Shown: positions 1-64,000, numbered from the stretch's first letter. The stretch: 64,000 nucleotides of DNA from Sulfurimonadaceae bacterium (GCA_041548245.1 JBFESZ010000001.1:57216-121215); one strand, 5' to 3'. Program-made: numbers and translations. Notes: generated by a model from the sequence alone, not told the origin.

Positions 1-395
1 TTAAAGGGATGATCGTCTTAGTCATCGCAATCATGATGAACATGCCCGAATCAACGCTATGGGCGATTGCTGTTCTTGCTGTCATCGGTCACTGTTTTTC
101 TGTCTACCTTATGTTTGAAGGCGGAAAAGGTGTTGCAACCGGCCTGGGTGTACTGGCTATTATGCTCCCTATAGAGACGGCTATCGCTTTTGCTGTCTGG
201 TTCCTAGCGGCTAAAACACTGAAAATCTCTTCTTTGTCTTCACTAATTGCGCTTATCGCTTTGGTAAGTTCGTCTTTCATCATGCATCCTGAAATGCCAC
301 ATGCCCCTGTACTTATTATCGGTTTTATCATCATATACAAACATATCCCTAATATTGTTCGTATGGTTCGCGGTGAAGAGAAAAAGGTCATATGA
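1..395 (+). CDS. plsY: Glycerol-3-phosphate acyltransferase PlsY (5' part outside the window)
   Basis: GH..(S/P)..F.GGKGVAT motif, SLSSL and the C-terminal H..NI.R...GEE; the frame is open to the window start. Confidence 0.93.
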   Translation, partial: KGMIVLVIAIMMNMPESTLWAIAVLAVIGHCFSVYLMFEGGKGVATGLGVLAIMLPIETAIAFAVWFLAAKTLKISSLSSLIALIALVSSSFIMHPEMPHAPVLIIGFIIIYKHIPNIVRMVRGEEKKVI

Positions 396-715
396 AGATT
401 CATATAGAAGATCTTCATTTTAAATGCATCATCGGTTTACTTGAACATGAACGACATAATCCTCAAGAGGTTCATGTCGAGCTTAAACTGGAATATGAGT
501 ACACGGATGAGTTCATAAACTACGCAGATCTTGCAATCTTGATTGAGACACGTCTGCAAGAAGGAAAATTCGAGCTGATTGAGACGGCTTTGGAAGAACT
601 TTTTAATCATATAAAACAACAATATCCTCTAACACAACAACTCTATATTAAAATAACAAAGCCTGATATACTCCCTAATTGCCGTGTTTCTGTCTCCAAT
701 GTTAAAAATTACTGA
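392..715 (+). CDS. folB: Dihydroneopterin aldolase
   Basis: IIG...ER..PQ, INYAD and LIET motifs; 4-nt overlap with plsY; conserved plsY-folB order. Confidence 0.85.
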   Translation: MKIHIEDLHFKCIIGLLEHERHNPQEVHVELKLEYEYTDEFINYADLAILIETRLQEGKFELIETALEELFNHIKQQYPLTQQLYIKITKPDILPNCRVSVSNVKNY

Positions 716-722
716 AAGAAGT

Positions 723-773
723 TTTAAATTTTTCTAAAAAAAACTTTAAATTTTTCTAAAACTGTGATATAAT
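723..773 (+). promoter_or_regulatory. hsrA/cosR promoter: 17-bp direct repeat x2 plus extended -10
   Basis: TTTAAATTTTTCTAAAA at 723-739 and 745-761 (22-bp period), then TGATATAAT at 765-773. Confidence 0.65.
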
Positions 774-804
774 CCCTTGAAAATTTTACCTGTGAGGACG
801 CTAA

Positions 805-1476
805 ATGCGCATTCTTATTATAGAAGATGAAGTTACACTTAACAAAACACTTGCGGAAGGTCTAAAAGAGTTCGGCTACCAAAGTGACGTTGTAGAAAAT
901 GTAAAAGATGGTGAGTACTATCTTGATATTCGTAATTACGATTTAGTATTAATGGACTGGATGCTTCCAGACGGCAATGGTATCGATATCATCGGTAACA
1001 TTAAACAAAACACACCTAAGACTTGTGTAGTCGTTATTTCAGCTCGCGATGATAATGAAAGTGAGATCGAAGCACTTAATGCTGGAGCTGATGATTATAT
1101 CCGTAAACCATTCGACTTTGATGTACTTGTCGCTCGTCTAGCAGCACGTCTACGTTTTGGCGGTTCAAATATCATCGAGATCGAAGACCTGATCATCAAT
1201 CCAGAAGAAGAAAAAATTACCTATAAAGAAAGAGATATAGAGCTTAAAGGTAAACCTTTTGAAGTTCTTACCCACCTCGCACGTCACCGTGATCAGATCG
1301 TTTCAAAAGAACAACTGCTTGACGCTATCTGGGAAGAGCCTGAACTGGTAACACCAAATGTCATCGAGGTCGCAATCAACCAGATCCGTCAGAAGATGGA
1401 TAAACCACTTAATATCACGACTATCGAAACCGTTCGTCGTCGTGGTTACCGTTTCTGCTTCCCAAAAGAGGTATAA
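805..1476 (+). CDS. hsrA: OmpR-family homeostatic response regulator (HsrA/CosR type)
   Basis: REC domain plus wHTH with the family-typical GKPFEVLTHLARHRDQIVSKEQLLDAIWEEPELVTPNVIEVAINQIRQKMDKPL; phospho-Asp retained (LMDWMLP). Confidence 0.9.
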   Translation: MRILIIEDEVTLNKTLAEGLKEFGYQSDVVENVKDGEYYLDIRNYDLVLMDWMLPDGNGIDIIGNIKQNTPKTCVVVISARDDNESEIEALNAGADDYIRKPFDFDVLVARLAARLRFGGSNIIEIEDLIINPEEEKITYKERDIELKGKPFEVLTHLARHRDQIVSKEQLLDAIWEEPELVTPNVIEVAINQIRQKMDKPLNITTIETVRRRGYRFCFPKEV

Positions 1477-1484
1477 GCACTTTG

Positions 1485-1508
1485 TTTCAGGACTGATATG
1501 TCCTGAAA
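1485..1508 (+). terminator. Stem-loop after hsrA
   Basis: TTTCAGGAC-TGATAT-GTCCTGAAA followed by a T-rich tract. Confidence 0.6.
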
Positions 1509-1586
1509 GTCCTTCATTTTCATTCGCAATCAAACTTTTACCTTCTTCTGTTATAATTTCTAACCTTAATAGACAAAGAAAACCCA

Positions 1587-2888
1587 ATGCTCATATCTGA
1601 AAAAAGTATACGCCGTCAATTTTTAATTCAATTGCTTATCGCCTCTGCTGCTTTAATATTCATCTTCTCTTCTATCCTATACCTTTTTATCCAGCAGTCT
1701 ATCTATGATGACAAGAAAAAAGAGCTTTTACGTATTGCAAAAAATGTTTGTGCCTATGAATCACTGGAGGTGGTCAAAGAGGGTTCGGATACAATCTTAG
1801 GTCTTAATATAGAGATGCTTATACTTACTGATCACAATGATAATATGGATCTTGTTGAAACAGTTTCCGAGAACAAAGTATTTTTAAGTCTTATCTATCC
1901 ATTCAATCTGAAAGAGAACAGTTTTATCAAAGTAACGACAGATATCACCAATACAAAAAAACTTCTTCAAAAGATTCTTAATTCTATTTTTATTCTCAAC
2001 ATTCTGGGCTTTATCATCATTATCATCTATGCGGTCACTCTCTCGAGTATGCTGATTAAACCCATTACAGCCCTGACAAAACGTCTTGCCAATATGAATG
2101 AAAACTTGATTCGTCCAATTGTCACAGAACAGCTTCCCGTTGAGTTTCTACCCTTGGGTGAGACACTCAACCATCTTATAGCCCGTTTACAAAACTTCGT
2201 CAAATATCAAAAAGAGCTCTTTATCGGCACGGCTCATGAGCTTAAAACGCCTCTTGCCGTCATGAAACTAAAAAACCAGGTCACCCTCATCAAAAAACGA
2301 GAATCGCAAGAGTATATCGATGCCATCAAACTCAATAACAAAACCATTGACGAAATGAATAAGATCATCGCTGATATCCTAAACGTGGGCCGACAAGAAG
2401 GTGCCCAGCTTGAAGCACCACAAGAAGTCGATGTTATTGCTTACTTAAGAGAAAAAGGCAATGACTTCAAACTGCTTGCGGAGAATGAAGCCAAAAACCT
2501 TGAGATGGACTTCCAGCCTGATCTCTTTATGGCGACCCTTCAACCCACTTTGCTTAATCAAATCATACAGAACTTTTTACAAAACGCCTTAAAATTTACG
2601 CCATCTGAAAAAATCGTCCTGCTCAAAAGTTTTCAGACAGAAGCCGGTCTATGTATCCAGGTTATTGATGAAGGACTAGGTGTCGATGAGAGCTTTGATC
2701 ACTTTGCACCATTTAAACGCTCCGGTAATAAGTCGGGTGTGGGTCTGGGGCTTTTCCTATCAAAAAGCGCGGCTGATGCACTAAACGCAAAAATAAGCAT
2801 CAAAAACCGTACTGACGGTGTCACTGGAGCTGTTGCTACCCTCGAATTAAGCTCTTCGCTCAGTTGTGTATTACCAAGAAGCAACTAG
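1587..2888 (+). CDS. Sensor histidine kinase (2 TM, HAMP, HisKA, HATPase), CosS-like partner of HsrA/CosR
   Basis: AHELKTPL H-box, NALKF N-box, DEG.G and GVGLGL G-boxes. Confidence 0.9.
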   Translation: MLISEKSIRRQFLIQLLIASAALIFIFSSILYLFIQQSIYDDKKKELLRIAKNVCAYESLEVVKEGSDTILGLNIEMLILTDHNDNMDLVETVSENKVFLSLIYPFNLKENSFIKVTTDITNTKKLLQKILNSIFILNILGFIIIIIYAVTLSSMLIKPITALTKRLANMNENLIRPIVTEQLPVEFLPLGETLNHLIARLQNFVKYQKELFIGTAHELKTPLAVMKLKNQVTLIKKRESQEYIDAIKLNNKTIDEMNKIIADILNVGRQEGAQLEAPQEVDVIAYLREKGNDFKLLAENEAKNLEMDFQPDLFMATLQPTLLNQIIQNFLQNALKFTPSEKIVLLKSFQTEAGLCIQVIDEGLGVDESFDHFAPFKRSGNKSGVGLGLFLSKSAADALNAKISIKNRTDGVTGAVATLELSSSLSCVLPRSN

Positions 2889-3007
2889 ATCAGATCTATT
2901 ACTAGGCTTTATAACTCAATCAAAAGAATTTAAAATAACTTCAAGCTTTGTTTTGTTATAAATCCCTATATAATTTTTGGGCCTTACAGCCCATGAAAAG
3001 GTAGTTA

Positions 3008-3259
3008 ATGTCTTTATTGATAAATGACGAATGTATCGCCTGTGATGCTTGTCGTGAAGAGTGTCCTACTATGGCAATTGAAGAGGGTGATCCTATCTAT
3101 ATTGTCGATCCGGATCGTTGTACAGAGTGTGTTGGTGACTATGATGAGCCAGCTTGTATTGCGGTGTGTCCTGTTGACTGCTTTGAACCAGATAAAGACA
3201 ACATTGAGACCATAGCTGAGCTGAAGTTCAAATACGAAAATCTTCAAAGAGAAGAGTAA
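3008..3259 (+). CDS. 2x[4Fe-4S] ferredoxin (YfhL family)
   Basis: CIACDAC...CP and CTECVG....PAC...CP motifs. Confidence 0.93.
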   Translation: MSLLINDECIACDACREECPTMAIEEGDPIYIVDPDRCTECVGDYDEPACIAVCPVDCFEPDKDNIETIAELKFKYENLQREE

Positions 3260-3311
3260 TACTTGACTTCTTAACGATCTGAAGACGATCGCAAGGAGCA
3301 AAAGGAAGTCA

Positions 3312-4766
3312 ATGGCAAAACGCACTGCGATCATCGATATCGGATCAAACTCAGTTCGGATGGTGATCTTTGAACGTACCAGTCGTTTTGCTTTTCATCT
3401 CATTCATGAGACAAAATCACGTGTACGTATTAGTGAAAATGCCTACGAAAACGACAACAACCTCCAAAAACCTGCCTTAGAACGAGCCTATAAAGCATTA
3501 AAAGAGTTCCAGCTCACGATTATGCACTACAAAGTAAAAAAGACACTTTGTGTTGCCACTTCAGCACTTCGTGATGCCCCCAACAGGGATATCTTTATTT
3601 CCAAAGTCAAAAAAGAGCTTGGTCTTCATATCAAAGTCATTGACGGTAAAAAAGAAGCCTTCTTAGGCGGAGTCTCTTCAGCTAATCTTTTAAATCTGGA
3701 GACGGCATTGACCATCGATATCGGAGGCGGTTCAACAGAACTTGCCTACTATAAGGACAAAAAGATCATCCACACAACATCTTTGGACCTTGGAACCGTT
3801 CGTTTAAAAGAACTTTTTTTCGACAAAAATGATTTCCAAGGGGCGAAGGACTATGTTTTACAAGAGCTCCAAAAGCTTCCAAGTGAACTTAAACATGAAA
3901 ATATCGTCGGTATTGGGGGGACTCTACGTGCCTTAAGCAAGATGATCATGGAAAAAGAGAAAGTATATTTCAAAAAACTTCATGGTTTTTCTTACGATCT
4001 AAATAAACAAGAAGAGTACTTCGCACAAATATTGTATAGTGATGAGAAGGGCCTGAAAAAGCTCGGTGTAAAAAAAGATCGTTTGGATGTGATACAACCA
4101 GGTCTCTTGATACTGGACCTTCTTGTTAAACATGTGGATGCCAAACAGATGACGACCTCGGGTGTTGGTGTACGAGAAGGACTTTTTCTTACCGATCTCC
4201 TACGTACACAGAATAACCAATTTCCTCAAAACTTCAATCCAAGTGTCAAAAATCTGCTCGATCGTTTCTCTGATCTTAACAAGAGTGAGCTATACCAGGG
4301 GTCTCTTGATATATTCAATCTGACGTCTGCTTATCTTGAGATAGATGAAAAGTATAAAAAGCTCTTTCTTTATGCCGTCAAGCTCAGTCAGGTAGGAGCC
4401 TTCATTGACCTGTATGAAGGAAGTAGGCATGGCTACTATCTTGTGCTGAACGGACTTAATTACGGATTTACCCATAATGAGATCGTGCTTATTGCAACCA
4501 TCATCAGGTTTCAAGGCAAGAAATCACCTGCCGCGCTTCATATGAAGAACTACAGTGCTTACCTTCCATCAGAAAAGATCGTCTCTTCCCTTTGTCTCTT
4601 AAACACACTGGCACAGACACTTTTTAGTGATTTTAATCATGGCAAAGAGCTAAAGCTAGAGATGAAAGAAGGGGCTTTGTGTATAGAAGCTAAAAACAGC
4701 TATCTATTACAAGAGAAACTCAAAGAGATTAGTAAAAACAAGATCCTGGGCATCAAGATCTTATAA
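3312..4766 (+). CDS. ppx: Ppx/GppA exopolyphosphatase
   Basis: IDIGSNSVR, ATSALRDA, DIGGGSTE, GIGGT and GVREG motifs. Confidence 0.92.
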   Translation: MAKRTAIIDIGSNSVRMVIFERTSRFAFHLIHETKSRVRISENAYENDNNLQKPALERAYKALKEFQLTIMHYKVKKTLCVATSALRDAPNRDIFISKVKKELGLHIKVIDGKKEAFLGGVSSANLLNLETALTIDIGGGSTELAYYKDKKIIHTTSLDLGTVRLKELFFDKNDFQGAKDYVLQELQKLPSELKHENIVGIGGTLRALSKMIMEKEKVYFKKLHGFSYDLNKQEEYFAQILYSDEKGLKKLGVKKDRLDVIQPGLLILDLLVKHVDAKQMTTSGVGVREGLFLTDLLRTQNNQFPQNFNPSVKNLLDRFSDLNKSELYQGSLDIFNLTSAYLEIDEKYKKLFLYAVKLSQVGAFIDLYEGSRHGYYLVLNGLNYGFTHNEIVLIATIIRFQGKKSPAALHMKNYSAYLPSEKIVSSLCLLNTLAQTLFSDFNHGKELKLEMKEGALCIEAKNSYLLQEKLKEISKNKILGIKIL

Positions 4767-4776
4767 AATATCTTTC

Positions 4777-7062
4777 TTAGAAGCGCTGTCCGATTGTAAA
4801 TTCAAATGTCGATGTTTGATCACTTGCAAAACTTTCATATGCTCTAGAGAAGATCAACTGAATCGGTCCCATAGGCGAGAACCATTCCACTGCTGCCCCG
4901 TAGCTTGCACGACGTACTCTCTGTTTATCATACGAGTCAATTGAATTTGGATCATCTCCTAACTTTTGACCATAACCTTGCAACCATCCTAGGTCAACAA
5001 ATGAAGTCAAACGAAGTTTAGCCTTTGGCACCAGAGGGAAACTCGCTTCAAAAGAACTCGTTGCCATACTCCTGCCTCCAATGCGTCTACCTAGACCGTC
5101 ACGTGGTGAAAGTGTGTAGGACTCAAACCCGCGGACACTTCCTACACCTCCCATATAAAAACGCTCTGCCGTTGGAAGGTCTGTAGTTGAATTTTCGGAC
5201 TTTTCATCATAGAAGATATGAGAAAATCGTGCTTTATAGCGTAATATAAGATCGAAACCTACATACTCTTCAACACCCTTGTAGGCTCTAAATGTATTAT
5301 TGTTTTTAATAAATTTTGCTGTTCCGCCCAGACCGGCAAACTCGAAGTTTGTACTGATTGAAATACCGTTTCTTGGGACATAAAAATCATCCGTATCATC
5401 ATAATTCAAACCAATATTGATAGCAGATTTCTCATAATCCTCAAAAAGTACGGTATCCACCCCTGTCAAATTAAGATCTGTTGAAATATCACTATATTGC
5501 GATTGAGAATAGCTGTAACCAAGCGATCCGCTCAGAAAACGAGTCAATCGGCGTCCCAAACCAAGACTCAGACCATCGGTAGAGATCGTATAATCATCAT
5601 AATCCGTCTGATTGCTATAGATTGAAGCAGAACCTGAATAATCGCTGTCATTCAGGCGTGGATTGCTTACATTCGTACTAAAACTTTTTGTACGTTGCGA
5701 GGTCTCCGCTGAAAAGCCCAAATTGATCCCCGAACCGAAGATATTTCTATCCGAGATACTCGCGCTTAACAATATGCCACCGAAACTTCCATACCCGCCG
5801 CCAAGCTGAATGTTTCCTGTCTGCGTCTCCTTGACTTTTACGATCAAGTCCATTGTCTGTTCATCAACGCGTTTTTCTTCTATCGTTGTCGATTCGAAAT
5901 AGCCCGTTCTCTGTAGAGAGTTTCTTGAGTCTTTAATATCGGTGAAGTTGTATAGATCACCCGGTGCCAAATATATCTCACGGCGGGTAACCCTATCAAG
6001 AGTTCTCGTATTTCCTGAGATCATTACATCCCTGATATAGACTTTTTTCCCAGGTCTGATCTGATAGATCACTTCTACCGTTTGAGCCTCTTTGTCCTTT
6101 TTAAGATCCGGTGTGATCTTGACATAGGCATACCCCAAATCAGCGATGATCGCTTTAATACGGTCGGAGTCCTCTCTAAATGTCTTTATGTTAAAAGGTT
6201 TATTCAGTTCAAGTTTAATGACGTCTCGTATCTTTTCATCAGCAATGACTTCTGTTGATTGTTGCAGAACGATATTAGTGACTGTATAGACATCTCCCTC
6301 ATAGATCGAATAGGACATGTCTGCCAGATACTGATTGAAGTCAACACGTACAAAAGGATCATCGACTTTTGCATCCAGGTATCCATGCTGCATATACATG
6401 TCACGTATACGCAAGGGATCATACTGAAGTTCTGTCAATTTCATCTCACCATCGTTACGTCCCCAGAACCATCCCATAAACTGATGCTCTTTGTTAGCAA
6501 TGGTATCGTCAAAATCACTTCCTTCAAATGCCGTCATACCCTCAAACGAAAGCTTTTCAATGACTATGTTTTCGCCTTTGTTGACTTTAAAAAGAAGTTC
6601 AATGCTCCCATTGTCGAGTGTTGTCGTCTCCACTTCGACGATCGTATCAATATACCCCTCTTGAGATATCGTTTCTATCAACCTTTTTTTTGCCTTATCG
6701 ACTTTACTTTTATCATATAAAGACCCTTTTTTAAGCTGTAAAAGTTCACTGTTTTCTGCCTCATCACCCTGGCCGTAACCATCAATTTCAATGCGCGATA
6801 TTACTGATTTCTCTTGAAAGTGATAGATCAATACACCATTTTTTTCACTGACCCAGATATCTGTAAAGTAACCAAATTCATAAAAACGTTTTATAGACTT
6901 GTCAATTTTCTTCTCTGATACCACATCATCAATTCCAAATTCCAAACTCTCTCTCGCAACTGCCTCGGAGAGATGGACTAAGCCATCAAACTGTATGTCT
7001 TTCACCATTTTGGCTTGCAGAAGAGTAACAGATAAACATAGTGTCAAAAAGACAAATCTCAT
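4777..7062 (-). CDS. bamA: Outer membrane protein assembly factor BamA
   Basis: Signal peptide, POTRA repeats, VRGF loop motif, C-terminal FEFTIGQRF. Confidence 0.96.
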   Translation of the reverse strand: MRFVFLTLCLSVTLLQAKMVKDIQFDGLVHLSEAVARESLEFGIDDVVSEKKIDKSIKRFYEFGYFTDIWVSEKNGVLIYHFQEKSVISRIEIDGYGQGDEAENSELLQLKKGSLYDKSKVDKAKKRLIETISQEGYIDTIVEVETTTLDNGSIELLFKVNKGENIVIEKLSFEGMTAFEGSDFDDTIANKEHQFMGWFWGRNDGEMKLTELQYDPLRIRDMYMQHGYLDAKVDDPFVRVDFNQYLADMSYSIYEGDVYTVTNIVLQQSTEVIADEKIRDVIKLELNKPFNIKTFREDSDRIKAIIADLGYAYVKITPDLKKDKEAQTVEVIYQIRPGKKVYIRDVMISGNTRTLDRVTRREIYLAPGDLYNFTDIKDSRNSLQRTGYFESTTIEEKRVDEQTMDLIVKVKETQTGNIQLGGGYGSFGGILLSASISDRNIFGSGINLGFSAETSQRTKSFSTNVSNPRLNDSDYSGSASIYSNQTDYDDYTISTDGLSLGLGRRLTRFLSGSLGYSYSQSQYSDISTDLNLTGVDTVLFEDYEKSAINIGLNYDDTDDFYVPRNGISISTNFEFAGLGGTAKFIKNNNTFRAYKGVEEYVGFDLILRYKARFSHIFYDEKSENSTTDLPTAERFYMGGVGSVRGFESYTLSPRDGLGRRIGGRSMATSSFEASFPLVPKAKLRLTSFVDLGWLQGYGQKLGDDPNSIDSYDKQRVRRASYGAAVEWFSPMGPIQLIFSRAYESFASDQTSTFEFTIGQRF

Positions 7063-7166
7063 TCATTAACCTTTTTAATTAAAACAATTTATATTATTAA
7101 GCTCATGAGTCTATCTTGTATGGAGTTAAAATAGAGTAAAAGATTACTCAAATTCTAAAAGAGGGA

Positions 7167-7188
7167 GTGACAACCCGATGGGTGTCAC
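7167..7188. terminator. Intrinsic terminator-like hairpin
   Basis: GTGACAACCC-GAT-GGGTGTCAC with A/T runs nearby, downstream of the 7211-7609 gene. Confidence 0.55.
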
Positions 7189-7210
7189 CTTTTTATACTA
7201 AAAGTTTGTT

Positions 7211-7609
7211 TTAAAGACTTTTTCGTTTTCCCGGTCTGTCTTCAAGTTTTGGCGGTGCTTTTCTCGTTTCACAGGCATCCTTGCATGTCTGCATCCAGGA
7301 GATAGCAAGATTACTCTCAACCCCCTCTTCTTCAAGACTGTTAGCCAGCCAATACGCGGTATCATCACAGCTCAAATTATCGGCATAGCGTTTTCGCACA
7401 CATAATGATGCGAGCTCTTCCAATAATGCATTTTTATCTTTGGCTTCCATCTTGGCATAATGTTCTTCTGTATAGGAAATGTTTTTAAGTTCAAACTTCA
7501 GATCATTTTGATGCTCATACCAATACTGTATCTCTCCACCAAAGAAAAATACCACAATAAAAAAGAGCAGAACAATAGTCGTCAGCTTTCCAAAGTCTAA
7601 ATTTCCCAT
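7211..7609 (-). CDS. Hypothetical membrane-anchored protein with 4 Cys
   Basis: ORF; GGAG RBS before ATG at 7609 (MGNLDFGK); one N-terminal TM helix. Confidence 0.7.
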   Translation of the reverse strand: MGNLDFGKLTTIVLLFFIVVFFFGGEIQYWYEHQNDLKFELKNISYTEEHYAKMEAKDKNALLEELASLCVRKRYADNLSCDDTAYWLANSLEEEGVESNLAISWMQTCKDACETRKAPPKLEDRPGKRKSL

Positions 7610-7813
7610 AAGTTTTCTCCCAAGATATTTTTCAAAAATCATATATATTAACGAAGTATAATATGAAAATACAAATAATAAAAGTTTTTTTTAATATTTT
7701 TCAAATTTAGTGGTACTATAACTGCATATATAGTTAGCTTTACCATGTAAGCAGTCAAAAAAAGGATGAAAAGAGAAGTTTTATATTCAGAGAGTGTAAG
7801 AACGTAAAACGTC

Positions 7814-8125
7814 TTACTTCTCTTGTCCATTACCATAATGTTCAAAGAGGTATTCAGTGACGAGAACGGCATCTTCTTGTGTCATTGGAGCTTTAAAGTG
7901 AACGATCATTTTATCCACTTTCTTTTTCCAGTACTCTTTAGATTGAGGTCCTTGGTTGATGACATAGCCAAAAGAGTGACATGTCAGACATTGGGCCAAG
8001 ACAACATCAAAATGTTCTCCCATCTTTACTTCATATGGAATATACGGGACTTGAATATCTTCTTTTACTTCTGCCGCATTGATTGACAGCACTGTTAGCA
8101 TTGCTAATAACGTATGTTTCATCAT
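7814..8125 (-). CDS. sorB: Monoheme cytochrome c, sulfite dehydrogenase subunit B
   Basis: Signal peptide, CLTCH heme motif, W...V.KM; overlaps the sorA stop codon. Confidence 0.85.
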   Translation of the reverse strand: MMKHTLLAMLTVLSINAAEVKEDIQVPYIPYEVKMGEHFDVVLAQCLTCHSFGYVINQGPQSKEYWKKKVDKMIVHFKAPMTQEDAVLVTEYLFEHYGNGQEK

Positions 8126-9318
8126 TATATTACCTCTATTGTAACTTCGTCTACGCCGTTGTATTTATAACCGCCGTGATTCCATCCGATATCTTTTGCC
8201 AACGGCTGCTCTTCACCAGCCTTGTTGATCGCTTTTGACATGATTTTTTGTTTCCCGTATTTGCTCGGTTTAAAACTGTAACGGAACTCTCTAAACGAGT
8301 AGCGTCCATGAATGTCTTTTCCAAGAACAGCTTCTTCCCATGTCTTGCCTTCATCTGTAGATATCAATACTGAACGGATACCTTTACCCTCGTCCCATGC
8401 AACACCACGTACCGTGATATGCGAGTTATTATGTACTTTTGTCTCATTTGTAGGATACCCTATCATAGACTTGACGTTCATTTTATCAATCGGTTTTGTC
8501 TTTACATGCTCGCCAGGTTGTTCACATTCACAGTCATTGTCCGGAATACGATAAGCAACATCCATAAAGAAAAGTTTCTGATACGTTGTTGTCAAAGTTA
8601 AGTTTGATAGCATCTTAACCCATGAGTCAGAATAGTGTCCAGGGATGATCAGACGTGTTGGGAAACCATTAAGATAAGGCAGTTCTTCGCCATTCATCTC
8701 GTATGCAATGATAACATGGTCATCAAGATCAGCAATATGCATCTCGCGCACAAAGTTCGGTGTTTCGTAATATGCAGCATTGTCCATTCCGTTAAAACCA
8801 ATCCACTCTGCATCTTTTTTAATACCGGCACGATCAAGAACATCTCTTAAGCGTGCACCTTTCCATACAGCATTTCCAACAGCACCATTACCCCACTGGA
8901 TTCCGCCGGCAGTAGGTTTGAATGCAGATCGCCCGTTACCACCACACTGAAGGACAGCTGTTACTTCAACCGGTTCAAATTCGTTTTTCAGTTGTTCCAA
9001 TGTAAATGAAAGTTCACGCTCAACTTCACCGTTAACCTTTAAACGAAACTCTTTTAGGTCTACATGTGTTGGAATTTCTGGCATATGCCAACGAACAAAA
9101 AACTGATCGTTCGGTGTAATTGCCTGTGCGAAAACTTCTCTTGGCGATTCCAAAAGAGGTGGTCTGTCTGAATATGTTATAAGTGGTCTTTTCTGAGGAA
9201 AAGCAACATTTGATACCGCTCTATTATCCACCGGCTGATAAGCGGCTTCCAATGAACTTCCTATAGCTGCCACGCCGGCTACTGCTAATGATTTTTTGAA
9301 AAAATCGCGTCTTTGCAT
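8125..9318 (-). CDS. sorA: Sulfite:cytochrome c oxidoreductase molybdopterin subunit A
   Basis: Tat signal RRDFFK after ATG 9318 (GGAG RBS); FFVRWH, LQCGGNGR (Mo-ligating Cys), NGFP.RLIIPG..S.WVK, Mo-co dimer domain. Confidence 0.9.
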   Translation of the reverse strand: MQRRDFFKKSLAVAGVAAIGSSLEAAYQPVDNRAVSNVAFPQKRPLITYSDRPPLLESPREVFAQAITPNDQFFVRWHMPEIPTHVDLKEFRLKVNGEVERELSFTLEQLKNEFEPVEVTAVLQCGGNGRSAFKPTAGGIQWGNGAVGNAVWKGARLRDVLDRAGIKKDAEWIGFNGMDNAAYYETPNFVREMHIADLDDHVIIAYEMNGEELPYLNGFPTRLIIPGHYSDSWVKMLSNLTLTTTYQKLFFMDVAYRIPDNDCECEQPGEHVKTKPIDKMNVKSMIGYPTNETKVHNNSHITVRGVAWDEGKGIRSVLISTDEGKTWEEAVLGKDIHGRYSFREFRYSFKPSKYGKQKIMSKAINKAGEEQPLAKDIGWNHGGYKYNGVDEVTIEVI

Positions 9319-9427
9319 GATCTCTCCCTTTGCACGTTTTAAAGTGTGAAATAATACCATATTTGTCATCTTCAAAAAAATTAAATTAAGATGATATAAT
9401 ATTCAAAAAAAGTTATTCTAAGGAAAT

Positions 9428-10318
9428 ATGATGTTCTCTTTACGTCAGATTGAACTTTTTATTGCCGTATCCCAGTCACGAACACTCATCGAAGTCGCCA
9501 ACCAATATAAGATGAGTCAATCAGCAATCTCAATGGCACTCAAAGAGCTAGAAGGCCATTTAGATGAAAAACTTTTCGAACGTGTTGGAAAAAAGTTGGT
9601 CCTTAATGAACGTGGACGCCTCTTTTTAAAAGAGGTCCAGCCTCTTTTCCTTGAATTAAAAGGCCTCTATCAGAAGTTTACACAGAACCATTTTAACGGC
9701 GAAATAAACATCGGAGCCAGTTTGACGACAGCACATTACATCATGCCGCAACTGATGACAAGCTATATGAAAAAACGACCGGAAGTCTCGATCAACTTGA
9801 AAATGGCCAATACCGAAGAGATTGTCAGCTTAGTTGAAAACGGCGATATCGACCTTGGATTCATTGAGGGAAGCATTCAATCCTCTTCGGTCACACAGCA
9901 GATTGTCGCACCCGATGAGCTGATTGTCGTTAGTTCCAATAAAGATCTGGAGCATGAACACTATATCGACAGTTTATCTCGTGAAAAATGGGTGTTAAGG
10001 GAAAAGGGCTCAGGAACACGTTCTGTCTTTTTAAACCAGATCAAACCTGTGGATAAGGAGTTGAATATCGTTTTGGAGCTTGAACAGACGGAGACCATTA
10101 AAAACTTTCTGTTGTTAGACCCAAGCTATATCAGTTGCCTTCCGCGAATCTCAGTACTGCAAGAACTTGAAGAGAAAAAACTCTTTCATATACCGATTAA
10201 AAACCATCACTTTATGCGTGACTTCTCTTTAATATTCAATAAAAAGCGGACCCCAACCCTGTTGATGGAAGACTTTCAGGAGCATATATCAGCGTTTATG
10301 AAAGGGATCCAGACATAA
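9428..10318 (+). CDS. LysR-family regulator (CysL/YeiE-like), divergent from sorAB
   Basis: LysR HTH; GAS.T, DLGFIEG and LREKGSGTR motifs typical of the CysL/YeiE/CbbR subgroup. Confidence 0.88.
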   Translation: MMFSLRQIELFIAVSQSRTLIEVANQYKMSQSAISMALKELEGHLDEKLFERVGKKLVLNERGRLFLKEVQPLFLELKGLYQKFTQNHFNGEINIGASLTTAHYIMPQLMTSYMKKRPEVSINLKMANTEEIVSLVENGDIDLGFIEGSIQSSSVTQQIVAPDELIVVSSNKDLEHEHYIDSLSREKWVLREKGSGTRSVFLNQIKPVDKELNIVLELEQTETIKNFLLLDPSYISCLPRISVLQELEEKKLFHIPIKNHHFMRDFSLIFNKKRTPTLLMEDFQEHISAFMKGIQT

Positions 10319-10320
10319 GC

Positions 10321-10563
10321 TTACAGTTTTCCCTGCTTGACCTGGGCCAAGATGACTGCCAATGTCACACCGTCATTTTCAGTACCATCTTCTATACAAG
10401 CTTCACATTTATTGCCTGCTGCAAGTTCATCAGACTCTATCCACTCCTGCACTGTTGTAATACCACTTGACTTTATAAACTCTACCGCTTCACCGATTGT
10501 AATATGATTGCATGAGCATAGAACCTTATCTTTTCTAAACAGATGCGAATATGGCATAGACAT
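10321..10563 (-). CDS. BFD-like [2Fe-2S]-binding protein
   Basis: LCSCNHIT...AGNKCEAC; start could be 10563 or 10557. Confidence 0.75.
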   Translation of the reverse strand: MSMPYSHLFRKDKVLCSCNHITIGEAVEFIKSSGITTVQEWIESDELAAGNKCEACIEDGTENDGVTLAVILAQVKQGKL

Positions 10564-10628
10564 TCCTTTTTTTCGCAATTATAACAAGTTTGCTATAATG
10601 CGCTAAAAATAATATTAAAGATATATAT

Positions 10629-11459
10629 ATGACAGTTGCAATTATCGGACTTGGACTTATGGGTGGTTCTTTAGCCCTGGCTATTAAAACACTACCTATG
10701 ATCACTAATATTGTAGGATTTGACCATAATAAGGAACATGAAAAGGAAGCTTTAAAACTTCGCCTTGTGGACAGCATTGTCTCATTTGAAGAGGTCAAAC
10801 AAGCAGATATCATCATATTGGCGATCCCTGTGGATGGTATTATCGCCTGCCTTAAAGATTTGCAAGGAGTTCCGGCCGAAACAACAATCATTGACCTTGG
10901 TTCAACTAAGGAAAAGATAGTCCAGTCTATTCCTTCTTCTCTCAGAAAGAATGTTGTCGCCGCCCACCCTATGACAGGGACAGAGAAGTTTGGCCCAAGC
11001 GCTGCCTTGGAAGATCTGTACAGGGACAAAGTCGTTGTCTTATGTAACATGGAAGCTTCTGGAGAGCATCAACAAGAAACAGCCGTTCGACTCTTTTCAC
11101 AAATTCATATGAAACTTGTCTATATGAAAGCTCATGAGCATGACCTTCATGTTGCCTTCATCTCGCATATGCCGCACCTTATCTCCTACTCTTTGGCTAA
11201 TGCCGTTCTTAAGCATGAAGAGCATGAGAATATTTTAAACCTTGCAGCTGGAGGATTTCGTTCAATGAGCCGTTTGGCAAAATCTTCACCCAATATGTGG
11301 GGCGATATCTTCCGCCAGAACAAAACCCATCTTTTAGACTCCCTTAGCTATTTTGAGCAAGAACTGGCACAGATGAAAAAACTGGTTCAAAATGAAGAGT
11401 GGGATAAACTAGATACCAAGATGAAAGATGCCAATACTTTGCACGATATCTTAAAGTAA
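10629..11459 (+). CDS. tyrA: Prephenate dehydrogenase
   Basis: GLGLMGGS, DLGSTK, HPMTGTE, HD...A.ISH.PH, GGFRSMSRLA. Confidence 0.95.
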   Translation: MTVAIIGLGLMGGSLALAIKTLPMITNIVGFDHNKEHEKEALKLRLVDSIVSFEEVKQADIIILAIPVDGIIACLKDLQGVPAETTIIDLGSTKEKIVQSIPSSLRKNVVAAHPMTGTEKFGPSAALEDLYRDKVVVLCNMEASGEHQQETAVRLFSQIHMKLVYMKAHEHDLHVAFISHMPHLISYSLANAVLKHEEHENILNLAAGGFRSMSRLAKSSPNMWGDIFRQNKTHLLDSLSYFEQELAQMKKLVQNEEWDKLDTKMKDANTLHDILK

Positions 11460-11464
11460 CCGGC

Positions 11465-11752
11465 CTAGCCTGAATATGCACCTGTAGCTTGAGCCTTCGC
11501 ATTAAGTGCCGTAAACTCACTCAATGAACTGCTAAGCCCTTTATCTGTTGAACTTGCAGCGACATTGACAGATGCACCGCTTGATAGCTGTGCTTTATAG
11601 TTTTGAGCATCTCTTTTGCTTTGATTTGTAGCATCAGCTATCGAGTTTACAGCTTCAGTTGTCTTCTCTTCTGCCTGAGCTAGGGGATCAGGCCTTCCTA
11701 GCTGTACAGGAGATGGATAAGGGGATTGAAATACATAAGATTCTACTTTCAT
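11465..11752 (-). CDS. Hypothetical protein
   Basis: 95-aa ORF with AGGAG RBS; N-terminal FQSPYPSPVQLGRPDP. Confidence 0.7.
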   Translation of the reverse strand: MKVESYVFQSPYPSPVQLGRPDPLAQAEEKTTEAVNSIADATNQSKRDAQNYKAQLSSGASVNVAASSTDKGLSSSLSEFTALNAKAQATGAYSG

Positions 11753-11828
11753 ACTCTCCTCCTGATTATGACTATCATAACAAACATAAAAAAAGAGTTT
11801 GCTTTTGTTTTGATATTAAATAAAAATT

Positions 11829-13283
11829 TTACTCCTGCACCCTTTTGACCATCTCTTGCAGTTTTTTCTTGTCAACAGGATGACTGGCGCCCTCGTAGAT
11901 ATTCTCAGAAAGCTTTTTAACCATCTCTTCTACATCACCATCATTGCCCATATGACTCATCAACAGCTGTAGGACATCTTTTGACTCTTTAACGGATACA
12001 CTCTTTTTCTTCTCTTTCTTTAGCAGAGTTTTCCATGGAATCATAGAAAAAACAACCCCTAGTACCATACCGCTTACAAACAGGAGTATACCTTCTATAT
12101 ATGTCAATGAACTCTGCTCATCATCCTGTACGGTGTCAACTCTCTCTTCAGCCCGTGCTATCTTGAGCTCTTCTTTCATTGAAGACGACGGATTAAGGAC
12201 TTTAATACTTATAGGCTCTGTCTTGATCGTCTTGACAGTATCCGTCTTTACATCCATATACTTAAGCTCAAAAGAGGGGATAATAAAATCATTTTCAGCC
12301 ACAAGTGCCAACTTTTGGACAAAAGAACCGAAATATTTCCCCTCTTGAAGATAATGTGACGCCGTTGGATCTTCTTTAAAGACTTGTGCTCCATCAATGT
12401 GTATATCAAAAGCCTCTATGTCTTCAATATTGGCTTTTCCTTCAACTTTAAGCGTAACATTGACCGCTTCACCCGCATTGACCTCTCTTTGATTGACACT
12501 GATGTCGATATCCATCTCGCCCACAAGTGTAATCGCTTCAGGAAGCGCTTTGACCTCTATATCAAGTTCATTGGAAAAGACTGTTCTTGTCTTTGTCGTT
12601 GCCAGCCATGTACCCCAGTAGTCTTTTGATTGACTTCGCACTTTTACATCCCAGCGCAAGGGTCCTAACGAGAGTTTTCCACTCTGCTGTGCAGCCATAG
12701 CATACTGGTTCTTTCGTATGGCATACTCATCTTGTACAAAAGGTTTTCCTTTCTCTTCACTTTTTACCCAGATGTTTTTGTTCTCCGGCAAAGAGATCGA
12801 TTCAGCCAATGCCTCGATATTACGACGTACTTTAAAATCCACTTTCACCTCAAACGGTTCACCGACATAAACAGATTGTTTATCGGTCGCAAGCTTCACG
12901 ATAAAAGGATCATTCTTTGAAATCGCCATCTTCGAAACAGTAATGTTGATCGGATTGGTCATCTCCTCTTTGCCATTGACGATAACAGGAAACGGTTCAA
13001 TCACACAAGATTGTTCCGGCATAAACTCATACATCACCGAGTGTTCTTGAACACGTTTTCCATTGCTGAAAACCTCTTTACGGCTTTGCATCCTTCCTTC
13101 AATGCTGTAACCGCAAAGCTCATTCAACGGAGGGACTTCGATCTCACCTGCTCCCGAAATATGTAACGTCAGTGTAATACGTTCGCCTCTGGTTATCTGC
13201 TCTTTATCTACACTTACTCTGACCTCAGCCCATAAGGGAAGGCTGATTAAAAAAAACAGAATCATCTTACCAAGGTTTTTCAT
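11829..13283 (-). CDS. batD: BatD-family protein (set 1)
   Basis: Signal peptide from ATG 13283, repeated Ig-like V..GE modules, C-terminal TM helix; in a MoxR operon. Confidence 0.85.
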   Translation of the reverse strand: MKNLGKMILFFLISLPLWAEVRVSVDKEQITRGERITLTLHISGAGEIEVPPLNELCGYSIEGRMQSRKEVFSNGKRVQEHSVMYEFMPEQSCVIEPFPVIVNGKEEMTNPINITVSKMAISKNDPFIVKLATDKQSVYVGEPFEVKVDFKVRRNIEALAESISLPENKNIWVKSEEKGKPFVQDEYAIRKNQYAMAAQQSGKLSLGPLRWDVKVRSQSKDYWGTWLATTKTRTVFSNELDIEVKALPEAITLVGEMDIDISVNQREVNAGEAVNVTLKVEGKANIEDIEAFDIHIDGAQVFKEDPTASHYLQEGKYFGSFVQKLALVAENDFIIPSFELKYMDVKTDTVKTIKTEPISIKVLNPSSSMKEELKIARAEERVDTVQDDEQSSLTYIEGILLFVSGMVLGVVFSMIPWKTLLKKEKKKSVSVKESKDVLQLLMSHMGNDGDVEEMVKKLSENIYEGASHPVDKKKLQEMVKRVQE

Positions 13284-15138
13284 TTGTATCCTCTTCATGC
13301 TCACTCTCTTGTATTTTATACAGATGACCTTTTTGAGACTCCTGGATCATCTTGAACCATTTCTTTGCTTCAAGTTCACTCATTTTCTTCATATTGACCG
13401 GAACAGCTGTTCCGGCTTCCTGCTCGGACTCTGTCCCCTCTTCACCCTTGTTCTCTTGTGACTTCTGTTCCTGCTCTTCTTGATGTTGATTTTTTACTTT
13501 ATCTTGAACATCCTGCGCTTTGTCACTGCTCTTATTTTCTTCATCTTGATCAGGTTTTTGTTGTTTATCTTGCTTGGAAGTACTTCTATTCTCTTCTGTA
13601 TTATCCGTTCTCTGCTTATCTTTCTCTTTTGCTGAGCTCTTCTTCTGAGAACTTTTCTCTCCATTCGAATCATCCTTCTGTGAAGCCTCTTTACTTTGAT
13701 CAGACTTGTTGTCTTGATCTTTTGTATCTTTGTTATCTCTATTCTCTTGCTGCTCCTGCTCTTGTTCCAAGAGTTTTTTTACAGCCTCATAGTTCTCTCT
13801 TGTCTCTTTGTCTTCATGAAGTTCAAGTGCTTTTTCAAATGCTTGCAAAGCTTCTTTGTACTGCTTGAGTTTCACCAGTGTGTTGCCTCTGTTATGCAAG
13901 ACCTTTGCCTGGAACTCTGGCTTGTTTGATTGGATCTTATTATATACCTGGAGAGCTTTTTCATACTCATTCGATTTATAAAGGCTGTTGGCAAGATTAT
14001 AGTTTGCTTCAGAAGATTGTTCTGAAAATCTCTCATAGATAGAAGCACTTGTATTGTACTCTTTCTGTTCATAAGCCTCTTTTGCACTCCTTAGGTCTTT
14101 GAAGTCCAAAAGCCCTGCTTTGGCATCATCACCCCCTATGAAAACCAATCCTGCGATCAGAATCGTTTTGATCGTTCTTTGAGGTAATGATGAAAAAGCC
14201 AATAGAACAAAAAGTGTTGCCAGAGCCAAAGGGTAATAAAAGAGCTGTGTGTATTGAGGGATGGTCTCTTTTTTGAGCGTCGCTTTTTCTGTGATCGACT
14301 CGATCTCTTTTAGCATCGTGTTGATATCACCATCTCCCAATACAGATTCAATATAGACTCCGCCTGTCTGCGTGGCCAGAGTCTTGATCTGAGGGTTTAA
14401 TTTGGAGATTAAGATATTTCCATTTTGTTTGACAAACCCGCCTTCACTGTTTCGTACAGGGCTTCCCTTTGGAGACCCTATACCGATAATAAAGACTCTT
14501 AGGCCATTCTCTTTAGCCAACGCTATCTCTTTTTCAAACCCTGCACTGTCACCTCCGTCGGTAAAAAGCAGAAGGTTCTTCTGCGCGGCATGTTCAAGCA
14601 TACTGATAGCTGAAGCTAACATCGAATCAAGATGCGTTCCCTTTTCTGTGATATTGCCTGTACTCACCTTGGAGAGTAAAAAGGCCACTGAGCTATGATC
14701 AAAACTCAAAGGAGAGACGATATAGTCATGCTTGGCAAAGGCGAGTACACCGATGCGATTATGCGGAGCTTTTTTAATCAGCTCTATCGCTTTATTTTTA
14801 GCGAATTCAAGACGGTTGGGATACCTATCTTCCGCCTTCATCGAATCAGATATGTCAATACCAATCAAGATATCTGCACTTTTGGCTTCGACAACGACCT
14901 CTCCCTCCTTTATGACAGGCTGAGCCAGTGCGATGATCATAAACACAAAGGCAGTCAAATAGAGTGTATTTCTTGATGTTCTGCTTAGACTTTTACTCTC
15001 AGAGCGAAGTTTTTCTAGAACATCCGTCTCGAACATCGACCAGTTCTTTTTAGCACCCGTCATTATAAAATAAAAGAGTATCAAGGTCAGTGGCAGCAAC
15101 AAATAGATGAATAGTGGATATAAAAAGCTCATCCCCAT
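13267..15138 (-). CDS. VWA + TPR protein, BatB/BatC-like (set 1)
   Basis: MIDAS DISDS...TDGG, TPR YNLAN/HNRGN, Q/E/K-rich linker, C-terminal PW. Confidence 0.88.
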   Translation of the reverse strand: MGMSFLYPLFIYLLLPLTLILFYFIMTGAKKNWSMFETDVLEKLRSESKSLSRTSRNTLYLTAFVFMIIALAQPVIKEGEVVVEAKSADILIGIDISDSMKAEDRYPNRLEFAKNKAIELIKKAPHNRIGVLAFAKHDYIVSPLSFDHSSVAFLLSKVSTGNITEKGTHLDSMLASAISMLEHAAQKNLLLFTDGGDSAGFEKEIALAKENGLRVFIIGIGSPKGSPVRNSEGGFVKQNGNILISKLNPQIKTLATQTGGVYIESVLGDGDINTMLKEIESITEKATLKKETIPQYTQLFYYPLALATLFVLLAFSSLPQRTIKTILIAGLVFIGGDDAKAGLLDFKDLRSAKEAYEQKEYNTSASIYERFSEQSSEANYNLANSLYKSNEYEKALQVYNKIQSNKPEFQAKVLHNRGNTLVKLKQYKEALQAFEKALELHEDKETRENYEAVKKLLEQEQEQQENRDNKDTKDQDNKSDQSKEASQKDDSNGEKSSQKKSSAKEKDKQRTDNTEENRSTSKQDKQQKPDQDEENKSSDKAQDVQDKVKNQHQEEQEQKSQENKGEEGTESEQEAGTAVPVNMKKMSELEAKKWFKMIQESQKGHLYKIQESEHEEDTNEKPW

Positions 15139-16040
15139 CCCTTTTTTGAACGAATTACGAGGTATAAAAGAAGACTCATCAAAGAGACAAAAAGGAAATA
15201 GAGGTAATAATACGTTTTATGCAGATACTTTTCACCTTTTAACTCCGACTTTTCCAAGCGGTTAATTTCTTCATATACCCCTTCAAGCTGCTGTGCCGAA
15301 TAGGCGTAAAAATACCTACCACCCGTCTCCTCAGCAATAGCCGCAAGTGTTCCTTCTGAAAACTCTCCCGGACGACCGATTCCGATAGTATATATCTTTA
15401 CACCTTCTCTTTGTGCCAATGCAATAGCCGCGTCATAAGGGATATTGCCTGCTGTATTTTGCCCGTCAGTCAAGAGAATTGCTATTTTACTTTTGGCCTC
15501 ATTTTCCTGCATCAATGTCAATGACTGTGCAATTGCATCGTAGATAGCGGTATTCTTCCCTGCTACTCCAATATAGAGCTGGCGAAGCAGTTTTGAAAGA
15601 ATATGTTTATCATAGGTAATAGGGGAAGCAACAAAGGCGTAAGAACCAAAGACGATCATGCCCAGATTATCGTTGGTCCGTTTTTGAATAAAATCATCTA
15701 CGATATCCTGGACCACATTAAAGCGATTCTTTTGCAGGTTGTTTTCATCAAATCCCTGAATACGCATGGATTGGCTTGCATCAAGCAGTAAAACAATATC
15801 GTGCCCCTCTCGCGGGTCCAGTTCGATCTCTCTTTCACTGTAAGGCGATGCCAACGCGACAAGCAGTGTCACTATGCCAAGCCATTTTAAAAAGAACAGC
15901 AGATACGATGGCGTCATTGAAGAAGACCCCAATAATTCCATATGCGGGAAAAGAAGCGTCTCGTGACGTTGTTTACAATAGTAGGAACAAAGGATAAAGA
16001 GGAAGAGTAGAGCTAACAGATACGGAAACTCAAGATGCAT
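15129..16040 (-). CDS. batA: VWA domain protein, BatA-like (set 1)
   Basis: N-terminal BatA TM segment, DASQS MIDAS, TAIYDA, LLTDG. Confidence 0.88.
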   Translation of the reverse strand: MHLEFPYLLALLFLFILCSYYCKQRHETLLFPHMELLGSSSMTPSYLLFFLKWLGIVTLLVALASPYSEREIELDPREGHDIVLLLDASQSMRIQGFDENNLQKNRFNVVQDIVDDFIQKRTNDNLGMIVFGSYAFVASPITYDKHILSKLLRQLYIGVAGKNTAIYDAIAQSLTLMQENEAKSKIAILLTDGQNTAGNIPYDAAIALAQREGVKIYTIGIGRPGEFSEGTLAAIAEETGGRYFYAYSAQQLEGVYEEINRLEKSELKGEKYLHKTYYYLYFLFVSLMSLLLYLVIRSKKGWG

Positions 16041-16425
16041 CCAGAACCTCTAAGAATAGTCTGTAATATCCCAATGTCTCATCATCCAAAGGATTCACAT
16101 CCTTTTTATATTTGTATTGGTTTAAACGGCTATCAAGATTCTCAAGCATATCCACGGCTCTCTCATCTTCAGCCAAAAGCCTTCCGTAATAACTGATTTC
16201 GTACGCTGCTTCTTTTGCGTTCGACATGTCAATATTACGAAGCTTCTCAAGGTAGCTTTTGCGCAGGTTCTCACCTTTACTCCGTTGATATACTCTGAAT
16301 ATCCACAGTCCTAGTAGCGTAAGGATTAAAAGAAGGACCATACCTAAAGCTATCAGAAAATAGAGTGAGTAATCCGGGACTTCCACCAGAGGTTTGATAT
16401 CATGCAAAGGGATGTCTTTCATCAT
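16030..16425 (-). CDS. Small membrane protein of the MoxR/Bat operon (DUF4381-like)
   Basis: LHDIKP motif followed by one TM helix; between DUF58 and VWA genes. Confidence 0.7.
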   Translation of the reverse strand: MMKDIPLHDIKPLVEVPDYSLYFLIALGMVLLLILTLLGLWIFRVYQRSKGENLRKSYLEKLRNIDMSNAKEAAYEISYYGRLLAEDERAVDMLENLDSRLNQYKYKKDVNPLDDETLGYYRLFLEVLDAS

Positions 16426-17255
16426 ACGTTTCCTTCAAACAGCCGTCTTAACTTGACAATGGGAGCTTCATCCGTATATATCTTTACAAAACGGACTTGA
16501 TCCTTTCGCAGTCTTTCATATAGCCTATGATCATGCTCTGCGACCTTCGCCTCATAAGCCTTCATCGTAGAACCGTTGAAATCACCTTCAAGCTCTGCTC
16601 CGCTTTCAGGATCCTGCAGTGTAGAGAAGCCAAATGCAGGAGGATGCTCTTCCAAGCGGTCACGCACAATGATGGCAATGACTTCATGTTTACGAGCAAG
16701 TACCTTAAAGTCGGGAAGGTCAAAATAGTCTGCAATGACAATAATCAGTGATTTTCGTTTCAGACGCTTCATCAGATACGCTGTCATCTGCTTATAGTCT
16801 GCTTTTTTATGCAATGCGTCAAAATTCAAAATATCATTGACCAGGCTCTGTACGGCATGGATCTTCTTGGTAGGACGGTTTTCCTGGTAGAATGTATCAG
16901 CAAAGAGATAGGAGCTGAACAAATCACCGTTTCCGATCGCTGAAAACGAGAGCATAGCCGTGATCTCGGCAATAAGTTCCTGCTTGAACTTCTTTGAGCC
17001 AAAGTGCACTGAACCATTGAGCATGGCTGCCAATACAATATTGAGCTCACGTTCTTCTTTGAATACCTTGATATAGGGCTGCTGTTTCTTAGCCGTAATG
17101 TTCCAGTCTATATGTCGGATATCGTCTCCGGGCATATATTCCCGCAACTCTATAAAATCATAACCTTCTCCCTGAAAGATAGAAGGGTTGTTGCCAATAA
17201 GTTCAGAGAAGACCTGACGGCGGGCTCGAACCAATATCTTTTTCAGTTTTGACAT
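16422..17255 (-). CDS. DUF58 domain protein
   Basis: G.G.DF.ELREY.PGDDIRHIDWN.TA. Confidence 0.93.
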   Translation of the reverse strand: MSKLKKILVRARRQVFSELIGNNPSIFQGEGYDFIELREYMPGDDIRHIDWNITAKKQQPYIKVFKEERELNIVLAAMLNGSVHFGSKKFKQELIAEITAMLSFSAIGNGDLFSSYLFADTFYQENRPTKKIHAVQSLVNDILNFDALHKKADYKQMTAYLMKRLKRKSLIIVIADYFDLPDFKVLARKHEVIAIIVRDRLEEHPPAFGFSTLQDPESGAELEGDFNGSTMKAYEAKVAEHDHRLYERLRKDQVRFVKIYTDEAPIVKLRRLFEGNV

Positions 17256-17267
17256 AGGCTACTTTTC

Positions 17268-18215
17268 TTATGGTATTGCAACAGTCTGTACGATTTTATC
17301 GATCACCTCATCACTTGTGACCCCCTCTGCTTCGGCCTCGTATGAGAGAATGATACGGTGGCGCATCACCTCTTTGATGATGTAAGCGATATCAACAGGA
17401 GAGACATAGTCTTTTCCACGCAAGAATGCCATCGCTTTAACCGCTTTGAAAATATCAATACTCACACGAGGGCTCGCCCCAAAATGCAGATAATCAGCAA
17501 TATCATCCAGTCCATATGCCTTAGGATCACGCGTTGCCGATACCAGTTCGATCATGTACGTTTCCACTTCAGGATCCATATGCACAGCAGCAACCTCTTT
17601 TTTTAGCTCTTCCAACTCGGCAATGGAAATAACTGCATTGACTTTCTCATTGGTCTTGTTTGAGATGCGACGGGCGATCTCCAGTTCTTCCTCTTTCGTG
17701 TTATAGCCGACAACAAGTTTCATCATAAAACGATCCAGCTGTGCTTCAGGCAACTGATATACTCCCTCTTGCTCAACAGGGTTCTGTGTCGCCATAACAA
17801 AAAACGGAGGTTCAAGCTGAAAAGACTCTTCTCCGATGGTCACCTGCTTCTCCTGCATCACTTCAAGCAGAGCCGACTGAACTTTTGCCGGAGCACGGTT
17901 GATCTCATCAGCAAGCAAAAGATTAGTAAAGACAGGACCGTGCTTGATCTTGAACTCATTTTTTTGAGGGTCATAGATCTCGGCACCCAAGATATCAGAA
18001 GGAAGTAAGTCGGGTGTAAACTGTACCCTTTTAAAACCAAGTCCCAAAGCAGACGAGAGTGCTTTGACCGTTGTTGTCTTTGCTAATCCGGGAATACCTT
18101 CAATCAGTATATGGCCTTCGCATAAAAGTCCTATCAAAAGACCGTCTATCATCTTCTCTTGGCCAATAACAACTTTGGCTACCTCATTTTTAATAGCAAT
18201 GATTTTTTCATTCAT
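17268..18215 (-). CDS. moxR: MoxR-family AAA+ ATPase
   Basis: GIPGLAKT, RVQFTPDLLPSD, DEINRAPAKVQSALLE, ATQNPVEQEG.Y.LPEAQLDRF. Confidence 0.96.
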   Translation of the reverse strand: MNEKIIAIKNEVAKVVIGQEKMIDGLLIGLLCEGHILIEGIPGLAKTTTVKALSSALGLGFKRVQFTPDLLPSDILGAEIYDPQKNEFKIKHGPVFTNLLLADEINRAPAKVQSALLEVMQEKQVTIGEESFQLEPPFFVMATQNPVEQEGVYQLPEAQLDRFMMKLVVGYNTKEEELEIARRISNKTNEKVNAVISIAELEELKKEVAAVHMDPEVETYMIELVSATRDPKAYGLDDIADYLHFGASPRVSIDIFKAVKAMAFLRGKDYVSPVDIAYIIKEVMRHRIILSYEAEAEGVTSDEVIDKIVQTVAIP

Positions 18216-18341
18216 GTTATCTCTATCCTAACGCATCTTTTTATTCAAGATATTATAGCAGGTCAATATAAGTCTTCTTATGCCCTGCTCGATTTTGGGC
18301 AGATGCTATGTTCTTCATGTGTAAAAAAAGTGTGAACTCTC

Positions 18342-19454
18342 TCACAGCTTGGCCAAGGCACTCTTTTTAACCTCTGAAAGCACAATAGCGTCACCTTTAT
18401 ACACAGCGGCCTCCAACACTCCAATCTCTTTTGAAAACAGTCCCTTATCACATACAATCAAAAGTTCTAAAAGCTCCTTGGCCGTCTTAGCCTCTTTAAG
18501 TTTTTTGCCATTCTCTCTTCTTGGTGTCCTTTCTGGTAAACGCACCAGTTTTGCCACAACAAACCCGCAGATAAAGCTTAGCAGATAATAGACATACTCT
18601 GTATATACACTGATATCGATCTTCTGTGAAGGCAGGTCTACCTTATCGACAAGATCTTCACGCTGCATCCCCACCTTGTTGATGCTCACATGGATAGCCT
18701 TACTTTTCAAGACTTTCTCCTCTTGTGCCTCTAGATCAAAATATGGGATTGATATGGCAGGGATGACAAAATCATCTTGGGCTACAAAGGCAAAACGTTG
18801 TCTCCATGTCCCTGTATACCCCTGCTTGCCAAGAGCATACTCTTTTTCGGGTTCGTCACTGAAAACTTCAACCTTATCAATCTCAAACTTGATCGCTTCG
18901 AGTGCCTGAAGGTTTCCTTCCCCTTGGATAAAGACTTCCAAATGCACCGGTTCATAAGCAGAGGCCGTCTGGATATCATTCTTGACCTCCATACTCAACC
19001 TACCGGTCAAAGAGGACTCCGTCGGCATGACAGTGACGGGAATCGGGTCTATCTTGGCTCGCTCTTTTTGCATTTCAAGATCATTGACATTATCCCGTCC
19101 AATGATCACATTATTGATCGCACTTTGTGTGGTAAAGAGCATCGTCGGTTCAAGCTTGAGACTGAACTCTCCTGCTTCTTTGGCAAAAAGCAGATACTCA
19201 TAGGTAATAATCTGAATGTCACCCTCAAAATGTTTAGTCTCAGAGAGCAGTTTAAAGCCAAATCCCGAATCAGCCGGGGGAATGAATTCAACCTCATCAT
19301 TCTTGCCATCTTTATCAAATCGGCACTGCATCGTTAAGCTTGTCGCCTGATTAAGATAGATCTGCTTGTCTCTTAATTGCACATCCCATTCATAAGTGCT
19401 TTTCGCCCATAGACTAAGACCCAACAGTAAAAGGCTACCAAGGATTTTCTTCAT
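18342..19454 (-). CDS. BatD-family protein (set 2, shorter)
   Basis: Signal peptide, A.EPV...V...GEGNL module homologous to set 1, C-terminal TM helix. Confidence 0.75.
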   Translation of the reverse strand: MKKILGSLLLLGLSLWAKSTYEWDVQLRDKQIYLNQATSLTMQCRFDKDGKNDEVEFIPPADSGFGFKLLSETKHFEGDIQIITYEYLLFAKEAGEFSLKLEPTMLFTTQSAINNVIIGRDNVNDLEMQKERAKIDPIPVTVMPTESSLTGRLSMEVKNDIQTASAYEPVHLEVFIQGEGNLQALEAIKFEIDKVEVFSDEPEKEYALGKQGYTGTWRQRFAFVAQDDFVIPAISIPYFDLEAQEEKVLKSKAIHVSINKVGMQREDLVDKVDLPSQKIDISVYTEYVYYLLSFICGFVVAKLVRLPERTPRRENGKKLKEAKTAKELLELLIVCDKGLFSKEIGVLEAAVYKGDAIVLSEVKKSALAKL

Positions 19455-21003
19455 TCACACTCCTTTCATTAATCAGTTCATACTGCTTGTAGGAGAGGCC
19501 TGATTGAGATGGATTGAAACTCACCTGCCCCTCATTCTTGACTTTTTTCCCCTTGGTTTTGGAACTTGCACCTGCCTGTGCTGAGACTTTCATATTGGAA
19601 CTTCCTGCACCTTTTTTCTTCTGCCCATCTTTTTTTGCACTTTTTGCCGTGACACTCTCATTTTTCTTTTTTCCTTCTTGCTGTCCTGTTTGTAAGCCTT
19701 CATGCTTCTTTGCATCTGAGATATATAAAAGGTTCTCATCTGTCTCTTTGTCATAAGCGATGACGAGACTCTTCTTGTAGGCGACTTTTGCCTCTTCATA
19801 CATCTCAAGACGGACATAGGCATTGCCAAGATTGTGAAATACCTTTGCTTTCAGCGAAGCATCCCTTGAGCGGACTGCTTTATAAGTATCAATTGCTTCT
19901 TCATACTGTCCTGCTCTATAATAGGCATTGCCAAGGTTGTAATGGTCTTCTGGAGAACGCATGGACCGTGCTTTAAAATGTTTGAGTGCCTCAAGATGCT
20001 TTTTCTCTGCATAAGCTTCATCTCCGGCACTTTGTGTCGAGAACTCTCTCATATCCGCTTGTGCGTTTATCCCCAGTATGACAGCGAGAAAGAGCACCGC
20101 TTTAAATATATGCGTATGAAGTTTTGTCACGCCTAAAAGAAAAGACAACAATGCCAAGAAAAGTGGATAGTAAAAAAGTTCCTGATACATCATCAGATCA
20201 CTGCTTGAGATCTTTTTTTCTCTTGAATCCAGCCAAGCAGATATCTCCTGAACGGCATTTTGACCGGCTTCGATAAAGACACCATCGGTCGCCTGTGACA
20301 AGCTTTGAGCATTCGCATTTTTTGAACTTATCACCAGGTGATCTGCACTGTCTTTAAGCCATTGCCCATCTTTGTCCTTCAGGCGCGCACCAGAGTTTGT
20401 CGCCATCATAACCACGCTTATGCTTATGCCGTGATCATCCGCATAAGCGATCTCTTTGGAAAAATCTTTTGCATCTCCACCATCACCGACAATAATAAGG
20501 TTTTTGGTCTTTAGAGTAGAGAGTTTTGTACTCAGCTCCAAGACTGAGGCCATATTAGTACCCTTTGTGATGACCAGTTCAGGTGAGATCAGATCAAGCT
20601 GATGCGAAAGCAGTTCATCATCCGAGCTCAAAGGCGAGAGTATGATAGCGTTTGTCGTAAATCCCAGTAATGCGAAACGTTCATGTACACGTTCTTGGAT
20701 CAGAGCCTTTATAAAAGCCTTCGAAGCCTCCAGTCGGGTTGGTTGAATATCATCAGCCTGCATAGAGTAGGAAAGGTCCAAAGCGATAACCACTTCCGAA
20801 CCTTCAAACTCCTGCTTGATCACGCCCTTGTCCAGAACAGGACGTGCCAAGGATACAATCATCATGATCAGTGAAAGGTACAGGAATATAAGTTTCTGTC
20901 TTGTCTGGCTCGCTATAGCATGCTCTTTTTTCTTCTTTCGATACAGCATCATCAACAACAGCGCCAGAATCATCCAAAAATAGTGAGGGGATAAAAAACT
21001 CAT
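19435..21003 (-). CDS. VWA + TPR protein, BatB/BatC-like (set 2)
   Basis: DLSYS MIDAS, GDGG, TPR YNLGN/HNLGN, K/S/G-rich tail, C-terminal PW. Confidence 0.85.
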   Translation of the reverse strand: MSFLSPHYFWMILALLLMMLYRKKKKEHAIASQTRQKLIFLYLSLIMMIVSLARPVLDKGVIKQEFEGSEVVIALDLSYSMQADDIQPTRLEASKAFIKALIQERVHERFALLGFTTNAIILSPLSSDDELLSHQLDLISPELVITKGTNMASVLELSTKLSTLKTKNLIIVGDGGDAKDFSKEIAYADDHGISISVVMMATNSGARLKDKDGQWLKDSADHLVISSKNANAQSLSQATDGVFIEAGQNAVQEISAWLDSREKKISSSDLMMYQELFYYPLFLALLSFLLGVTKLHTHIFKAVLFLAVILGINAQADMREFSTQSAGDEAYAEKKHLEALKHFKARSMRSPEDHYNLGNAYYRAGQYEEAIDTYKAVRSRDASLKAKVFHNLGNAYVRLEMYEEAKVAYKKSLVIAYDKETDENLLYISDAKKHEGLQTGQQEGKKKNESVTAKSAKKDGQKKKGAGSSNMKVSAQAGASSKTKGKKVKNEGQVSFNPSQSGLSYKQYELINERSVNEENPW

Positions 21004-21893
21004 GCTACTCCCCTAAAACGTGTTGACATATAATAGACAAGCAAGAAAAATCCCATCAATACGGCATACTGATAAAAATACTCTTTTTTCAAAAACTGCT
21101 GACTCTTTATCTCAGAGCTCTCCATCTTGTTGATATCCTCATAGACTTCGTTCAACTCTTCTTCATTTTTGGCAGCATAAGACTTTCCTCCCGTTTGATC
21201 CGCAACTTCTTTCAAAAGGGCCGGGTTAAAGTCATCGCCTACCGCTATTGTATAGATTTTGATGCCTCTTTGTTGAGCCAGCTCGACAGCATCTTTTGGC
21301 GAGATTCTTCCGCTGTTATGCTCACCATCTGAAAGCAGAACAATCACCTTGCTCTTGGCTTTGGAAAAAGAAAGCGCGCGAATCGCCTGTTCAATCCCCT
21401 CACCAATTGCCGTATTATCTCCCGCCATACCTGTCTGAAGATAAGAGACCATCTCTGATACAATATCTTTCTCATAGGTCACAGGCGAAGCGATAAAGGC
21501 ATAATCACCAAATAGCACAACCCCGACATTATCGTTGAGACGTTTGGCAATAAACTGACGAACAACCCGCTGCACTGTCTCAAAACGCGTCTCTCTTTTT
21601 TCACTAAGACCCGAAGCACGCATCGAACCGCTTGCATCAATGGAAAGGACGATATCTATCCCTACTCTGTTCAACGGGTTATTCTTGTCAATCAATACGG
21701 GTGAAGCCAAAGCCGTAATCAGAGAAACAGCTATGAGTACTTTTAGCAGGTCCTGAACCCAAAAGCGTGGCCGCTTAAGGGCAAAAAGCTCCAGATGTAC
21801 AAAGTTTCGTTTGATAATCACTTCGCGACACTTATACAAACAATAGATTATGGGCAATAATAAAAGAAATACAGAAGCATATTCAAAATTCAT
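21000..21893 (-). CDS. VWA domain protein, BatA-like (set 2)
   Basis: DASGS MIDAS, TAIGEG, LLSDG; paralogous to 15129-16040. Confidence 0.87.
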   Translation of the reverse strand: MNFEYASVFLLLLPIIYCLYKCREVIIKRNFVHLELFALKRPRFWVQDLLKVLIAVSLITALASPVLIDKNNPLNRVGIDIVLSIDASGSMRASGLSEKRETRFETVQRVVRQFIAKRLNDNVGVVLFGDYAFIASPVTYEKDIVSEMVSYLQTGMAGDNTAIGEGIEQAIRALSFSKAKSKVIVLLSDGEHNSGRISPKDAVELAQQRGIKIYTIAVGDDFNPALLKEVADQTGGKSYAAKNEEELNEVYEDINKMESSEIKSQQFLKKEYFYQYAVLMGFFLLVYYMSTRFRGVA

Positions 21894-21978
21894 TCTCTAA
21901 TTCTAACGCATTAAGCTGTAAATTAAGTGTATTAATTGATAAGTCAATTGTTGATTTTACATTTTTACCCAATATCCC

Positions 21979-22007
21979 TTGACAATTCCCAGCCTTTATC
22001 CTATAAT
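21979..22007 (+). promoter_or_regulatory. Consensus sigma70 promoter of the tRNA operon
   Basis: TTGACA (21979-84), 17 bp, TATAAT (22002-07), then a GC-rich discriminator. Confidence 0.8.
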
Positions 22008-22041
22008 TTCGGCCTCATAAGCAAAACAGCTTTTGAAAAAT

Positions 22042-22117
22042 GTCTTGTTAGCTCAGCCGGTAGAGCATCTCACTTTTAATGAGGTGGCCGTAGGTTCGAA
22101 TCCTACACAGGACACCA
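22042..22117 (+). tRNA. tRNA-Lys(TTT)
   Basis: Cloverleaf; acceptor GTCTTGT/ACAGGAC, anticodon loop CTTTTAA, GTTCGAA T-loop, encoded CCA. Confidence 0.96.
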
Positions 22118-22122
22118 TTTTT

Positions 22123-22197
22123 GGCCCCATCGTCTAGCGGTTAGGATCCATGGTTTTCATCCATGTTACCGGAGTTCGAGTCTCCGTGGGGTCACCA
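22123..22197 (+). tRNA. tRNA-Glu(TTC)
   Basis: Cloverleaf; anticodon stem CATGG/CCATG with loop TTTTCAT, GTTCGAG T-loop, encoded CCA. Confidence 0.96.
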
Positions 22198-22568
22198 CTT
22201 TTTTCAATATCCATACAAACTATTATTCAAAATCAATTACAATATAGAAAACACTCTTTTTCTCTAAATCCTAAAGATATAGTTATATATGTGAGCTGAT
22301 CATTTCGGCATGTTCACAAAAGTTTTCAACTTCCTTTGTAACCAGACATTCATATACTTAACAATACCCTCGATCTTCAACAAAAATATACTTCAAGAAC
22401 CACTGTCTACAGGTAAATAGAAACATAAAAAAAGTTAAGAAATCTTTTAGCAAAAAATGTTTTTTCCAGGAGTATAATTCCGCCGTTAATCAGGCTGACA
22501 GAAGAGTGTTTTGTGGACTGCTTTTCTTGAAAACAGCTGTTATTATTTTCTATTACAGGAAACATTTT

Positions 22569-22715
22569 ATGCGAACATCAAAATGGTCTATATGCAAAAG
22601 CCCATCTAATCAAAGCAAATGGTCTATCGTAGGTAAAACTATTGGACGTAAAAGCACTAAACGCACAACGCCACGTAAGAGCAAATGGTCGATAGGCTCT
22701 ACGCGCTCATCATAA
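22569..22715 (+). CDS. 48-aa basic peptide with three SKWSI repeats
   Basis: AGGA RBS before ATG 22569; TATAAT about 95 nt upstream; the repeats differ only by synonymous codons. Confidence 0.7.
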   Translation: MRTSKWSICKSPSNQSKWSIVGKTIGRKSTKRTTPRKSKWSIGSTRSS

Positions 22716-22958
22716 CACATACAATACGCAATGGGTGATTAGAACAAAGATCAACGTACAAGAGATTGAAAAAAAACAGGCAAATACACCTAACTGTCTT
22801 TGCTTGATATATTCACTCTTTTGGCAATTGAAAACATCTAATTTGTACCCCACTGTACCTTTAACACCTCAAATATTCTTTCACTGTAAACTTACAAAAA
22901 TATTTTTTACGTTACTATATAAACGAAATAATGATTTAGATCAATCCGATGGAATGAG

Positions 22959-24353
22959 ATGCTGAACAAGAATCAAAAGAACAATATACTGATCATTGAT
23001 GACAACCCTAAAAACATTCAGCTTGCTGCCAACGTTCTTAAAACAACTGATCTTTTTAATATCTTCTTTGCCACAAGTGGTGAAGAGGGGATCAAGCAAC
23101 TTGAAAAAAAAGAGTACTCCTTGGTACTCCTTGACATCAATATGCCAGGAATCGACGGATATCAAACCGCTGATCTCATCAAAAAAAACCCAAGAACAAA
23201 CAATATCCCTATTATTTTTTTATCCGCCAATGCGAATCCGGAAAGTATCAGTAAAGGATTTGAACATGGCGGTAAAGACTATATTACAAAACCCTTTCAA
23301 CAGTTGGAACTTATCCATCGTGTCAAAACTCATGTCGAACTTTATCTGGCAAAAAAAGAGCTACAGTCTAAAGTAAAAGAATCACATGTCCTTTTGGAAC
23401 AATACAAAGAGGCGATAGATGTGAGTTCTCTGGTCTCAAAAACTGACCTTAAGGGTATTATCACCTATGTCAATGAGCCCTTTTGCAAGATATCTCAATA
23501 CTCAAAAGAGGAACTTTTAGGAAAGTCCCACAGGATCATCCGTCATCCAGATATGCCCAAAGAGGTCTTTGTACAGATATGGGACACTATCACACACAAG
23601 AAAATCTGGAAAGGGACTATACAAAACCAGGCTAAAGATGGGAGTTCTTACTTCGTCGAAGCAACCATTATCCCTATTTTGAACCACCATGACGAGATCA
23701 TTGAATATATCAGTGTACGTACCGACATCACTAAACAGATAGAAGCCAAAGAGCGCATTATCAGCTCTCAAAAAGAGATCCTTTACACGCTGGGCGAGAT
23801 GGGTGAGCTTCGATCTAAAGAGACAGGTGATCATGTCAACCGTGTTGCACTTTACTCCGAACTTTTGGCCAAACATTATGGTCTTCAAGACCAGGAGGTC
23901 AATATGCTAAAGATGGCGAGTCCCATGCATGATATCGGCAAGGTCGCCATCTCCGACTCTATATTGCTCAAACCCGGCAAATTGAGTCTTGAAGAGTTTG
24001 AAGAGATGAAAAAGCACTCCGTCATAGGCTATGAGATCTTTAAAAAATCCACCCATAGACTTCTGCAAATGGCTGCGACCATCTCCCATGAGCACCATGA
24101 AAAATGGGATGGAACAGGATATCCACGGGGGTTAAAAGGCGAAGAAATTTCAATCTGCGGACGTATTACAGCTGTTGCCGATGTCTTTGATGCACTTAGC
24201 CATGACAGAGTATATAAAGAAGCATGGCCACTTGAAAAGGTGATTGACTTTATGAAAGAAGAGAGCGGAAAGTCCTTTGAACCAAGACTTGTAGAGATTC
24301 TACTTGAGAACATCGATGCCATTATCGATATCAAAAACAGATACAACAAATAG
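22959..24353 (+). CDS. Response regulator REC-PAS-HD-GYP (c-di-GMP phosphodiesterase)
   Basis: LLDINMP REC; PAS/PAC; HDIGK, HHEKWDGTGYP, DVFDAL. Confidence 0.92.
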   Translation: MLNKNQKNNILIIDDNPKNIQLAANVLKTTDLFNIFFATSGEEGIKQLEKKEYSLVLLDINMPGIDGYQTADLIKKNPRTNNIPIIFLSANANPESISKGFEHGGKDYITKPFQQLELIHRVKTHVELYLAKKELQSKVKESHVLLEQYKEAIDVSSLVSKTDLKGIITYVNEPFCKISQYSKEELLGKSHRIIRHPDMPKEVFVQIWDTITHKKIWKGTIQNQAKDGSSYFVEATIIPILNHHDEIIEYISVRTDITKQIEAKERIISSQKEILYTLGEMGELRSKETGDHVNRVALYSELLAKHYGLQDQEVNMLKMASPMHDIGKVAISDSILLKPGKLSLEEFEEMKKHSVIGYEIFKKSTHRLLQMAATISHEHHEKWDGTGYPRGLKGEEISICGRITAVADVFDALSHDRVYKEAWPLEKVIDFMKEESGKSFEPRLVEILLENIDAIIDIKNRYNK

Positions 24354-24356
24354 ATT

Positions 24357-24926
24357 ATGAAACACAAACTCGTAGCCTATTTTATCATCCTTCTTGTACT
24401 CTTTCTCTCTGTCACAGTAATGCTTATACCTACCCTTTTTACGAAAGGCATTTCACGAGTTGAACTAAAACAGGACCTGGACCTTGAACTGATTTTGGAC
24501 AAAAAACATAATATCGAGCTGGTTTTCTTCGGTTATGCTGGCTGCAATAAGATCTGTACTCCTAGACTTGAAGCCTTGGGGGAATGGTATGCTCAGCTTT
24601 CTGATGAAACGCAAAAATATTTTGGCCTCAAGTTTTTGGACATCTCCATGCGTAAGGATACATCGCTTCCTGAGAGTTTTGCAAAAGCCTTTCATGAAGA
24701 GTTTGAAGGCGTCTTTTTGGATAAAGATGTTGTAAGGCACTACACCAAAGCTTTTCGCGTCTATTTCTCCCCTTCACTCCTTGATAAAAACGAAATAGAC
24801 CATACTTCACATCTCTATCTCGTAAAAAGAGACAGCAAAGGGAAACAGCTCCGTTTTATATATACCGCCTACCCCTATGACTTTAAACAGATACAATCAG
24901 ATATACAGGAACTGATCCATGAATAA
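24357..24926 (+). CDS. Sco1/SenC-family membrane-anchored copper chaperone
   Basis: N-terminal TM helix, [11 protein letters not shown] (CxxxC), distal IDHTS.LYL His. Confidence 0.82.
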
Positions 24927-26976
24927 ACTGCTCTATCTACTTTTTTACAAACCAAGATTTTCCCAACTGCGGCAGGATGAGTATGAACGTTCCGACAAGT
25001 TCATGCTTAAGCTGATCGCTTTTCACTGGCTTCTTGTCGCTCTTGGTGGTATGTTTCTGTTCAATGAATACTATCTGGGAAACATAGGCGGGGCCCTACT
25101 TTTTTTTATAAGCTGGTATGCCTATAAATATTATAAGGGTAGTCAGCTTTTTAGGAATCTTGTAGCCATCGTCCTGCTGACATTTTCTATTATCATGATC
25201 CAGCAGAGCTTTGGACGACTGGAGATGCACTTTCATATCTTTGTCGCCCTCTCCTTTCTCATCATTTATAGAGATATGAAAAACATTACGGCAGGGGCTG
25301 TCTATATCATCATCCATCACCTCATCTTCAACTCTTTGCAAGAACATAATGTTCAGCTGCTTGATACACCTGTCATCGTGTTCAACTATGGCTGCGGTCT
25401 TGATATCGTTCTACTTCATGCCTTCTTTGTTATCTTCGAATGGTTTGTCCTGTCTAAAATGGTCATACTTATGGAAGATCGTTTCATGGAACTCATCCGA
25501 ACAAGAGAGGCCCTTCAATCCGTCAATACAAACCTTGAAAGCCTAGTATCCATCCGTACACAAGAGCTCGAAGAAGCCAAGAGTGAAGCAGAAAAGGCCA
25601 ACAAACTAAAATCAGAGTTTTTAGCCAATATGAGCCATGAGATCCGTACCCCGATGAACGCTATCATCGGTTTTACCGATCTTCTGGAGGAGAACGTAAA
25701 AGAGCCTACTAACATCAACTATGTCCAATCCGTTAAAAATAGTGGGAAGCTCCTTCTTACCATCATCAACGATATACTGGACCTCTCTAAAGTTGAAGCA
25801 GGTAAGATGCATATTGAACTGGCACCTACCAACCTGCAAGACATTGCAGACGAACTCTCTCCCATCTTTATGCTTAAAGCGCGTTCAAAAGGTCTTGATT
25901 TTAAAATCGAAACAGAAGACAATCTAAATGCTCCCCTTATGCTGGATGAAGTCCGTCTGCGACAGATTCTCTTCAATCTGATCAGCAATGCCATAAAGTT
26001 TACCCATGAAGGTCATGTATATGTGAACTTTAAAACCGTGGACCTTGAAACGCATACTGACCTTATCATCACCGTCGAAGATACCGGTATAGGTATCCCT
26101 GATGATCAGCAAGAGAGTATCTTCAGCGCCTTTATACAACAAAAAAACCAGATGACAAAAACTTACGGAGGAACCGGACTCGGCCTGGCAATCGTTAAAC
26201 AGTTACTTGATCTCATGAATGGTCATATCAAGCTTGAAAGTGAGGTTAATAAAGGTTCAATCTTTACCATCACCCTTAAAAATATTTCCAAATCGACTCA
26301 CAAAAGAAAAGATTCGGTCAAACCAAATCAAGTGGTATTTGAACCTGCTACGATAGTGATTGCTGATGATATTGAACTGAATCGTACACTGATTTGTGCT
26401 TATCTGGAAAAGATGCCCTTTAAGCTGTTAATAGCAACCAATGGTGAAGAGACCTTGAGACTTATCGAAGAGCACAGTGTTGACCTTGTTTTGACTGATA
26501 TCAAGATGCCGATAATGGATGGTTACGAATCGACTAAGGTTATCAAATACAAATATCATATACCTGTCATTGCAATTACCGCTTCCGTTCTAATCAGCGA
26601 ACAGAACAAGGAGAATGAGATCTTCGATCTACTGTTGGAAAAACCCTTATCCTCAGAGAAACTCATGCAGGCACTTTCTGAGTTCATTAATCATACCACT
26701 GTCATTGATACACAATTTCCGGATGAAGAGATACAGATCAAGAGTATCGAACTGACTCCATACCTATCATCCTGTCCACAACTGGCCAATGCCCTTGTCA
26801 GTGCCAAAGAGGATGGCGATATGGATGCGATTGACACGTTTGCAAAAATGCTTGAAGAGTGTTCTCAAAACGAACAGATTAAAGAGTTTCATCTCATTGC
26901 CGAACAGCTCACCCATGCAATAGAGAGCTTTGATATAGAGACATGTCAAAACCTGCTTAGCAAGTTTAAACTATAG
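24919..26976 (+). CDS. Hybrid histidine kinase with His-rich polytopic membrane input domain, HisKA, HATPase and REC
   Basis: About 6 TM helices; [36 protein letters not shown]. Confidence 0.92.
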
Positions 26977-27040
26977 GAAAATGAACTAAAGTGATATCTT
27001 AATGATTTATCGCTATAATCATTTAAAAAAAGGATCTCAC

Positions 27041-27337
27041 ATCAAACTGTTTTTTCTATTCTTATTGAGTATAAGCCTGTATGCCGGAGACTATGAAAAA
27101 GGTTGGGATGCTATACGAAAAGGCGACTTCCAAACGGCATTAAACCTGTGGAAACCCTTAGCTGAACAGGGAAACGCTGATGCCCAAAGCAACCTGGCCT
27201 TGATTTATTGTAACGGTGATGGTCTTATGCCCGATTATAAAGAGTGTACCTACTGGGCCAAAAAAGCACGTGCTCAAGGCAAAGATGTCTCTAAACTTTG
27301 GAATGACTTCCAGCTTTGGAAATACGATAACTTTTAA
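27041..27337 (+). CDS. Small secreted Sel1-repeat protein (apparent ATC start; track start 27002)
   Basis: W.PLAEQGNADAQ.NL...Y..GDG Sel1 motif; signal peptide KLFFLFLLSISLYA. Confidence 0.75.
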   Translation: MKLFFLFLLSISLYAGDYEKGWDAIRKGDFQTALNLWKPLAEQGNADAQSNLALIYCNGDGLMPDYKECTYWAKKARAQGKDVSKLWNDFQLWKYDNF

Positions 27338-27387
27338 GAAGAGACTTTACTCGGGGTGTATCCTTTAAAACACAAAGGTAAACGCTC

Positions 27388-28305
27388 CTATTCCACCTCG
27401 AACAAGACAAGTATGCATTTTTGAAGAAAGCTGCCATTATCATCACTGATCATTAAATAACTCTTTTTACCTACACGCGTCAATCCCTCAAAATTATCCA
27501 AGGTCCATCCATCTGAACTGTTTAACCTGGCCAAAATCTCTACTGGGCACAATGTTCCTTCACACTCCACTATAGGTACTTTTTTTAACCATATGGTACG
27601 CCCCAGACCAAAAAGACGAAACTCCCGCTCAAGCACTAAAAGACTTCCATCCGACATCGTCTCTATCGCAGTTATATCGGCATCAGCCTTGAACGAGCAC
27701 CTTTTTTTATGGCTGAATAGTGTATGTTTGTTTTCATCCCCATGTTTCAGAGGTCGCTGTGGAGCAGTGATCATGCCAAATTCCGGATGCATGACAACAG
27801 ATTCCAAAGCACTGTTCTTCCCCTGATAGTTATTGATATCGCGTAAAACAGATGGTATTTCAAAGTTTTTCAGTTTTACCCCATTAAGATCAAACATAGA
27901 CACCTTTGGCTTTCTCTCAAAAGAGATGACTAAATGCCCATCAAGAAAATCCATCCCCTCCGCATCACGTTTACTCTTCGATAGCACCTGAGCCTTTTTG
28001 TCCTTCAGACGAAATGCGTTTCTAAGCGACAACGTTTCTATTCTCTTATTAGCCAACACAAAGTAAAGTTCAAAGACATGCCCTTGATCGCTTAGTGCAT
28101 AAAGCGAGCTTTTCCCATCAAAAGCGAGATCTGAGATACCCGTAAAATCAAGCCCATCGATACCCTCAAACGTAAGTACCCTGCTGTCAAGTATACTTAT
28201 ACCCCTGATATCGCCAAGAGTGGGTGACTTAGGTGCAAAGACAATCTCTTGCATCTGTGCATATAGGTTCAGACAGATAAGAACAAGTACGCCATAGACT
28301 CTGAT
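27388..28305 (-). CDS. Esterase-like activity of phytase family beta-propeller (apparent ATC start; track start 28254)
   Basis: G.S.L, ALSDQG, DAEG, ISFE, N.ALE, DNFEG, ISDDN motifs; in-frame signal peptide upstream of the first ATG. Confidence 0.8.
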   Translation of the reverse strand: MRVYGVLVLICLNLYAQMQEIVFAPKSPTLGDIRGISILDSRVLTFEGIDGLDFTGISDLAFDGKSSLYALSDQGHVFELYFVLANKRIETLSLRNAFRLKDKKAQVLSKSKRDAEGMDFLDGHLVISFERKPKVSMFDLNGVKLKNFEIPSVLRDINNYQGKNSALESVVMHPEFGMITAPQRPLKHGDENKHTLFSHKKRCSFKADADITAIETMSDGSLLVLEREFRLFGLGRTIWLKKVPIVECEGTLCPVEILARLNSSDGWTLDNFEGLTRVGKKSYLMISDDNGSFLQKCILVLFEVE

Positions 28306-28331
28306 CTCACACCTCCCGACCCAAAAGCTTT

Positions 28332-28835
28332 TTATAATCCGTTTTGAAAGTTCATCTTCTGAGCGATAATCTCTTCATTATCCACATAGCGCATACACCC
28401 CTTACCATCCAATTCAAGACATATCTTCTGCCAAAGATCACTATGCCCATCTTTTGAGTCATTGGCTTTTAGAAGGAAGACCAGAGCATGGGCATATTCA
28501 TGAGGGATCACCTCATCGATCATATACTTACTACTCTCTTGAAAACGCTTTTTATTAAGATAGATACTTATCTTTCCCTCTTCATATCGTGTCAATCCAT
28601 ACAATCGGCTGCTAAACTTGTCCGATATGACTAACGGAATCTGCGCCTCTATCGCATATTTTTCACGAATCAGGGAGAGCACTTCGTTTTGCCTCTGTAT
28701 GATGGCTTTTTGGACACTCTCTGGAAGGGGATTGTTTTTAAAGTGATTGACTTGATACCAGTTAAATACGAGATAGCCTAAGGCAAGGAAAACAGCCAGA
28801 ACAAAAATCACCTCCAGCCTTTTAACGAAACTCAC
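28332..28835 (-). CDS. SprT-like zinc metalloprotease
   Basis: VIPHEYAH...GH...W...C; N-terminal TM helix. Confidence 0.8.
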   Translation of the reverse strand: MSFVKRLEVIFVLAVFLALGYLVFNWYQVNHFKNNPLPESVQKAIIQRQNEVLSLIREKYAIEAQIPLVISDKFSSRLYGLTRYEEGKISIYLNKKRFQESSKYMIDEVIPHEYAHALVFLLKANDSKDGHSDLWQKICLELDGKGCMRYVDNEEIIAQKMNFQNGL

Positions 28836-28837
28836 CG

Positions 28838-29206
28838 CTATGCCCAGTCCTTGAACTTGTCATCTCGATGCTTGTCTTTTTTATAACGTCTATTCTTACT
28901 GCTTTGTTCAAGTTTGTTTGCACTATGCAGTATCTCTTTTGCGATTTCATCAATACTCAGATCACTCGCGGCCATGCTCTTCATTTTTTTGACCAAAGTC
29001 TCTAACTCTGTCAATTCGCTTTTATACAGGGCTACAGGCTCTGTTCGGTCTAAATACTTTGAGTTGTTCTCAATCCGTTTGATATATTGTTCTTTGGTAG
29101 GTTCTTCACTTTTGGACAGATATGAAATAATACTGTTAAAAAAACGTTCCAGTAAACGGACGTAACGTAAACGTTGAGCATTTTCTATCTTTTTATCCGA
29201 TGCCAT
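28838..29206 (-). CDS. Hypothetical protein
   Basis: 122-aa helical ORF, first gene of the operon with SprT. Confidence 0.75.
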   Translation of the reverse strand: MASDKKIENAQRLRYVRLLERFFNSIISYLSKSEEPTKEQYIKRIENNSKYLDRTEPVALYKSELTELETLVKKMKSMAASDLSIDEIAKEILHSANKLEQSSKNRRYKKDKHRDDKFKDWA

Positions 29207-29274
29207 GCTTTAACTACTTTTTTGTATAATTCTATCGTAATAAAATTTTAGACTCTCTGTCACATGGAATTAAA

Positions 29275-29676
29275 ATGAACAAAATCGTATTTAACCTTCT
29301 TCTATTTATCAGTACCGCTTTTGCCGAAGTAATCAACCAATATCCCACTCAGAATCTTGTTGATTCAGATGTAAAGATCATAGACATTCGTACACTGGGC
29401 GAATGGAGAGAAACAGGCGTTTTAAAAGGAGCGATTCCTTTGACCTTCTTTGACATCTTTGGTAACTACAATATTCCCGTATTTATGGCAAAACTTCGTT
29501 CCCATGTAAAAGAGGGGGAGAAGTTTGCGATCATCTGTCATGTCGGAAGTCGTACCGCCATGCTTGCTGAATACCTTGACAAGGAGCAGCACATGCGAGT
29601 CATCAACCTGCTTGGCGGAATGGATTATGCCGCAAAAAAAGGGCTGAGTATTGTCCCTTATACAGAAAATAAGTGA
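29275..29676 (+). CDS. Periplasmic rhodanese-like sulfurtransferase
   Basis: Signal peptide; IIDIRT..EW..G, active-site CHVGSRT, NL.GG. Confidence 0.88.
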   Translation: MNKIVFNLLLFISTAFAEVINQYPTQNLVDSDVKIIDIRTLGEWRETGVLKGAIPLTFFDIFGNYNIPVFMAKLRSHVKEGEKFAIICHVGSRTAMLAEYLDKEQHMRVINLLGGMDYAAKKGLSIVPYTENK

Positions 29677-29803
29677 AAAAAAGAGTTCTGACTATCTTAC
29701 ATGTCCTCTTCGCCATTGCGACAAGACTCCTTCTTGTCTCTTCGCTGATAGCACTTTTTTCATACAGTTTGTATCTTATTTTAGACCTGATATTGAATTA
29801 AGC

Positions 29804-30058
29804 TTATTCACTTATCTCAACGCCTTTGTCTTTTGCGATCTCATTTAACAGTCCACCCATCTTCTTCGCAGCATCTATCATCTCATCGTCACTATGCTCC
29901 TGCAGTATCATTCTGGCAATCTCCGGTAGGACTTTGAGGTAAACCTCTTTGGCATCTTCATAGCTGAGTTTTCCCTCTTGAATATTCCCTGCTGTCGAAT
30001 GCAGTACCATTGCCAGACCCAGAAAAAGTTCTTGACTATTAAGTTCTATGCTTTCCAT
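29804..30058 (-). CDS. Hypothetical protein
   Basis: 84-aa ORF with AAGGA RBS. Confidence 0.65.
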   Translation of the reverse strand: MESIELNSQELFLGLAMVLHSTAGNIQEGKLSYEDAKEVYLKVLPEIARMILQEHSDDEMIDAAKKMGGLLNEIAKDKGVEISE

Positions 30059-30112
30059 ATCTTTCCTTTAGGAACTAAGTTTGCTTGGCATTATACTAAA
30101 AAGGAGAGTCCA

Positions 30113-31363
30113 TTGAAGCGTATAGATGAGTTACCCTTAAAAATTAAGCTCTATATCCTTCTTGGCCTTCTTATTATGGGTCTTTGCGTTATCGGTGCCA
30201 TAGGCTATCTTAACCTGCACAAGATGAAAAAGAATATGGACTCGCTCTACTTTGGAAGCTATATTCCCGTGACAGAACTCAGCCGTATACAAAACATCTA
30301 TAACAGAGATATCAGCTTTGTCTTCCATCAACTTAAAAACAGTGCCATCCTTCCTCTTGAAGTAGCTGAAAGGATCTCATTAAGCCGAAAAGAGATCTTG
30401 GAAACCTGGTCTTCATATAAATCGCATTTCAAACGTAATGATGAACTTGAGTATGTCAAATACGCGGACCAGGAACTACGTCACTCCAGTAACTATCTCA
30501 GACGTTTAAGTATTGCCATTTCTGAACTCGATACGCAAGGCCTCTCTCGACTCTCTAGCGATATCCTCACAAAAAACGTAACGCATATGGATGAAGTCAT
30601 TAACAAAATCATCTCCTATGAAAAAGAGATTGCACAGTATGAACGCAAGAACTTTTTGAATACCTATGATGAGACGATTTATCAATTGATCGCTATATTG
30701 ATCATCATCATAACAGCCGCAGTCATGATTATCGCCCCGATCTTTCAAAGTATTCAAAACAACGAACTCTCTTTAATCAACACGTCTAAAAAACTTCAGG
30801 TGGCCAATAAGAAACTGGAGACGGCTTCCATAACAGACCCGCTGACAGAGCTTTACAATCGACGCTATTTCAATCTTGTCTATAACCGGGAACTCACACG
30901 CTGTATCCGTGAAAACCAAAGTATGGCTTTTATGATGCTCGATATTGACTACTTTAAAGGATACAATGACTTCTACGGTCACCTGCAAGGTGATGCTACC
31001 CTCAAAGCAGTTGCCAAGGTAATGAAAAGCGCACTTCAACGACCTGGAGACTATCTTTTTCGTCTGGGGGGCGAGGAGTTCGGAATATTGATCTCCAATA
31101 TTACGGAAGAGAATGCCTACCACATGGCTGAAAAAATTCGCCAAAGTATCTACAGGCTACAGATCGAACACAAAAAAAGCAAGACATCCGATTATCTATC
31201 AACATCCATTGGTGTAGTCGTACTACGGCCCGATAAGAAAATCGATCCGGAAAGTATCATCAGCCGTGCAGATGACAACCTTTATGCAGCCAAGGAGGAG
31301 GGAAGAAACCGGGTTATCCAAACATGCCTGCAAAACTGTGAAGAGCTTAGCCAGTCTGCCTGA
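30113..31363 (+). CDS. Diguanylate cyclase with a periplasmic four-helix-bundle sensor
   Basis: TTG start at 30113 after AAGGAG; 2 TM helices; DPLT.LYNR, DIDYFK.YND, RPGD I-site, GGEEF. Confidence 0.9.
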   Translation: MKRIDELPLKIKLYILLGLLIMGLCVIGAIGYLNLHKMKKNMDSLYFGSYIPVTELSRIQNIYNRDISFVFHQLKNSAILPLEVAERISLSRKEILETWSSYKSHFKRNDELEYVKYADQELRHSSNYLRRLSIAISELDTQGLSRLSSDILTKNVTHMDEVINKIISYEKEIAQYERKNFLNTYDETIYQLIAILIIIITAAVMIIAPIFQSIQNNELSLINTSKKLQVANKKLETASITDPLTELYNRRYFNLVYNRELTRCIRENQSMAFMMLDIDYFKGYNDFYGHLQGDATLKAVAKVMKSALQRPGDYLFRLGGEEFGILISNITEENAYHMAEKIRQSIYRLQIEHKKSKTSDYLSTSIGVVVLRPDKKIDPESIISRADDNLYAAKEEGRNRVIQTCLQNCEELSQSA

Positions 31364-31699
31364 TCACTTCTTGAAGCGAAACCCCTCTTTTTCAAACAAT
31401 TCACGCAGACGATCCTTGCAATCACCTTGAAACTCCATAAACTCATCTTTGAGACTGCCGCCACTTCCCAAAGACTTCTTTATCTTTTTCAACAAAGCAC
31501 TGCTCTCCTCTTTTTTCAGACAGATCGGACCAATAAGTGTCACCGGCTTTCCGCGACGCTTTTCAAACTTGAAAACCAGTTGATGCTTGGCAGGTTCAAG
31601 CAGCACTTTTCTTGATAGTGCTTTTTTCTCTTCGACAACACTCCATTCGTCTTCAAAGTTTGCACCAATATTCAAATCAAGTTTTTTCCCCTTAGCCAT
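31364..31699 (-). CDS. yciH: Translation initiation factor SUI1/YciH family
   Basis: EKRRGKPVT...K.LG.GGS.K....EFQGD; start MAKGK at 31699. Confidence 0.85.
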   Translation of the reverse strand: MAKGKKLDLNIGANFEDEWSVVEEKKALSRKVLLEPAKHQLVFKFEKRRGKPVTLIGPICLKKEESSALLKKIKKSLGSGGSLKDEFMEFQGDCKDRLRELFEKEGFRFKK

Positions 31700-31907
31700 C
31701 CAACTCTCCAATGTATTTAAAACGCTTAACCTTTTTCCCTTCAAACACGACATCCTCTGTAAACATGCCCAAAGGTCGAACCCATAATGAGAAATCTCCG
31801 TAAAGTGTCCTATAGATGACCATTTCCTCTTCTGTCTCACTGTGGCGGGCCAGACCTACCACCTCATATAAGGGACCTTTATAATGCTGATACTTTCCTG
31901 TTTTCAA
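31692..31907 (-). CDS. DUF1653 protein
   Basis: G.YQHYKG..Y.V...ARHSETEE.MV.YR.LYG...LWVRP..MF. Confidence 0.9.
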   Translation of the reverse strand: MKTGKYQHYKGPLYEVVGLARHSETEEEMVIYRTLYGDFSLWVRPLGMFTEDVVFEGKKVKRFKYIGELDG

Positions 31908-31909
31908 GA

Positions 31910-34114
31910 CTAGAACAACCTCTTTAATGGATTAACTGATGTCGATTTAAAATCAAGATTTATCCCATCCAAGGCACCTTGCTTGGAGTTCAAAACAGAA
32001 CCGATATCACCAAAGTCTGCACTTATGCCTTCACTGGAGCTTCCTATATTTTTCATCACCCCGGATCTGAGATCCTGCTCAAACTCTCTTGCTTTTTCAG
32101 TTGCCATTGTCTTCAACCCTGCAGACAGCTGTCTGTCCAAGTCACTTGAAACTTCAACTGAGGGTTCTTCTAAAGCTCCGTGCACCTTAATCTCCATATT
32201 AAACTGTGTAATGCCTTCTAAAAGATCATTTACCAGCTTTTGTGAAGGCATCTGTAGACTTGCTTGCTTTACTTTGACATGACTTAGAGCACTCAAAGTC
32301 TTATCGATCATCTCACCCTTGAGTGTCGCATCTGTGAGTATATCATTCATCGTTAATGTCTGTATATTTATCTGCGCCTTTTTAAATTCTGTCACTTTGA
32401 CATCAAAACTTGTTTTCGCTTTATCCTCGCGTCTGTCATCAACAAGGTTTACTACGATCTGTCGGTATTGAGTCCCCTTGGCATCCGCCTTCATAAGCAT
32501 AGGTTTTTTGTACAGTTTTTGATTGCTTGAGAAATCTTTCATATTGACCTGCAACTCATCTTTCTCAAGCACTACATTGATATCAGCCTTCTTGATTACA
32601 AGTTCAGGTATATTTGAAAGATTTGCATACTTGATCCAACGCCCCTCTCCTCGTGGAGGGTTTACCTCTTTTACTTCATCCGCATTGGTATCATCTAAAT
32701 ATGGCTTTAGTATCTCATAATAATAAAGCGCTTTTTTCAAATAAAGACCGATTTCATTATTGAACAGAGTACCTATGAGGTTTGCTCCACCGGAAGTATT
32801 GAATGCATACTTCTGTTTCAAACGTTGTATATCCTCAGCAGGCAAATCCTGGAGTTCATTGATACGCTTGTTTATACTTTTTTGATCGGCATCAAACTCT
32901 TTTTGCAAGTCTGCATATTTGCCCTTAAGTTTTTCAAGCTTTGTTTTCAGCCTGTCAATATCCTTTTTTGCCATAAGGGCCGTTTGTACATCTGCCTCTT
33001 TAAGACTCTTTTGCAAAGCCAGAGCATCTGCTTTGATCTCCTCCACATCATTGGAAGATCTCAGTTCGGCTGACATCTTTTCCCATTTTTCTTGTGTTGC
33101 TTTAATGTCTTTGCGCAGTGCTTTAGGCTCTTCTATAGACTTCAGACTCTCTTTTGCCAAGATATCATCCACACTTGGAAAGGCAAATGGTACTGTAAAA
33201 AAGCCCGTTTTTGTATCAGCTTCTTCCGCACTCTTAGGTGCTTCATGTCCAGCTGAAGTTCCATAAGGTTCTGCAGGAGTCTGGCGTAAGACGCCAAATG
33301 CTAGAGCATTCACACCGAGTTCTTCGATCATCACTTTCTTTTCCACTAATGCAGCGAAAGCAAGATCAAATCCGATCGATCCTATCTGTACAAGATTGTG
33401 TGTCAATTGATCTTTATCGGCAACCTCTACACCTGAAATCTTCACTTTTAAATCACTTAGATCTGAGTGGAGGTCATCGATACTGACTTCACTTTGCAAA
33501 GTGTATGAGAGAGATTTTTCCAAAGCCATCTTTGCGAGCGGATCAAAAAGAAAGACCATAAAGAGCATGACAAGTGCAACCAATCCGCCAAACACTCCAA
33601 GACCCCACCAACGGAAAACTGAACTGGAAATCGCTTCTTCGTTGAACAGTTTCATCCATCTCGTCACCTTCCATTCGTTCAGTCGCTGTCCCAATTGGAC
33701 ACGGTATAGCCTGATAAACTTGTTGAGTATAAAGTACATCGGCAAAGACAAAACAACAGAGACAAGCAGCGATCCTGTAACAAGCGTGTAATTAAATGCA
33801 CTCCATCGAAAGATTGCAGAGTTATATAAAGTAGTAAAGAAGCCGTTCAAGCTCTCATGTGTCAGTACTGCATAACCTATGGATTCAAAAATCGGGTCAA
33901 ACAGATACCCGATTCCTCCAAAGATCACAGAAAAAAGAAGAAAAAGACCAAAGTTCACATTCAATACAAGTGCTAAAAAGAGAAGAGCGAAAAGAATAAG
34001 AGAACTACTTGGCAGAAAACCTGCAAACATAGCCAGTATAACAGCTATACTGAGCTGCCAGGACTTACCTGAAGAGTTGAGTGCTTTAAAGAGTTTACGT
34101 GCGAAATTAAACAT
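31910..34114 (-). CDS. TIGR03546 (DUF2062-like) + TIGR03545 (AsmA-like) fusion protein
   Basis: N-terminal KLFKALNS...WQL..A, LDP..E.IG, FN.T.V.GS membrane domain, then a TM helix, a beta-rich region with a coiled-coil insert and RG.GRWI.Y. Confidence 0.75.
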   Translation of the reverse strand: MFNFARKLFKALNSSGKSWQLSIAVILAMFAGFLPSSSLILFALLFLALVLNVNFGLFLLFSVIFGGIGYLFDPIFESIGYAVLTHESLNGFFTTLYNSAIFRWSAFNYTLVTGSLLVSVVLSLPMYFILNKFIRLYRVQLGQRLNEWKVTRWMKLFNEEAISSSVFRWWGLGVFGGLVALVMLFMVFLFDPLAKMALEKSLSYTLQSEVSIDDLHSDLSDLKVKISGVEVADKDQLTHNLVQIGSIGFDLAFAALVEKKVMIEELGVNALAFGVLRQTPAEPYGTSAGHEAPKSAEEADTKTGFFTVPFAFPSVDDILAKESLKSIEEPKALRKDIKATQEKWEKMSAELRSSNDVEEIKADALALQKSLKEADVQTALMAKKDIDRLKTKLEKLKGKYADLQKEFDADQKSINKRINELQDLPAEDIQRLKQKYAFNTSGGANLIGTLFNNEIGLYLKKALYYYEILKPYLDDTNADEVKEVNPPRGEGRWIKYANLSNIPELVIKKADINVVLEKDELQVNMKDFSSNQKLYKKPMLMKADAKGTQYRQIVVNLVDDRREDKAKTSFDVKVTEFKKAQINIQTLTMNDILTDATLKGEMIDKTLSALSHVKVKQASLQMPSQKLVNDLLEGITQFNMEIKVHGALEEPSVEVSSDLDRQLSAGLKTMATEKAREFEQDLRSGVMKNIGSSSEGISADFGDIGSVLNSKQGALDGINLDFKSTSVNPLKRLF

Positions 34115-34224
34115 CGTTTTCCTTTACTGATAAAGTGCTTTATTCTACACTACGTTCACTAAAAGGTATGTTTAACCATTGAGACTAATTGGAGAAAATC
34201 AACCAGGGTTTTACCCCAAAGGCC

Positions 34225-35049
34225 TTAGACCACTCTTTGGTGAAGGTAAGCAATTCCCTCTTCATCCAGCTTATCGGCTACGACTTTGCAAAGAATAGGG
34301 TTTTTACAATGCAATCTGTTGTCATACAACACGACATATATCTCATCGCCCTCTTGCAGGAAAGTTCTTTCCCCGTAACTGGTATAACGTGTTGCACCTA
34401 TGCTTATTAGCATCTGTGCAGGATAGTTACATGCTTTTATATATTCTGATATATTTTCTAAAGGGCCACCATCTTCCTGGTTATTTAGCTTCTCTAGCAT
34501 CCATTCAAGTAGTTGGCCATAAAAATAGCTGTACCCTGATATCTCGACATCTTCACCATATCTGAAGACATCGCCGTTACGGCGTATAAAAGAAGAAATA
34601 CGCCAGTTATCAAGCATTCCCCCCTTTTCAAACTTGTCCAAAGGAATAAGATTCTCACCGATGCCCTTCGTATCACTGCCCCAATTCTTCTTTTCAGAGA
34701 TCTTTGAGGCACCTTTTTTACGGATAGAACAGTCGTTATAAGGACCAAAAGCAATCGGCTTGATTGAAGAAACTTTGCCTTCTTTGTATTCCAGGTCACA
34801 CAAAAGTGCGACTTCGGGCTCCGCTTGGATATTTTCTTGAACACCATGAAGAGCCTGCTTTGAAGAAGAGAGAGGATATTCAGACAATATGCCCATGTTC
34901 GCGCCAGGAAGATAAAAAGGGAAAATCCCCTTAGGGGCATTCTCCTCATCTACCTGAATATTTACGAAATCTTCATCCTCACCTGCTTGCTGCAGATGCA
35001 GGGCGAAATTCCCCGCAATTCCTAAACCGATGATATCTTTATAGTCCAT
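34225..35049 (-). CDS. DUF5718-like protein (possible FAH-type fold)
   Basis: GLGIAGNFA.HL.QAGE, APKG.FPFY, Q.EPEVAL, NDCSIR, KISEKKNWG; overlaps the ABC-F stop codon. Confidence 0.7.
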   Translation of the reverse strand: MDYKDIIGLGIAGNFALHLQQAGEDEDFVNIQVDEENAPKGIFPFYLPGANMGILSEYPLSSSKQALHGVQENIQAEPEVALLCDLEYKEGKVSSIKPIAFGPYNDCSIRKKGASKISEKKNWGSDTKGIGENLIPLDKFEKGGMLDNWRISSFIRRNGDVFRYGEDVEISGYSYFYGQLLEWMLEKLNNQEDGGPLENISEYIKACNYPAQMLISIGATRYTSYGERTFLQEGDEIYVVLYDNRLHCKNPILCKVVADKLDEEGIAYLHQRVV

Positions 35050-36650
35050 TAGTGCCCGTGTGCCTCAGCAAACTCTTCATATGTCCCTTTGAAATCAGTG
35101 ACACTTCCATCCGAATTCAATGAGATGATACGTGTAGCAAAAGCATCAAGCAACTCACGGTCATGCGAAGTACAGATTACATTTCCGCTAAAGTTTCTCA
35201 AGCCTTCTCCAAGTGCAATAATAGCTTCTAGGTCAAGGTGGTTGGTAGGTTCATCCAGAACCAGGAAGTTACCCTCTTCAAGCATCATTTTTGAAAGCAT
35301 CATACGGTGTTTTTCACCCCCCGAGATACTCACGACCGATTTTTCCTGCTGCTCTCCGTTAAAAAGCATACGTCCTAAACAGTTACGGATCTCGGCAATA
35401 TCGCGCTTAGGATCAAATGCACGTAACCAGTCATATAGCGTCCCATCACCAGATATTGTCTCGACTGTATCCTGAGGGAAGTACGAAGGCTCGACTGTCG
35501 CACCCCATTTCACTTCGCCCTCTGTCGGCTTAATCTCTTCCATGATGATTTTTAAGAGTGTCGACTTACCGATACCATTCGGCCCGATAACAGCGATCTT
35601 CTCACCCGGTTCAATTCGTACAGAAAAACCATTGATCAGCTTTCCTCCACCTTCGCCGTAATCATGTGAAATATTGATAAGTTCAAGTGCTTCATCCCCC
35701 ATCTGACGCTTGGCTTTGAACACAATACTCGGATCACGTCTAGAGGATGGCTTGATATCTTCAATGTTGATCTTCTCAAGCTGTTTTTGACGCGATGTTG
35801 CCTGTTTTGCTTTCGATGCATTAGCGGAGAAACGGCGAACGAACGCTTCAAGATCGGCCTTCTCTTTTTCTGCTTTTGCGCGGTCAGCTTCCTGCTGTTT
35901 CGCCATGACAGTAGAGGCAATATACCAATCATCATAGTTACCCGTGAATTGACGGATTTTTTGATAATCCACATCCAGGATATTCGTTACAACCGAATTG
36001 ATGAAGTGCCTATCGTGAGAGATAACAACCATAGTCCCCTCATGACGCTTCAACTCCTCTTCAAGCCAGCCGATTGTCTCGATATCAAGGTTGTTCGTCG
36101 GCTCATCCAAGAAGAGTACCTCCGGCTTTGGAAAGAGTACCTGAGCCAAAAGAACCTTGATCTTTGTAGAGGATTCTACTGTCGACATCAAATCATTATG
36201 AATTTCTGAAGGGATACCCAGATTTTCAAGAATCTTAGTGATGCGAACATCATATTCATAGGTCGGATCCTCTTCAACACAGATCGTTTCAAGCTCTGCA
36301 AGACGGTTGTTTGTCTCATCTGATTCAAAATCACCGTTAATATACAGATCTTCCTTCTCTTTGATCGCATCATACAGACGGCGATTACCATAAAGTACAG
36401 CATCCATCATCGTAAAGTCTTCAAAGGCAAACTGATTTTGCCCCAATACGCCGACTTTAAGTCCCGAACCGACAGAGACTTCCCCCTCATATTCCGTGAT
36501 CTGCCCCGAAAGGATCTTCAAAAATGTCGTCTTACCTGCACCATTCGCTCCAATAAGTCCGTATCGCTTATGCTGATCAAGCTTTAGATTAACATGATCA
36601 AAAAGAACGCGTGAACCATAACGCATCGTTAAATTAGTAACTGTAACCAT
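35049..36650 (-). CDS. ABC-F family ATPase (YbiT-like)
   Basis: Two ABC domains (GANGAGKT, GPNGIGKS, LDEPTN x2), no TM segments, FSANASKAKQATSR linker. Confidence 0.92.
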   Translation of the reverse strand: MVTVTNLTMRYGSRVLFDHVNLKLDQHKRYGLIGANGAGKTTFLKILSGQITEYEGEVSVGSGLKVGVLGQNQFAFEDFTMMDAVLYGNRRLYDAIKEKEDLYINGDFESDETNNRLAELETICVEEDPTYEYDVRITKILENLGIPSEIHNDLMSTVESSTKIKVLLAQVLFPKPEVLFLDEPTNNLDIETIGWLEEELKRHEGTMVVISHDRHFINSVVTNILDVDYQKIRQFTGNYDDWYIASTVMAKQQEADRAKAEKEKADLEAFVRRFSANASKAKQATSRQKQLEKINIEDIKPSSRRDPSIVFKAKRQMGDEALELINISHDYGEGGGKLINGFSVRIEPGEKIAVIGPNGIGKSTLLKIIMEEIKPTEGEVKWGATVEPSYFPQDTVETISGDGTLYDWLRAFDPKRDIAEIRNCLGRMLFNGEQQEKSVVSISGGEKHRMMLSKMMLEEGNFLVLDEPTNHLDLEAIIALGEGLRNFSGNVICTSHDRELLDAFATRIISLNSDGSVTDFKGTYEEFAEAHGH

Positions 36651-36848
36651 ATTTTTGTACCTTAGTCAAAAGGCCTTATGCAAACTTGTCTTGAAAGTTT
36701 CTATAAGACCCTGTTTAATGTTTTTGGAATTATAACTAATATGAGGTTAAGAGCGGTTTATAGATTTAAATGCACTCAAACTAAACTATTGAACCAAGAG
36801 GCCAGGTCCAAGAGAAAGTTACCTGTCTTACGGTATGGGTTTATCGAT

Positions 36849-38972
36849 TTATACCTCGACAATCTTGTCATCCAGGGTATCTAGCCCTTTATTATACTCT
36901 TTAGATCGCATCGAGGTAAAGTTGATTTTCAAGTTCCTATATTGCTGTATACTGGATAAGAGGTCTTCAAGCATACTGTCATACCCGAACAACTCTTCAT
37001 AGCGTGCAAAAGCCTTTTTCAGTGCATTTTCTGGCACCTTTGCCTTGGCTGCCTGTTCTATCTGCGCCCAATAGGCTATTTTAACCATATGATGGATGGA
37101 AGGTTTTTTTGACTTTATGTTTGCAAACTTTTCCATGACTTTTTTGACTGCCGCCACATTCCCCACAGCCGCATAGTTCTCCGCTTTTTCATAATAGTCT
37201 GAAAACTCATTTTCTATATCTTCAGCGATCTTAGTATCTTCAAGATAGGGGTGCTCTTCGATCATATTGTAGACGACTGCAAATTTTTTCTCGGCATAAT
37301 ACTGCATCGTCTCTGCATAGATGTTTGCCTTCTGCCTGAGATTTTCAGCAAACTCCTTGTGGGCAGGAAAATAGGACAAGGTGTCACACAGTTTTACAGA
37401 GTCGTAAAACCCTCCTTCATTAAAAGCCTTTTGTGTCTTCTCTTGAAACATTTCCCCTACTTTTAACAGGTTCTCATACTCTTCCAACTCCTCAATAAAG
37501 GAGTGCCCGCTTGCCAGTTTGATCGCATTAAAGTAGTCTTTTTCCATAAGGTATTTTCTAAACAGCGTAAAAATGTTCCTATTGGTATATATGCTCTTGA
37601 TAATGAGATTTTTCCCTGCGACCCCTCGAAAAGGCTTGAATAACTGTTTGATCTTCTCTTCGCTTGACTTTTCATTGATGATCTTGCGAACGACCGCCAA
37701 TACCTTACGCCACTCCTCTTCCATCTTCTCGAACTCCGGCGTCTCTTTAAGTGTTGGATACTCCGCTGCCATAGAGTACGCCATCACGTACTTTTTACTT
37801 TTTATGGCCTTTTTAAAACTGGAGAAAAGTGCAAAATCATTAAACAGCTTCTGTACAATAAGACGTTTTTCTGATGAAGCTGTAAAGTTTTTCAACAACT
37901 CTTTTGCTTCGTTCTTTTTCTCTGCACGCAAAAGTCTTTTTGCATGTTCATAGACACGTGAAAAAAGCTTTTCCAAAGATTCATATTCATCCGAATAGCG
38001 CAGCAGCGGATTCTCTTCAACCATGACATAACATTGATGAAAGTTCTTTGCTTGCATAAGCTCCATAAACGCCTGGTTCTCTAAACCCAACTCATAAATA
38101 GGAACATGGCCATTGCTCAATCCAAAGACAAGCCGTTTCTTATCATCATCATACTGCATCTGTGTCACACCGGCTAGCTGCTTTAAAAAATTGACCTTTA
38201 AGAGCTTATTCTCTTTGAGATGATAGAGCCCTACCATACCACGGATGCCCGCGACAAACAAAAAGTTTTCCTCTTTATCTACACACACAGCCGTAATATG
38301 CGAATCAAACTTTGGAAGACGCGCGATGACACTGGATTTGAGAATATCCCAAAGCAATACAGTCCCCACTTTGTCCGTAGAAAGAAGTCTCTGCCCAGAG
38401 AGAAAGGTCACTGTTGTAACAGCAAATTGATGCGAAATAAGTTTATAGTGGTTCTTGCGAAAAGAGCGGTTAAAGACCTTGATGACTTTGTCATATCCCG
38501 CCGTAGCTACCCAGCGGCCGGTATCATTACTCGAGATTGCTAAAATAGCATCACTGTGATGCGACAGGGTATCCACTTTCTTACCCGTTGTGACACTCCA
38601 CATATAGAGTCTGCCTTCCATTCCGCCGGTAATGAGGTATTTGCTGTCTTTTGTAAAAGCAACTCTCTCTACACCTCCAGGGTGATTGACAATAGAATGC
38701 ACAAACTTTCGGGAATTACGATCCAGGATGGAGACCTCTTTAAGATCCTTGTTGTATAAGCTCAGGTAGTTACCATCCGGCGAAATCGCGGTATTGTTGA
38801 CATAGGGAACCGTTGCTGGCAGTTTGACTTTAAAACCATCTACAAGTTTAGATGTATTCATATCAAAAATACGAAAAGAGTTATTTGTGTCCAGACAAGC
38901 AAGTTTGCCATTATTCAACAACTGTATGGTATGAACACCGTCATCAAGATCAAACTGTCGGCTTATTTTCAT
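36849..38972 (-). CDS. WD40 beta-propeller plus alpha-helical repeat protein
   Basis: N-terminal H.....V.F..D..YLITGG.EG.L..W type repeats; C-terminal 84-85 aa helical repeats. Confidence 0.85.
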   Translation of the reverse strand: MKISRQFDLDDGVHTIQLLNNGKLACLDTNNSFRIFDMNTSKLVDGFKVKLPATVPYVNNTAISPDGNYLSLYNKDLKEVSILDRNSRKFVHSIVNHPGGVERVAFTKDSKYLITGGMEGRLYMWSVTTGKKVDTLSHHSDAILAISSNDTGRWVATAGYDKVIKVFNRSFRKNHYKLISHQFAVTTVTFLSGQRLLSTDKVGTVLLWDILKSSVIARLPKFDSHITAVCVDKEENFLFVAGIRGMVGLYHLKENKLLKVNFLKQLAGVTQMQYDDDKKRLVFGLSNGHVPIYELGLENQAFMELMQAKNFHQCYVMVEENPLLRYSDEYESLEKLFSRVYEHAKRLLRAEKKNEAKELLKNFTASSEKRLIVQKLFNDFALFSSFKKAIKSKKYVMAYSMAAEYPTLKETPEFEKMEEEWRKVLAVVRKIINEKSSEEKIKQLFKPFRGVAGKNLIIKSIYTNRNIFTLFRKYLMEKDYFNAIKLASGHSFIEELEEYENLLKVGEMFQEKTQKAFNEGGFYDSVKLCDTLSYFPAHKEFAENLRQKANIYAETMQYYAEKKFAVVYNMIEEHPYLEDTKIAEDIENEFSDYYEKAENYAAVGNVAAVKKVMEKFANIKSKKPSIHHMVKIAYWAQIEQAAKAKVPENALKKAFARYEELFGYDSMLEDLLSSIQQYRNLKINFTSMRSKEYNKGLDTLDDKIVEV

Positions 38973-38986
38973 AGGGACCTTTTATG

Positions 38987-39421
38987 CTATGCACAACATT
39001 TTTTGTACTTTTTCCCGCTGCCGCAAGGACATAAATCGTTTCGAGAGATCTCTGCAGGGAGTATCTCTCCTCTATCGTACTTCAAGCGTCCATCTTCATC
39101 AATAAAATAGGAATGCTCTTTCATCACCCTGATTTGAGTATTCTCTTTATAGTATGCCATAAATGTGACCTCATAGTCACTTTCATCGAGAATTTCAAGG
39201 CCGATCCACTCTATATTATGCTGATTGATGGCTTCAATATCATCTGGGTCTTGTAAGGCTTTAGAACAAGTATCATAGAGGTACTTTCCATTTTTAAGGA
39301 CATATGCACTATAGCGCGATCGCATCAATTCGACCGCTTTTTCTGGCATTTGAACTTCATTGATAAATCTTTGGCAACACTCTTCAAAAGCGAGACCGCT
39401 GCCGCATATACAGGTTTTCAT
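38987..39421 (-). CDS. YchJ family protein with SEC-C motifs
   Basis: [35 protein letters not shown]. Confidence 0.9.
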
Positions 39422-39490
39422 ACCCGACAGCATAGCAAAAACTGTTTTGTATCAACCTAAACTAAAAACATCAAAGAATAAAAGCTAAGT

Positions 39491-41440
39491 TCAGCGCTTT
39501 GCTGCAGCTTCTATAATGGCTTCAACAACACCTGGGTCTTCAAGTGTCGTAATATCTTGTGTAATGGGTTCTGCTTTTGCGACAGAGCGGAGGATACGCC
39601 GCATAATCTTTCCAGAACGTGTCTTCGGAAGTCCCGGTACAAAGATAAATCGGTCACATTTGGCAAAGGAACCTATCTCCTCTTTGAGTACAGCATTGAT
39701 CTGTTCAGCCATACTGTCTTGATCATCAAGCGCTTGATCATTCAGAATAACAAAAGCACAAAGCGACTCTCCCTTGATATCATCCGGCTGGCCAATAACG
39801 GCTGATTCTGCAACAAAAGGAGCATTACCTATGCTTGCTTCTATTTCTGCCGAGCCGATACGATGTCCAGAGACATTGATGACATCATCAGTACGTCCCG
39901 TAATAGTGATATACCCCTCTTCATCCACCATAGCACCGTCACCTGAAAAGTAAACAGGTTTTCCCTCTTTTTTCACATCACCGAAATAAGATTTTTTAAA
40001 ACGCTCGGGATCACCCCATACTCCACGGATCATTGCCGGCCAAGGTTTGGTAATACAAAGAAGCCCTGTCTCTCCTGGAGGTGTAGGATGACCATTTTCA
40101 TCTAAAACTTCCACCATCATACCTGGAACTGCAAAGGTTGCACACCCGGGAATAGTCGGTGTGGCACCCGGTAAAGGCGAAATAACATGTCCTCCTGTCT
40201 CCGTTTGCCACCAGGTATCAACGATGGCACACTTTCCACGACCCACTTCATTGTAATACCACATCCAGGCCTCAGGGTTAATCGGCTCTCCCACTGTTCC
40301 CAAAATACGCAAGCTGCTTAAGTCATATTTTTTCGGTTCATCATTTCCCACCTTATGTAGCATACGTATTGCTGTAGGTGCCGTATAAAACTGTGTAACC
40401 TTCAACTCTTCGATCATTTTCCACCAGCGACCAGCATCCGGGTAGACAGGTACCCCCTCAAACATGACTGTTGTAGCGCCGCTTGCCAATGGACCATAAA
40501 CGATATAGGTATGCCCGGTAATCCATCCAACATCGGCGGTACACCAATAGACATCTTCAGGTTTTAGATCAAATACCCATTCCATCGTCAGCTGTGCCCA
40601 AAGAATATAGCCTGCCTGATTATGCTGAACACCCTTTGGTTTTCCAGTACTTCCAGAAGTATAAAGCAAAAAAAGAGGGTCTTCACTTTTCATCACCTCA
40701 GGCTCACAGGTTTCCGCTTGAGCTTCTATCAGATCGTTATATATCTCATCGCGTCCCTCAACAATCTCTATGGGTTCATTGTTTCTTTTGACAACCAATA
40801 CCTTTTCAATCGTTTTGCACCCCTTGGAGAGTGCCATATCGACTATTGGTTTTAGCATATAAGGCTTACCTCTGCGATAGGCACCATCAGCCGTAATAAC
40901 CATTTTTGCATCTGCATCTTCGACGCGATCACGGATGGCATCGGCAGAGAAACCGCCAAAGACAACCGAATGGATAGCACCGATACGCGCACATGCAAGC
41001 ATCATATAAGCTGCTTCCGGGATCATTGGCATATAAATAACAATACGGTCCCCCTTTTGCACACCGTAACGATTTCGTAGAAGATTAGCCGTCTTGTTTA
41101 CTCTGAGTGACAATTCACCATAGGTAATCTTTTGGACATCACCGCGTTCTCCTTCAAAAAGGATGGCTGTCTTCTGCCTCTTGTCCTTAAGATGACGATC
41201 TATACATTGAAAACTGACATTAAGTTCACCACCGTCAAACCACTTATAAAAAGGGGCATCACTCTCATCCAAAACACTATTATATGGGCTGATCCAATCA
41301 ATCTTTTCCTTGGCATAACCATCCCAGAATCCTTCATAATCGGTTTTTGCTCGGTTTTGAAGCTCCCAGTATTCATCCATACTCTTGATATTGGCTTGTT
41401 GACTCAGCTCTTGACTCGGGAAAAATTTTGTATGCTCCAT
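39491..41440 (-). CDS. acs: Acetyl-CoA synthetase
   Basis: [43 protein letters not shown]. Confidence 0.96.
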
Positions 41441-41496
41441 TACTGGTCCTTTCAACTTGGTTAATTTATTGTATCACAACTCAACATTTATCAGCG

Positions 41497-41520
41497 AAAA
41501 AGAGGAGTCGCCTCCTCTTT
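41497..41520 (-). terminator. Terminator-like hairpin between divergent acs and RRM genes
   Basis: AAAGAGGAG-TCGC-CTCCTCTTT; U-tract on the minus strand. Confidence 0.55.
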
Positions 41521-41628
41521 GGTAACTACAGTTTGTATTAAGAAAAGTTATATTATCATAATTTTGATATTATTTATTTCTGTTATCAGCAGTTTTATTA
41601 TAATATTTAAATTTTAGCGGAGTGCAAT

Positions 41629-41901
41629 GTGAAACAGATCTATGTAGGGAATATCCCGTATAGTAAAACAGAAGAGGACTTGCAAGAATTATTTGCACAG
41701 TTTGGTGAAGTAACTTCAGTTAAATTCATCAATGACCGAGAAACAGGTAGATTTCGTGGATTCGGATTTGTAGAGATGGCCGATGGCAACTGTGCAGATG
41801 AAGCGATTTCAGACCTAGAAGGTAAAGAGTTTGATGGAAGAGCCTTACGTGTGAATGAAGCACGTCCTCGCCCTGCACGCCCTCCAAGAGACACTTGGTA
41901 A
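41629..41901 (+). CDS. RRM RNA-binding protein
   Basis: IYVGNI (RNP2) and RGFGFVEM (RNP1). Confidence 0.93.
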   Translation: MKQIYVGNIPYSKTEEDLQELFAQFGEVTSVKFINDRETGRFRGFGFVEMADGNCADEAISDLEGKEFDGRALRVNEARPRPARPPRDTW

Positions 41902-41959
41902 AAGACACTTTGAGAGAACGGGAAAATTCCTATTCTTTCATAAGCTCAAACTATTAGAG

Positions 41960-42421
41960 CTATCGGTTTATATCTTCTAATTTTTCTACACTTGCGACCT
42001 TGTTGCCATCTTTGATTATCTTAATACGATCACCTCTCTGGTAGGTATCCTCACCTTTAACCACGATGACCACGACTTCACCGTTGTTAAGTTCGACTGT
42101 CAGTTCCTCAGCATTAGCCTTACCTACTTCACTTCCCGCATAGGCACCGGCAAGACCACCGCCTAAAGCTCCTAGACTACTGGCTCGGCCACCACCTACA
42201 AATGACCCAAGAACGACACCGCTGATAGCACCAATAAATGTTCCCAACCCGTCATCCTTGACAACTACAGGTCGCTCGGAGATGACGGTACCTATCTCAA
42301 TACGTTTAATACTGTCATAACTGCTTCCCTCATACTCTGGACCTTGATTTGTCGCACATCCATTCATCATAGGAAACCACATCAAAACTGCAGTCATTGT
42401 TATTGCTAAAGTTCTATTCAT
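41960..42421 (-). CDS. Glycine-zipper 2TM outer-membrane lipoprotein (SlyB-like)
   Basis: Lipobox-like NGC; G...GA..G..LG...GGG glycine zipper. Confidence 0.82.
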   Translation of the reverse strand: MNRTLAITMTAVLMWFPMMNGCATNQGPEYEGSSYDSIKRIEIGTVISERPVVVKDDGLGTFIGAISGVVLGSFVGGGRASSLGALGGGLAGAYAGSEVGKANAEELTVELNNGEVVVIVVKGEDTYQRGDRIKIIKDGNKVASVEKLEDINR

Positions 42422-43019
42422 GATTACTCTTTCCTTCATATATCCCACCATTGATCATATCAGATATAATACCTTTTTCATCTCTGTTATCGGCGACAAC
42501 GACACCCATTATATGCATTGCTACAAATATCCAAACAGCGTTGAACACCATTTCATGGATCTCCTTAATATCATGAGCCGTCTCTTTCAATAGTCCCAAT
42601 CCTTCATAAAAGTGTATACTCAACCCACTTAGTACCATAAATCCTAAAACCGTATATATCCCGATATAGCCGATTTTAACCAATCTCTTATGCAAAGTGC
42701 TCGATCTGATATCAATAAAGTTGCGTTTTCCACTCTGTGTAAAAAAGAGTGCTACTCTAATCAACAGCAAGCCTGCCAATGCATACCCCAATATGATATG
42801 CCACTCCCACATCGGAGCTCTTACCGCCTTTGCAAGAAGGACTGCCTGTTCTGCACTTACCGCTATATCCATACTGGAAAGTTTATCTGCAATAATCTCA
42901 CTGTTTGTACGCCAACTTAAAAAGGTTTTTCGTAAGACAACGGTACTCAAAAGCCCTATAATGACGATAGCATGTAGCCAATGCCATAGCCTAAAACCTA
43001 CACTCCACTTCTTCATCAT
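42414..43019 (-). CDS. Di-heme cytochrome b (b561 / hydrogenase cytochrome b-like)
   Basis: RLWHWL, WEWH...GY, IHE....MHI; 4 TM helices. Confidence 0.85.
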   Translation of the reverse strand: MMKKWSVGFRLWHWLHAIVIIGLLSTVVLRKTFLSWRTNSEIIADKLSSMDIAVSAEQAVLLAKAVRAPMWEWHIILGYALAGLLLIRVALFFTQSGKRNFIDIRSSTLHKRLVKIGYIGIYTVLGFMVLSGLSIHFYEGLGLLKETAHDIKEIHEMVFNAVWIFVAMHIMGVVVADNRDEKGIISDMINGGIYEGKSNHE

Positions 43020-43101
43020 AGCCCCTTTTAATCTTTGATCTTAACAAGTATTTTAACACCTCTTGGTTACTATTAGATTAAATTAAATGTAACGGATAAC
43101 T

Positions 43102-43308
43102 ATGGAATTCAAAATCAGTGATGAATATATCGAACTGTATAAACTGATCAAAGCGGCTGATCTTGTAGACAGCGGTGCTGAAGCGAAACAACTTATTGAG
43201 CAGGGTTATGTGAAACGCAATGGGGAGGATGAGACCCGCAAGCGTGCGAAGATAAGACCTGACGAAGTCATCACCATCGGTGATGTCACTCTAAAAGTTA
43301 TCTCATAA
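43102..43308 (+). CDS. S4-domain RNA-binding protein (YbcJ/YaaA family)
   Basis: YIEL..L.K......SG.EAK..I..G.V..NG..ETRKRAKI. Confidence 0.9.
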   Translation: MEFKISDEYIELYKLIKAADLVDSGAEAKQLIEQGYVKRNGEDETRKRAKIRPDEVITIGDVTLKVIS

Positions 43309-43340
43309 CTGTCCAAAGCATACTACGATAAGGATTTATC

Positions 43341-43781
43341 ATGGCATTTACTGTTTATCTTTCCGGAGAAATTCATACAGCTTGGCGGGACGAGATTATA
43401 ACGAAGACACAAAAGGCTGGTTTACAAATCAACTACGTCTCACCTGTGATTGATCATGAGGCAAGTGATGCGGCAGGAGATCATTTGGGAGATGAAGAAA
43501 AACAGTTCTGGCGTGACCATAAATCGGCAAAAGTCAATACTATACGTACCAAGAATATGCTAAAACACAGCGATATTGCCGTAATCCGATTTGGACAGGA
43601 GTACAAACAATGGAATGCCGCTTTTGATGCAGGTCAATGTGCGGCTTTGGGTATCCCCTACATCACCTTACATGATGAAAACATCATCCATCCATTAAAA
43701 GAGGTCGATGCCCAGGCAATGGCCTGGACTACGACAACACAACAGGTTGCAGATATTCTAAGATATGTGATAGAAGCCTAG
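43341..43781 (+). CDS. YtoQ family protein
   Basis: VYLSGEIH..WR, FG..YKQWNAAFDAG, HPLKEVD. Confidence 0.9.
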   Translation: MAFTVYLSGEIHTAWRDEIITKTQKAGLQINYVSPVIDHEASDAAGDHLGDEEKQFWRDHKSAKVNTIRTKNMLKHSDIAVIRFGQEYKQWNAAFDAGQCAALGIPYITLHDENIIHPLKEVDAQAMAWTTTTQQVADILRYVIEA

Positions 43782-43795
43782 ATATCTAGCTCATG

Positions 43796-44506
43796 CTAGA
43801 GTAAAAATGAACCTGCTAAACCAATAAGTCCACCGAATACCCCGCCCCAGACGACAAGCCATCCAAGATGTTCAGCAATAATGCGCTGGACCATCTCTTT
43901 GACCATCTTGGCATCGAGCTCATCCATTCTCGCATTGATTGCAGACTCTATCTTTTCATTCAGGTCCAGACTAAGCGTTGATCCAGCGAGGGTCTCATTC
44001 AGGTTCTTTTGAAACTCTTCACTCTTAGCGATCTCTTTGACAGCCATTTTCATCTTTGACTCAAAAGGGGAACGCAGACCCTCAATTGCTTTTTCACCAC
44101 CGAACATTCCAAGCATTGAGCCAAATGGCGACTCCATCACCGTTTTGGCCAAGGCATCATAGGCCGGTGAAAAGTTGGTTTTCTCAATAATAGGTTCAAG
44201 ATCGAGTTTTCTCTCTTCCTGCTCCAAAAAACGCTGCATGTTCTCTGCCGTGAAGAACTCTCTCATCATAAGCTCTTTGATGCTCCGTTTGAAGGCCTCA
44301 AAGTTTTGAGAAATGACACCCGAACCATACAAGAACGGCACCTTCTCAAAAAGCATGTGCACAGCAATCACATTGGTCAATGCTCCGGAAAGAGCAAACA
44401 AGCCAGCATACAAAAGCGGTGTACAAAAAGGCTCTTGCAAAAGATAAGAGACTCCTACAATCACAAGTGCCAAAAAATTCGTCATATAGCTTTTATTTAT
44501 TCCCAT
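43796..44506 (-). CDS. DUF445 membrane protein
   Basis: FALSGALTN..A..MLFEKVP.LYGSGVI, HLGWLVVWGGVFGG. Confidence 0.85.
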   Translation of the reverse strand: MGINKSYMTNFLALVIVGVSYLLQEPFCTPLLYAGLFALSGALTNVIAVHMLFEKVPFLYGSGVISQNFEAFKRSIKELMMREFFTAENMQRFLEQEERKLDLEPIIEKTNFSPAYDALAKTVMESPFGSMLGMFGGEKAIEGLRSPFESKMKMAVKEIAKSEEFQKNLNETLAGSTLSLDLNEKIESAINARMDELDAKMVKEMVQRIIAEHLGWLVVWGGVFGGLIGLAGSFLL

Positions 44507-44559
44507 AATTTTTCCTTTAAAATCGAAATTATACATCAAGCACTTTCCAAATTTCTCTT

Positions 44560-45882
44560 TTACAAGAACTCCCTATAATCCCTGGCACACATCTGTTCGA
44601 TCTCATACACGCTTTTGGCAATCTCACGGGAGAGGTTTTCATACCCTGTGTCCGTCACCAAAATATTGTCTTCTGTTCGTATCCCTATTCCCCTGAATGC
44701 TTCAGGTACCTGCAGGTCATCTTTTGGAAGATAGATTGCCGGCTCAATTGTCAGGACCATTCCCTGCTCAAATGTGACCTCATTTCCATCTTCATCTTTA
44801 TAAGGACAGGTATCATGTACATCCAGTCCCATCCAGTGCCCTATACCGTGTGGGTAATACTTTCTATGTTTTTTCTGTTCGAGCACGCTCTGCAAGGAAC
44901 CTTGTAAGATCCCAAGATCAAGCATGACCTGAGCCAGCATCTGTTCGCTTTTTTCTTGAAGCTGTTGTTTGCTAACACCCGGCTTGATCAATTTAATAAG
45001 CCTCTCTTGCACATCGAGTATCCCTTCATATAGGGCTTGCTGAGGTTTTGAGAACTTTCCGCTTATTGGCGTCGTACGCGTGATGTCAGAAGCATAATAG
45101 TTCCATTCACATCCCGCATCAATAAGCATCATCTCACCCTCATTTAGCACCTGGTTATTATGTACATAATGCAAGGTGTTCGCATTGTTCCCACCAGCGA
45201 CAATCGTCCCATAGGCATCATGTTCCGAACCCTGTTTTTTAAAGATGTACTCTATGACAGCCTGGATCTCATACTCCTTCATTCCTGGCTTGACCATTGC
45301 CATGGCAGCATGATGGGCAACAGTAGTGATAGAAAGGGCTTTTCGGATCTGCTCTATCTCATACACCTCTTTGCGTAAGCGCATCTTTTCAAGCAGTGTA
45401 TTAAGGTGTATATAACTACGTGGAGAGACATCGACTGTACGAACATGTGAAAGCTCTTCGCAGACCTTTTTGACACTATGAATATAATCATTCTCTTTAA
45501 AGGTATCCAGATAGAGTTGCGCACTCCCTTCAAGCAGTTTGGGAAGCTCAGTCTCAAGGGATTTGATGTCATACGCCTCGTCTACTCCAAGTGTTTCGCA
45601 TGCAGGTTCTACTCCTAGACGCTCCCCTACCCACATCTCCATTTCAGGGTCTCTCTCTCGTAAAAAGAGAACGGACTTGCTCTCTTCGGCTTTTTTACAC
45701 AAAAGTAAAAAAGCATCCGGCTCATTAAAACCTGTCAAATAATAAAAGTTACTCTCTTGTCTAAAGGGAAATTCCGTATCATTACTTCGTACCTGCATAC
45801 TGGCCGAAGGTATCAGGGCTATTCCGTTGTCCATTTGCGTCAAAACCTTTTGACGGCGGGCTTTAAAGATGTTGTTTTTCAT
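44560..45882 (-). CDS. pepP: Xaa-Pro aminopeptidase
   Basis: FRQESNFYYLTG, IDAG.E...YASDITRT, HGIGH..GLDVHD, TIEP. Confidence 0.93.
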   Translation of the reverse strand: MKNNIFKARRQKVLTQMDNGIALIPSASMQVRSNDTEFPFRQESNFYYLTGFNEPDAFLLLCKKAEESKSVLFLRERDPEMEMWVGERLGVEPACETLGVDEAYDIKSLETELPKLLEGSAQLYLDTFKENDYIHSVKKVCEELSHVRTVDVSPRSYIHLNTLLEKMRLRKEVYEIEQIRKALSITTVAHHAAMAMVKPGMKEYEIQAVIEYIFKKQGSEHDAYGTIVAGGNNANTLHYVHNNQVLNEGEMMLIDAGCEWNYYASDITRTTPISGKFSKPQQALYEGILDVQERLIKLIKPGVSKQQLQEKSEQMLAQVMLDLGILQGSLQSVLEQKKHRKYYPHGIGHWMGLDVHDTCPYKDEDGNEVTFEQGMVLTIEPAIYLPKDDLQVPEAFRGIGIRTEDNILVTDTGYENLSREIAKSVYEIEQMCARDYREFL

Positions 45883-46106
45883 AAGCCTATTGTACAAAAA
45901 TATAGTTTAGATACCCTAAAGAAATAGCTGTTTCTGTCTGTAAGAATAGACCAAAGGAGTGCAAGTCAGTTTCAAGATATTAAAGCAAACCCTCACATAC
46001 GCCTCCTATGCCAGGACAGATAAAAATGTGATATGATTAATGATGTGATAGGTTCGTGACATAAAGGCGCTATTATCATTATGAGATTTGATCTAAGGAA
46101 AGCAGG

Positions 46107-46862
46107 ATGAGTAAAGAGAAGATTTTAATCGTCGAAGACGATGAAGTTACCGCTATGCACCTTAAGATGGCGCTTCAAAAACTTGGTTACGAAGTCGTCT
46201 CAATTGCTGAGAACACGATTCAGGCACGTAACAAGATAAAGATTTATGAACCTGATGCCATCTTGCTTGACATCTCTTTGCAGGAGCAGATGGATGGGAT
46301 TAACCTTGCTGCCTATATCAGAAGCAAACACCGTATACCCTTCATCTACCTTACTTCCCATTCCGAAAATGAGATCCTGGATGAAGCAAAGGTCACAGAA
46401 CCGCATGGCTACATTGTCAAGCCCTTTGACCCCAATAGTCTGCATACGACGATTCAGATGGCTCTGTACAAGTTTAAAGAGGAGAGAAAGCTCAAAGATG
46501 ACATCAACTCTTTGAAACTGGATAAGCAAGACCTTGAAAAACTCCTTTATAACAAAAAAGTCTCAGACCAGCCACTTGTTCATTTTGCGAAAGACTACCA
46601 TCTTGACATTGGTACCTGTGAGACATTCTACAAGAACGAAAAAATAAAATTGACAAAAAAAGAGAATGCCTTTATCCGTCTACTTGTCGCACAGCTTGGA
46701 CTTGTAGTCAGTTTTGATCAGGCGATGAATTATGTTTGGGAAGATGATGGCGCAACCGAGAACAGTGTACGGACTCTTGTCTGGCGATTACGTAACAAAC
46801 TACCCACCGATATCATTAAAAATGCTTCTGGGATGGGATACTATATCGAGTCTGAAGAGTAG
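46107..46862 (+). CDS. Response regulator (REC + OmpR-type wHTH)
   Basis: IVEDD, LLDI.L, YIVKP; LTKKE...VRTLVWRLR.KL....G.GY. Confidence 0.9.
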   Translation: MSKEKILIVEDDEVTAMHLKMALQKLGYEVVSIAENTIQARNKIKIYEPDAILLDISLQEQMDGINLAAYIRSKHRIPFIYLTSHSENEILDEAKVTEPHGYIVKPFDPNSLHTTIQMALYKFKEERKLKDDINSLKLDKQDLEKLLYNKKVSDQPLVHFAKDYHLDIGTCETFYKNEKIKLTKKENAFIRLLVAQLGLVVSFDQAMNYVWEDDGATENSVRTLVWRLRNKLPTDIIKNASGMGYYIESEE

Positions 46863-46867
46863 TCTTT

Positions 46868-49516
46868 TTATCCCATCATCGCACTGACAATACTTTCCAT
46901 CTCTTCAAATGCCCTCTTATAATCAAAATCCTCGCTTTTTTTACGGGCAGAAGACTCCATCGACGAGCTCAACTCTTCCAATCTTGAAAATCTAAAATTT
47001 GCAGCTGAGCCTTTTATAGAGTGCGACTCTAACGAGATTTTTGAGAACTCTTTCTTCTCAATGGCCTCAGCCAGTATCGGAAAAGACTTTTTCATCTTAT
47101 TCACAAAAGTCTGAAGCAGCAGTCTGACCTCATCGTCTTCTAACATCAGTTCCTCTTTGAGTCCCTGAATATCAACAGATGAATCATTAAAATCATCATG
47201 CGAAATGACTTTGTTGAGTGTTTTTTCTTCTTCCAGATACTGATCCAGGACAGCTTCAAACTCACGTATGACGATAGGTTTTCCTAAAAATGCATCACAT
47301 CCGAACGATAATGCTCGCTCCTTTGCTCCTTCAATAACATTTGCACTCAACCCGATAATAGGTGTATGCCCTTTTTGCTGTACCCTTTCATATTCAAGCA
47401 TCTCATGCGTCGCTTCCAGACCATCTTTTCGTGGCATCTGCTCATCCATAAAGACAAGATCGAAAGAAGCCACTTTGAAGGTCTGTACCGCTTCCAATCC
47501 ATCTGATGCAATGTAATAACTCAGACCATAACGTTCCAGGATGATCTTGATAAGCTCCTGATTGGCAATATTATCTTCTGCCACAAGCACGTGACCGTTA
47601 AATCGGCGTTGCCTCTTCTGTTGAACAAATCTCTCGTCATCATGAGGCGTAAGTTCCAGTGCTTGTAAAAAAGCCTGATACACTTTCTCACAATAGATTG
47701 GATAAACCAAAGGTGTAATATGCGGTGCATTGTCATACTTATTATCAGGTGTATTCAATAAAGCGATACTTGCAACATCAAGCTGTTTTAAGCTCTCTCG
47801 CATCTGGAGTGTCATGTTAGTATCAATAAATATCAAAAGATCATATTCATCTTCATCAATACTTCTGATATAAAAGGTATTGAGATTAAAACTGTCAAAA
47901 TAACGCCGCAAATATTTAAAACGTTCTTCCTGATGTGGACCTTCACAAAGAATCGCAATACGAAGTTTTTGAAACGGGGATGGATCAAATGGAAACTCTG
48001 ATAACTGATCCGGCTTCTCAACAGGCAGTGTAAAGGTAAAACAACTTCCTGTTGACTTCTTGTTTTCGTAACGAATAGTCCCTCCCATATGCTCGACCAA
48101 TTGCTTAGATATAGAGAGTCCCAGTCCCGTTCCTCCTTCGGTAGCTTTTGCTTGCTGAAAAGCGTCAAATATCTTCTCCTGTTCCGACTCTTCTATACCA
48201 TTTCCACTGTCTCGTACAACAATATACAAATTGTTCTCTTCATATTCGACCACGATTTCTATCTCACCACCTTCAGGTGTGAACTTGATAGCATTGGATA
48301 AAAGATTAGAAAAGACCTGTTTTATGCGTAAAGGGTCCGCAATAAGTTCATACGGAATCCTTGGATCAATAAAGGAGCGGATCAAGATGCTTTTCGCGTA
48401 TGCACTCTGTGAGAAGAGTTCGAGTACATGAGAAAATTCCTTATGTGGATTAAAAAGCTTTTTCTCAACATTAAACACCCCGCTGCGAAGCTTTGAGAAG
48501 TCCAAGATATCATTGATAATTCCTAACAGATTTTTCCCACTGTTGTTGATGATACTTAAATAATGGTTATGCCGAGGGTTATGATCCTCTTCAAGCAGAA
48601 TAGAGACAAATCCCAAAATTGCATTCAAGGGTGTACGAATCTCATGGCTCATCGACGAAAGAAATGACTCCTTTGCCTGACCGGCTTCTAATGCCTCCTG
48701 ACGAGCATTGATAAGTTTTGTGACCTCATAGCCTATAGCGATGAACTCTGTCACCCCTCTTATCGGATCAATAATCGGTACAATTGTAATATCCAGATAA
48801 TAGGAAGAGCCATCTTTTTTTCGATTTTTAATCGTACTTTTAAACATCTGCCTTGCATGTAATGTCTTCCACATCTGGGCGAAAAAACTATCTGGTACAT
48901 CGGGATGACGTACAATACTGTGGGGCCGGCCAAGCAACTCGTCTACACTGTAGCCACATATCTGACAGAAATTTTCATTCGCGTAGGTAATCATCCCGTC
49001 TATATCTGTCTTGGAGACAATAGCACTCTCATCCAAAGCTTTTTTGTACTCGTTTAAAAGCTCTACGTTTTTAGCGATCTCCTGTTCTTTTTGATAGATG
49101 GTATCTGTATAGCGTTTTAATACCCCCGAGAAATTCTCATCAAAGACATAAGATATATCATCAAAGAAGCGCTTAGAGTTGACCTTGGCATCATAGGAAA
49201 AGTCGATCATGGATTTGCGAAAATGGCTGCAAATCGTAAAAAGTTCATTGGCAGAGATATCTCTGTCCTTGAGGTAAGCCAAAAACTGGCTCATTACAGG
49301 ACAGTCACCCAGTTTTTTCTCTCCTTTGATAACAGCCATAAAGTAATCAAATACACCAGAACCATAATAGTCCTTAAAAATAGAAGTATCGATATTGTGA
49401 AACTCCAGTATCTCTTTTGGCTCCGCATAAGATATCCACTGGTTTAAAATAATGTCCTTATTCTTTTCAAGTTTGTCAATAATGACTTTGACACTCTCTA
49501 AGCTCTTAACGTTCAT
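46868..49516 (-). CDS. Cytoplasmic hybrid histidine kinase (helical N-domain, PAS, HisKA, HATPase, REC, HPt)
   Basis: No TM segments; [33 protein letters not shown]. Confidence 0.92.
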   Translation of the reverse strand: MNVKSLESVKVIIDKLEKNKDIILNQWISYAEPKEILEFHNIDTSIFKDYYGSGVFDYFMAVIKGEKKLGDCPVMSQFLAYLKDRDISANELFTICSHFRKSMIDFSYDAKVNSKRFFDDISYVFDENFSGVLKRYTDTIYQKEQEIAKNVELLNEYKKALDESAIVSKTDIDGMITYANENFCQICGYSVDELLGRPHSIVRHPDVPDSFFAQMWKTLHARQMFKSTIKNRKKDGSSYYLDITIVPIIDPIRGVTEFIAIGYEVTKLINARQEALEAGQAKESFLSSMSHEIRTPLNAILGFVSILLEEDHNPRHNHYLSIINNSGKNLLGIINDILDFSKLRSGVFNVEKKLFNPHKEFSHVLELFSQSAYAKSILIRSFIDPRIPYELIADPLRIKQVFSNLLSNAIKFTPEGGEIEIVVEYEENNLYIVVRDSGNGIEESEQEKIFDAFQQAKATEGGTGLGLSISKQLVEHMGGTIRYENKKSTGSCFTFTLPVEKPDQLSEFPFDPSPFQKLRIAILCEGPHQEERFKYLRRYFDSFNLNTFYIRSIDEDEYDLLIFIDTNMTLQMRESLKQLDVASIALLNTPDNKYDNAPHITPLVYPIYCEKVYQAFLQALELTPHDDERFVQQKRQRRFNGHVLVAEDNIANQELIKIILERYGLSYYIASDGLEAVQTFKVASFDLVFMDEQMPRKDGLEATHEMLEYERVQQKGHTPIIGLSANVIEGAKERALSFGCDAFLGKPIVIREFEAVLDQYLEEEKTLNKVISHDDFNDSSVDIQGLKEELMLEDDEVRLLLQTFVNKMKKSFPILAEAIEKKEFSKISLESHSIKGSAANFRFSRLEELSSSMESSARKKSEDFDYKRAFEEMESIVSAMMG

Positions 49517-49695
49517 CGCTTCTCTTTAAATACTGTAGATAGGCTTTAACTATAGCAGATTGTTTTTACAGAGAGCCTTAACAGATTTTATATTACTGAT
49601 ATATAGGGATAAGAAAAAAGAGAGATAAGAGGAGTGCTACATATACTCCAGCGGCATCAAGGTCCACCCTTGTGCGATCGACAATAAAATGTGTT

Positions 49696-49878
49696 TTATA
49701 GTGAGAAGTTTAATTGAAAGAGCGTTTTGAAGTTATCTATTGAGACTTTAAGCAGTTGTCCTCGTTCTAGTTCGACTATAGCGTCATTGCCACAAATATC
49801 AAGCAACTTTGCTTTTGAACCGTCTCTTTTTTGGACATATCGCTGATTCAAGATCAGTTTTACACCTGTTTCAAACAT
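49696..49878 (-). CDS. Small hypothetical protein (60 aa)
   Basis: AAGGA RBS, own TATACT -10, hairpins downstream. Confidence 0.6.
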   Translation of the reverse strand: MFETGVKLILNQRYVQKRDGSKAKLLDICGNDAIVELERGQLLKVSIDNFKTLFQLNFSL

Positions 49879-49966
49879 AGTGATCCTTTTACATTGATTT
49901 ACACTGTTTACACAATGTAATATAAGTATAACTATGCTTGATTACAAGAGGGACACACAGCCTCGG

Positions 49967-50257
49967 CTATTTTTGGTAATCGACTACCTTGGCTACCTCG
50001 GTAACCTCTTTGATAAAGTCGACTACCTCAAGATGCGCGGGATGTGTCGCATAGATGGACAGCCCATCTTTGTCATCAAATGTTGATGTTAGAACAAGGT
50101 CAAAGGAGCGTTCGCTTTGCATAAAATCCAAACCTACTTCCATACTCAAAAGAGAAGGTATCTTATCAACCAGAGCTTCAAGCATCTCTTTTGTCTTTTT
50201 TAAGTTCTGCTGTTTATTCTCTTCTTTAAAAGCGAACATAACGATATGTACGATCAT
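49967..50257 (-). CDS. Dabb family (stress-responsive A/B barrel) protein
   Basis: MIVHIVMF.FK, Y..HPAH, VVDY. Confidence 0.9.
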   Translation of the reverse strand: MIVHIVMFAFKEENKQQNLKKTKEMLEALVDKIPSLLSMEVGLDFMQSERSFDLVLTSTFDDKDGLSIYATHPAHLEVVDFIKEVTEVAKVVDYQK

Positions 50258-50404
50258 AGTTTTCCTTAATTTTTTTTCGCATCATAACATTTTTCTTCTA
50301 TGCATGCCTTCTCATCAGTCGAACGACCTGTTCTTTTCATCTTTATCTTGATGAAAGAATAGTTTACAAAAAAACAATATAATTCGCAAAAAAATAGGAT
50401 AAAG

Positions 50405-50794
50405 ATGTTTCCACTGCATGGTGAGTACACGATCAATGTACAAAATGACATCCTGCTTGTCGATGCGACGGGTCCTTTCAATGAAGAGCTCGCCAAGTTG
50501 TACGTTCAGGAGTATGTTCAGGTCATTGAGAAGTATAGACCAAAGGCCCAGATCAGTACTATACGTGGTTCGGCTATTTTTAGTCCGGAGAGAGAAGCAG
50601 AGTTAATAAAACTTCATGAATGGAGTGTTAACCAGGGCATCAAAGCAGAGGCCATCATATTAAAAACAGATAGACCCGAAGAGAACCTCTTTAGTTTACA
50701 TGTAGAACGTTCGCGCCAACTCACCCAGGCCCCCGTCTGTGTTTTTGACACTCAAGAAGCGGCTCTGCAATGGATTCAGGGACTAGCGTTCTAA
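50405..50794 (+). CDS. Hypothetical protein (possible STAS/SEC14-like fold)
   Basis: HG.Y, GPFNEE and C-terminal F.....A..W. Confidence 0.65.
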   Translation: MFPLHGEYTINVQNDILLVDATGPFNEELAKLYVQEYVQVIEKYRPKAQISTIRGSAIFSPEREAELIKLHEWSVNQGIKAEAIILKTDRPEENLFSLHVERSRQLTQAPVCVFDTQEAALQWIQGLAF

Positions 50795-53401
50795 GATTTT
50801 TGAGACGATCTCATACACGTTTTTAGATAAATCTTTACTTGAAAGTATCTTTTCCAACTGCACCTTCATCAGCTCTTTGGCCTGTTCATTCAATCGATTG
50901 TAATCTTTAAACACTCCTGCCAGACCCGAAGCGATCTGCGGGTTCAACTTGTCAAGCTCTAAGACTTTATCGGCGACAAAAGTATATCCACTTCCATCAA
51001 CAGCATGAAAATGCAGAGCATTTCTCGCAAACGATCCAATAAGTGAACGTACAAGATTTGGTACCTTCATATCAAAAACCTCATCATCTAGGAGTCTTTT
51101 CACATTCTCAGGTGTTTCTTTGAGTTCGGAAGATGCTATCACAGAGAGGTATTTGTTCATGACAAGTGTGTTATCTTTATAGCGCACATAAAAATCTTCC
51201 AGGGCCTTCTCTTTTGTACTGCCACGTGAATTTGCCAAAATCGACAGGGCACTGAGTCTATCTGTCATATTATTGGAGTTCGTATATTGACTCAGTGCCA
51301 AACTGTCATCTTTCAAAGAGCCCAGATAAGAGAGCAAGGTATTTTTGAGTTTGCGACTCGCCATTGCCTCACTCTCTAAAGAGTATTCTCGATGATAATT
51401 GAGTGAATCGTACTGACTACGGATATCTGCGCCAAGTTCTCTTACGATCTCACGCTTGAGATAATTCCTTGCCGCATAGATCGCTTCAACATCCAGGACC
51501 TTTCTCTCCTGCATCAAAATAGAGATGGAAGGAAGCGTCAATGAGTCTGCCTTTAATGACATATCCATCTGCATATCCAAAAGCACCTTTCTAAAAGCCT
51601 CCAAATAGGTCTCACTCATACGCATAGGAGCATTCGCCTCAATCCTGTCGATAAGCTTATGCAACACCATGGCCGCTATAGTCTGAGAGGCTTCAAAACG
51701 GTTAAACTCGTCCGTATCATGTGCCATTAGAAAGGCATATTCCTCAAGCGAATAGGACGTATGCACCTTGATCGGTGCAGAGAAGTTCCTATTCAATGAC
51801 ATCAAAGGCTCTTCTTCGATGTTTTTAAAGACAAAGGTCTCTTCTTCTTTCGAGACCAACAAAATCCCTCGGTGAATAAAAGGTTGTTCTTCATTAGAGG
51901 AAAGTACAAGTTTCTCCTCATGGCCGTTTCGGTTGATCAAGCCAAGTTTAAAAGGAAAAAAGTACGGCTTTTGTCCGCTTTGTGTCGGTGAGAAGTAAGA
52001 CTGTGTCAAGGTCAACTCAAAAGTTTTGTCCTTCTTGTCAAACTTGGTTTTAATATACACTTCAGGTGTACCCGATTGCGAATACCAAAGTTTGAAATGT
52101 TCAAGATCAAACCCGGAAGCCTCCTGCATGGCCCAGATAAAGTCTTCTGTCCTTACTGCCTGTCCGTCAAAGGTCTCAAAATACAGATCCATACCTGCTC
52201 TGAAGCCATCTTCTCCGATAAGGGTATGGATCATACGGATCACCTCAGCACCTTTCTCATAGACCGTTGCCGTGTAAAAGTTGTTGATCTCAATATAGGC
52301 ATCGGGTTTGATCGGATGTGCAGTCGGCGAGGCATCTTCGACAAACTGTCTCTCCTGAAGTGCTTTGACATCGGATATTCGCTGAACAGAACGCGTATTC
52401 ATATCTGCAGAGAACTCCTGGTCTCTAAAGACAGTAAGCCCCTCCTTAAGTGTGAGTTGAAACCAGTCTCTGCAGGTAATACGGTTTCCTGTCCAGTTAT
52501 GAAAATACTCGTGACCTATGACTGATTCGATTCCCATGAAATTAGCATCTGTCGCGGTATCCGCATCAGCCAGGACATAGTGGGAGTTAAAGATATTCAA
52601 TCCCTTGTTCTCCATTGCCCCCATATTGAAACTATCGACTGCAACGATATTATAAATATCAAGGTCATACTCTCTGCCAAAGCGTTCCTCATCCCATTTC
52701 ATCGAGTTTTTTAACGACTCCATGGCATGCGTACACTGTGCTTCATTGCCTTTGTCACAATAGATATTGAGTTCTACCTCTTTTTGGCTCATCGTTATAA
52801 ACCTGTCACTCACACAGCCAAGCTCTCCTGCAACCAAAGCATACAGATACGAAGGTTTTGGAAAAGGGTCTTTCCATATGGCATAATGTCTACCATCTTC
52901 CATATCACCTTTTTCAAACAGATTTCCGTTACTTAATAGAACAGGGTATCTGTTTTTATCGGCGATGATCTTTGTTGAATAGACCGCCATGACATCAGGT
53001 CTGTCTATAAAATAGGTGATACGTCTAAAGCCTTCGGGTTCATTTTGTGAGCAGAATATACCGCCCGACTTATACAGGCCATCGAGTGCTGTATTTGCCT
53101 CAGGGTTTATCTTGTTCTGTATTTTTAAAGTAAACTTCTGCGGAAGCATATGCAGGGTCATTCCCGATTCGTTTAGCTCGTATTCACTCTCATGCAATTC
53201 ACGCCCATCTAATTCTACACTCACAAGCTCAAGCTCTTCACCGTTGAGAAAAAGTGTTTCGTTCTCATCTCCTGTTCGATGGATTTTCATACTGCTTTTA
53301 ACCAAAGTGTCCGTATCATGAAGTTCAAACTCCAGATCGATTGTCTTCACCTCATAAGGCGGTTTCTCATAATCTTCAAGATATATCTTTTCCATACTCA
53401 T
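50783..53401 (-). CDS. pepN: Aminopeptidase N
   Basis: GAMENKGLN, HEYFH...LKEGL, YEKGAEV, NPQIAS. Confidence 0.96.
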   Translation of the reverse strand: MSMEKIYLEDYEKPPYEVKTIDLEFELHDTDTLVKSSMKIHRTGDENETLFLNGEELELVSVELDGRELHESEYELNESGMTLHMLPQKFTLKIQNKINPEANTALDGLYKSGGIFCSQNEPEGFRRITYFIDRPDVMAVYSTKIIADKNRYPVLLSNGNLFEKGDMEDGRHYAIWKDPFPKPSYLYALVAGELGCVSDRFITMSQKEVELNIYCDKGNEAQCTHAMESLKNSMKWDEERFGREYDLDIYNIVAVDSFNMGAMENKGLNIFNSHYVLADADTATDANFMGIESVIGHEYFHNWTGNRITCRDWFQLTLKEGLTVFRDQEFSADMNTRSVQRISDVKALQERQFVEDASPTAHPIKPDAYIEINNFYTATVYEKGAEVIRMIHTLIGEDGFRAGMDLYFETFDGQAVRTEDFIWAMQEASGFDLEHFKLWYSQSGTPEVYIKTKFDKKDKTFELTLTQSYFSPTQSGQKPYFFPFKLGLINRNGHEEKLVLSSNEEQPFIHRGILLVSKEEETFVFKNIEEEPLMSLNRNFSAPIKVHTSYSLEEYAFLMAHDTDEFNRFEASQTIAAMVLHKLIDRIEANAPMRMSETYLEAFRKVLLDMQMDMSLKADSLTLPSISILMQERKVLDVEAIYAARNYLKREIVRELGADIRSQYDSLNYHREYSLESEAMASRKLKNTLLSYLGSLKDDSLALSQYTNSNNMTDRLSALSILANSRGSTKEKALEDFYVRYKDNTLVMNKYLSVIASSELKETPENVKRLLDDEVFDMKVPNLVRSLIGSFARNALHFHAVDGSGYTFVADKVLELDKLNPQIASGLAGVFKDYNRLNEQAKELMKVQLEKILSSKDLSKNVYEIVSKILER

Positions 53402-53901
53402 CTGATCTTCTCCAAAACATCTTTTAAAGTTCCCTTCACTATTGTCGTCGACTCTGTTATCATCAAATTGAACATCCCGTCAAAATCTTCTATCACAAGA
53501 CCGTTGCCATCGTACCAGACACCCTCTTTACAGACACATCCGGCATCATTTTTTCTTGTCTTTTCCAGCATGCTCTCATTCGAATCAAGATAGACATAGA
53601 CCTCTTTGCCCAATCCTACACCATAACCTATCTCAAAAACTGTCCCAGAATCTGGCTCACCGTGCCTAAACGCATTGAGGTTGACACATAAGATGTCAGA
53701 CTCATTAATCAATGCTATGTTCGCGGCATAGATATCTTTGCGTATCTTCTCTTTGGGCTGAGAAAAGTCAACTTCATTGTCCAAAGGAGCCAGACCACTA
53801 AAACCGTAGGCCTCGCACAACTCTTTTTTCTTTCCTAATACCTCGAGGGCATCGGGGTAAAAGACATCAAAGCCGGCTAAATATATCTTCTTTTTTTGCA
53901 T
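53398..53901 (-). CDS. Nucleoside 2-deoxyribosyltransferase family protein
   Basis: IYLAG.DVF, D.GT.FE.GY, FNLM. Confidence 0.88.
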   Translation of the reverse strand: MQKKKIYLAGFDVFYPDALEVLGKKKELCEAYGFSGLAPLDNEVDFSQPKEKIRKDIYAANIALINESDILCVNLNAFRHGEPDSGTVFEIGYGVGLGKEVYVYLDSNESMLEKTRKNDAGCVCKEGVWYDGNGLVIEDFDGMFNLMITESTTIVKGTLKDVLEKIR

Positions 53902-53974
53902 GCGCGATTGTAACGAATTAACGTTAAATTAACCCTCATGCATTATAATTCCTATAAAATAAAAGGAATATATC

Positions 53975-54397
53975 ATGAAAGCCATTGCTTTAGCTCTTTT
54001 ACTTCCGTTTTTGCTCTTAGCCGATGAAGATGATAGCCTCAAATCAGGTCAAAAAGTCTTTGACAGAGTCTGCTCAAGTTGTCATGTCGAGCTTTTGGAC
54101 AAGAAAACAGCACTCAAAAAATTTCCCACACTTAAAGCTCCTCCAATGAATGAAGTTGCCAACCAGCTCAAAACAAACATTATCATCAAAGATGATGACG
54201 ATGATGTGCACAGAGCCGTCGTCATAGCCTTTATCAAAGACTATATCAAATATCCAGGCTTATCCAAGGTAATGTGCAATCCGCCTGCTGTCGATAAGTT
54301 TGGTATTATGCCATCACAAAAATCTCTGCTGAATGAAGAAGAGATCAATGCTGTAGCGACCTGGTTGTATGACAGGTATGAAGGTGTGGATTTTTAA
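53975..54397 (+). CDS. Periplasmic monoheme cytochrome c
   Basis: Signal peptide, CSSCH, APPM, FG.MP. Confidence 0.87.
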   Translation: MKAIALALLLPFLLLADEDDSLKSGQKVFDRVCSSCHVELLDKKTALKKFPTLKAPPMNEVANQLKTNIIIKDDDDDVHRAVVIAFIKDYIKYPGLSKVMCNPPAVDKFGIMPSQKSLLNEEEINAVATWLYDRYEGVDF

Positions 54398-54494
54398 ACC
54401 AAACATCCTTTAAAGCACCCTACTAGCGGTAATAAATTGCATTTATAAAGTTTTAATGCTATTATAATTGAAACAAATACTCCAGAGAGGCATA

Positions 54495-55724
54495 ATGTCT
54501 AATTTTTTATATATAGCAAAGCAGCCTATATTTGATGCCAGTAATCATATCTACGGTTATGAACTATTTTACCGAAACGATGATCAGGAGATGTCCCTTT
54601 CCGATAGACGTCTGGCAACGGCATCTGTCTTAGTTAATACCCTTAATCAGATTGGGCTCAATACTCTCGTAGGCCTCTCCAAAGCCTTTATTAATATCGA
54701 TGCCAAGATCTTGTTAACCGACCTTATCTATACTATTCCAAAAGAGCGTTTTGTTCTTGAACTTAGCGAAGAGATACAGATTAACCAAAAAGAGTTCGAA
54801 TGTATCAAAGCCCTCTACAGAGAGGGGTATAGCTTTGTACTGGACAATGTCAATTGCAACCAAGAGTATTTAAAAAACATCACCCGTGTACTGCCTTACG
54901 TAGAATACGTGAAGTTTGACACAAGCGAGATCTACCTGGACGCATTAAAAGAGAATCTCCACCTCTTTGAAGGCAAAAAATTAATGGCACAGAAAGTTGA
55001 ATCTTTCACAGTCAAAGAGGATTATAAGGCCCTTGGATTTGATTATTTCCAGGGCTACTATCTTGGGAAACCGGAACTGATCAAGAAAAACAGAGTTGAC
55101 CCTCATCATCTTGGGGTTATTCGTCTTTTTAACCTTTTGCAGGGCACCGTCTCTATGGATGAGATCTGTACGAACTTTATGCATCAAAATGAGATCGTTT
55201 TGCAGCTTTTGCAATTTGTGAACTCGGGCGGGTTCAGCTTCAATCATACCCCAAAGGATATCTGTGATATTCTCGAGTCCATCGGTAAAAAATCACTCAC
55301 ACGCTGGCTGATGCTCATTGTTTACTCAAAATCGGGCCGTACAAGTGCAAACGATATCAATCCTAATTCTATTGTGGTGCAAAACCGAATCGATTTGATG
55401 CTTGGTGTCCTCAAACGCATGAACAAAAACGATGAAGACCTTTTGAACAAAGCACGCTATATCGCTTTTTTGTCCCTGCTTGAAACAGTTTTTGAGATGC
55501 CTTTACCGTTAATATTGAATGAGATTGGTGTCGAAGATGTTATCAAAGATGCATTACTCTATCAAACAGGCGAGTTAGGAAGGCTCTATGCGCTCACCCT
55601 TTCACTCGAAAAGGCAGACAAGGATCAGGCAAAAAAACTTTTACTTGCCTACGGTTTAGAAGCTGAAGACATTTGGCAGATACTCGAAGAACGCAGTGGC
55701 CACCCCGAGCCTCTCTTACGCTAA
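54495..55724 (+). CDS. EAL + HDOD domain protein (YuxH/CdgJ-like)
   Basis: QPIF....YELFYR, AFIN, QGYY..P, HDOD-like tail; several EAL residues are degenerate. Confidence 0.85.
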   Translation: MSNFLYIAKQPIFDASNHIYGYELFYRNDDQEMSLSDRRLATASVLVNTLNQIGLNTLVGLSKAFINIDAKILLTDLIYTIPKERFVLELSEEIQINQKEFECIKALYREGYSFVLDNVNCNQEYLKNITRVLPYVEYVKFDTSEIYLDALKENLHLFEGKKLMAQKVESFTVKEDYKALGFDYFQGYYLGKPELIKKNRVDPHHLGVIRLFNLLQGTVSMDEICTNFMHQNEIVLQLLQFVNSGGFSFNHTPKDICDILESIGKKSLTRWLMLIVYSKSGRTSANDINPNSIVVQNRIDLMLGVLKRMNKNDEDLLNKARYIAFLSLLETVFEMPLPLILNEIGVEDVIKDALLYQTGELGRLYALTLSLEKADKDQAKKLLLAYGLEAEDIWQILEERSGHPEPLLR

Positions 55725-55761
55725 GGCGTGTCGCGTTTAGCAATGCGTTGCATTCAATAGA

Positions 55762-56448
55762 CTATAGTTTTTGATAAACCTCTTCAAGTGCATCATAAAG
55801 TTCATGCACACTGAATTGAGGGTTTTTTCCCATAATATCAAGCATGACGACATTATCCTCTTCACCGTTCCATACCTTCGTATAGGTCCCCTCTTTATAA
55901 CCGTGGTCCTGACGAAAACCATTTAAAACATTCTTCCCGATGTAAAGGACATAGAGTTTTTTAAGGTTAACACCACAATGTAAAGCCATCTTGAAAAAGT
56001 CATTGATCAAAGCGTCTAGGTCAAATCCTTCAGGCTTTAGAACATCATACATCATCTTCTCAACCATCTCAATGATCTCATACATGGTAACTTCCGGACG
56101 GTAATCAAGCGTCGTAAATGGCAAAAAGCTTTCTTGTGATTCGATATGCTGTGCCAGATTCTCAATAGTTCCGCGTTTTTGAAGCTTATACTCTTGAAGC
56201 AAAAGACTCATTACGAAGTGCCAGATATCGACAGCCTCAATTTTGATATTCTCCCAGTCCGGTTCCTGATTAATTGCCTTCCAGTGTTTCCAGGCAAAAC
56301 TGTCAATCAGTTCAGCTGATTCCATATAGATACAGCGTTTCCAGTCAATCCGTTTTCCATTTTTCGTTACACCAATCTCCCAATCGACTCCATTTGTAGA
56401 GTCATTAAGCTCTTGTTGCAGGTTTAGCATCTCTAAGACATATTGCAT
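55762..56448 (-). CDS. dut: Dimeric all-alpha dUTPase
   Basis: E..ELIDS..WKHWK, E.VDIWHF, GKN.LN.FRQ..GYK.G.Y.K.W.G.EDN. Confidence 0.92.
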   Translation of the reverse strand: MQYVLEMLNLQQELNDSTNGVDWEIGVTKNGKRIDWKRCIYMESAELIDSFAWKHWKAINQEPDWENIKIEAVDIWHFVMSLLLQEYKLQKRGTIENLAQHIESQESFLPFTTLDYRPEVTMYEIIEMVEKMMYDVLKPEGFDLDALINDFFKMALHCGVNLKKLYVLYIGKNVLNGFRQDHGYKEGTYTKVWNGEEDNVVMLDIMGKNPQFSVHELYDALEEVYQKL

Positions 56449-56531
56449 GTTTATCTTCTTTAATATTTTTGTGCATTATATTATAATGGCATTATGATTA
56501 GGATTAATTGTAAAAAATGTGTACACTACTT

Positions 56532-56663
56532 CGTTACCTGGGAGAGTTCCAGGCCCCATGGTTGCAAAGTTTACGGGTTCAAGTCTTTACAAATCCCTTC
56601 CCTTGTCGTCAAAGGAAGCACTGGTCAACCATGCCAGGCCTATGAAGAGAAACAGATCAAACG
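56532..56663 (-). ncRNA. Candidate structured non-coding RNA (possibly 6S-like)
   Basis: Long interrupted stem with G-U pairs on the minus strand closing a two-hairpin junction; no credible ORF. Confidence 0.5.
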
Positions 56664-57080
56664 CTAGTATTTCCAAATCTCTTTTTGTGCAAAGCCTAAA
56701 TTATTATCCGTATACTTCAGTTCAGTTATCTTGAGTTTCCAAAAAGTCTTATTGTCAATGTCTTTAGCATAAGGATACTCTTTTAGATAAAGATGCTCAT
56801 GCCTCTCTTCCGCATTTGTCACCATACCCTTTATCTGTATACCCCTGATATGCTCCAACTCTTTGGTTTCATTATGTATGGCAGCAGAGACATCAGGGTT
56901 TTGTAAAATATTTGTCATATGTTCCGTCTCATAATCCGAAGCAAATATGAAACACCCTTCTTGTGGAATAAATAGATAAAAAAGTGAACAAGAAGAAGGT
57001 TGGTCATTCCTTACCGTAGCCATCGACAAGACATGATGTTCTTGGATAAACTCCACCATGTTTAGAGGTATTTTATTCAT
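56664..57080 (-). CDS. Pyridoxamine 5'-phosphate oxidase-like FMN-binding protein (YhbP-like)
   Basis: HHVLS.AT, S...T.H..N...NP.V, IRGIQ..G, K.TDN..GF..K..W. Confidence 0.8.
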   Translation of the reverse strand: MNKIPLNMVEFIQEHHVLSMATVRNDQPSSCSLFYLFIPQEGCFIFASDYETEHMTNILQNPDVSAAIHNETKELEHIRGIQIKGMVTNAEERHEHLYLKEYPYAKDIDNKTFWKLKITELKYTDNNLGFAQKEIWKY

Positions 57081-57975
57081 TGAAGACTCCTATATATGTT
57101 GATATTCGATCTTTGCTACTTAGTGTATCAATCCAGCGTTGAGGAATAGCTTCAAGTTTGTTATAAGCACCTAAAATCATTCCGGCGACCATCCCGCGTG
57201 CTGCCGAATCGCCCCCTGCATATACGTTCTGCTTCATCGCCTCTTCAAAATCATTCTCGTACTTTAAGATCAAGTGCAATGCTCCGGGGGATACTCTTTT
57301 AACACCGCAAGACTGTCCAAAGGAAGCAATTGCATCTATCGTGTCATGTTTAACCGAAGCCAATGCAAGCTTGATCCACTCTTTGATGATAGATTCATCG
57401 GTCTCATTAAATATAGCCACAAGAGCATTCCTTGGACTAGACCCTTGACAAACGAGATAGAGCACTCGAGCGAATAATCGTGTTGAGCTTAGTGCACTAT
57501 TGGAGTTGTGCGTCATCCTTGTCTGTAAAACAGCAGCATTTTCAAGCTCTTTTTGATGATTACTATAAAGTAAAACCAATGCAGCGATACGACCGACAAC
57601 CCCTAATTCCTGCGAGGAAGAGCCTGCCTCAAGAGAGGATTTTCCTGCGATAAGATTCTCCAGAGTTGTTTTACTTGCCTGATCAACATAACCTTTGTAC
57701 TCGGACATATAGGCTCTCCAGCGTGAAGAAAAGTTGGCCAAAGAGAACTCTTTATCCAAAGTTACAGCTTCAAGCAGCCAAAGAGCCTGATCTCCGTAAT
57801 GCGTCAGGTCTCCCGCCACTTTACTACCGTGATAATTGGTAATTGGGTCATGATATCTATCATAACAGGGGAACTTCTCTTTTATCTCATTGACATCATA
57901 GACCCAATGTGCTCCCAGGCTCAGAGCATCTGCGACAAAAGCTCCATAGATTGCTCCCAATACACAAGGATTCAT
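57073..57975 (-). CDS. ADP-ribosylglycohydrolase family protein (J1-crystallin/SelJ-like variant)
   Basis: GAFVADAL.LG.HW.Y, THYGDQ, TH, GGDSAARG..AG. Confidence 0.82.
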   Translation of the reverse strand: MNPCVLGAIYGAFVADALSLGAHWVYDVNEIKEKFPCYDRYHDPITNYHGSKVAGDLTHYGDQALWLLEAVTLDKEFSLANFSSRWRAYMSEYKGYVDQASKTTLENLIAGKSSLEAGSSSQELGVVGRIAALVLLYSNHQKELENAAVLQTRMTHNSNSALSSTRLFARVLYLVCQGSSPRNALVAIFNETDESIIKEWIKLALASVKHDTIDAIASFGQSCGVKRVSPGALHLILKYENDFEEAMKQNVYAGGDSAARGMVAGMILGAYNKLEAIPQRWIDTLSSKDRISTYIGVFNE

Positions 57976-57984
57976 AGCCTTCCT

Positions 57985-58704
57985 TCACTCTTTCATAAAC
58001 TCCTCGATTAGATCGATCATCTCCTCCACGGCATCTGTGGCATTTCTCTGAATAAAATGTTCAAAATATTCATCAATATACCTTCCATGCAAACCAAAAT
58101 GCGTCATATATTCCTCGCGCTTCGGATTGATAAGAATAGAGTGATCAAACTCCGAAGCGATCGGAACGATATCAATGACATGACCAATGGTCCCGATAGC
58201 AATAAAAAGCTCGCACTTATCTATCGCTTCATAGATATGTTGATAGGCAGGAGCAGCTTCACCAAACATGACGACATTATGGCGGATAATACCGCTTTCA
58301 CAGAGAGGGCAGGCATCATGTTCATTTTGTTTCTCATAACCTATATCCCAGACATGCCCGCAGTTTTCACAACGCAGGTCTGTCAAAGTTCCATGCAGAT
58401 GGATAACATCTTGGCATCCGGCTTTCTCAAGCAAGTTATCTACATTTTGTGTAAGATTATAAATTTTATTGGGATATCTCTTTTCCAATTCAGCCAAAGC
58501 AATATGAGCTCTGTTTGCCTCCTTGTTTTTGAGGTCTTGACGTCTGGCATTGTAAAACTGTGTAACAAGCTCCCGATCAGCTTTCCAGCCTTGAGTGGAA
58601 CAGACCTGCATAACATCATACTCTTCCCATAGACCATCATGGTCTCTAAAAGTTCTAATACCGCTTTCGGCACTAAGACCTGCACCACTTAAAATCATAA
58701 TCAT
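57985..58704 (-). CDS. cobB: NAD-dependent protein deacylase (class III sirtuin)
   Basis: GAGLSAESG..TFR, FYNARR, TQNVD.L, HG, CxxC/CxxC zinc site, VMFGE. Confidence 0.9.
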   Translation of the reverse strand: MIMILSGAGLSAESGIRTFRDHDGLWEEYDVMQVCSTQGWKADRELVTQFYNARRQDLKNKEANRAHIALAELEKRYPNKIYNLTQNVDNLLEKAGCQDVIHLHGTLTDLRCENCGHVWDIGYEKQNEHDACPLCESGIIRHNVVMFGEAAPAYQHIYEAIDKCELFIAIGTIGHVIDIVPIASEFDHSILINPKREEYMTHFGLHGRYIDEYFEHFIQRNATDAVEEMIDLIEEFMKE

Positions 58705-58940
58705 TTGGACAACCTTCTATAAAGATACGCTTCAAGACCTTCCGGTTGAAAGATTTCTCGTTTTTCTAACATCATCTTTCCTACAGGATCAGTATCAAGA
58801 GCATCAAAAACTTCTAAAGGAGAAGTCTTATTGTAATAGCTTCTTAAAAATTCCAGAAGTATCTCAAAATTATCCACTTCATCCCTGCCTTCACGCTGAT
58901 GTTTGTACACTTTATACTCTTCCCAATCAATCTTAGCCAC
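58701..58940 (-). CDS. Hypothetical protein
   Basis: GTG start after AGGAGG; 4-nt overlap with cobB; DNFEILLEF motif. Confidence 0.7.
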   Translation of the reverse strand: MAKIDWEEYKVYKHQREGRDEVDNFEILLEFLRSYYNKTSPLEVFDALDTDPVGKMMLEKREIFQPEGLEAYLYRRLSK

Positions 58941-59050
58941 AAACGCATCCTCCTGATGCTTTAATATTATCATAGAAAATCTTTTTCACTTCTAATGCTT
59001 TTTAAAAATTTGACGATGTTCATTAAACATATGACCCAAAGGAAAAACAG

Positions 59051-59191
59051 ATGAATGCGATCATTAAACAGATACAAAAAACACTTAAAAATGGTCAGCC
59101 TATTGATCTTAAGACAGGTCCACTAGCTGCACAGGTACTCAAAGAGATTCAAAAGTTACCGCGGACTTTAGACAGAAATAGATCCAAATGA
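59051..59191 (+). CDS. Small hypothetical protein (46 aa, not in the ORF track)
   Basis: AAGGA RBS; MNAIIKQIQKTLKNGQPIDLKTGPLAAQVLKEIQKLPRTLDRNRSK. Confidence 0.5.
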   Translation: MNAIIKQIQKTLKNGQPIDLKTGPLAAQVLKEIQKLPRTLDRNRSK

Positions 59192-59237
59192 ACACTTTCC
59201 TAAAGATAAAGACCTTTCATCCATTTCAGGCTCCAAA

Positions 59238-60428
59238 TTAAAACCCTCTCGCTTTATATGCCGAATGAAGACGCGATACAGCCTCTTCAACAGTCGAACG
59301 GGGAGTCGCTATATTGATACGCATAAAACCATTCCCCTCCTTACCAAAACTTACTCCGGAAGAGAGCCCAAGTTTTGCTTCTTCAAAGAAGAATTTCTTA
59401 AGATCTTGATAACTTAATCCCAATCCGCGGCAATCCAACCATACCAGATAGGTCCCTTGAGGCTTGCGCATCGATATACGTGGCATTGACTCCTTCAAAC
59501 AGAACTCAAGATAATCAATATTAGCTTGAAGATGTACTAAAAGCTCCTCTAACCAGGCTGATCCCTTCTTATATGCCGTTTCAAAACCGACATGCCCAAA
59601 CACCGTCCCTTCTGCAAAATGTACAGCTTTGTATGCCTTTTCAAACCGTTCTCGAAGCTCAGCATTGGCAATACATATCGTTGAAATAGACAGACCGGCC
59701 ATATTGAATGTCTTTCCCGGACCGTAACAGGTAATCGTACGATTTTCAAGTTCTTTAGAGACACTGGCCATCGGTATATGTTTTGAACCCTTAAAGATAA
59801 GGTCACTGTGTATCTCATCCGCTACGATCAAAATATCGTTTTTAATACATATCTCACCTAATCTTTGAAGCTCATCAGCACTCCATACACGCCCTACCGG
59901 GTTATGAGGAGAACACAAGAGTAGCAGTTTTGTCTGCTTGTCAATAGTATTTTCCAAGGCTTCAAAGTCCATACTATAGTAGGAATCTTCCTCTTTCAAA
60001 GTATTTTTAAGCACTACCCTTGCATTATTTGTCACACAAGAATAAAAAGGGAAATACACAGGTGACTGAACGATCACCTTATCGCCTATATCTGTAAAAG
60101 CTTGGACACAGAGGTTAATACTTGCTACGACAGAAGGAGAATAGTACATCCACTCTCTTCTAACACTGTATCCATGATGCTCTTTTATCCACTTTATCTG
60201 CGCTTCGAACATGGAATCAGGAACTTCTTCATAACCTAAAATCGGATGCTTGAGCCTTTCTTTTATGGCATCCATCACAAAAGAAGGTGTTTCAATATCC
60301 ATATCCGCCACCCACATCGGAAGTACTTCTTCAGAGCCAAAAAGCTTCTTTCTTAAAACATATTTCTCGGCGTTAGTATTCTCCCTCGAAGGGGCTTGGT
60401 TAAAATCGATACTCTTATATGACTTCAA
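59238..60428 (-). CDS. patB: PLP-dependent C-S lyase (PatB/MalY family), probable ovothiol sulfoxide lyase
   Basis: PMWVADMD, LCSPHNP.GRVW, DEIH, KTFN.AG, TYL.WLD, RIN.A. Confidence 0.85.
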   Translation of the reverse strand: MKSYKSIDFNQAPSRENTNAEKYVLRKKLFGSEEVLPMWVADMDIETPSFVMDAIKERLKHPILGYEEVPDSMFEAQIKWIKEHHGYSVRREWMYYSPSVVASINLCVQAFTDIGDKVIVQSPVYFPFYSCVTNNARVVLKNTLKEEDSYYSMDFEALENTIDKQTKLLLLCSPHNPVGRVWSADELQRLGEICIKNDILIVADEIHSDLIFKGSKHIPMASVSKELENRTITCYGPGKTFNMAGLSISTICIANAELRERFEKAYKAVHFAEGTVFGHVGFETAYKKGSAWLEELLVHLQANIDYLEFCLKESMPRISMRKPQGTYLVWLDCRGLGLSYQDLKKFFFEEAKLGLSSGVSFGKEGNGFMRINIATPRSTVEEAVSRLHSAYKARGF

Positions 60429-60431
60429 AAC

Positions 60432-62567
60432 TTACTTCTTTTTCCAAACTGACATCTCTGAGATGGTATGTTGATACTTGCGAGGTGTCTCACGAATGAC
60501 GAATGGTACATCCTCTGTCGCAATAAGTTCAAAGTGATCTTTCAACATCTCTTTCAGACCATCAATCGTTTTGACTGTATTTCCTTTTTCATCTTGATAC
60601 CCGCCAATCCAAAATTCTTTAGCCGTATACTCTTGCAACCAAGTATATGGAGATGTCAAGATCAGATAACCACCCGCATTAATACGTTCATGTACACTAT
60701 TTAAAAAGAGATGAGGCTCATAAAGCCTGTCAATAAGATTGGTTGCTAAAACAAGATCATAATTTGTAAAATGTGGCTTTAAGTTGCAAGCATCTCCCTG
60801 CCAAAACTCGACCTTATGCGCAACATCCAAAAGGCCTAGTTGATCCAAATGAATCTCAAGGCGTTCTTTCAGATCACCTTCTCCTTTCTGAAAATAACCG
60901 ACTTTGTTGTTTTTCTGTAACTCAACACCTACTTGGACAAAACGTGCAGAAAAATCTATTCCGCACACTTTCTCAAAAACCTTTGCCAACTCAAAAGAGG
61001 CTCGTCCTGTTGCACATCCAAGATCAAGGGCCGAAACCTGCTTGATGTCTTTAGTATACTCAATCGCTTTGTAAGCACAAGTACGTGCAAAATTAGCTAC
61101 ACCAAAATATTCATTTCCATACTGAAAGTCACAATACTGTGAAACCAATTCATCTGTCTCATAGATATTCTTTTCTTCTTTTTCCAAGGTCTTTCCTTCC
61201 ACATATCTAAAACCGGCATGCTGATAAAAGTGTCGTCTAAAAGCATAGCGTGAATGTTTCATCAACTCATTTCCCGTACTCGCCCATGAACCACCCTTAA
61301 TGAGATTATGCTTTCCATCAAAGGTGGGTACCGAGAAGTCGTCATAGGCAGGATGCACTTGAAACCCTTCATATGCATCTATAGGCGTTTCTGTCCATTG
61401 CCAAACATTTCCCATCACATCAAAGATATCTCCAAAAGCAAACCTGTTAACAGGGCAAGATGAAGCCCAATATCGAAAGTTGATATTAGCTCGTCTGTCA
61501 TCAAAGTCAGGAACATCTGACAATCCTGCTCTCTCATAGAGTCTATACCATTCTGCTTCACTCAAAAGTCGGTACTCTTTATTCTCTTTTTGACTCTTCC
61601 ATCGGCAAAATGCCTTGGCTTCCAAATAGTTCACGTCCACCGGCCAGCTTAAAGGCATTGCCATCTCTTCAAGCATCGATCTGTATCGGTAACTTCCGTC
61701 ACCCTGACGTATCCAAAACACAGGACATGCAACCTGACGATTCTTTAAAAACGCTTGCCCTTCTGTATCCCAATAAGCACTGTCATGATATCCGCCGTCA
61801 TTTACAAACTCTAGAAACTCTGCATTACTGACAAGATACTTACTCGTTTTAAAGGGCTCTACATCCACCTCTTTACTTCCGTACTCATTGTCCCAACCAT
61901 AAAGATGATGATGTTTGTCTTTTCCTAATAGAATTTTTCCACCTTCAATGGAGACCATCTCATTCATACAAGGCATGGAGGCCTCATCACAACATGGGAA
62001 AAAACCCTTATCTTTGATCATCTCAATTGGAAGCTGGCGATGTAAAACAGACGAGGTCTCTAGATGAATTCTCTCATGTTCAATTCCCATCAGTATTATC
62101 CACATCGGGTCCTCTTGTTTAATTGGAAGAGTTAATACAAGATCATTAATCAGAGCGTCTATCTTTTGACGTACTTCATCTCGGTAACTCCTGACCTTAT
62201 CCACATCCGGCCAATTATAATGATTCGTATCCATATCATCCCAGTTCATCTCATCAACACCTATGGCAAACATAGACTCATACTCAGCGTTTATACGTTC
62301 ATGAATGATATTTGCTAGTATCAGCTTATTGATAAAGAAAGTTGCCGTATGTCCAAAATAAAAGATAATGGGATGACGCGTAGGTTCAGGTCTTGAATAA
62401 AAAACTTCATCATCAACAAAACAATCAAAAAGTTTTTCATAAAGAGTAAAAGTCATATGAAAATACTCTCGTATCTCTTCACGTTTTTTCTCTATATCAT
62501 TACCATTCAATGTAACAGGTAGAGTATGAAACGAGTGCATAGACTTTATTTCCAAATTATGTGACAT
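60432..62567 (-). CDS. ovoA: 5-histidylcysteine sulfoxide synthase / methyltransferase OvoA
   Basis: RHP.IFY.GHT, GVDEM.WDD, HERIHLE (HX3HXE), GWDNEYG, FGE-sulfatase domain, FRRHF.QHAGFRY, C-terminal SAM methyltransferase (DLGCATGR, GDACNL, RETPRK.QHT). Confidence 0.93.
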   Translation of the reverse strand: MSHNLEIKSMHSFHTLPVTLNGNDIEKKREEIREYFHMTFTLYEKLFDCFVDDEVFYSRPEPTRHPIIFYFGHTATFFINKLILANIIHERINAEYESMFAIGVDEMNWDDMDTNHYNWPDVDKVRSYRDEVRQKIDALINDLVLTLPIKQEDPMWIILMGIEHERIHLETSSVLHRQLPIEMIKDKGFFPCCDEASMPCMNEMVSIEGGKILLGKDKHHHLYGWDNEYGSKEVDVEPFKTSKYLVSNAEFLEFVNDGGYHDSAYWDTEGQAFLKNRQVACPVFWIRQGDGSYRYRSMLEEMAMPLSWPVDVNYLEAKAFCRWKSQKENKEYRLLSEAEWYRLYERAGLSDVPDFDDRRANINFRYWASSCPVNRFAFGDIFDVMGNVWQWTETPIDAYEGFQVHPAYDDFSVPTFDGKHNLIKGGSWASTGNELMKHSRYAFRRHFYQHAGFRYVEGKTLEKEEKNIYETDELVSQYCDFQYGNEYFGVANFARTCAYKAIEYTKDIKQVSALDLGCATGRASFELAKVFEKVCGIDFSARFVQVGVELQKNNKVGYFQKGEGDLKERLEIHLDQLGLLDVAHKVEFWQGDACNLKPHFTNYDLVLATNLIDRLYEPHLFLNSVHERINAGGYLILTSPYTWLQEYTAKEFWIGGYQDEKGNTVKTIDGLKEMLKDHFELIATEDVPFVIRETPRKYQHTISEMSVWKKK

Positions 62568-62688
62568 TACAAATCCTCTCACAAGCATTTTAACAAAAAT
62601 AGATGCAAGTCACTAGAACAAATATACTGTATAACTAAATAATAGGCATTTTGAGTAATATATACAAATAAATTTGATACTATACAGC

Positions 62689-63435
62689 ATGCGAACATTT
62701 AACAGTAGACTTTTGGCAAAATATGATGATATCAAGCACGCATATACAACACGTCTAAACGGATGCACTGCATTTGGAAACAATCTGGCTTATCACGTAA
62801 ATGACAATCCCGACTATGTCGATAAAAACCATAAGACACTTTCAAAACATATGAATTATTCTCTTAATAGACTTGTACATATGAATCAAATACACAAAGA
62901 CAATATATATATCGTTGATAAAACACATGATTATGCCAATATACCTGCCTGTGATGCCCTGATTACAAAAGAAAAGAAAGTACCTTTGATGGTTATGGTT
63001 GCTGATTGTATACCAATATTAGTCTATGATCCTGTAAACAAAATCATAGCCGCCGTCCATGCAGGAAGAGCAGGTGTATTTTCTGAAATAATTCCAAAAA
63101 CTATAAATAAGATGAAAAATGCATTCAAATCTGACCCTAAACATTTGCTTGTCAGTTTTGGGCCATCAATACAACAATGCTGTTATGAAGTTGGCTATGA
63201 GATAAAAATAGAAGCCGAAAAACTGGACTATACATATGCAATTAAAACAGAAAATGACAACTACTATTTAGATCTTATAGCTATAGCTAATCAACAGCTT
63301 GATAAAAGCGGCATCCAAAGAAATAACATAGAGAACTCATTATACTGTACAGCCTGCAATACAGATACATTTTATTCACACAGAGCCGAGCGAGGAAAAT
63401 GCGGGCGGTTTGCGGGAGTGATCATGCTAAATTGA
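62689..63435 (+). CDS. pgeF: PgeF/YfiH family protein
   Basis: QIH, DALIT, ADC.PI, AVHAG, GPSI..CCYEVG, CT.C....FYSHR. Confidence 0.92.
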   Translation: MRTFNSRLLAKYDDIKHAYTTRLNGCTAFGNNLAYHVNDNPDYVDKNHKTLSKHMNYSLNRLVHMNQIHKDNIYIVDKTHDYANIPACDALITKEKKVPLMVMVADCIPILVYDPVNKIIAAVHAGRAGVFSEIIPKTINKMKNAFKSDPKHLLVSFGPSIQQCCYEVGYEIKIEAEKLDYTYAIKTENDNYYLDLIAIANQQLDKSGIQRNNIENSLYCTACNTDTFYSHRAERGKCGRFAGVIMLN

Positions 63436-63537
63436 CCCAAGAAAGGATTTCAGAAACAGTATATAGATATAGTTTAGATTTTATTGGATTAAGATGTAGT
63501 TTAAATGATTGATTAGAGATTGTTAAAAAAAGAAAGT

Positions 63538-63653
63538 CCAGGCGGCGACCTACGTTTCCACACCTGAAAGGTGCAGTATTATCAGCGAAGAGGGGCTTAG
63601 CTTCTGGGTTCGGAATGGGGCCAGGCGTTTCCCCCTCTCTATTACCACCTGAA
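63538..63653 (-). rRNA. rrf: 5S rRNA
   Basis: Minus strand has CCCATTCCGAAC and GCTGAT..TACTG; terminal helix CAGGTGGT/GCCGCCTG; ends approximate. Confidence 0.95.
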
Positions 63654-63860
63654 CTAAAGACTACGTATAGTATTTAGTTCAGATGTTCTGGACTGTTGAG
63701 GGTTATATAGATCAATGTTAAATGTCAATATCTGGCGCTAAACGCCGACACTCCCGTCGCTAAAGCGTAAGTGGGGTGCAATAAAATAAACAACTATAAT
63801 ACTTTGTATCTAAAGTCTTATAAGTAGTTATACTTAATAAGGCAGTGAACAACGGATTAA

Positions 63861-64000
63861 TAAAAAAAGACAAACGAACTATTAGTACTGGTCAGCTAAA
63901 CATATTGCTATGCGTACACACCCAGCCTATCAAGCTTGTAGTCTTCAAGCGTTCTTCAGGGATTATTCATCTTGGAGTTGGCTTCCCGCTTAGATGCTTT
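63861..64000 (-). rRNA. rrl: 23S rRNA, 3' end (partial)
   Basis: Minus strand AAAGCATCTAAGCGGGAAGCC...GATAGGCTGGGTGTG...TACTAAT; 3' end approximate. Confidence 0.95.

Follow-up and report, generated by a model that had tools for sequence, protein, structure and literature searches.

The polytopic domains through which bacterial receptors take in signals at the membrane have, to our knowledge, mostly no known ligand or mechanism. The ethylene receptors ETR1 and SynEtr1 are of the histidine-kinase type and hold intramembrane copper in their N-terminal helices, where it binds the gaseous ligand; the ethylene-binding domain consists of three helices, the second of which bears conserved Cys and His residues as copper ligands, and the copper is delivered by a dedicated transporter, so that the cofactor depends on a copper-trafficking protein. 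The CuB centre of haem-copper oxidases is likewise a membrane-embedded copper site, all-histidine, with an HH pair on one helix. MHYT domains have been proposed to bind copper via conserved His/Met, and we know of no MHYT or MASE family that is paired with Sco. The distal His of Sco proteins is a copper ligand that is unnecessary for thiol chemistry, and the quinone-site motif of the kinase RegB is GGxxNPF.

Sco/SenC is a periplasmic copper-binding protein required for assembly of the cbb3 oxidase, whose copper site depends on a Sco-type chaperone, and Sco proteins resemble, and can act as, thiol-disulfide oxidoreductases besides carrying copper (PMC9147068, in the part concerned). The same part of that source describes the RegB-SenC-RegA (PrrB-PrrC-PrrA) system of Rhodobacter, in which a Sco-family gene shares an operon with a polytopic membrane kinase and a regulator, and in which the periplasmic copper-binding domain of SenC has long been suspected to inform the kinase (PMC9147068). 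This system is the closest precedent for the genes described here, and it was absent from the original prediction that we followed up.

The locus occupies positions 22959-26976 of a 64,000-nt stretch of DNA, called the window below, from a Sulfurimonadaceae bacterium (GCA_041548245.1 JBFESZ010000001.1:57216-121215). Three plus-strand reading frames encode a REC-PAS-HD-GYP response regulator (22959-24353, 464 aa), a short Sco/SenC-type protein, membrane-anchored by prediction (24357-24926, 189 aa), and a hybrid sensor histidine kinase (24919-26976, 685 aa). The first two are spaced by 3 nt (24354-24356) and the last two overlap by 8 nt (24919-24926), which places a sco-family gene in one operon with a kinase and a regulator, as in RegB-SenC-RegA. 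Both this tight coupling and the identity of the three products had been proposed from the DNA, and the ORF coordinates, the Pfam matches and the motifs in the translations agree with the proposal. Unlike in the Rhodobacter system, the membrane domain matches no family and the GGxxNPF motif was not seen in it by eye, the kinase is a hybrid one, and the regulator ends in HD-GYP without a DNA-binding domain, whereas RegA binds DNA; moreover, Sco goes with a modular input domain, which also stands on chemoreceptors, GGDEF/EAL and PP2C proteins. No RegB or RegA model of NCBIfam was among the best 25 listed matches, and with an HD_5 output and an unmatched membrane domain a RegB-type sensor acting on a RegA-type regulator was set aside.

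Results

Regulator and hybrid kinase

The regulator matches Response_reg at residues 10-123 (E 9.3e-28), PAS_9 at 159-259 (2.5e-15) and HD_5 at 285-443 (1.3e-28), and the HD (MHDIGK), HHE (HEHHEKW) and GYP (GTGYPRG) motifs are all present in its translation; its nearest NCBIfam model, NF053512, scores 170.5 bits, under the cut-off of 400. It is predicted to be a c-di-GMP phosphodiesterase output. The suggested linkage of the sensor kinase to an HD-GYP regulator recurs as a gene link, such a regulator flanking 5 of the 7 kinase-type loci of a Campylobacterota sample, as well as loci L032-L040, L066 and L091.

The kinase combines HisKA (residues 231-295), HATPase_c (343-454) and a receiver (Response_reg, 479-586), which makes it a hybrid kinase. 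Its C-terminal tail (26677-26973, plus strand) is conserved, with the motifs G633-D, F641-A and S670-F-D kept among 114 close homologues. An in-cis Hpt was rejected: residues 591-685 have no Pfam match to such a domain even at E<=10, and none of the tail histidines is conserved in the 114 homologues (H658 25%, H666 8%).

The Sco protein

The 189-residue protein scores 49.8 bits against PF02630 (SCO1-SenC, cut-off 22.8) over residues 52-160, and a profile built from 68 sensor-adjacent partner proteins matches 15 sequences of the PDB, all 15 of them Sco proteins (best E 2.5e-32). It carries the motif C63-N-K-I-C67 (24543-24557, plus strand) and the third canonical copper ligand, H149 (24801-24803), as originally read; the three residues are invariant in the alignment of the 68 partners, and the whole triad is kept in 61 of 61 sensor-adjacent Sco proteins. 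Residues 7-28 are hydrophobic and preceded by a basic N-terminus, the outward orientation being predicted by the positive-inside rule only.

The membrane sensor domain

The first 200 residues of the kinase (24919-25518, plus strand) belong to no named family, in line with what had been stated beforehand: they retrieved zero families from Pfam at E<=10 and zero from NCBIfam at E<=1, the domain matched no PDB sequence, and in 80 representatives none of the 25 commonest families falls on the sensor region. MHYT, MASE and other named membrane sensor domains were rejected, as no Pfam model matched at E<=10. The domain resembles MHYT and MASE in being a polytopic N-terminal input module of kinases, chemoreceptors and c-di-GMP enzymes, and its language-model features are close to MASE clusters (0.90-0.94), but its conserved motifs (ExHFH, HH, Q, H) are others. 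Its family comprises 1,818 clusters at 50% identity (E<=1e-3), in which it is fused to chemoreceptor (MCP), kinase, GGDEF/EAL or PP2C (SpoIIE) outputs, chemoreceptors being the commonest (36 of 80 representatives); it is thus modular and not specific for kinases.

AlphaFold2 models the domain as a bundle of six helices (15-48, 52-72, 76-96, 101-117, 120-142 and 161-199; pLDDT 95.3, pTM 0.90). Its nearest structural neighbours by VIA-align are 8wcn_B (Z 12.0, rmsd 3.4, 178 residues aligned), 6r3q_A (Z 11.5) and 8sl3_A (Z 11.1), with 168-188 residues aligned at 7-10% identity, and Z values below about 13 are common among unrelated helical bundles; Foldseek returned nothing at E<=1e-3 (best E 0.98). 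These neighbours, the membrane domains of the diguanylate cyclase ImcA and of class III adenylyl cyclases, are six-helix bundles placed N-terminally to a nucleotide-cyclase or signalling output, and they have neither the His cluster nor a Sco partner.

The polar residues of the domain gather in the motif E102-M-H104-F-H106 at the predicted periplasmic start of helix 4 (25222-25236), in the stripe H133-H134...N138...Q141 in what would be the outer half of helix 5 (25315-25341), and at H167 in helix 6 (25417-25419), preceded by the predicted periplasmic loop F155-N-Y-G-C159-G160 (25381-25398), all on the plus strand. Compared by depth along the helices, in the predicted topology, they lie 1-5 (E102, H104, H106), 6 (H167) and 8 (H134) residues from the periplasmic helix ends. 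H104 and H106 are i/i+2 on a helix, so that only an irregular helix, or a site formed at a dimer interface, would let both face one point.

Loss of these histidines among homologues would have spoken against the original prediction, and the opposite is seen. The kinase does contain the His-bearing strings pointed out beforehand. In 120 close homologues H104, H133, H134, C159 and H167 are each present in 120, H106 in 114 and H36 in 113. For the query with 149 diverse representatives the counts are 150/150 for H104, 149/150 for E102, 144/150 for H106, 120/150 for H36, 147/147 for H134, 133/147 for H133, 147/148 for Q141, 145/145 for H167, 129/145 for Y157, 128/146 for G158 and 83/147 for C159. 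Among 139 diverse aligned sequences G99, H104, H134, Q141 and H167 are invariant, and D26, E102, H106, Y117 and D119 reach at least 90%. Conservation of E102, H104 and H106 was judged without the set of 80 loci used below, because that set was picked with a pattern containing IExHFH, which fixes the three residues there by construction. By these alignments the His conservation is far beyond chance. The YGCG loop is indeed present in our kinase, but its cysteine did not hold as a feature of the whole family: at the position of C159, 64 of the 147 diverse members have T, S, H or another residue.

Sco pairing across genomes

A lack of association between the sensor and sco genes was a second outcome that could have overturned the proposal. 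Scoring a pair where a match to the Sco profile (E<=1e-5) lay no more than 250 nt from the sensor gene, and with related genomes included in the counts so that samples are not independent, we found Sco beside the sensor in 62 of 80 loci: 25/36 in Campylobacterota, 22/26 in Gammaproteobacteria, 4/4 in Balneolales (Bacteroidota), 8/9 in Leptospirales (Spirochaetota), 1/1 in Bacteriovoracaceae, 1/2 in unclassified Pseudomonadota and 1/2 unnamed. A separate sample of Campylobacterota genomes gave the pair in 12 of 15 loci (11 of 14 and the window). Sco lies directly upstream on the same strand in 55 loci, and no fewer than five named higher taxa have the pair with reading frames that overlap or nearly touch. 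No other neighbour is conserved: when neighbour families are counted, Sco is found in 59 loci, against 6 for the next family. In three assemblies there are two sensor genes, and a separate Sco accompanies each of them (L035 and L076, L046 and L079, L082 and L087). The 18 sensors without an adjacent Sco at the strict threshold, one of which lies where the contig ends on its upstream side, retain the same invariant residues.

Pairing is similar on all outputs (MCP 41/51, kinase 13/16, GGDEF-EAL 7/8, PAS-SpoIIE 1/1), and it therefore goes with the input domain rather than with the output. Six helices, the five invariant residues and an adjacent short Sco together mark a proposed new family, and our locus shows all three. 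Since the pairing crosses phyla, Sco is the only conserved neighbour and the copper triad is always kept, sequence comparison gives good support to the view that Sco and the sensor domain are functionally coupled.

The whole 2.16-Mb genome has just two PF02630 matches and just two copies of the sensor domain, and the former stand beside the latter. The second copy, a sensor-PAS-PAS-GGDEF protein, has a sco-COX1-COX3 cluster next to it in divergent orientation. The four COX1 matches of the genome are on contigs C36, C92, C2 and C31 and the window is on C1, and the Pfam scan of the 54 other ORFs of the window gave no oxidase, as had been claimed; the only copper-named family in the window is Cu-oxidase_4 (PF02578) at 62674-63435, 36 kb off.

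Discussion

The arrangement of the genes, their domains, the conserved residues and the pairing across phyla partly support the overall interpretation given originally. We suggest, with a confidence that comes near to an even chance but does not reach it, that Sco and the six-helix domain form a two-protein sensory module in which copper loaded by Sco into the His cluster is the sensing cofactor. The Sco domain would stand in the periplasm, held at the membrane by its anchor, and would contact the sensor, whose polar cluster (E102, H104, H106, H133/H134, Q141, H167) would be displayed in the outer-leaflet halves of helices 4-6. With its Cys-Cys-His triad always intact, Sco may load copper into this cluster in the manner in which Sco/SenC supplies membrane-embedded copper sites of oxidases. 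The resulting centre could respond to O2 or redox state, NO, sulfide or a similar small ligand, and the change would pass through helix 6 and the signalling helix to HisKA of the hybrid kinase, then by a presumed phosphotransfer to the adjacent REC-PAS-HD-GYP regulator and to c-di-GMP hydrolysis; elsewhere the same module would drive chemoreceptors, GGDEF/EAL enzymes or PP2C phosphatases.

A more specific form of the copper-cofactor proposal, which we put forward tentatively and would rather doubt than assert, is that these widespread, unnamed receptors carry an all-histidine copper centre resembling CuB, for which a cognate Sco in the periplasm provides the metal, and constitute a copper-based sensor of O2, NO, sulfide or an ethylene-like ligand, interchangeable across chemotaxis, two-component, c-di-GMP and PP2C outputs. 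A histidine cluster in the membrane, an adjacent HH pair (H133-H134) and a Sco partner recall CuB; the 200-residue domain, the signalling context, no COX1 match on the kinase and no evidence of haem set it apart. With ETR1 and SynEtr1 it would share an intramembrane copper cofactor in a kinase-type receptor, supplied by a trafficking protein, but it has six helices, a cluster of four to five His/Glu/Gln residues and a dispensable Cys, and its supplier would be a periplasmic Sco. An ethylene-binding domain was discarded as its identity on the helix number, the variable C159 and the lack of a Pfam match.

Among the alternatives, a sensor of copper status is unlikely, though less so than the others. 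Here Sco would be a periplasmic copper detector or co-receptor, and docking of holo- versus apo-Sco, or a transient transfer of copper, would switch the output and report copper availability or toxicity, instead of using the metal to detect another signal. The pairing and the intact triad fit this reading equally, and chemoreceptors, the commonest output, would suit it, as bacterial chemotaxis away from copper exists (PMC10579534, in the part concerned). A parallel is offered by ImcA (PA1851), to which the fold match of Z 12.0 refers: it is controlled via its membrane helices by a metal-binding partner protein, and this six-helix ImcA and IsmP pair reads iron (PMC10904736, in the part concerned). 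Yet an invariant His/Glu/Gln cluster, buried in the bilayer by prediction, exceeds what a docking surface needs. Known periplasmic copper sensors also have soluble periplasmic domains, and the carriers are mainly gradient-dwelling respirers, for which taxis to O2 or sulfide would be the likelier need.

It is improbable that the genes form a respiratory redox relay of the PrrB-PrrC-PrrA or RegB-SenC-RegA type, in which Sco mainly serves or monitors a terminal oxidase and informs the membrane domain of the oxidase's state, by copper flux or thiol redox state, so that the module would read the activity of electron transport. The sco-COX1-COX3 cluster beside the paralogue points in this direction, and 7 of 10 related sensor-positive Campylobacterota genomes have no Sco match other than the one linked to the sensor, so it may also, or mainly, serve a respiratory oxidase there. 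For the same reason the "dedicated" Sco of the original prediction is not proven in those genomes. Against such a relay, in one family (f1) 18 of 34 genomes have no Sco match at all, and Sco occurs in 8/8 sensor-positive versus 8/26 sensor-negative genomes, so that, assuming all these genomes respire oxygen, Sco in this family goes with the sensor and not with respiration. The partners make up a short Sco subfamily with low scores of 44-53 bits, distinct from the canonical Sco found elsewhere in the phylum (100-136 bits), and membrane domain and regulator are unrelated to RegB and RegA.

We consider it very improbable that the cluster binds b-type haem, Fe, Zn or Ni, or forms a proton- or ion-sensing network, with Sco as a thiol-disulfide oxidoreductase or assembly helper. 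Pairs among H106, H134 and H167, which lie equally deep in separate helices, could ligate haem, Sco proteins do resemble such oxidoreductases (PMC9147068, in the part concerned), and C159 is fixed in the close Sulfurimonas-type subfamily. But in the diverse members that replace C159 the Sco pairing persists in their lineages, so that the YGCG cysteine cannot be an essential Sco target, and with no invariant Cys in the sensor a purely thiol-disulfide role of Sco on the domain is disfavoured. H149, which such chemistry would not need, is kept in every partner, and no recurrent haem-handling gene stands beside the pair.

That the adjacency is meaningless, by chance or hitch-hiking of two membrane-protein genes, is hardly credible: the 18 loci without a Sco neighbour are the one point in its favour and nothing specific, while the only two Sco genes of our genome flank its two sensor genes and the pairing is found again in five or more named higher taxa while all other neighbours change.

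Significance

The pair of Sco and an unnamed His-rich six-helix sensor points to a new, probably copper-dependent, mode of bacterial sensing. A large sensor family thereby gains a concrete hypothesis that is cheap to test and that names one partner protein, five invariant residues and one metal. The coupling would bear on the long-standing puzzle of senC/prrC inside the RegB/RegA operon, as a recurrent connection of Sco to signalling membrane domains, and, if true, Sco would gain a second major class of clients besides respiratory oxidases, with a role wider than oxidase assembly. Should the cofactor be copper, the module would be a second membrane metal-cofactor receptor for gas or redox signals after the plant and cyanobacterial ethylene receptor, and it would account for the way in which many marine and sulfur-oxidising bacteria navigate gradients of oxygen and sulfide.

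Organization of the locus

The putative operon comprises three co-directional genes on the plus strand, encoding a REC-PAS-HD-GYP regulator (22959-24353, an ORF of 464 aa), a Sco protein (24357-24926, 189 aa) and a hybrid kinase (24919-26976, 685 aa), and the ORF listing gives the same 3-nt gap between the first two genes and the same 8-nt overlap between the last two that had originally been read from the DNA. Pfam assigns Response_reg, PAS and HD_5 to the first product, whose translation shows the HD, HHE and GYP motifs, SCO1-SenC to the second (49.8 bits, cut-off 22.8), and HisKA, HATPase_c and Response_reg to the third, whose residues 1-200, the sensor domain, have no match. The operon starts about 760 nt beyond the genes for tRNA-Lys(ttt) and tRNA-Glu(ttc) (22042-22197), which lie in the 1,065-nt interval that precedes the HD-GYP gene and follow a perfect (12-of-12) sigma-70 consensus promoter at 21979-22007. 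The original prediction had stated that the window holds no cytochrome c oxidase, and this is borne out by a Pfam scan, which found no oxidase gene among the 54 other window ORFs, and by the COX1 matches of the genome, all of which are on contigs other than the window's.

Several neighbours deserve mention in their own right. Divergently upstream of the operon are two tandem Bat-like clusters (11829-21893, minus strand) in the order BatD, vWA-TPR, vWA, DUF58, MoxR AAA_3, then an unmatched ORF, vWA-TPR and vWA; at two sensor-domain loci of another family, L030 and L031, the Sco-sensor-chemoreceptor pair is likewise divergent and stands beside MoxR-DUF58. The gene at 60432-62588 (minus strand) encodes a 718-aa protein in which, according to Pfam, DinB_2, FGE-sulfatase and methyltransferase domains are fused, an architecture known from OvoA-type ovothiol (histidyl-cysteine sulfoxide) synthases. 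The sole copper-named Pfam family of the window is Cu-oxidase_4 (PF02578; 62674-63435, plus strand), the YfiH/PgeF family, which is not established as a cuproenzyme. A sulfite-oxidase-type molybdoenzyme (Oxidored_molyb and Mo-co_dimer; 7814-9375, minus strand) is followed by a 103-aa ORF with no Pfam match and has a LysR regulator divergent from it. The window is also rich in signalling genes by Pfam, namely a 4HB_MCP-GGDEF cyclase (29978-31363), a PAS hybrid kinase with an OmpR-type regulator (46107-49516), an EAL-like protein (54468-55724) and a second OmpR-type regulator/kinase pair (805-2888).

The sensor domain as a family

Residues 1-200 of the kinase match no family in Pfam (E<=10) or in NCBIfam (E<=1) and none of the PDB sequences (0 matches at E<=10). 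Of 990 candidates from a word-indexed search with the same residues, 166 proteins scored E<=1e-3, and an exhaustive phmmer search gave 1,818 clusters (50% identity) at E<=1e-3, with 469 at E<=1e-10 and 71 at E<=1e-30. In all of the best 150 of the 1,818 clusters the domain starts at or before residue 52, and no Sco-sensor fusion occurs among these 150 representatives. The output domains found in 80 representatives are MCPsignal (36), HisKA (25), SpoIIE (4), GGDEF (2), EAL (2) and HD_5 (1); at the Campylobacterota loci the domain stands at the head of hybrid kinases, of chemoreceptors and of proteins of the GGDEF-EAL, PAS-GGDEF and PAS-SpoIIE types. Judged from these searches, the sensor domain is a large, modular and widely distributed family that has no name.

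When 139 diverse sequences are aligned, five positions, G99, H104, H134, Q141 and H167, are invariant, and D26, G74, I94, I101, E102, F105, H106, F108, Y117, D119 and V171 are kept in at least 90% of them. The original prediction had singled out five His-bearing strings of the domain; from the per-position counts over the query and 149 representatives (E102 149/150, H106 144/150, H133 133/147, H36 120/150), four of these are hallmarks of the family, while the cysteine of YGCG (C159) is constant within the close Sulfurimonas-type subfamily alone (120/120). C159 as a thiol-disulfide target was rejected as a general mechanism, being kept in only 83 of 147 diverse representatives.

Coupling of the sensor gene to Sco

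A search of 401 Campylobacterota genomes with the sensor domain found it in 13 of them, in 15 copies, and a Sco homologue identified by BLASTP and Pfam directly adjoins the sensor gene at 11 of the 14 loci of this phylum whose surroundings were analysed, as well as in the window. The window's own genome contains exactly two PF02630 matches and exactly two copies of the sensor domain, and they are neighbours both times. The second copy (L022, contig C36) belongs to a sensor domain-PAS-PAS-GGDEF protein divergent from a Sco of 262 aa, which is the first member of a COX1-COX3 cluster, the divergent genes (7442-9697, minus strand, and 10159-13320, plus strand) being about 460 nt apart.

A pattern search of the species-representative collection confirmed at least 545 relatives, and the best 80 loci were screened using an HMM of 12 partner Sco sequences, a gene being counted as adjacent at E<=1e-5 and within 250 nt of the sensor gene. 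These 80 were picked by the pattern [RLK]IExHFH[IV]F and so say nothing on the conservation of that motif. Among the best 80 of the at least 545, Sco adjoins the sensor gene at 62: 25/36 in Campylobacterota, 22/26 in Gammaproteobacteria, 8/9 in Leptospirales (Spirochaetota), 4/4 in Balneolales (Bacteroidota), 1/1 in Bacteriovoracaceae, 1/2 in the unnamed category and 1/2 in unclassified Pseudomonadota. Sorted by output, the same loci give 41/51 for MCP, 13/16 for kinases, 7/8 for GGDEF-EAL, 1/1 for PAS-SpoIIE, 0/3 for PAS-GGDEF and 0/1 for a truncated member. Related genomes in the samples are not independent, and some records are common to both samples (for instance L020 = L041, L027 = L049 and L029 = L091), so the phylum and species-representative counts should not be summed.

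At 55 of these best 80 loci Sco is on the same strand directly upstream, with overlaps that are often 4 or 8 nt. Three more loci have weaker Sco matches, L090 (E 3e-5), L092 (8e-5) and L043 (1.5e-4), the last of them lying on the opposite strand 435 nt upstream and thus divergent like the paralogue of the window's genome, and L072, one of the Sco-negative loci, has no upstream sequence present. Three assemblies with two sensor genes have a Sco for each (L035 and L076, L046 and L079, L082 and L087). We saw no residues that distinguish sensors with an adjacent Sco from those without. No third conserved gene, such as PCuAC, CopC/D or a cytochrome, accompanies the pair in the best 80 of the at least 545 loci, the next neighbour family being present at 6. 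A lineage-specific third component, present at 6 of the 80 loci, belongs to GGDEF-EAL-type members (L045, L048, L051 and L053, with L024 and L026), in which a gene for an ABC_sub_bind (PF04392) periplasmic binding protein precedes Sco.

The partner Sco proteins

All 61 partner Sco proteins (the window's and 60 others) begin with a hydrophobic segment and keep G59, C63, C67 and H149, which are the sole invariant positions of their 68-row alignment (A3). The profile of this alignment matches 15 PDB sequences, and all are Sco proteins (Thermus, Bradyrhizobium, human, yeast, Streptomyces and Bacillus). By their sequences the partners are a short, divergent subfamily, scoring 44-53 bits in Pfam, where canonical Sco proteins from other Campylobacterota reach 100-136 bits.

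In the window's family a Sco match is present in 8/8 sensor-positive versus 8/26 sensor-negative genomes and is missing from 18 of the 34, so that Sco presence tracks the sensor. Among ten sensor-positive Campylobacterota genomes, the sensor-linked short Sco is the sole PF02630 match in seven (G301, G267, G316, G245, G166, G074 and G285) and two have an additional canonical Sco; in G367, where the sensor gene has no Sco neighbour, one Sco in a 266-aa frame lies on another contig.

Predicted structure of the sensor domain

The AlphaFold2 model (pLDDT 95.3, pTM 0.90) predicts helices at 15-48, 52-72, 76-96, 101-117, 120-142 and 161-199, and its 143-160 loop contains a short hairpin. From the charge distribution, the N-terminus and the turns 73-75 and 118-119 would be cytoplasmic and the segments 49-51, 97-100 and 143-160 periplasmic, which puts the HisKA domain in the cytoplasm, as required. 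In the model with this inferred topology, helix 4 would have E102, H104 and H106 at 1-5 residues from its periplasmic end, helix 5 would have Q141 at that end and H134 two turns lower, and H167 would be six residues into helix 6. The i/i+4 spacing of H134-N138-Q141, and likewise of E102-H106, places each set on one helix face, and the placement of these residues in the model fits a putative polar pocket in the outer leaflet.

Foldseek found no PDB match at E<=1e-3 for the model (best E 0.98). The top VIA-align matches are the six-helix domain of the ImcA diguanylate cyclase (Z 12.0) and mammalian adenylyl cyclases (Z 11.5 and 11.1), a range that unrelated helical bundles also reach, and the protein atlas offered only generic MASE-like neighbours (0.90-0.94, likewise reached by unrelated sequences). 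Predictions of a complex of the sensor domain with Sco, run without controls, gave 0.03, 0.51 and 0.01 and are counted neither for nor against the pairing.

Output of the kinase

The REC-PAS-HD-GYP regulator adjoins the kinase-type members at 5 of the 7 kinase-type loci of the phylum sample (the window, L018, L021, L028 and L029) and, among the best 80 of the at least 545 loci, also occurs at L032-L040, L066 and L091; the regulator-Sco-kinase order of the window is retained in L032-L039. The kinase ends in a conserved helical tail of about 95 residues (26677-26973; motifs G633-D, F641-A, S670-F-D and C676) to which Pfam assigns no family and in which no His is conserved across 114 homologues. 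An Hpt reading of this tail, prompted by alignment of the TorS model to residue 684, was dropped on these grounds, so phosphotransfer from the kinase to the regulator is suggested by gene adjacency alone, and it may proceed directly from HisKA or via an unlinked Hpt.

Discussion

The gene arrangement first read from the DNA is confirmed, and the original prediction about it is partly supported. The pairing data argue strongly that Sco is coupled to the input domain, while the copper cofactor and the signal named in the prediction have the standing of a proposal. The best-supported reading is a two-protein sensor, in which the membrane-tethered periplasmic Sco would act on the His/Glu/Gln cluster that the six-helix domain is predicted to hold in the outer leaflet, probably loading copper onto it. 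The distal His of Sco proteins is not known to be needed for thiol chemistry. Copper loading would be the most economical role for Sco, because its copper triad, including the His, is kept in 61/61 partners, because no sensor cysteine is universally conserved, and because Sco/SenC is known to work from the periplasm on copper sites of oxidases that are embedded in the membrane (PMC9147068).

Sco may instead be a copper-status co-receptor, a reading that we consider possible and rather doubtful. A metal-binding partner does govern a six-helix signalling domain through membrane helices in ImcA-IsmP (PMC10904736), and the ImcA domain heads the VIA-align ranking for our model, at a Z that unrelated bundles reach as well. 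A PrrC-like respiratory relay is improbable in our estimate; in the single-Sco genomes the census leaves a Sco dedicated to the sensor inseparable from one that serves an oxidase too. A cofactor other than copper, in a cluster attended by a partner with an unbroken copper triad, we hold to be slightly less probable still. That the adjacency is meaningless is scarcely credible beside the gene clustering of the best 80 of the at least 545 loci, where Sco is the sole widely shared neighbour, at 59 loci versus 6 for the next family.

The nearest known system is RegB-SenC-RegA, in which senC is always cotranscribed with regA and/or regB (PMC9147068); since the operon in the window departs from it in membrane domain, regulator and kinase class alike, the locus is not a member of it. 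In its working manner the two-protein sensor would be closest to the ethylene receptor, whose membrane domain is copper-dependent and whose family features are absent from the sensor domain. Open-access full texts and bioRxiv yielded no account of a Sco partnering a membrane domain of this sort from a chemoreceptor or kinase.

The named hosts of the best 80 of the at least 545 loci are for the most part bacteria that oxidise sulfur and aerobic or microaerobic bacteria of marine and fresh waters: Sulfurimonas, Sulfuricurvum, Thiomargarita, Thiodiazotropha, Thiomicrorhabdus, Marinobacter, Leptospira and Balneolales. From these lifestyles, and because chemoreceptors are the commonest output of the family, gradients of O2/redox or of sulfide are a plausible signal for the putative copper centre. 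We rate the locus as a putative membrane sensor that would depend on a cofactor and have a maturation or partner protein dedicated to it.
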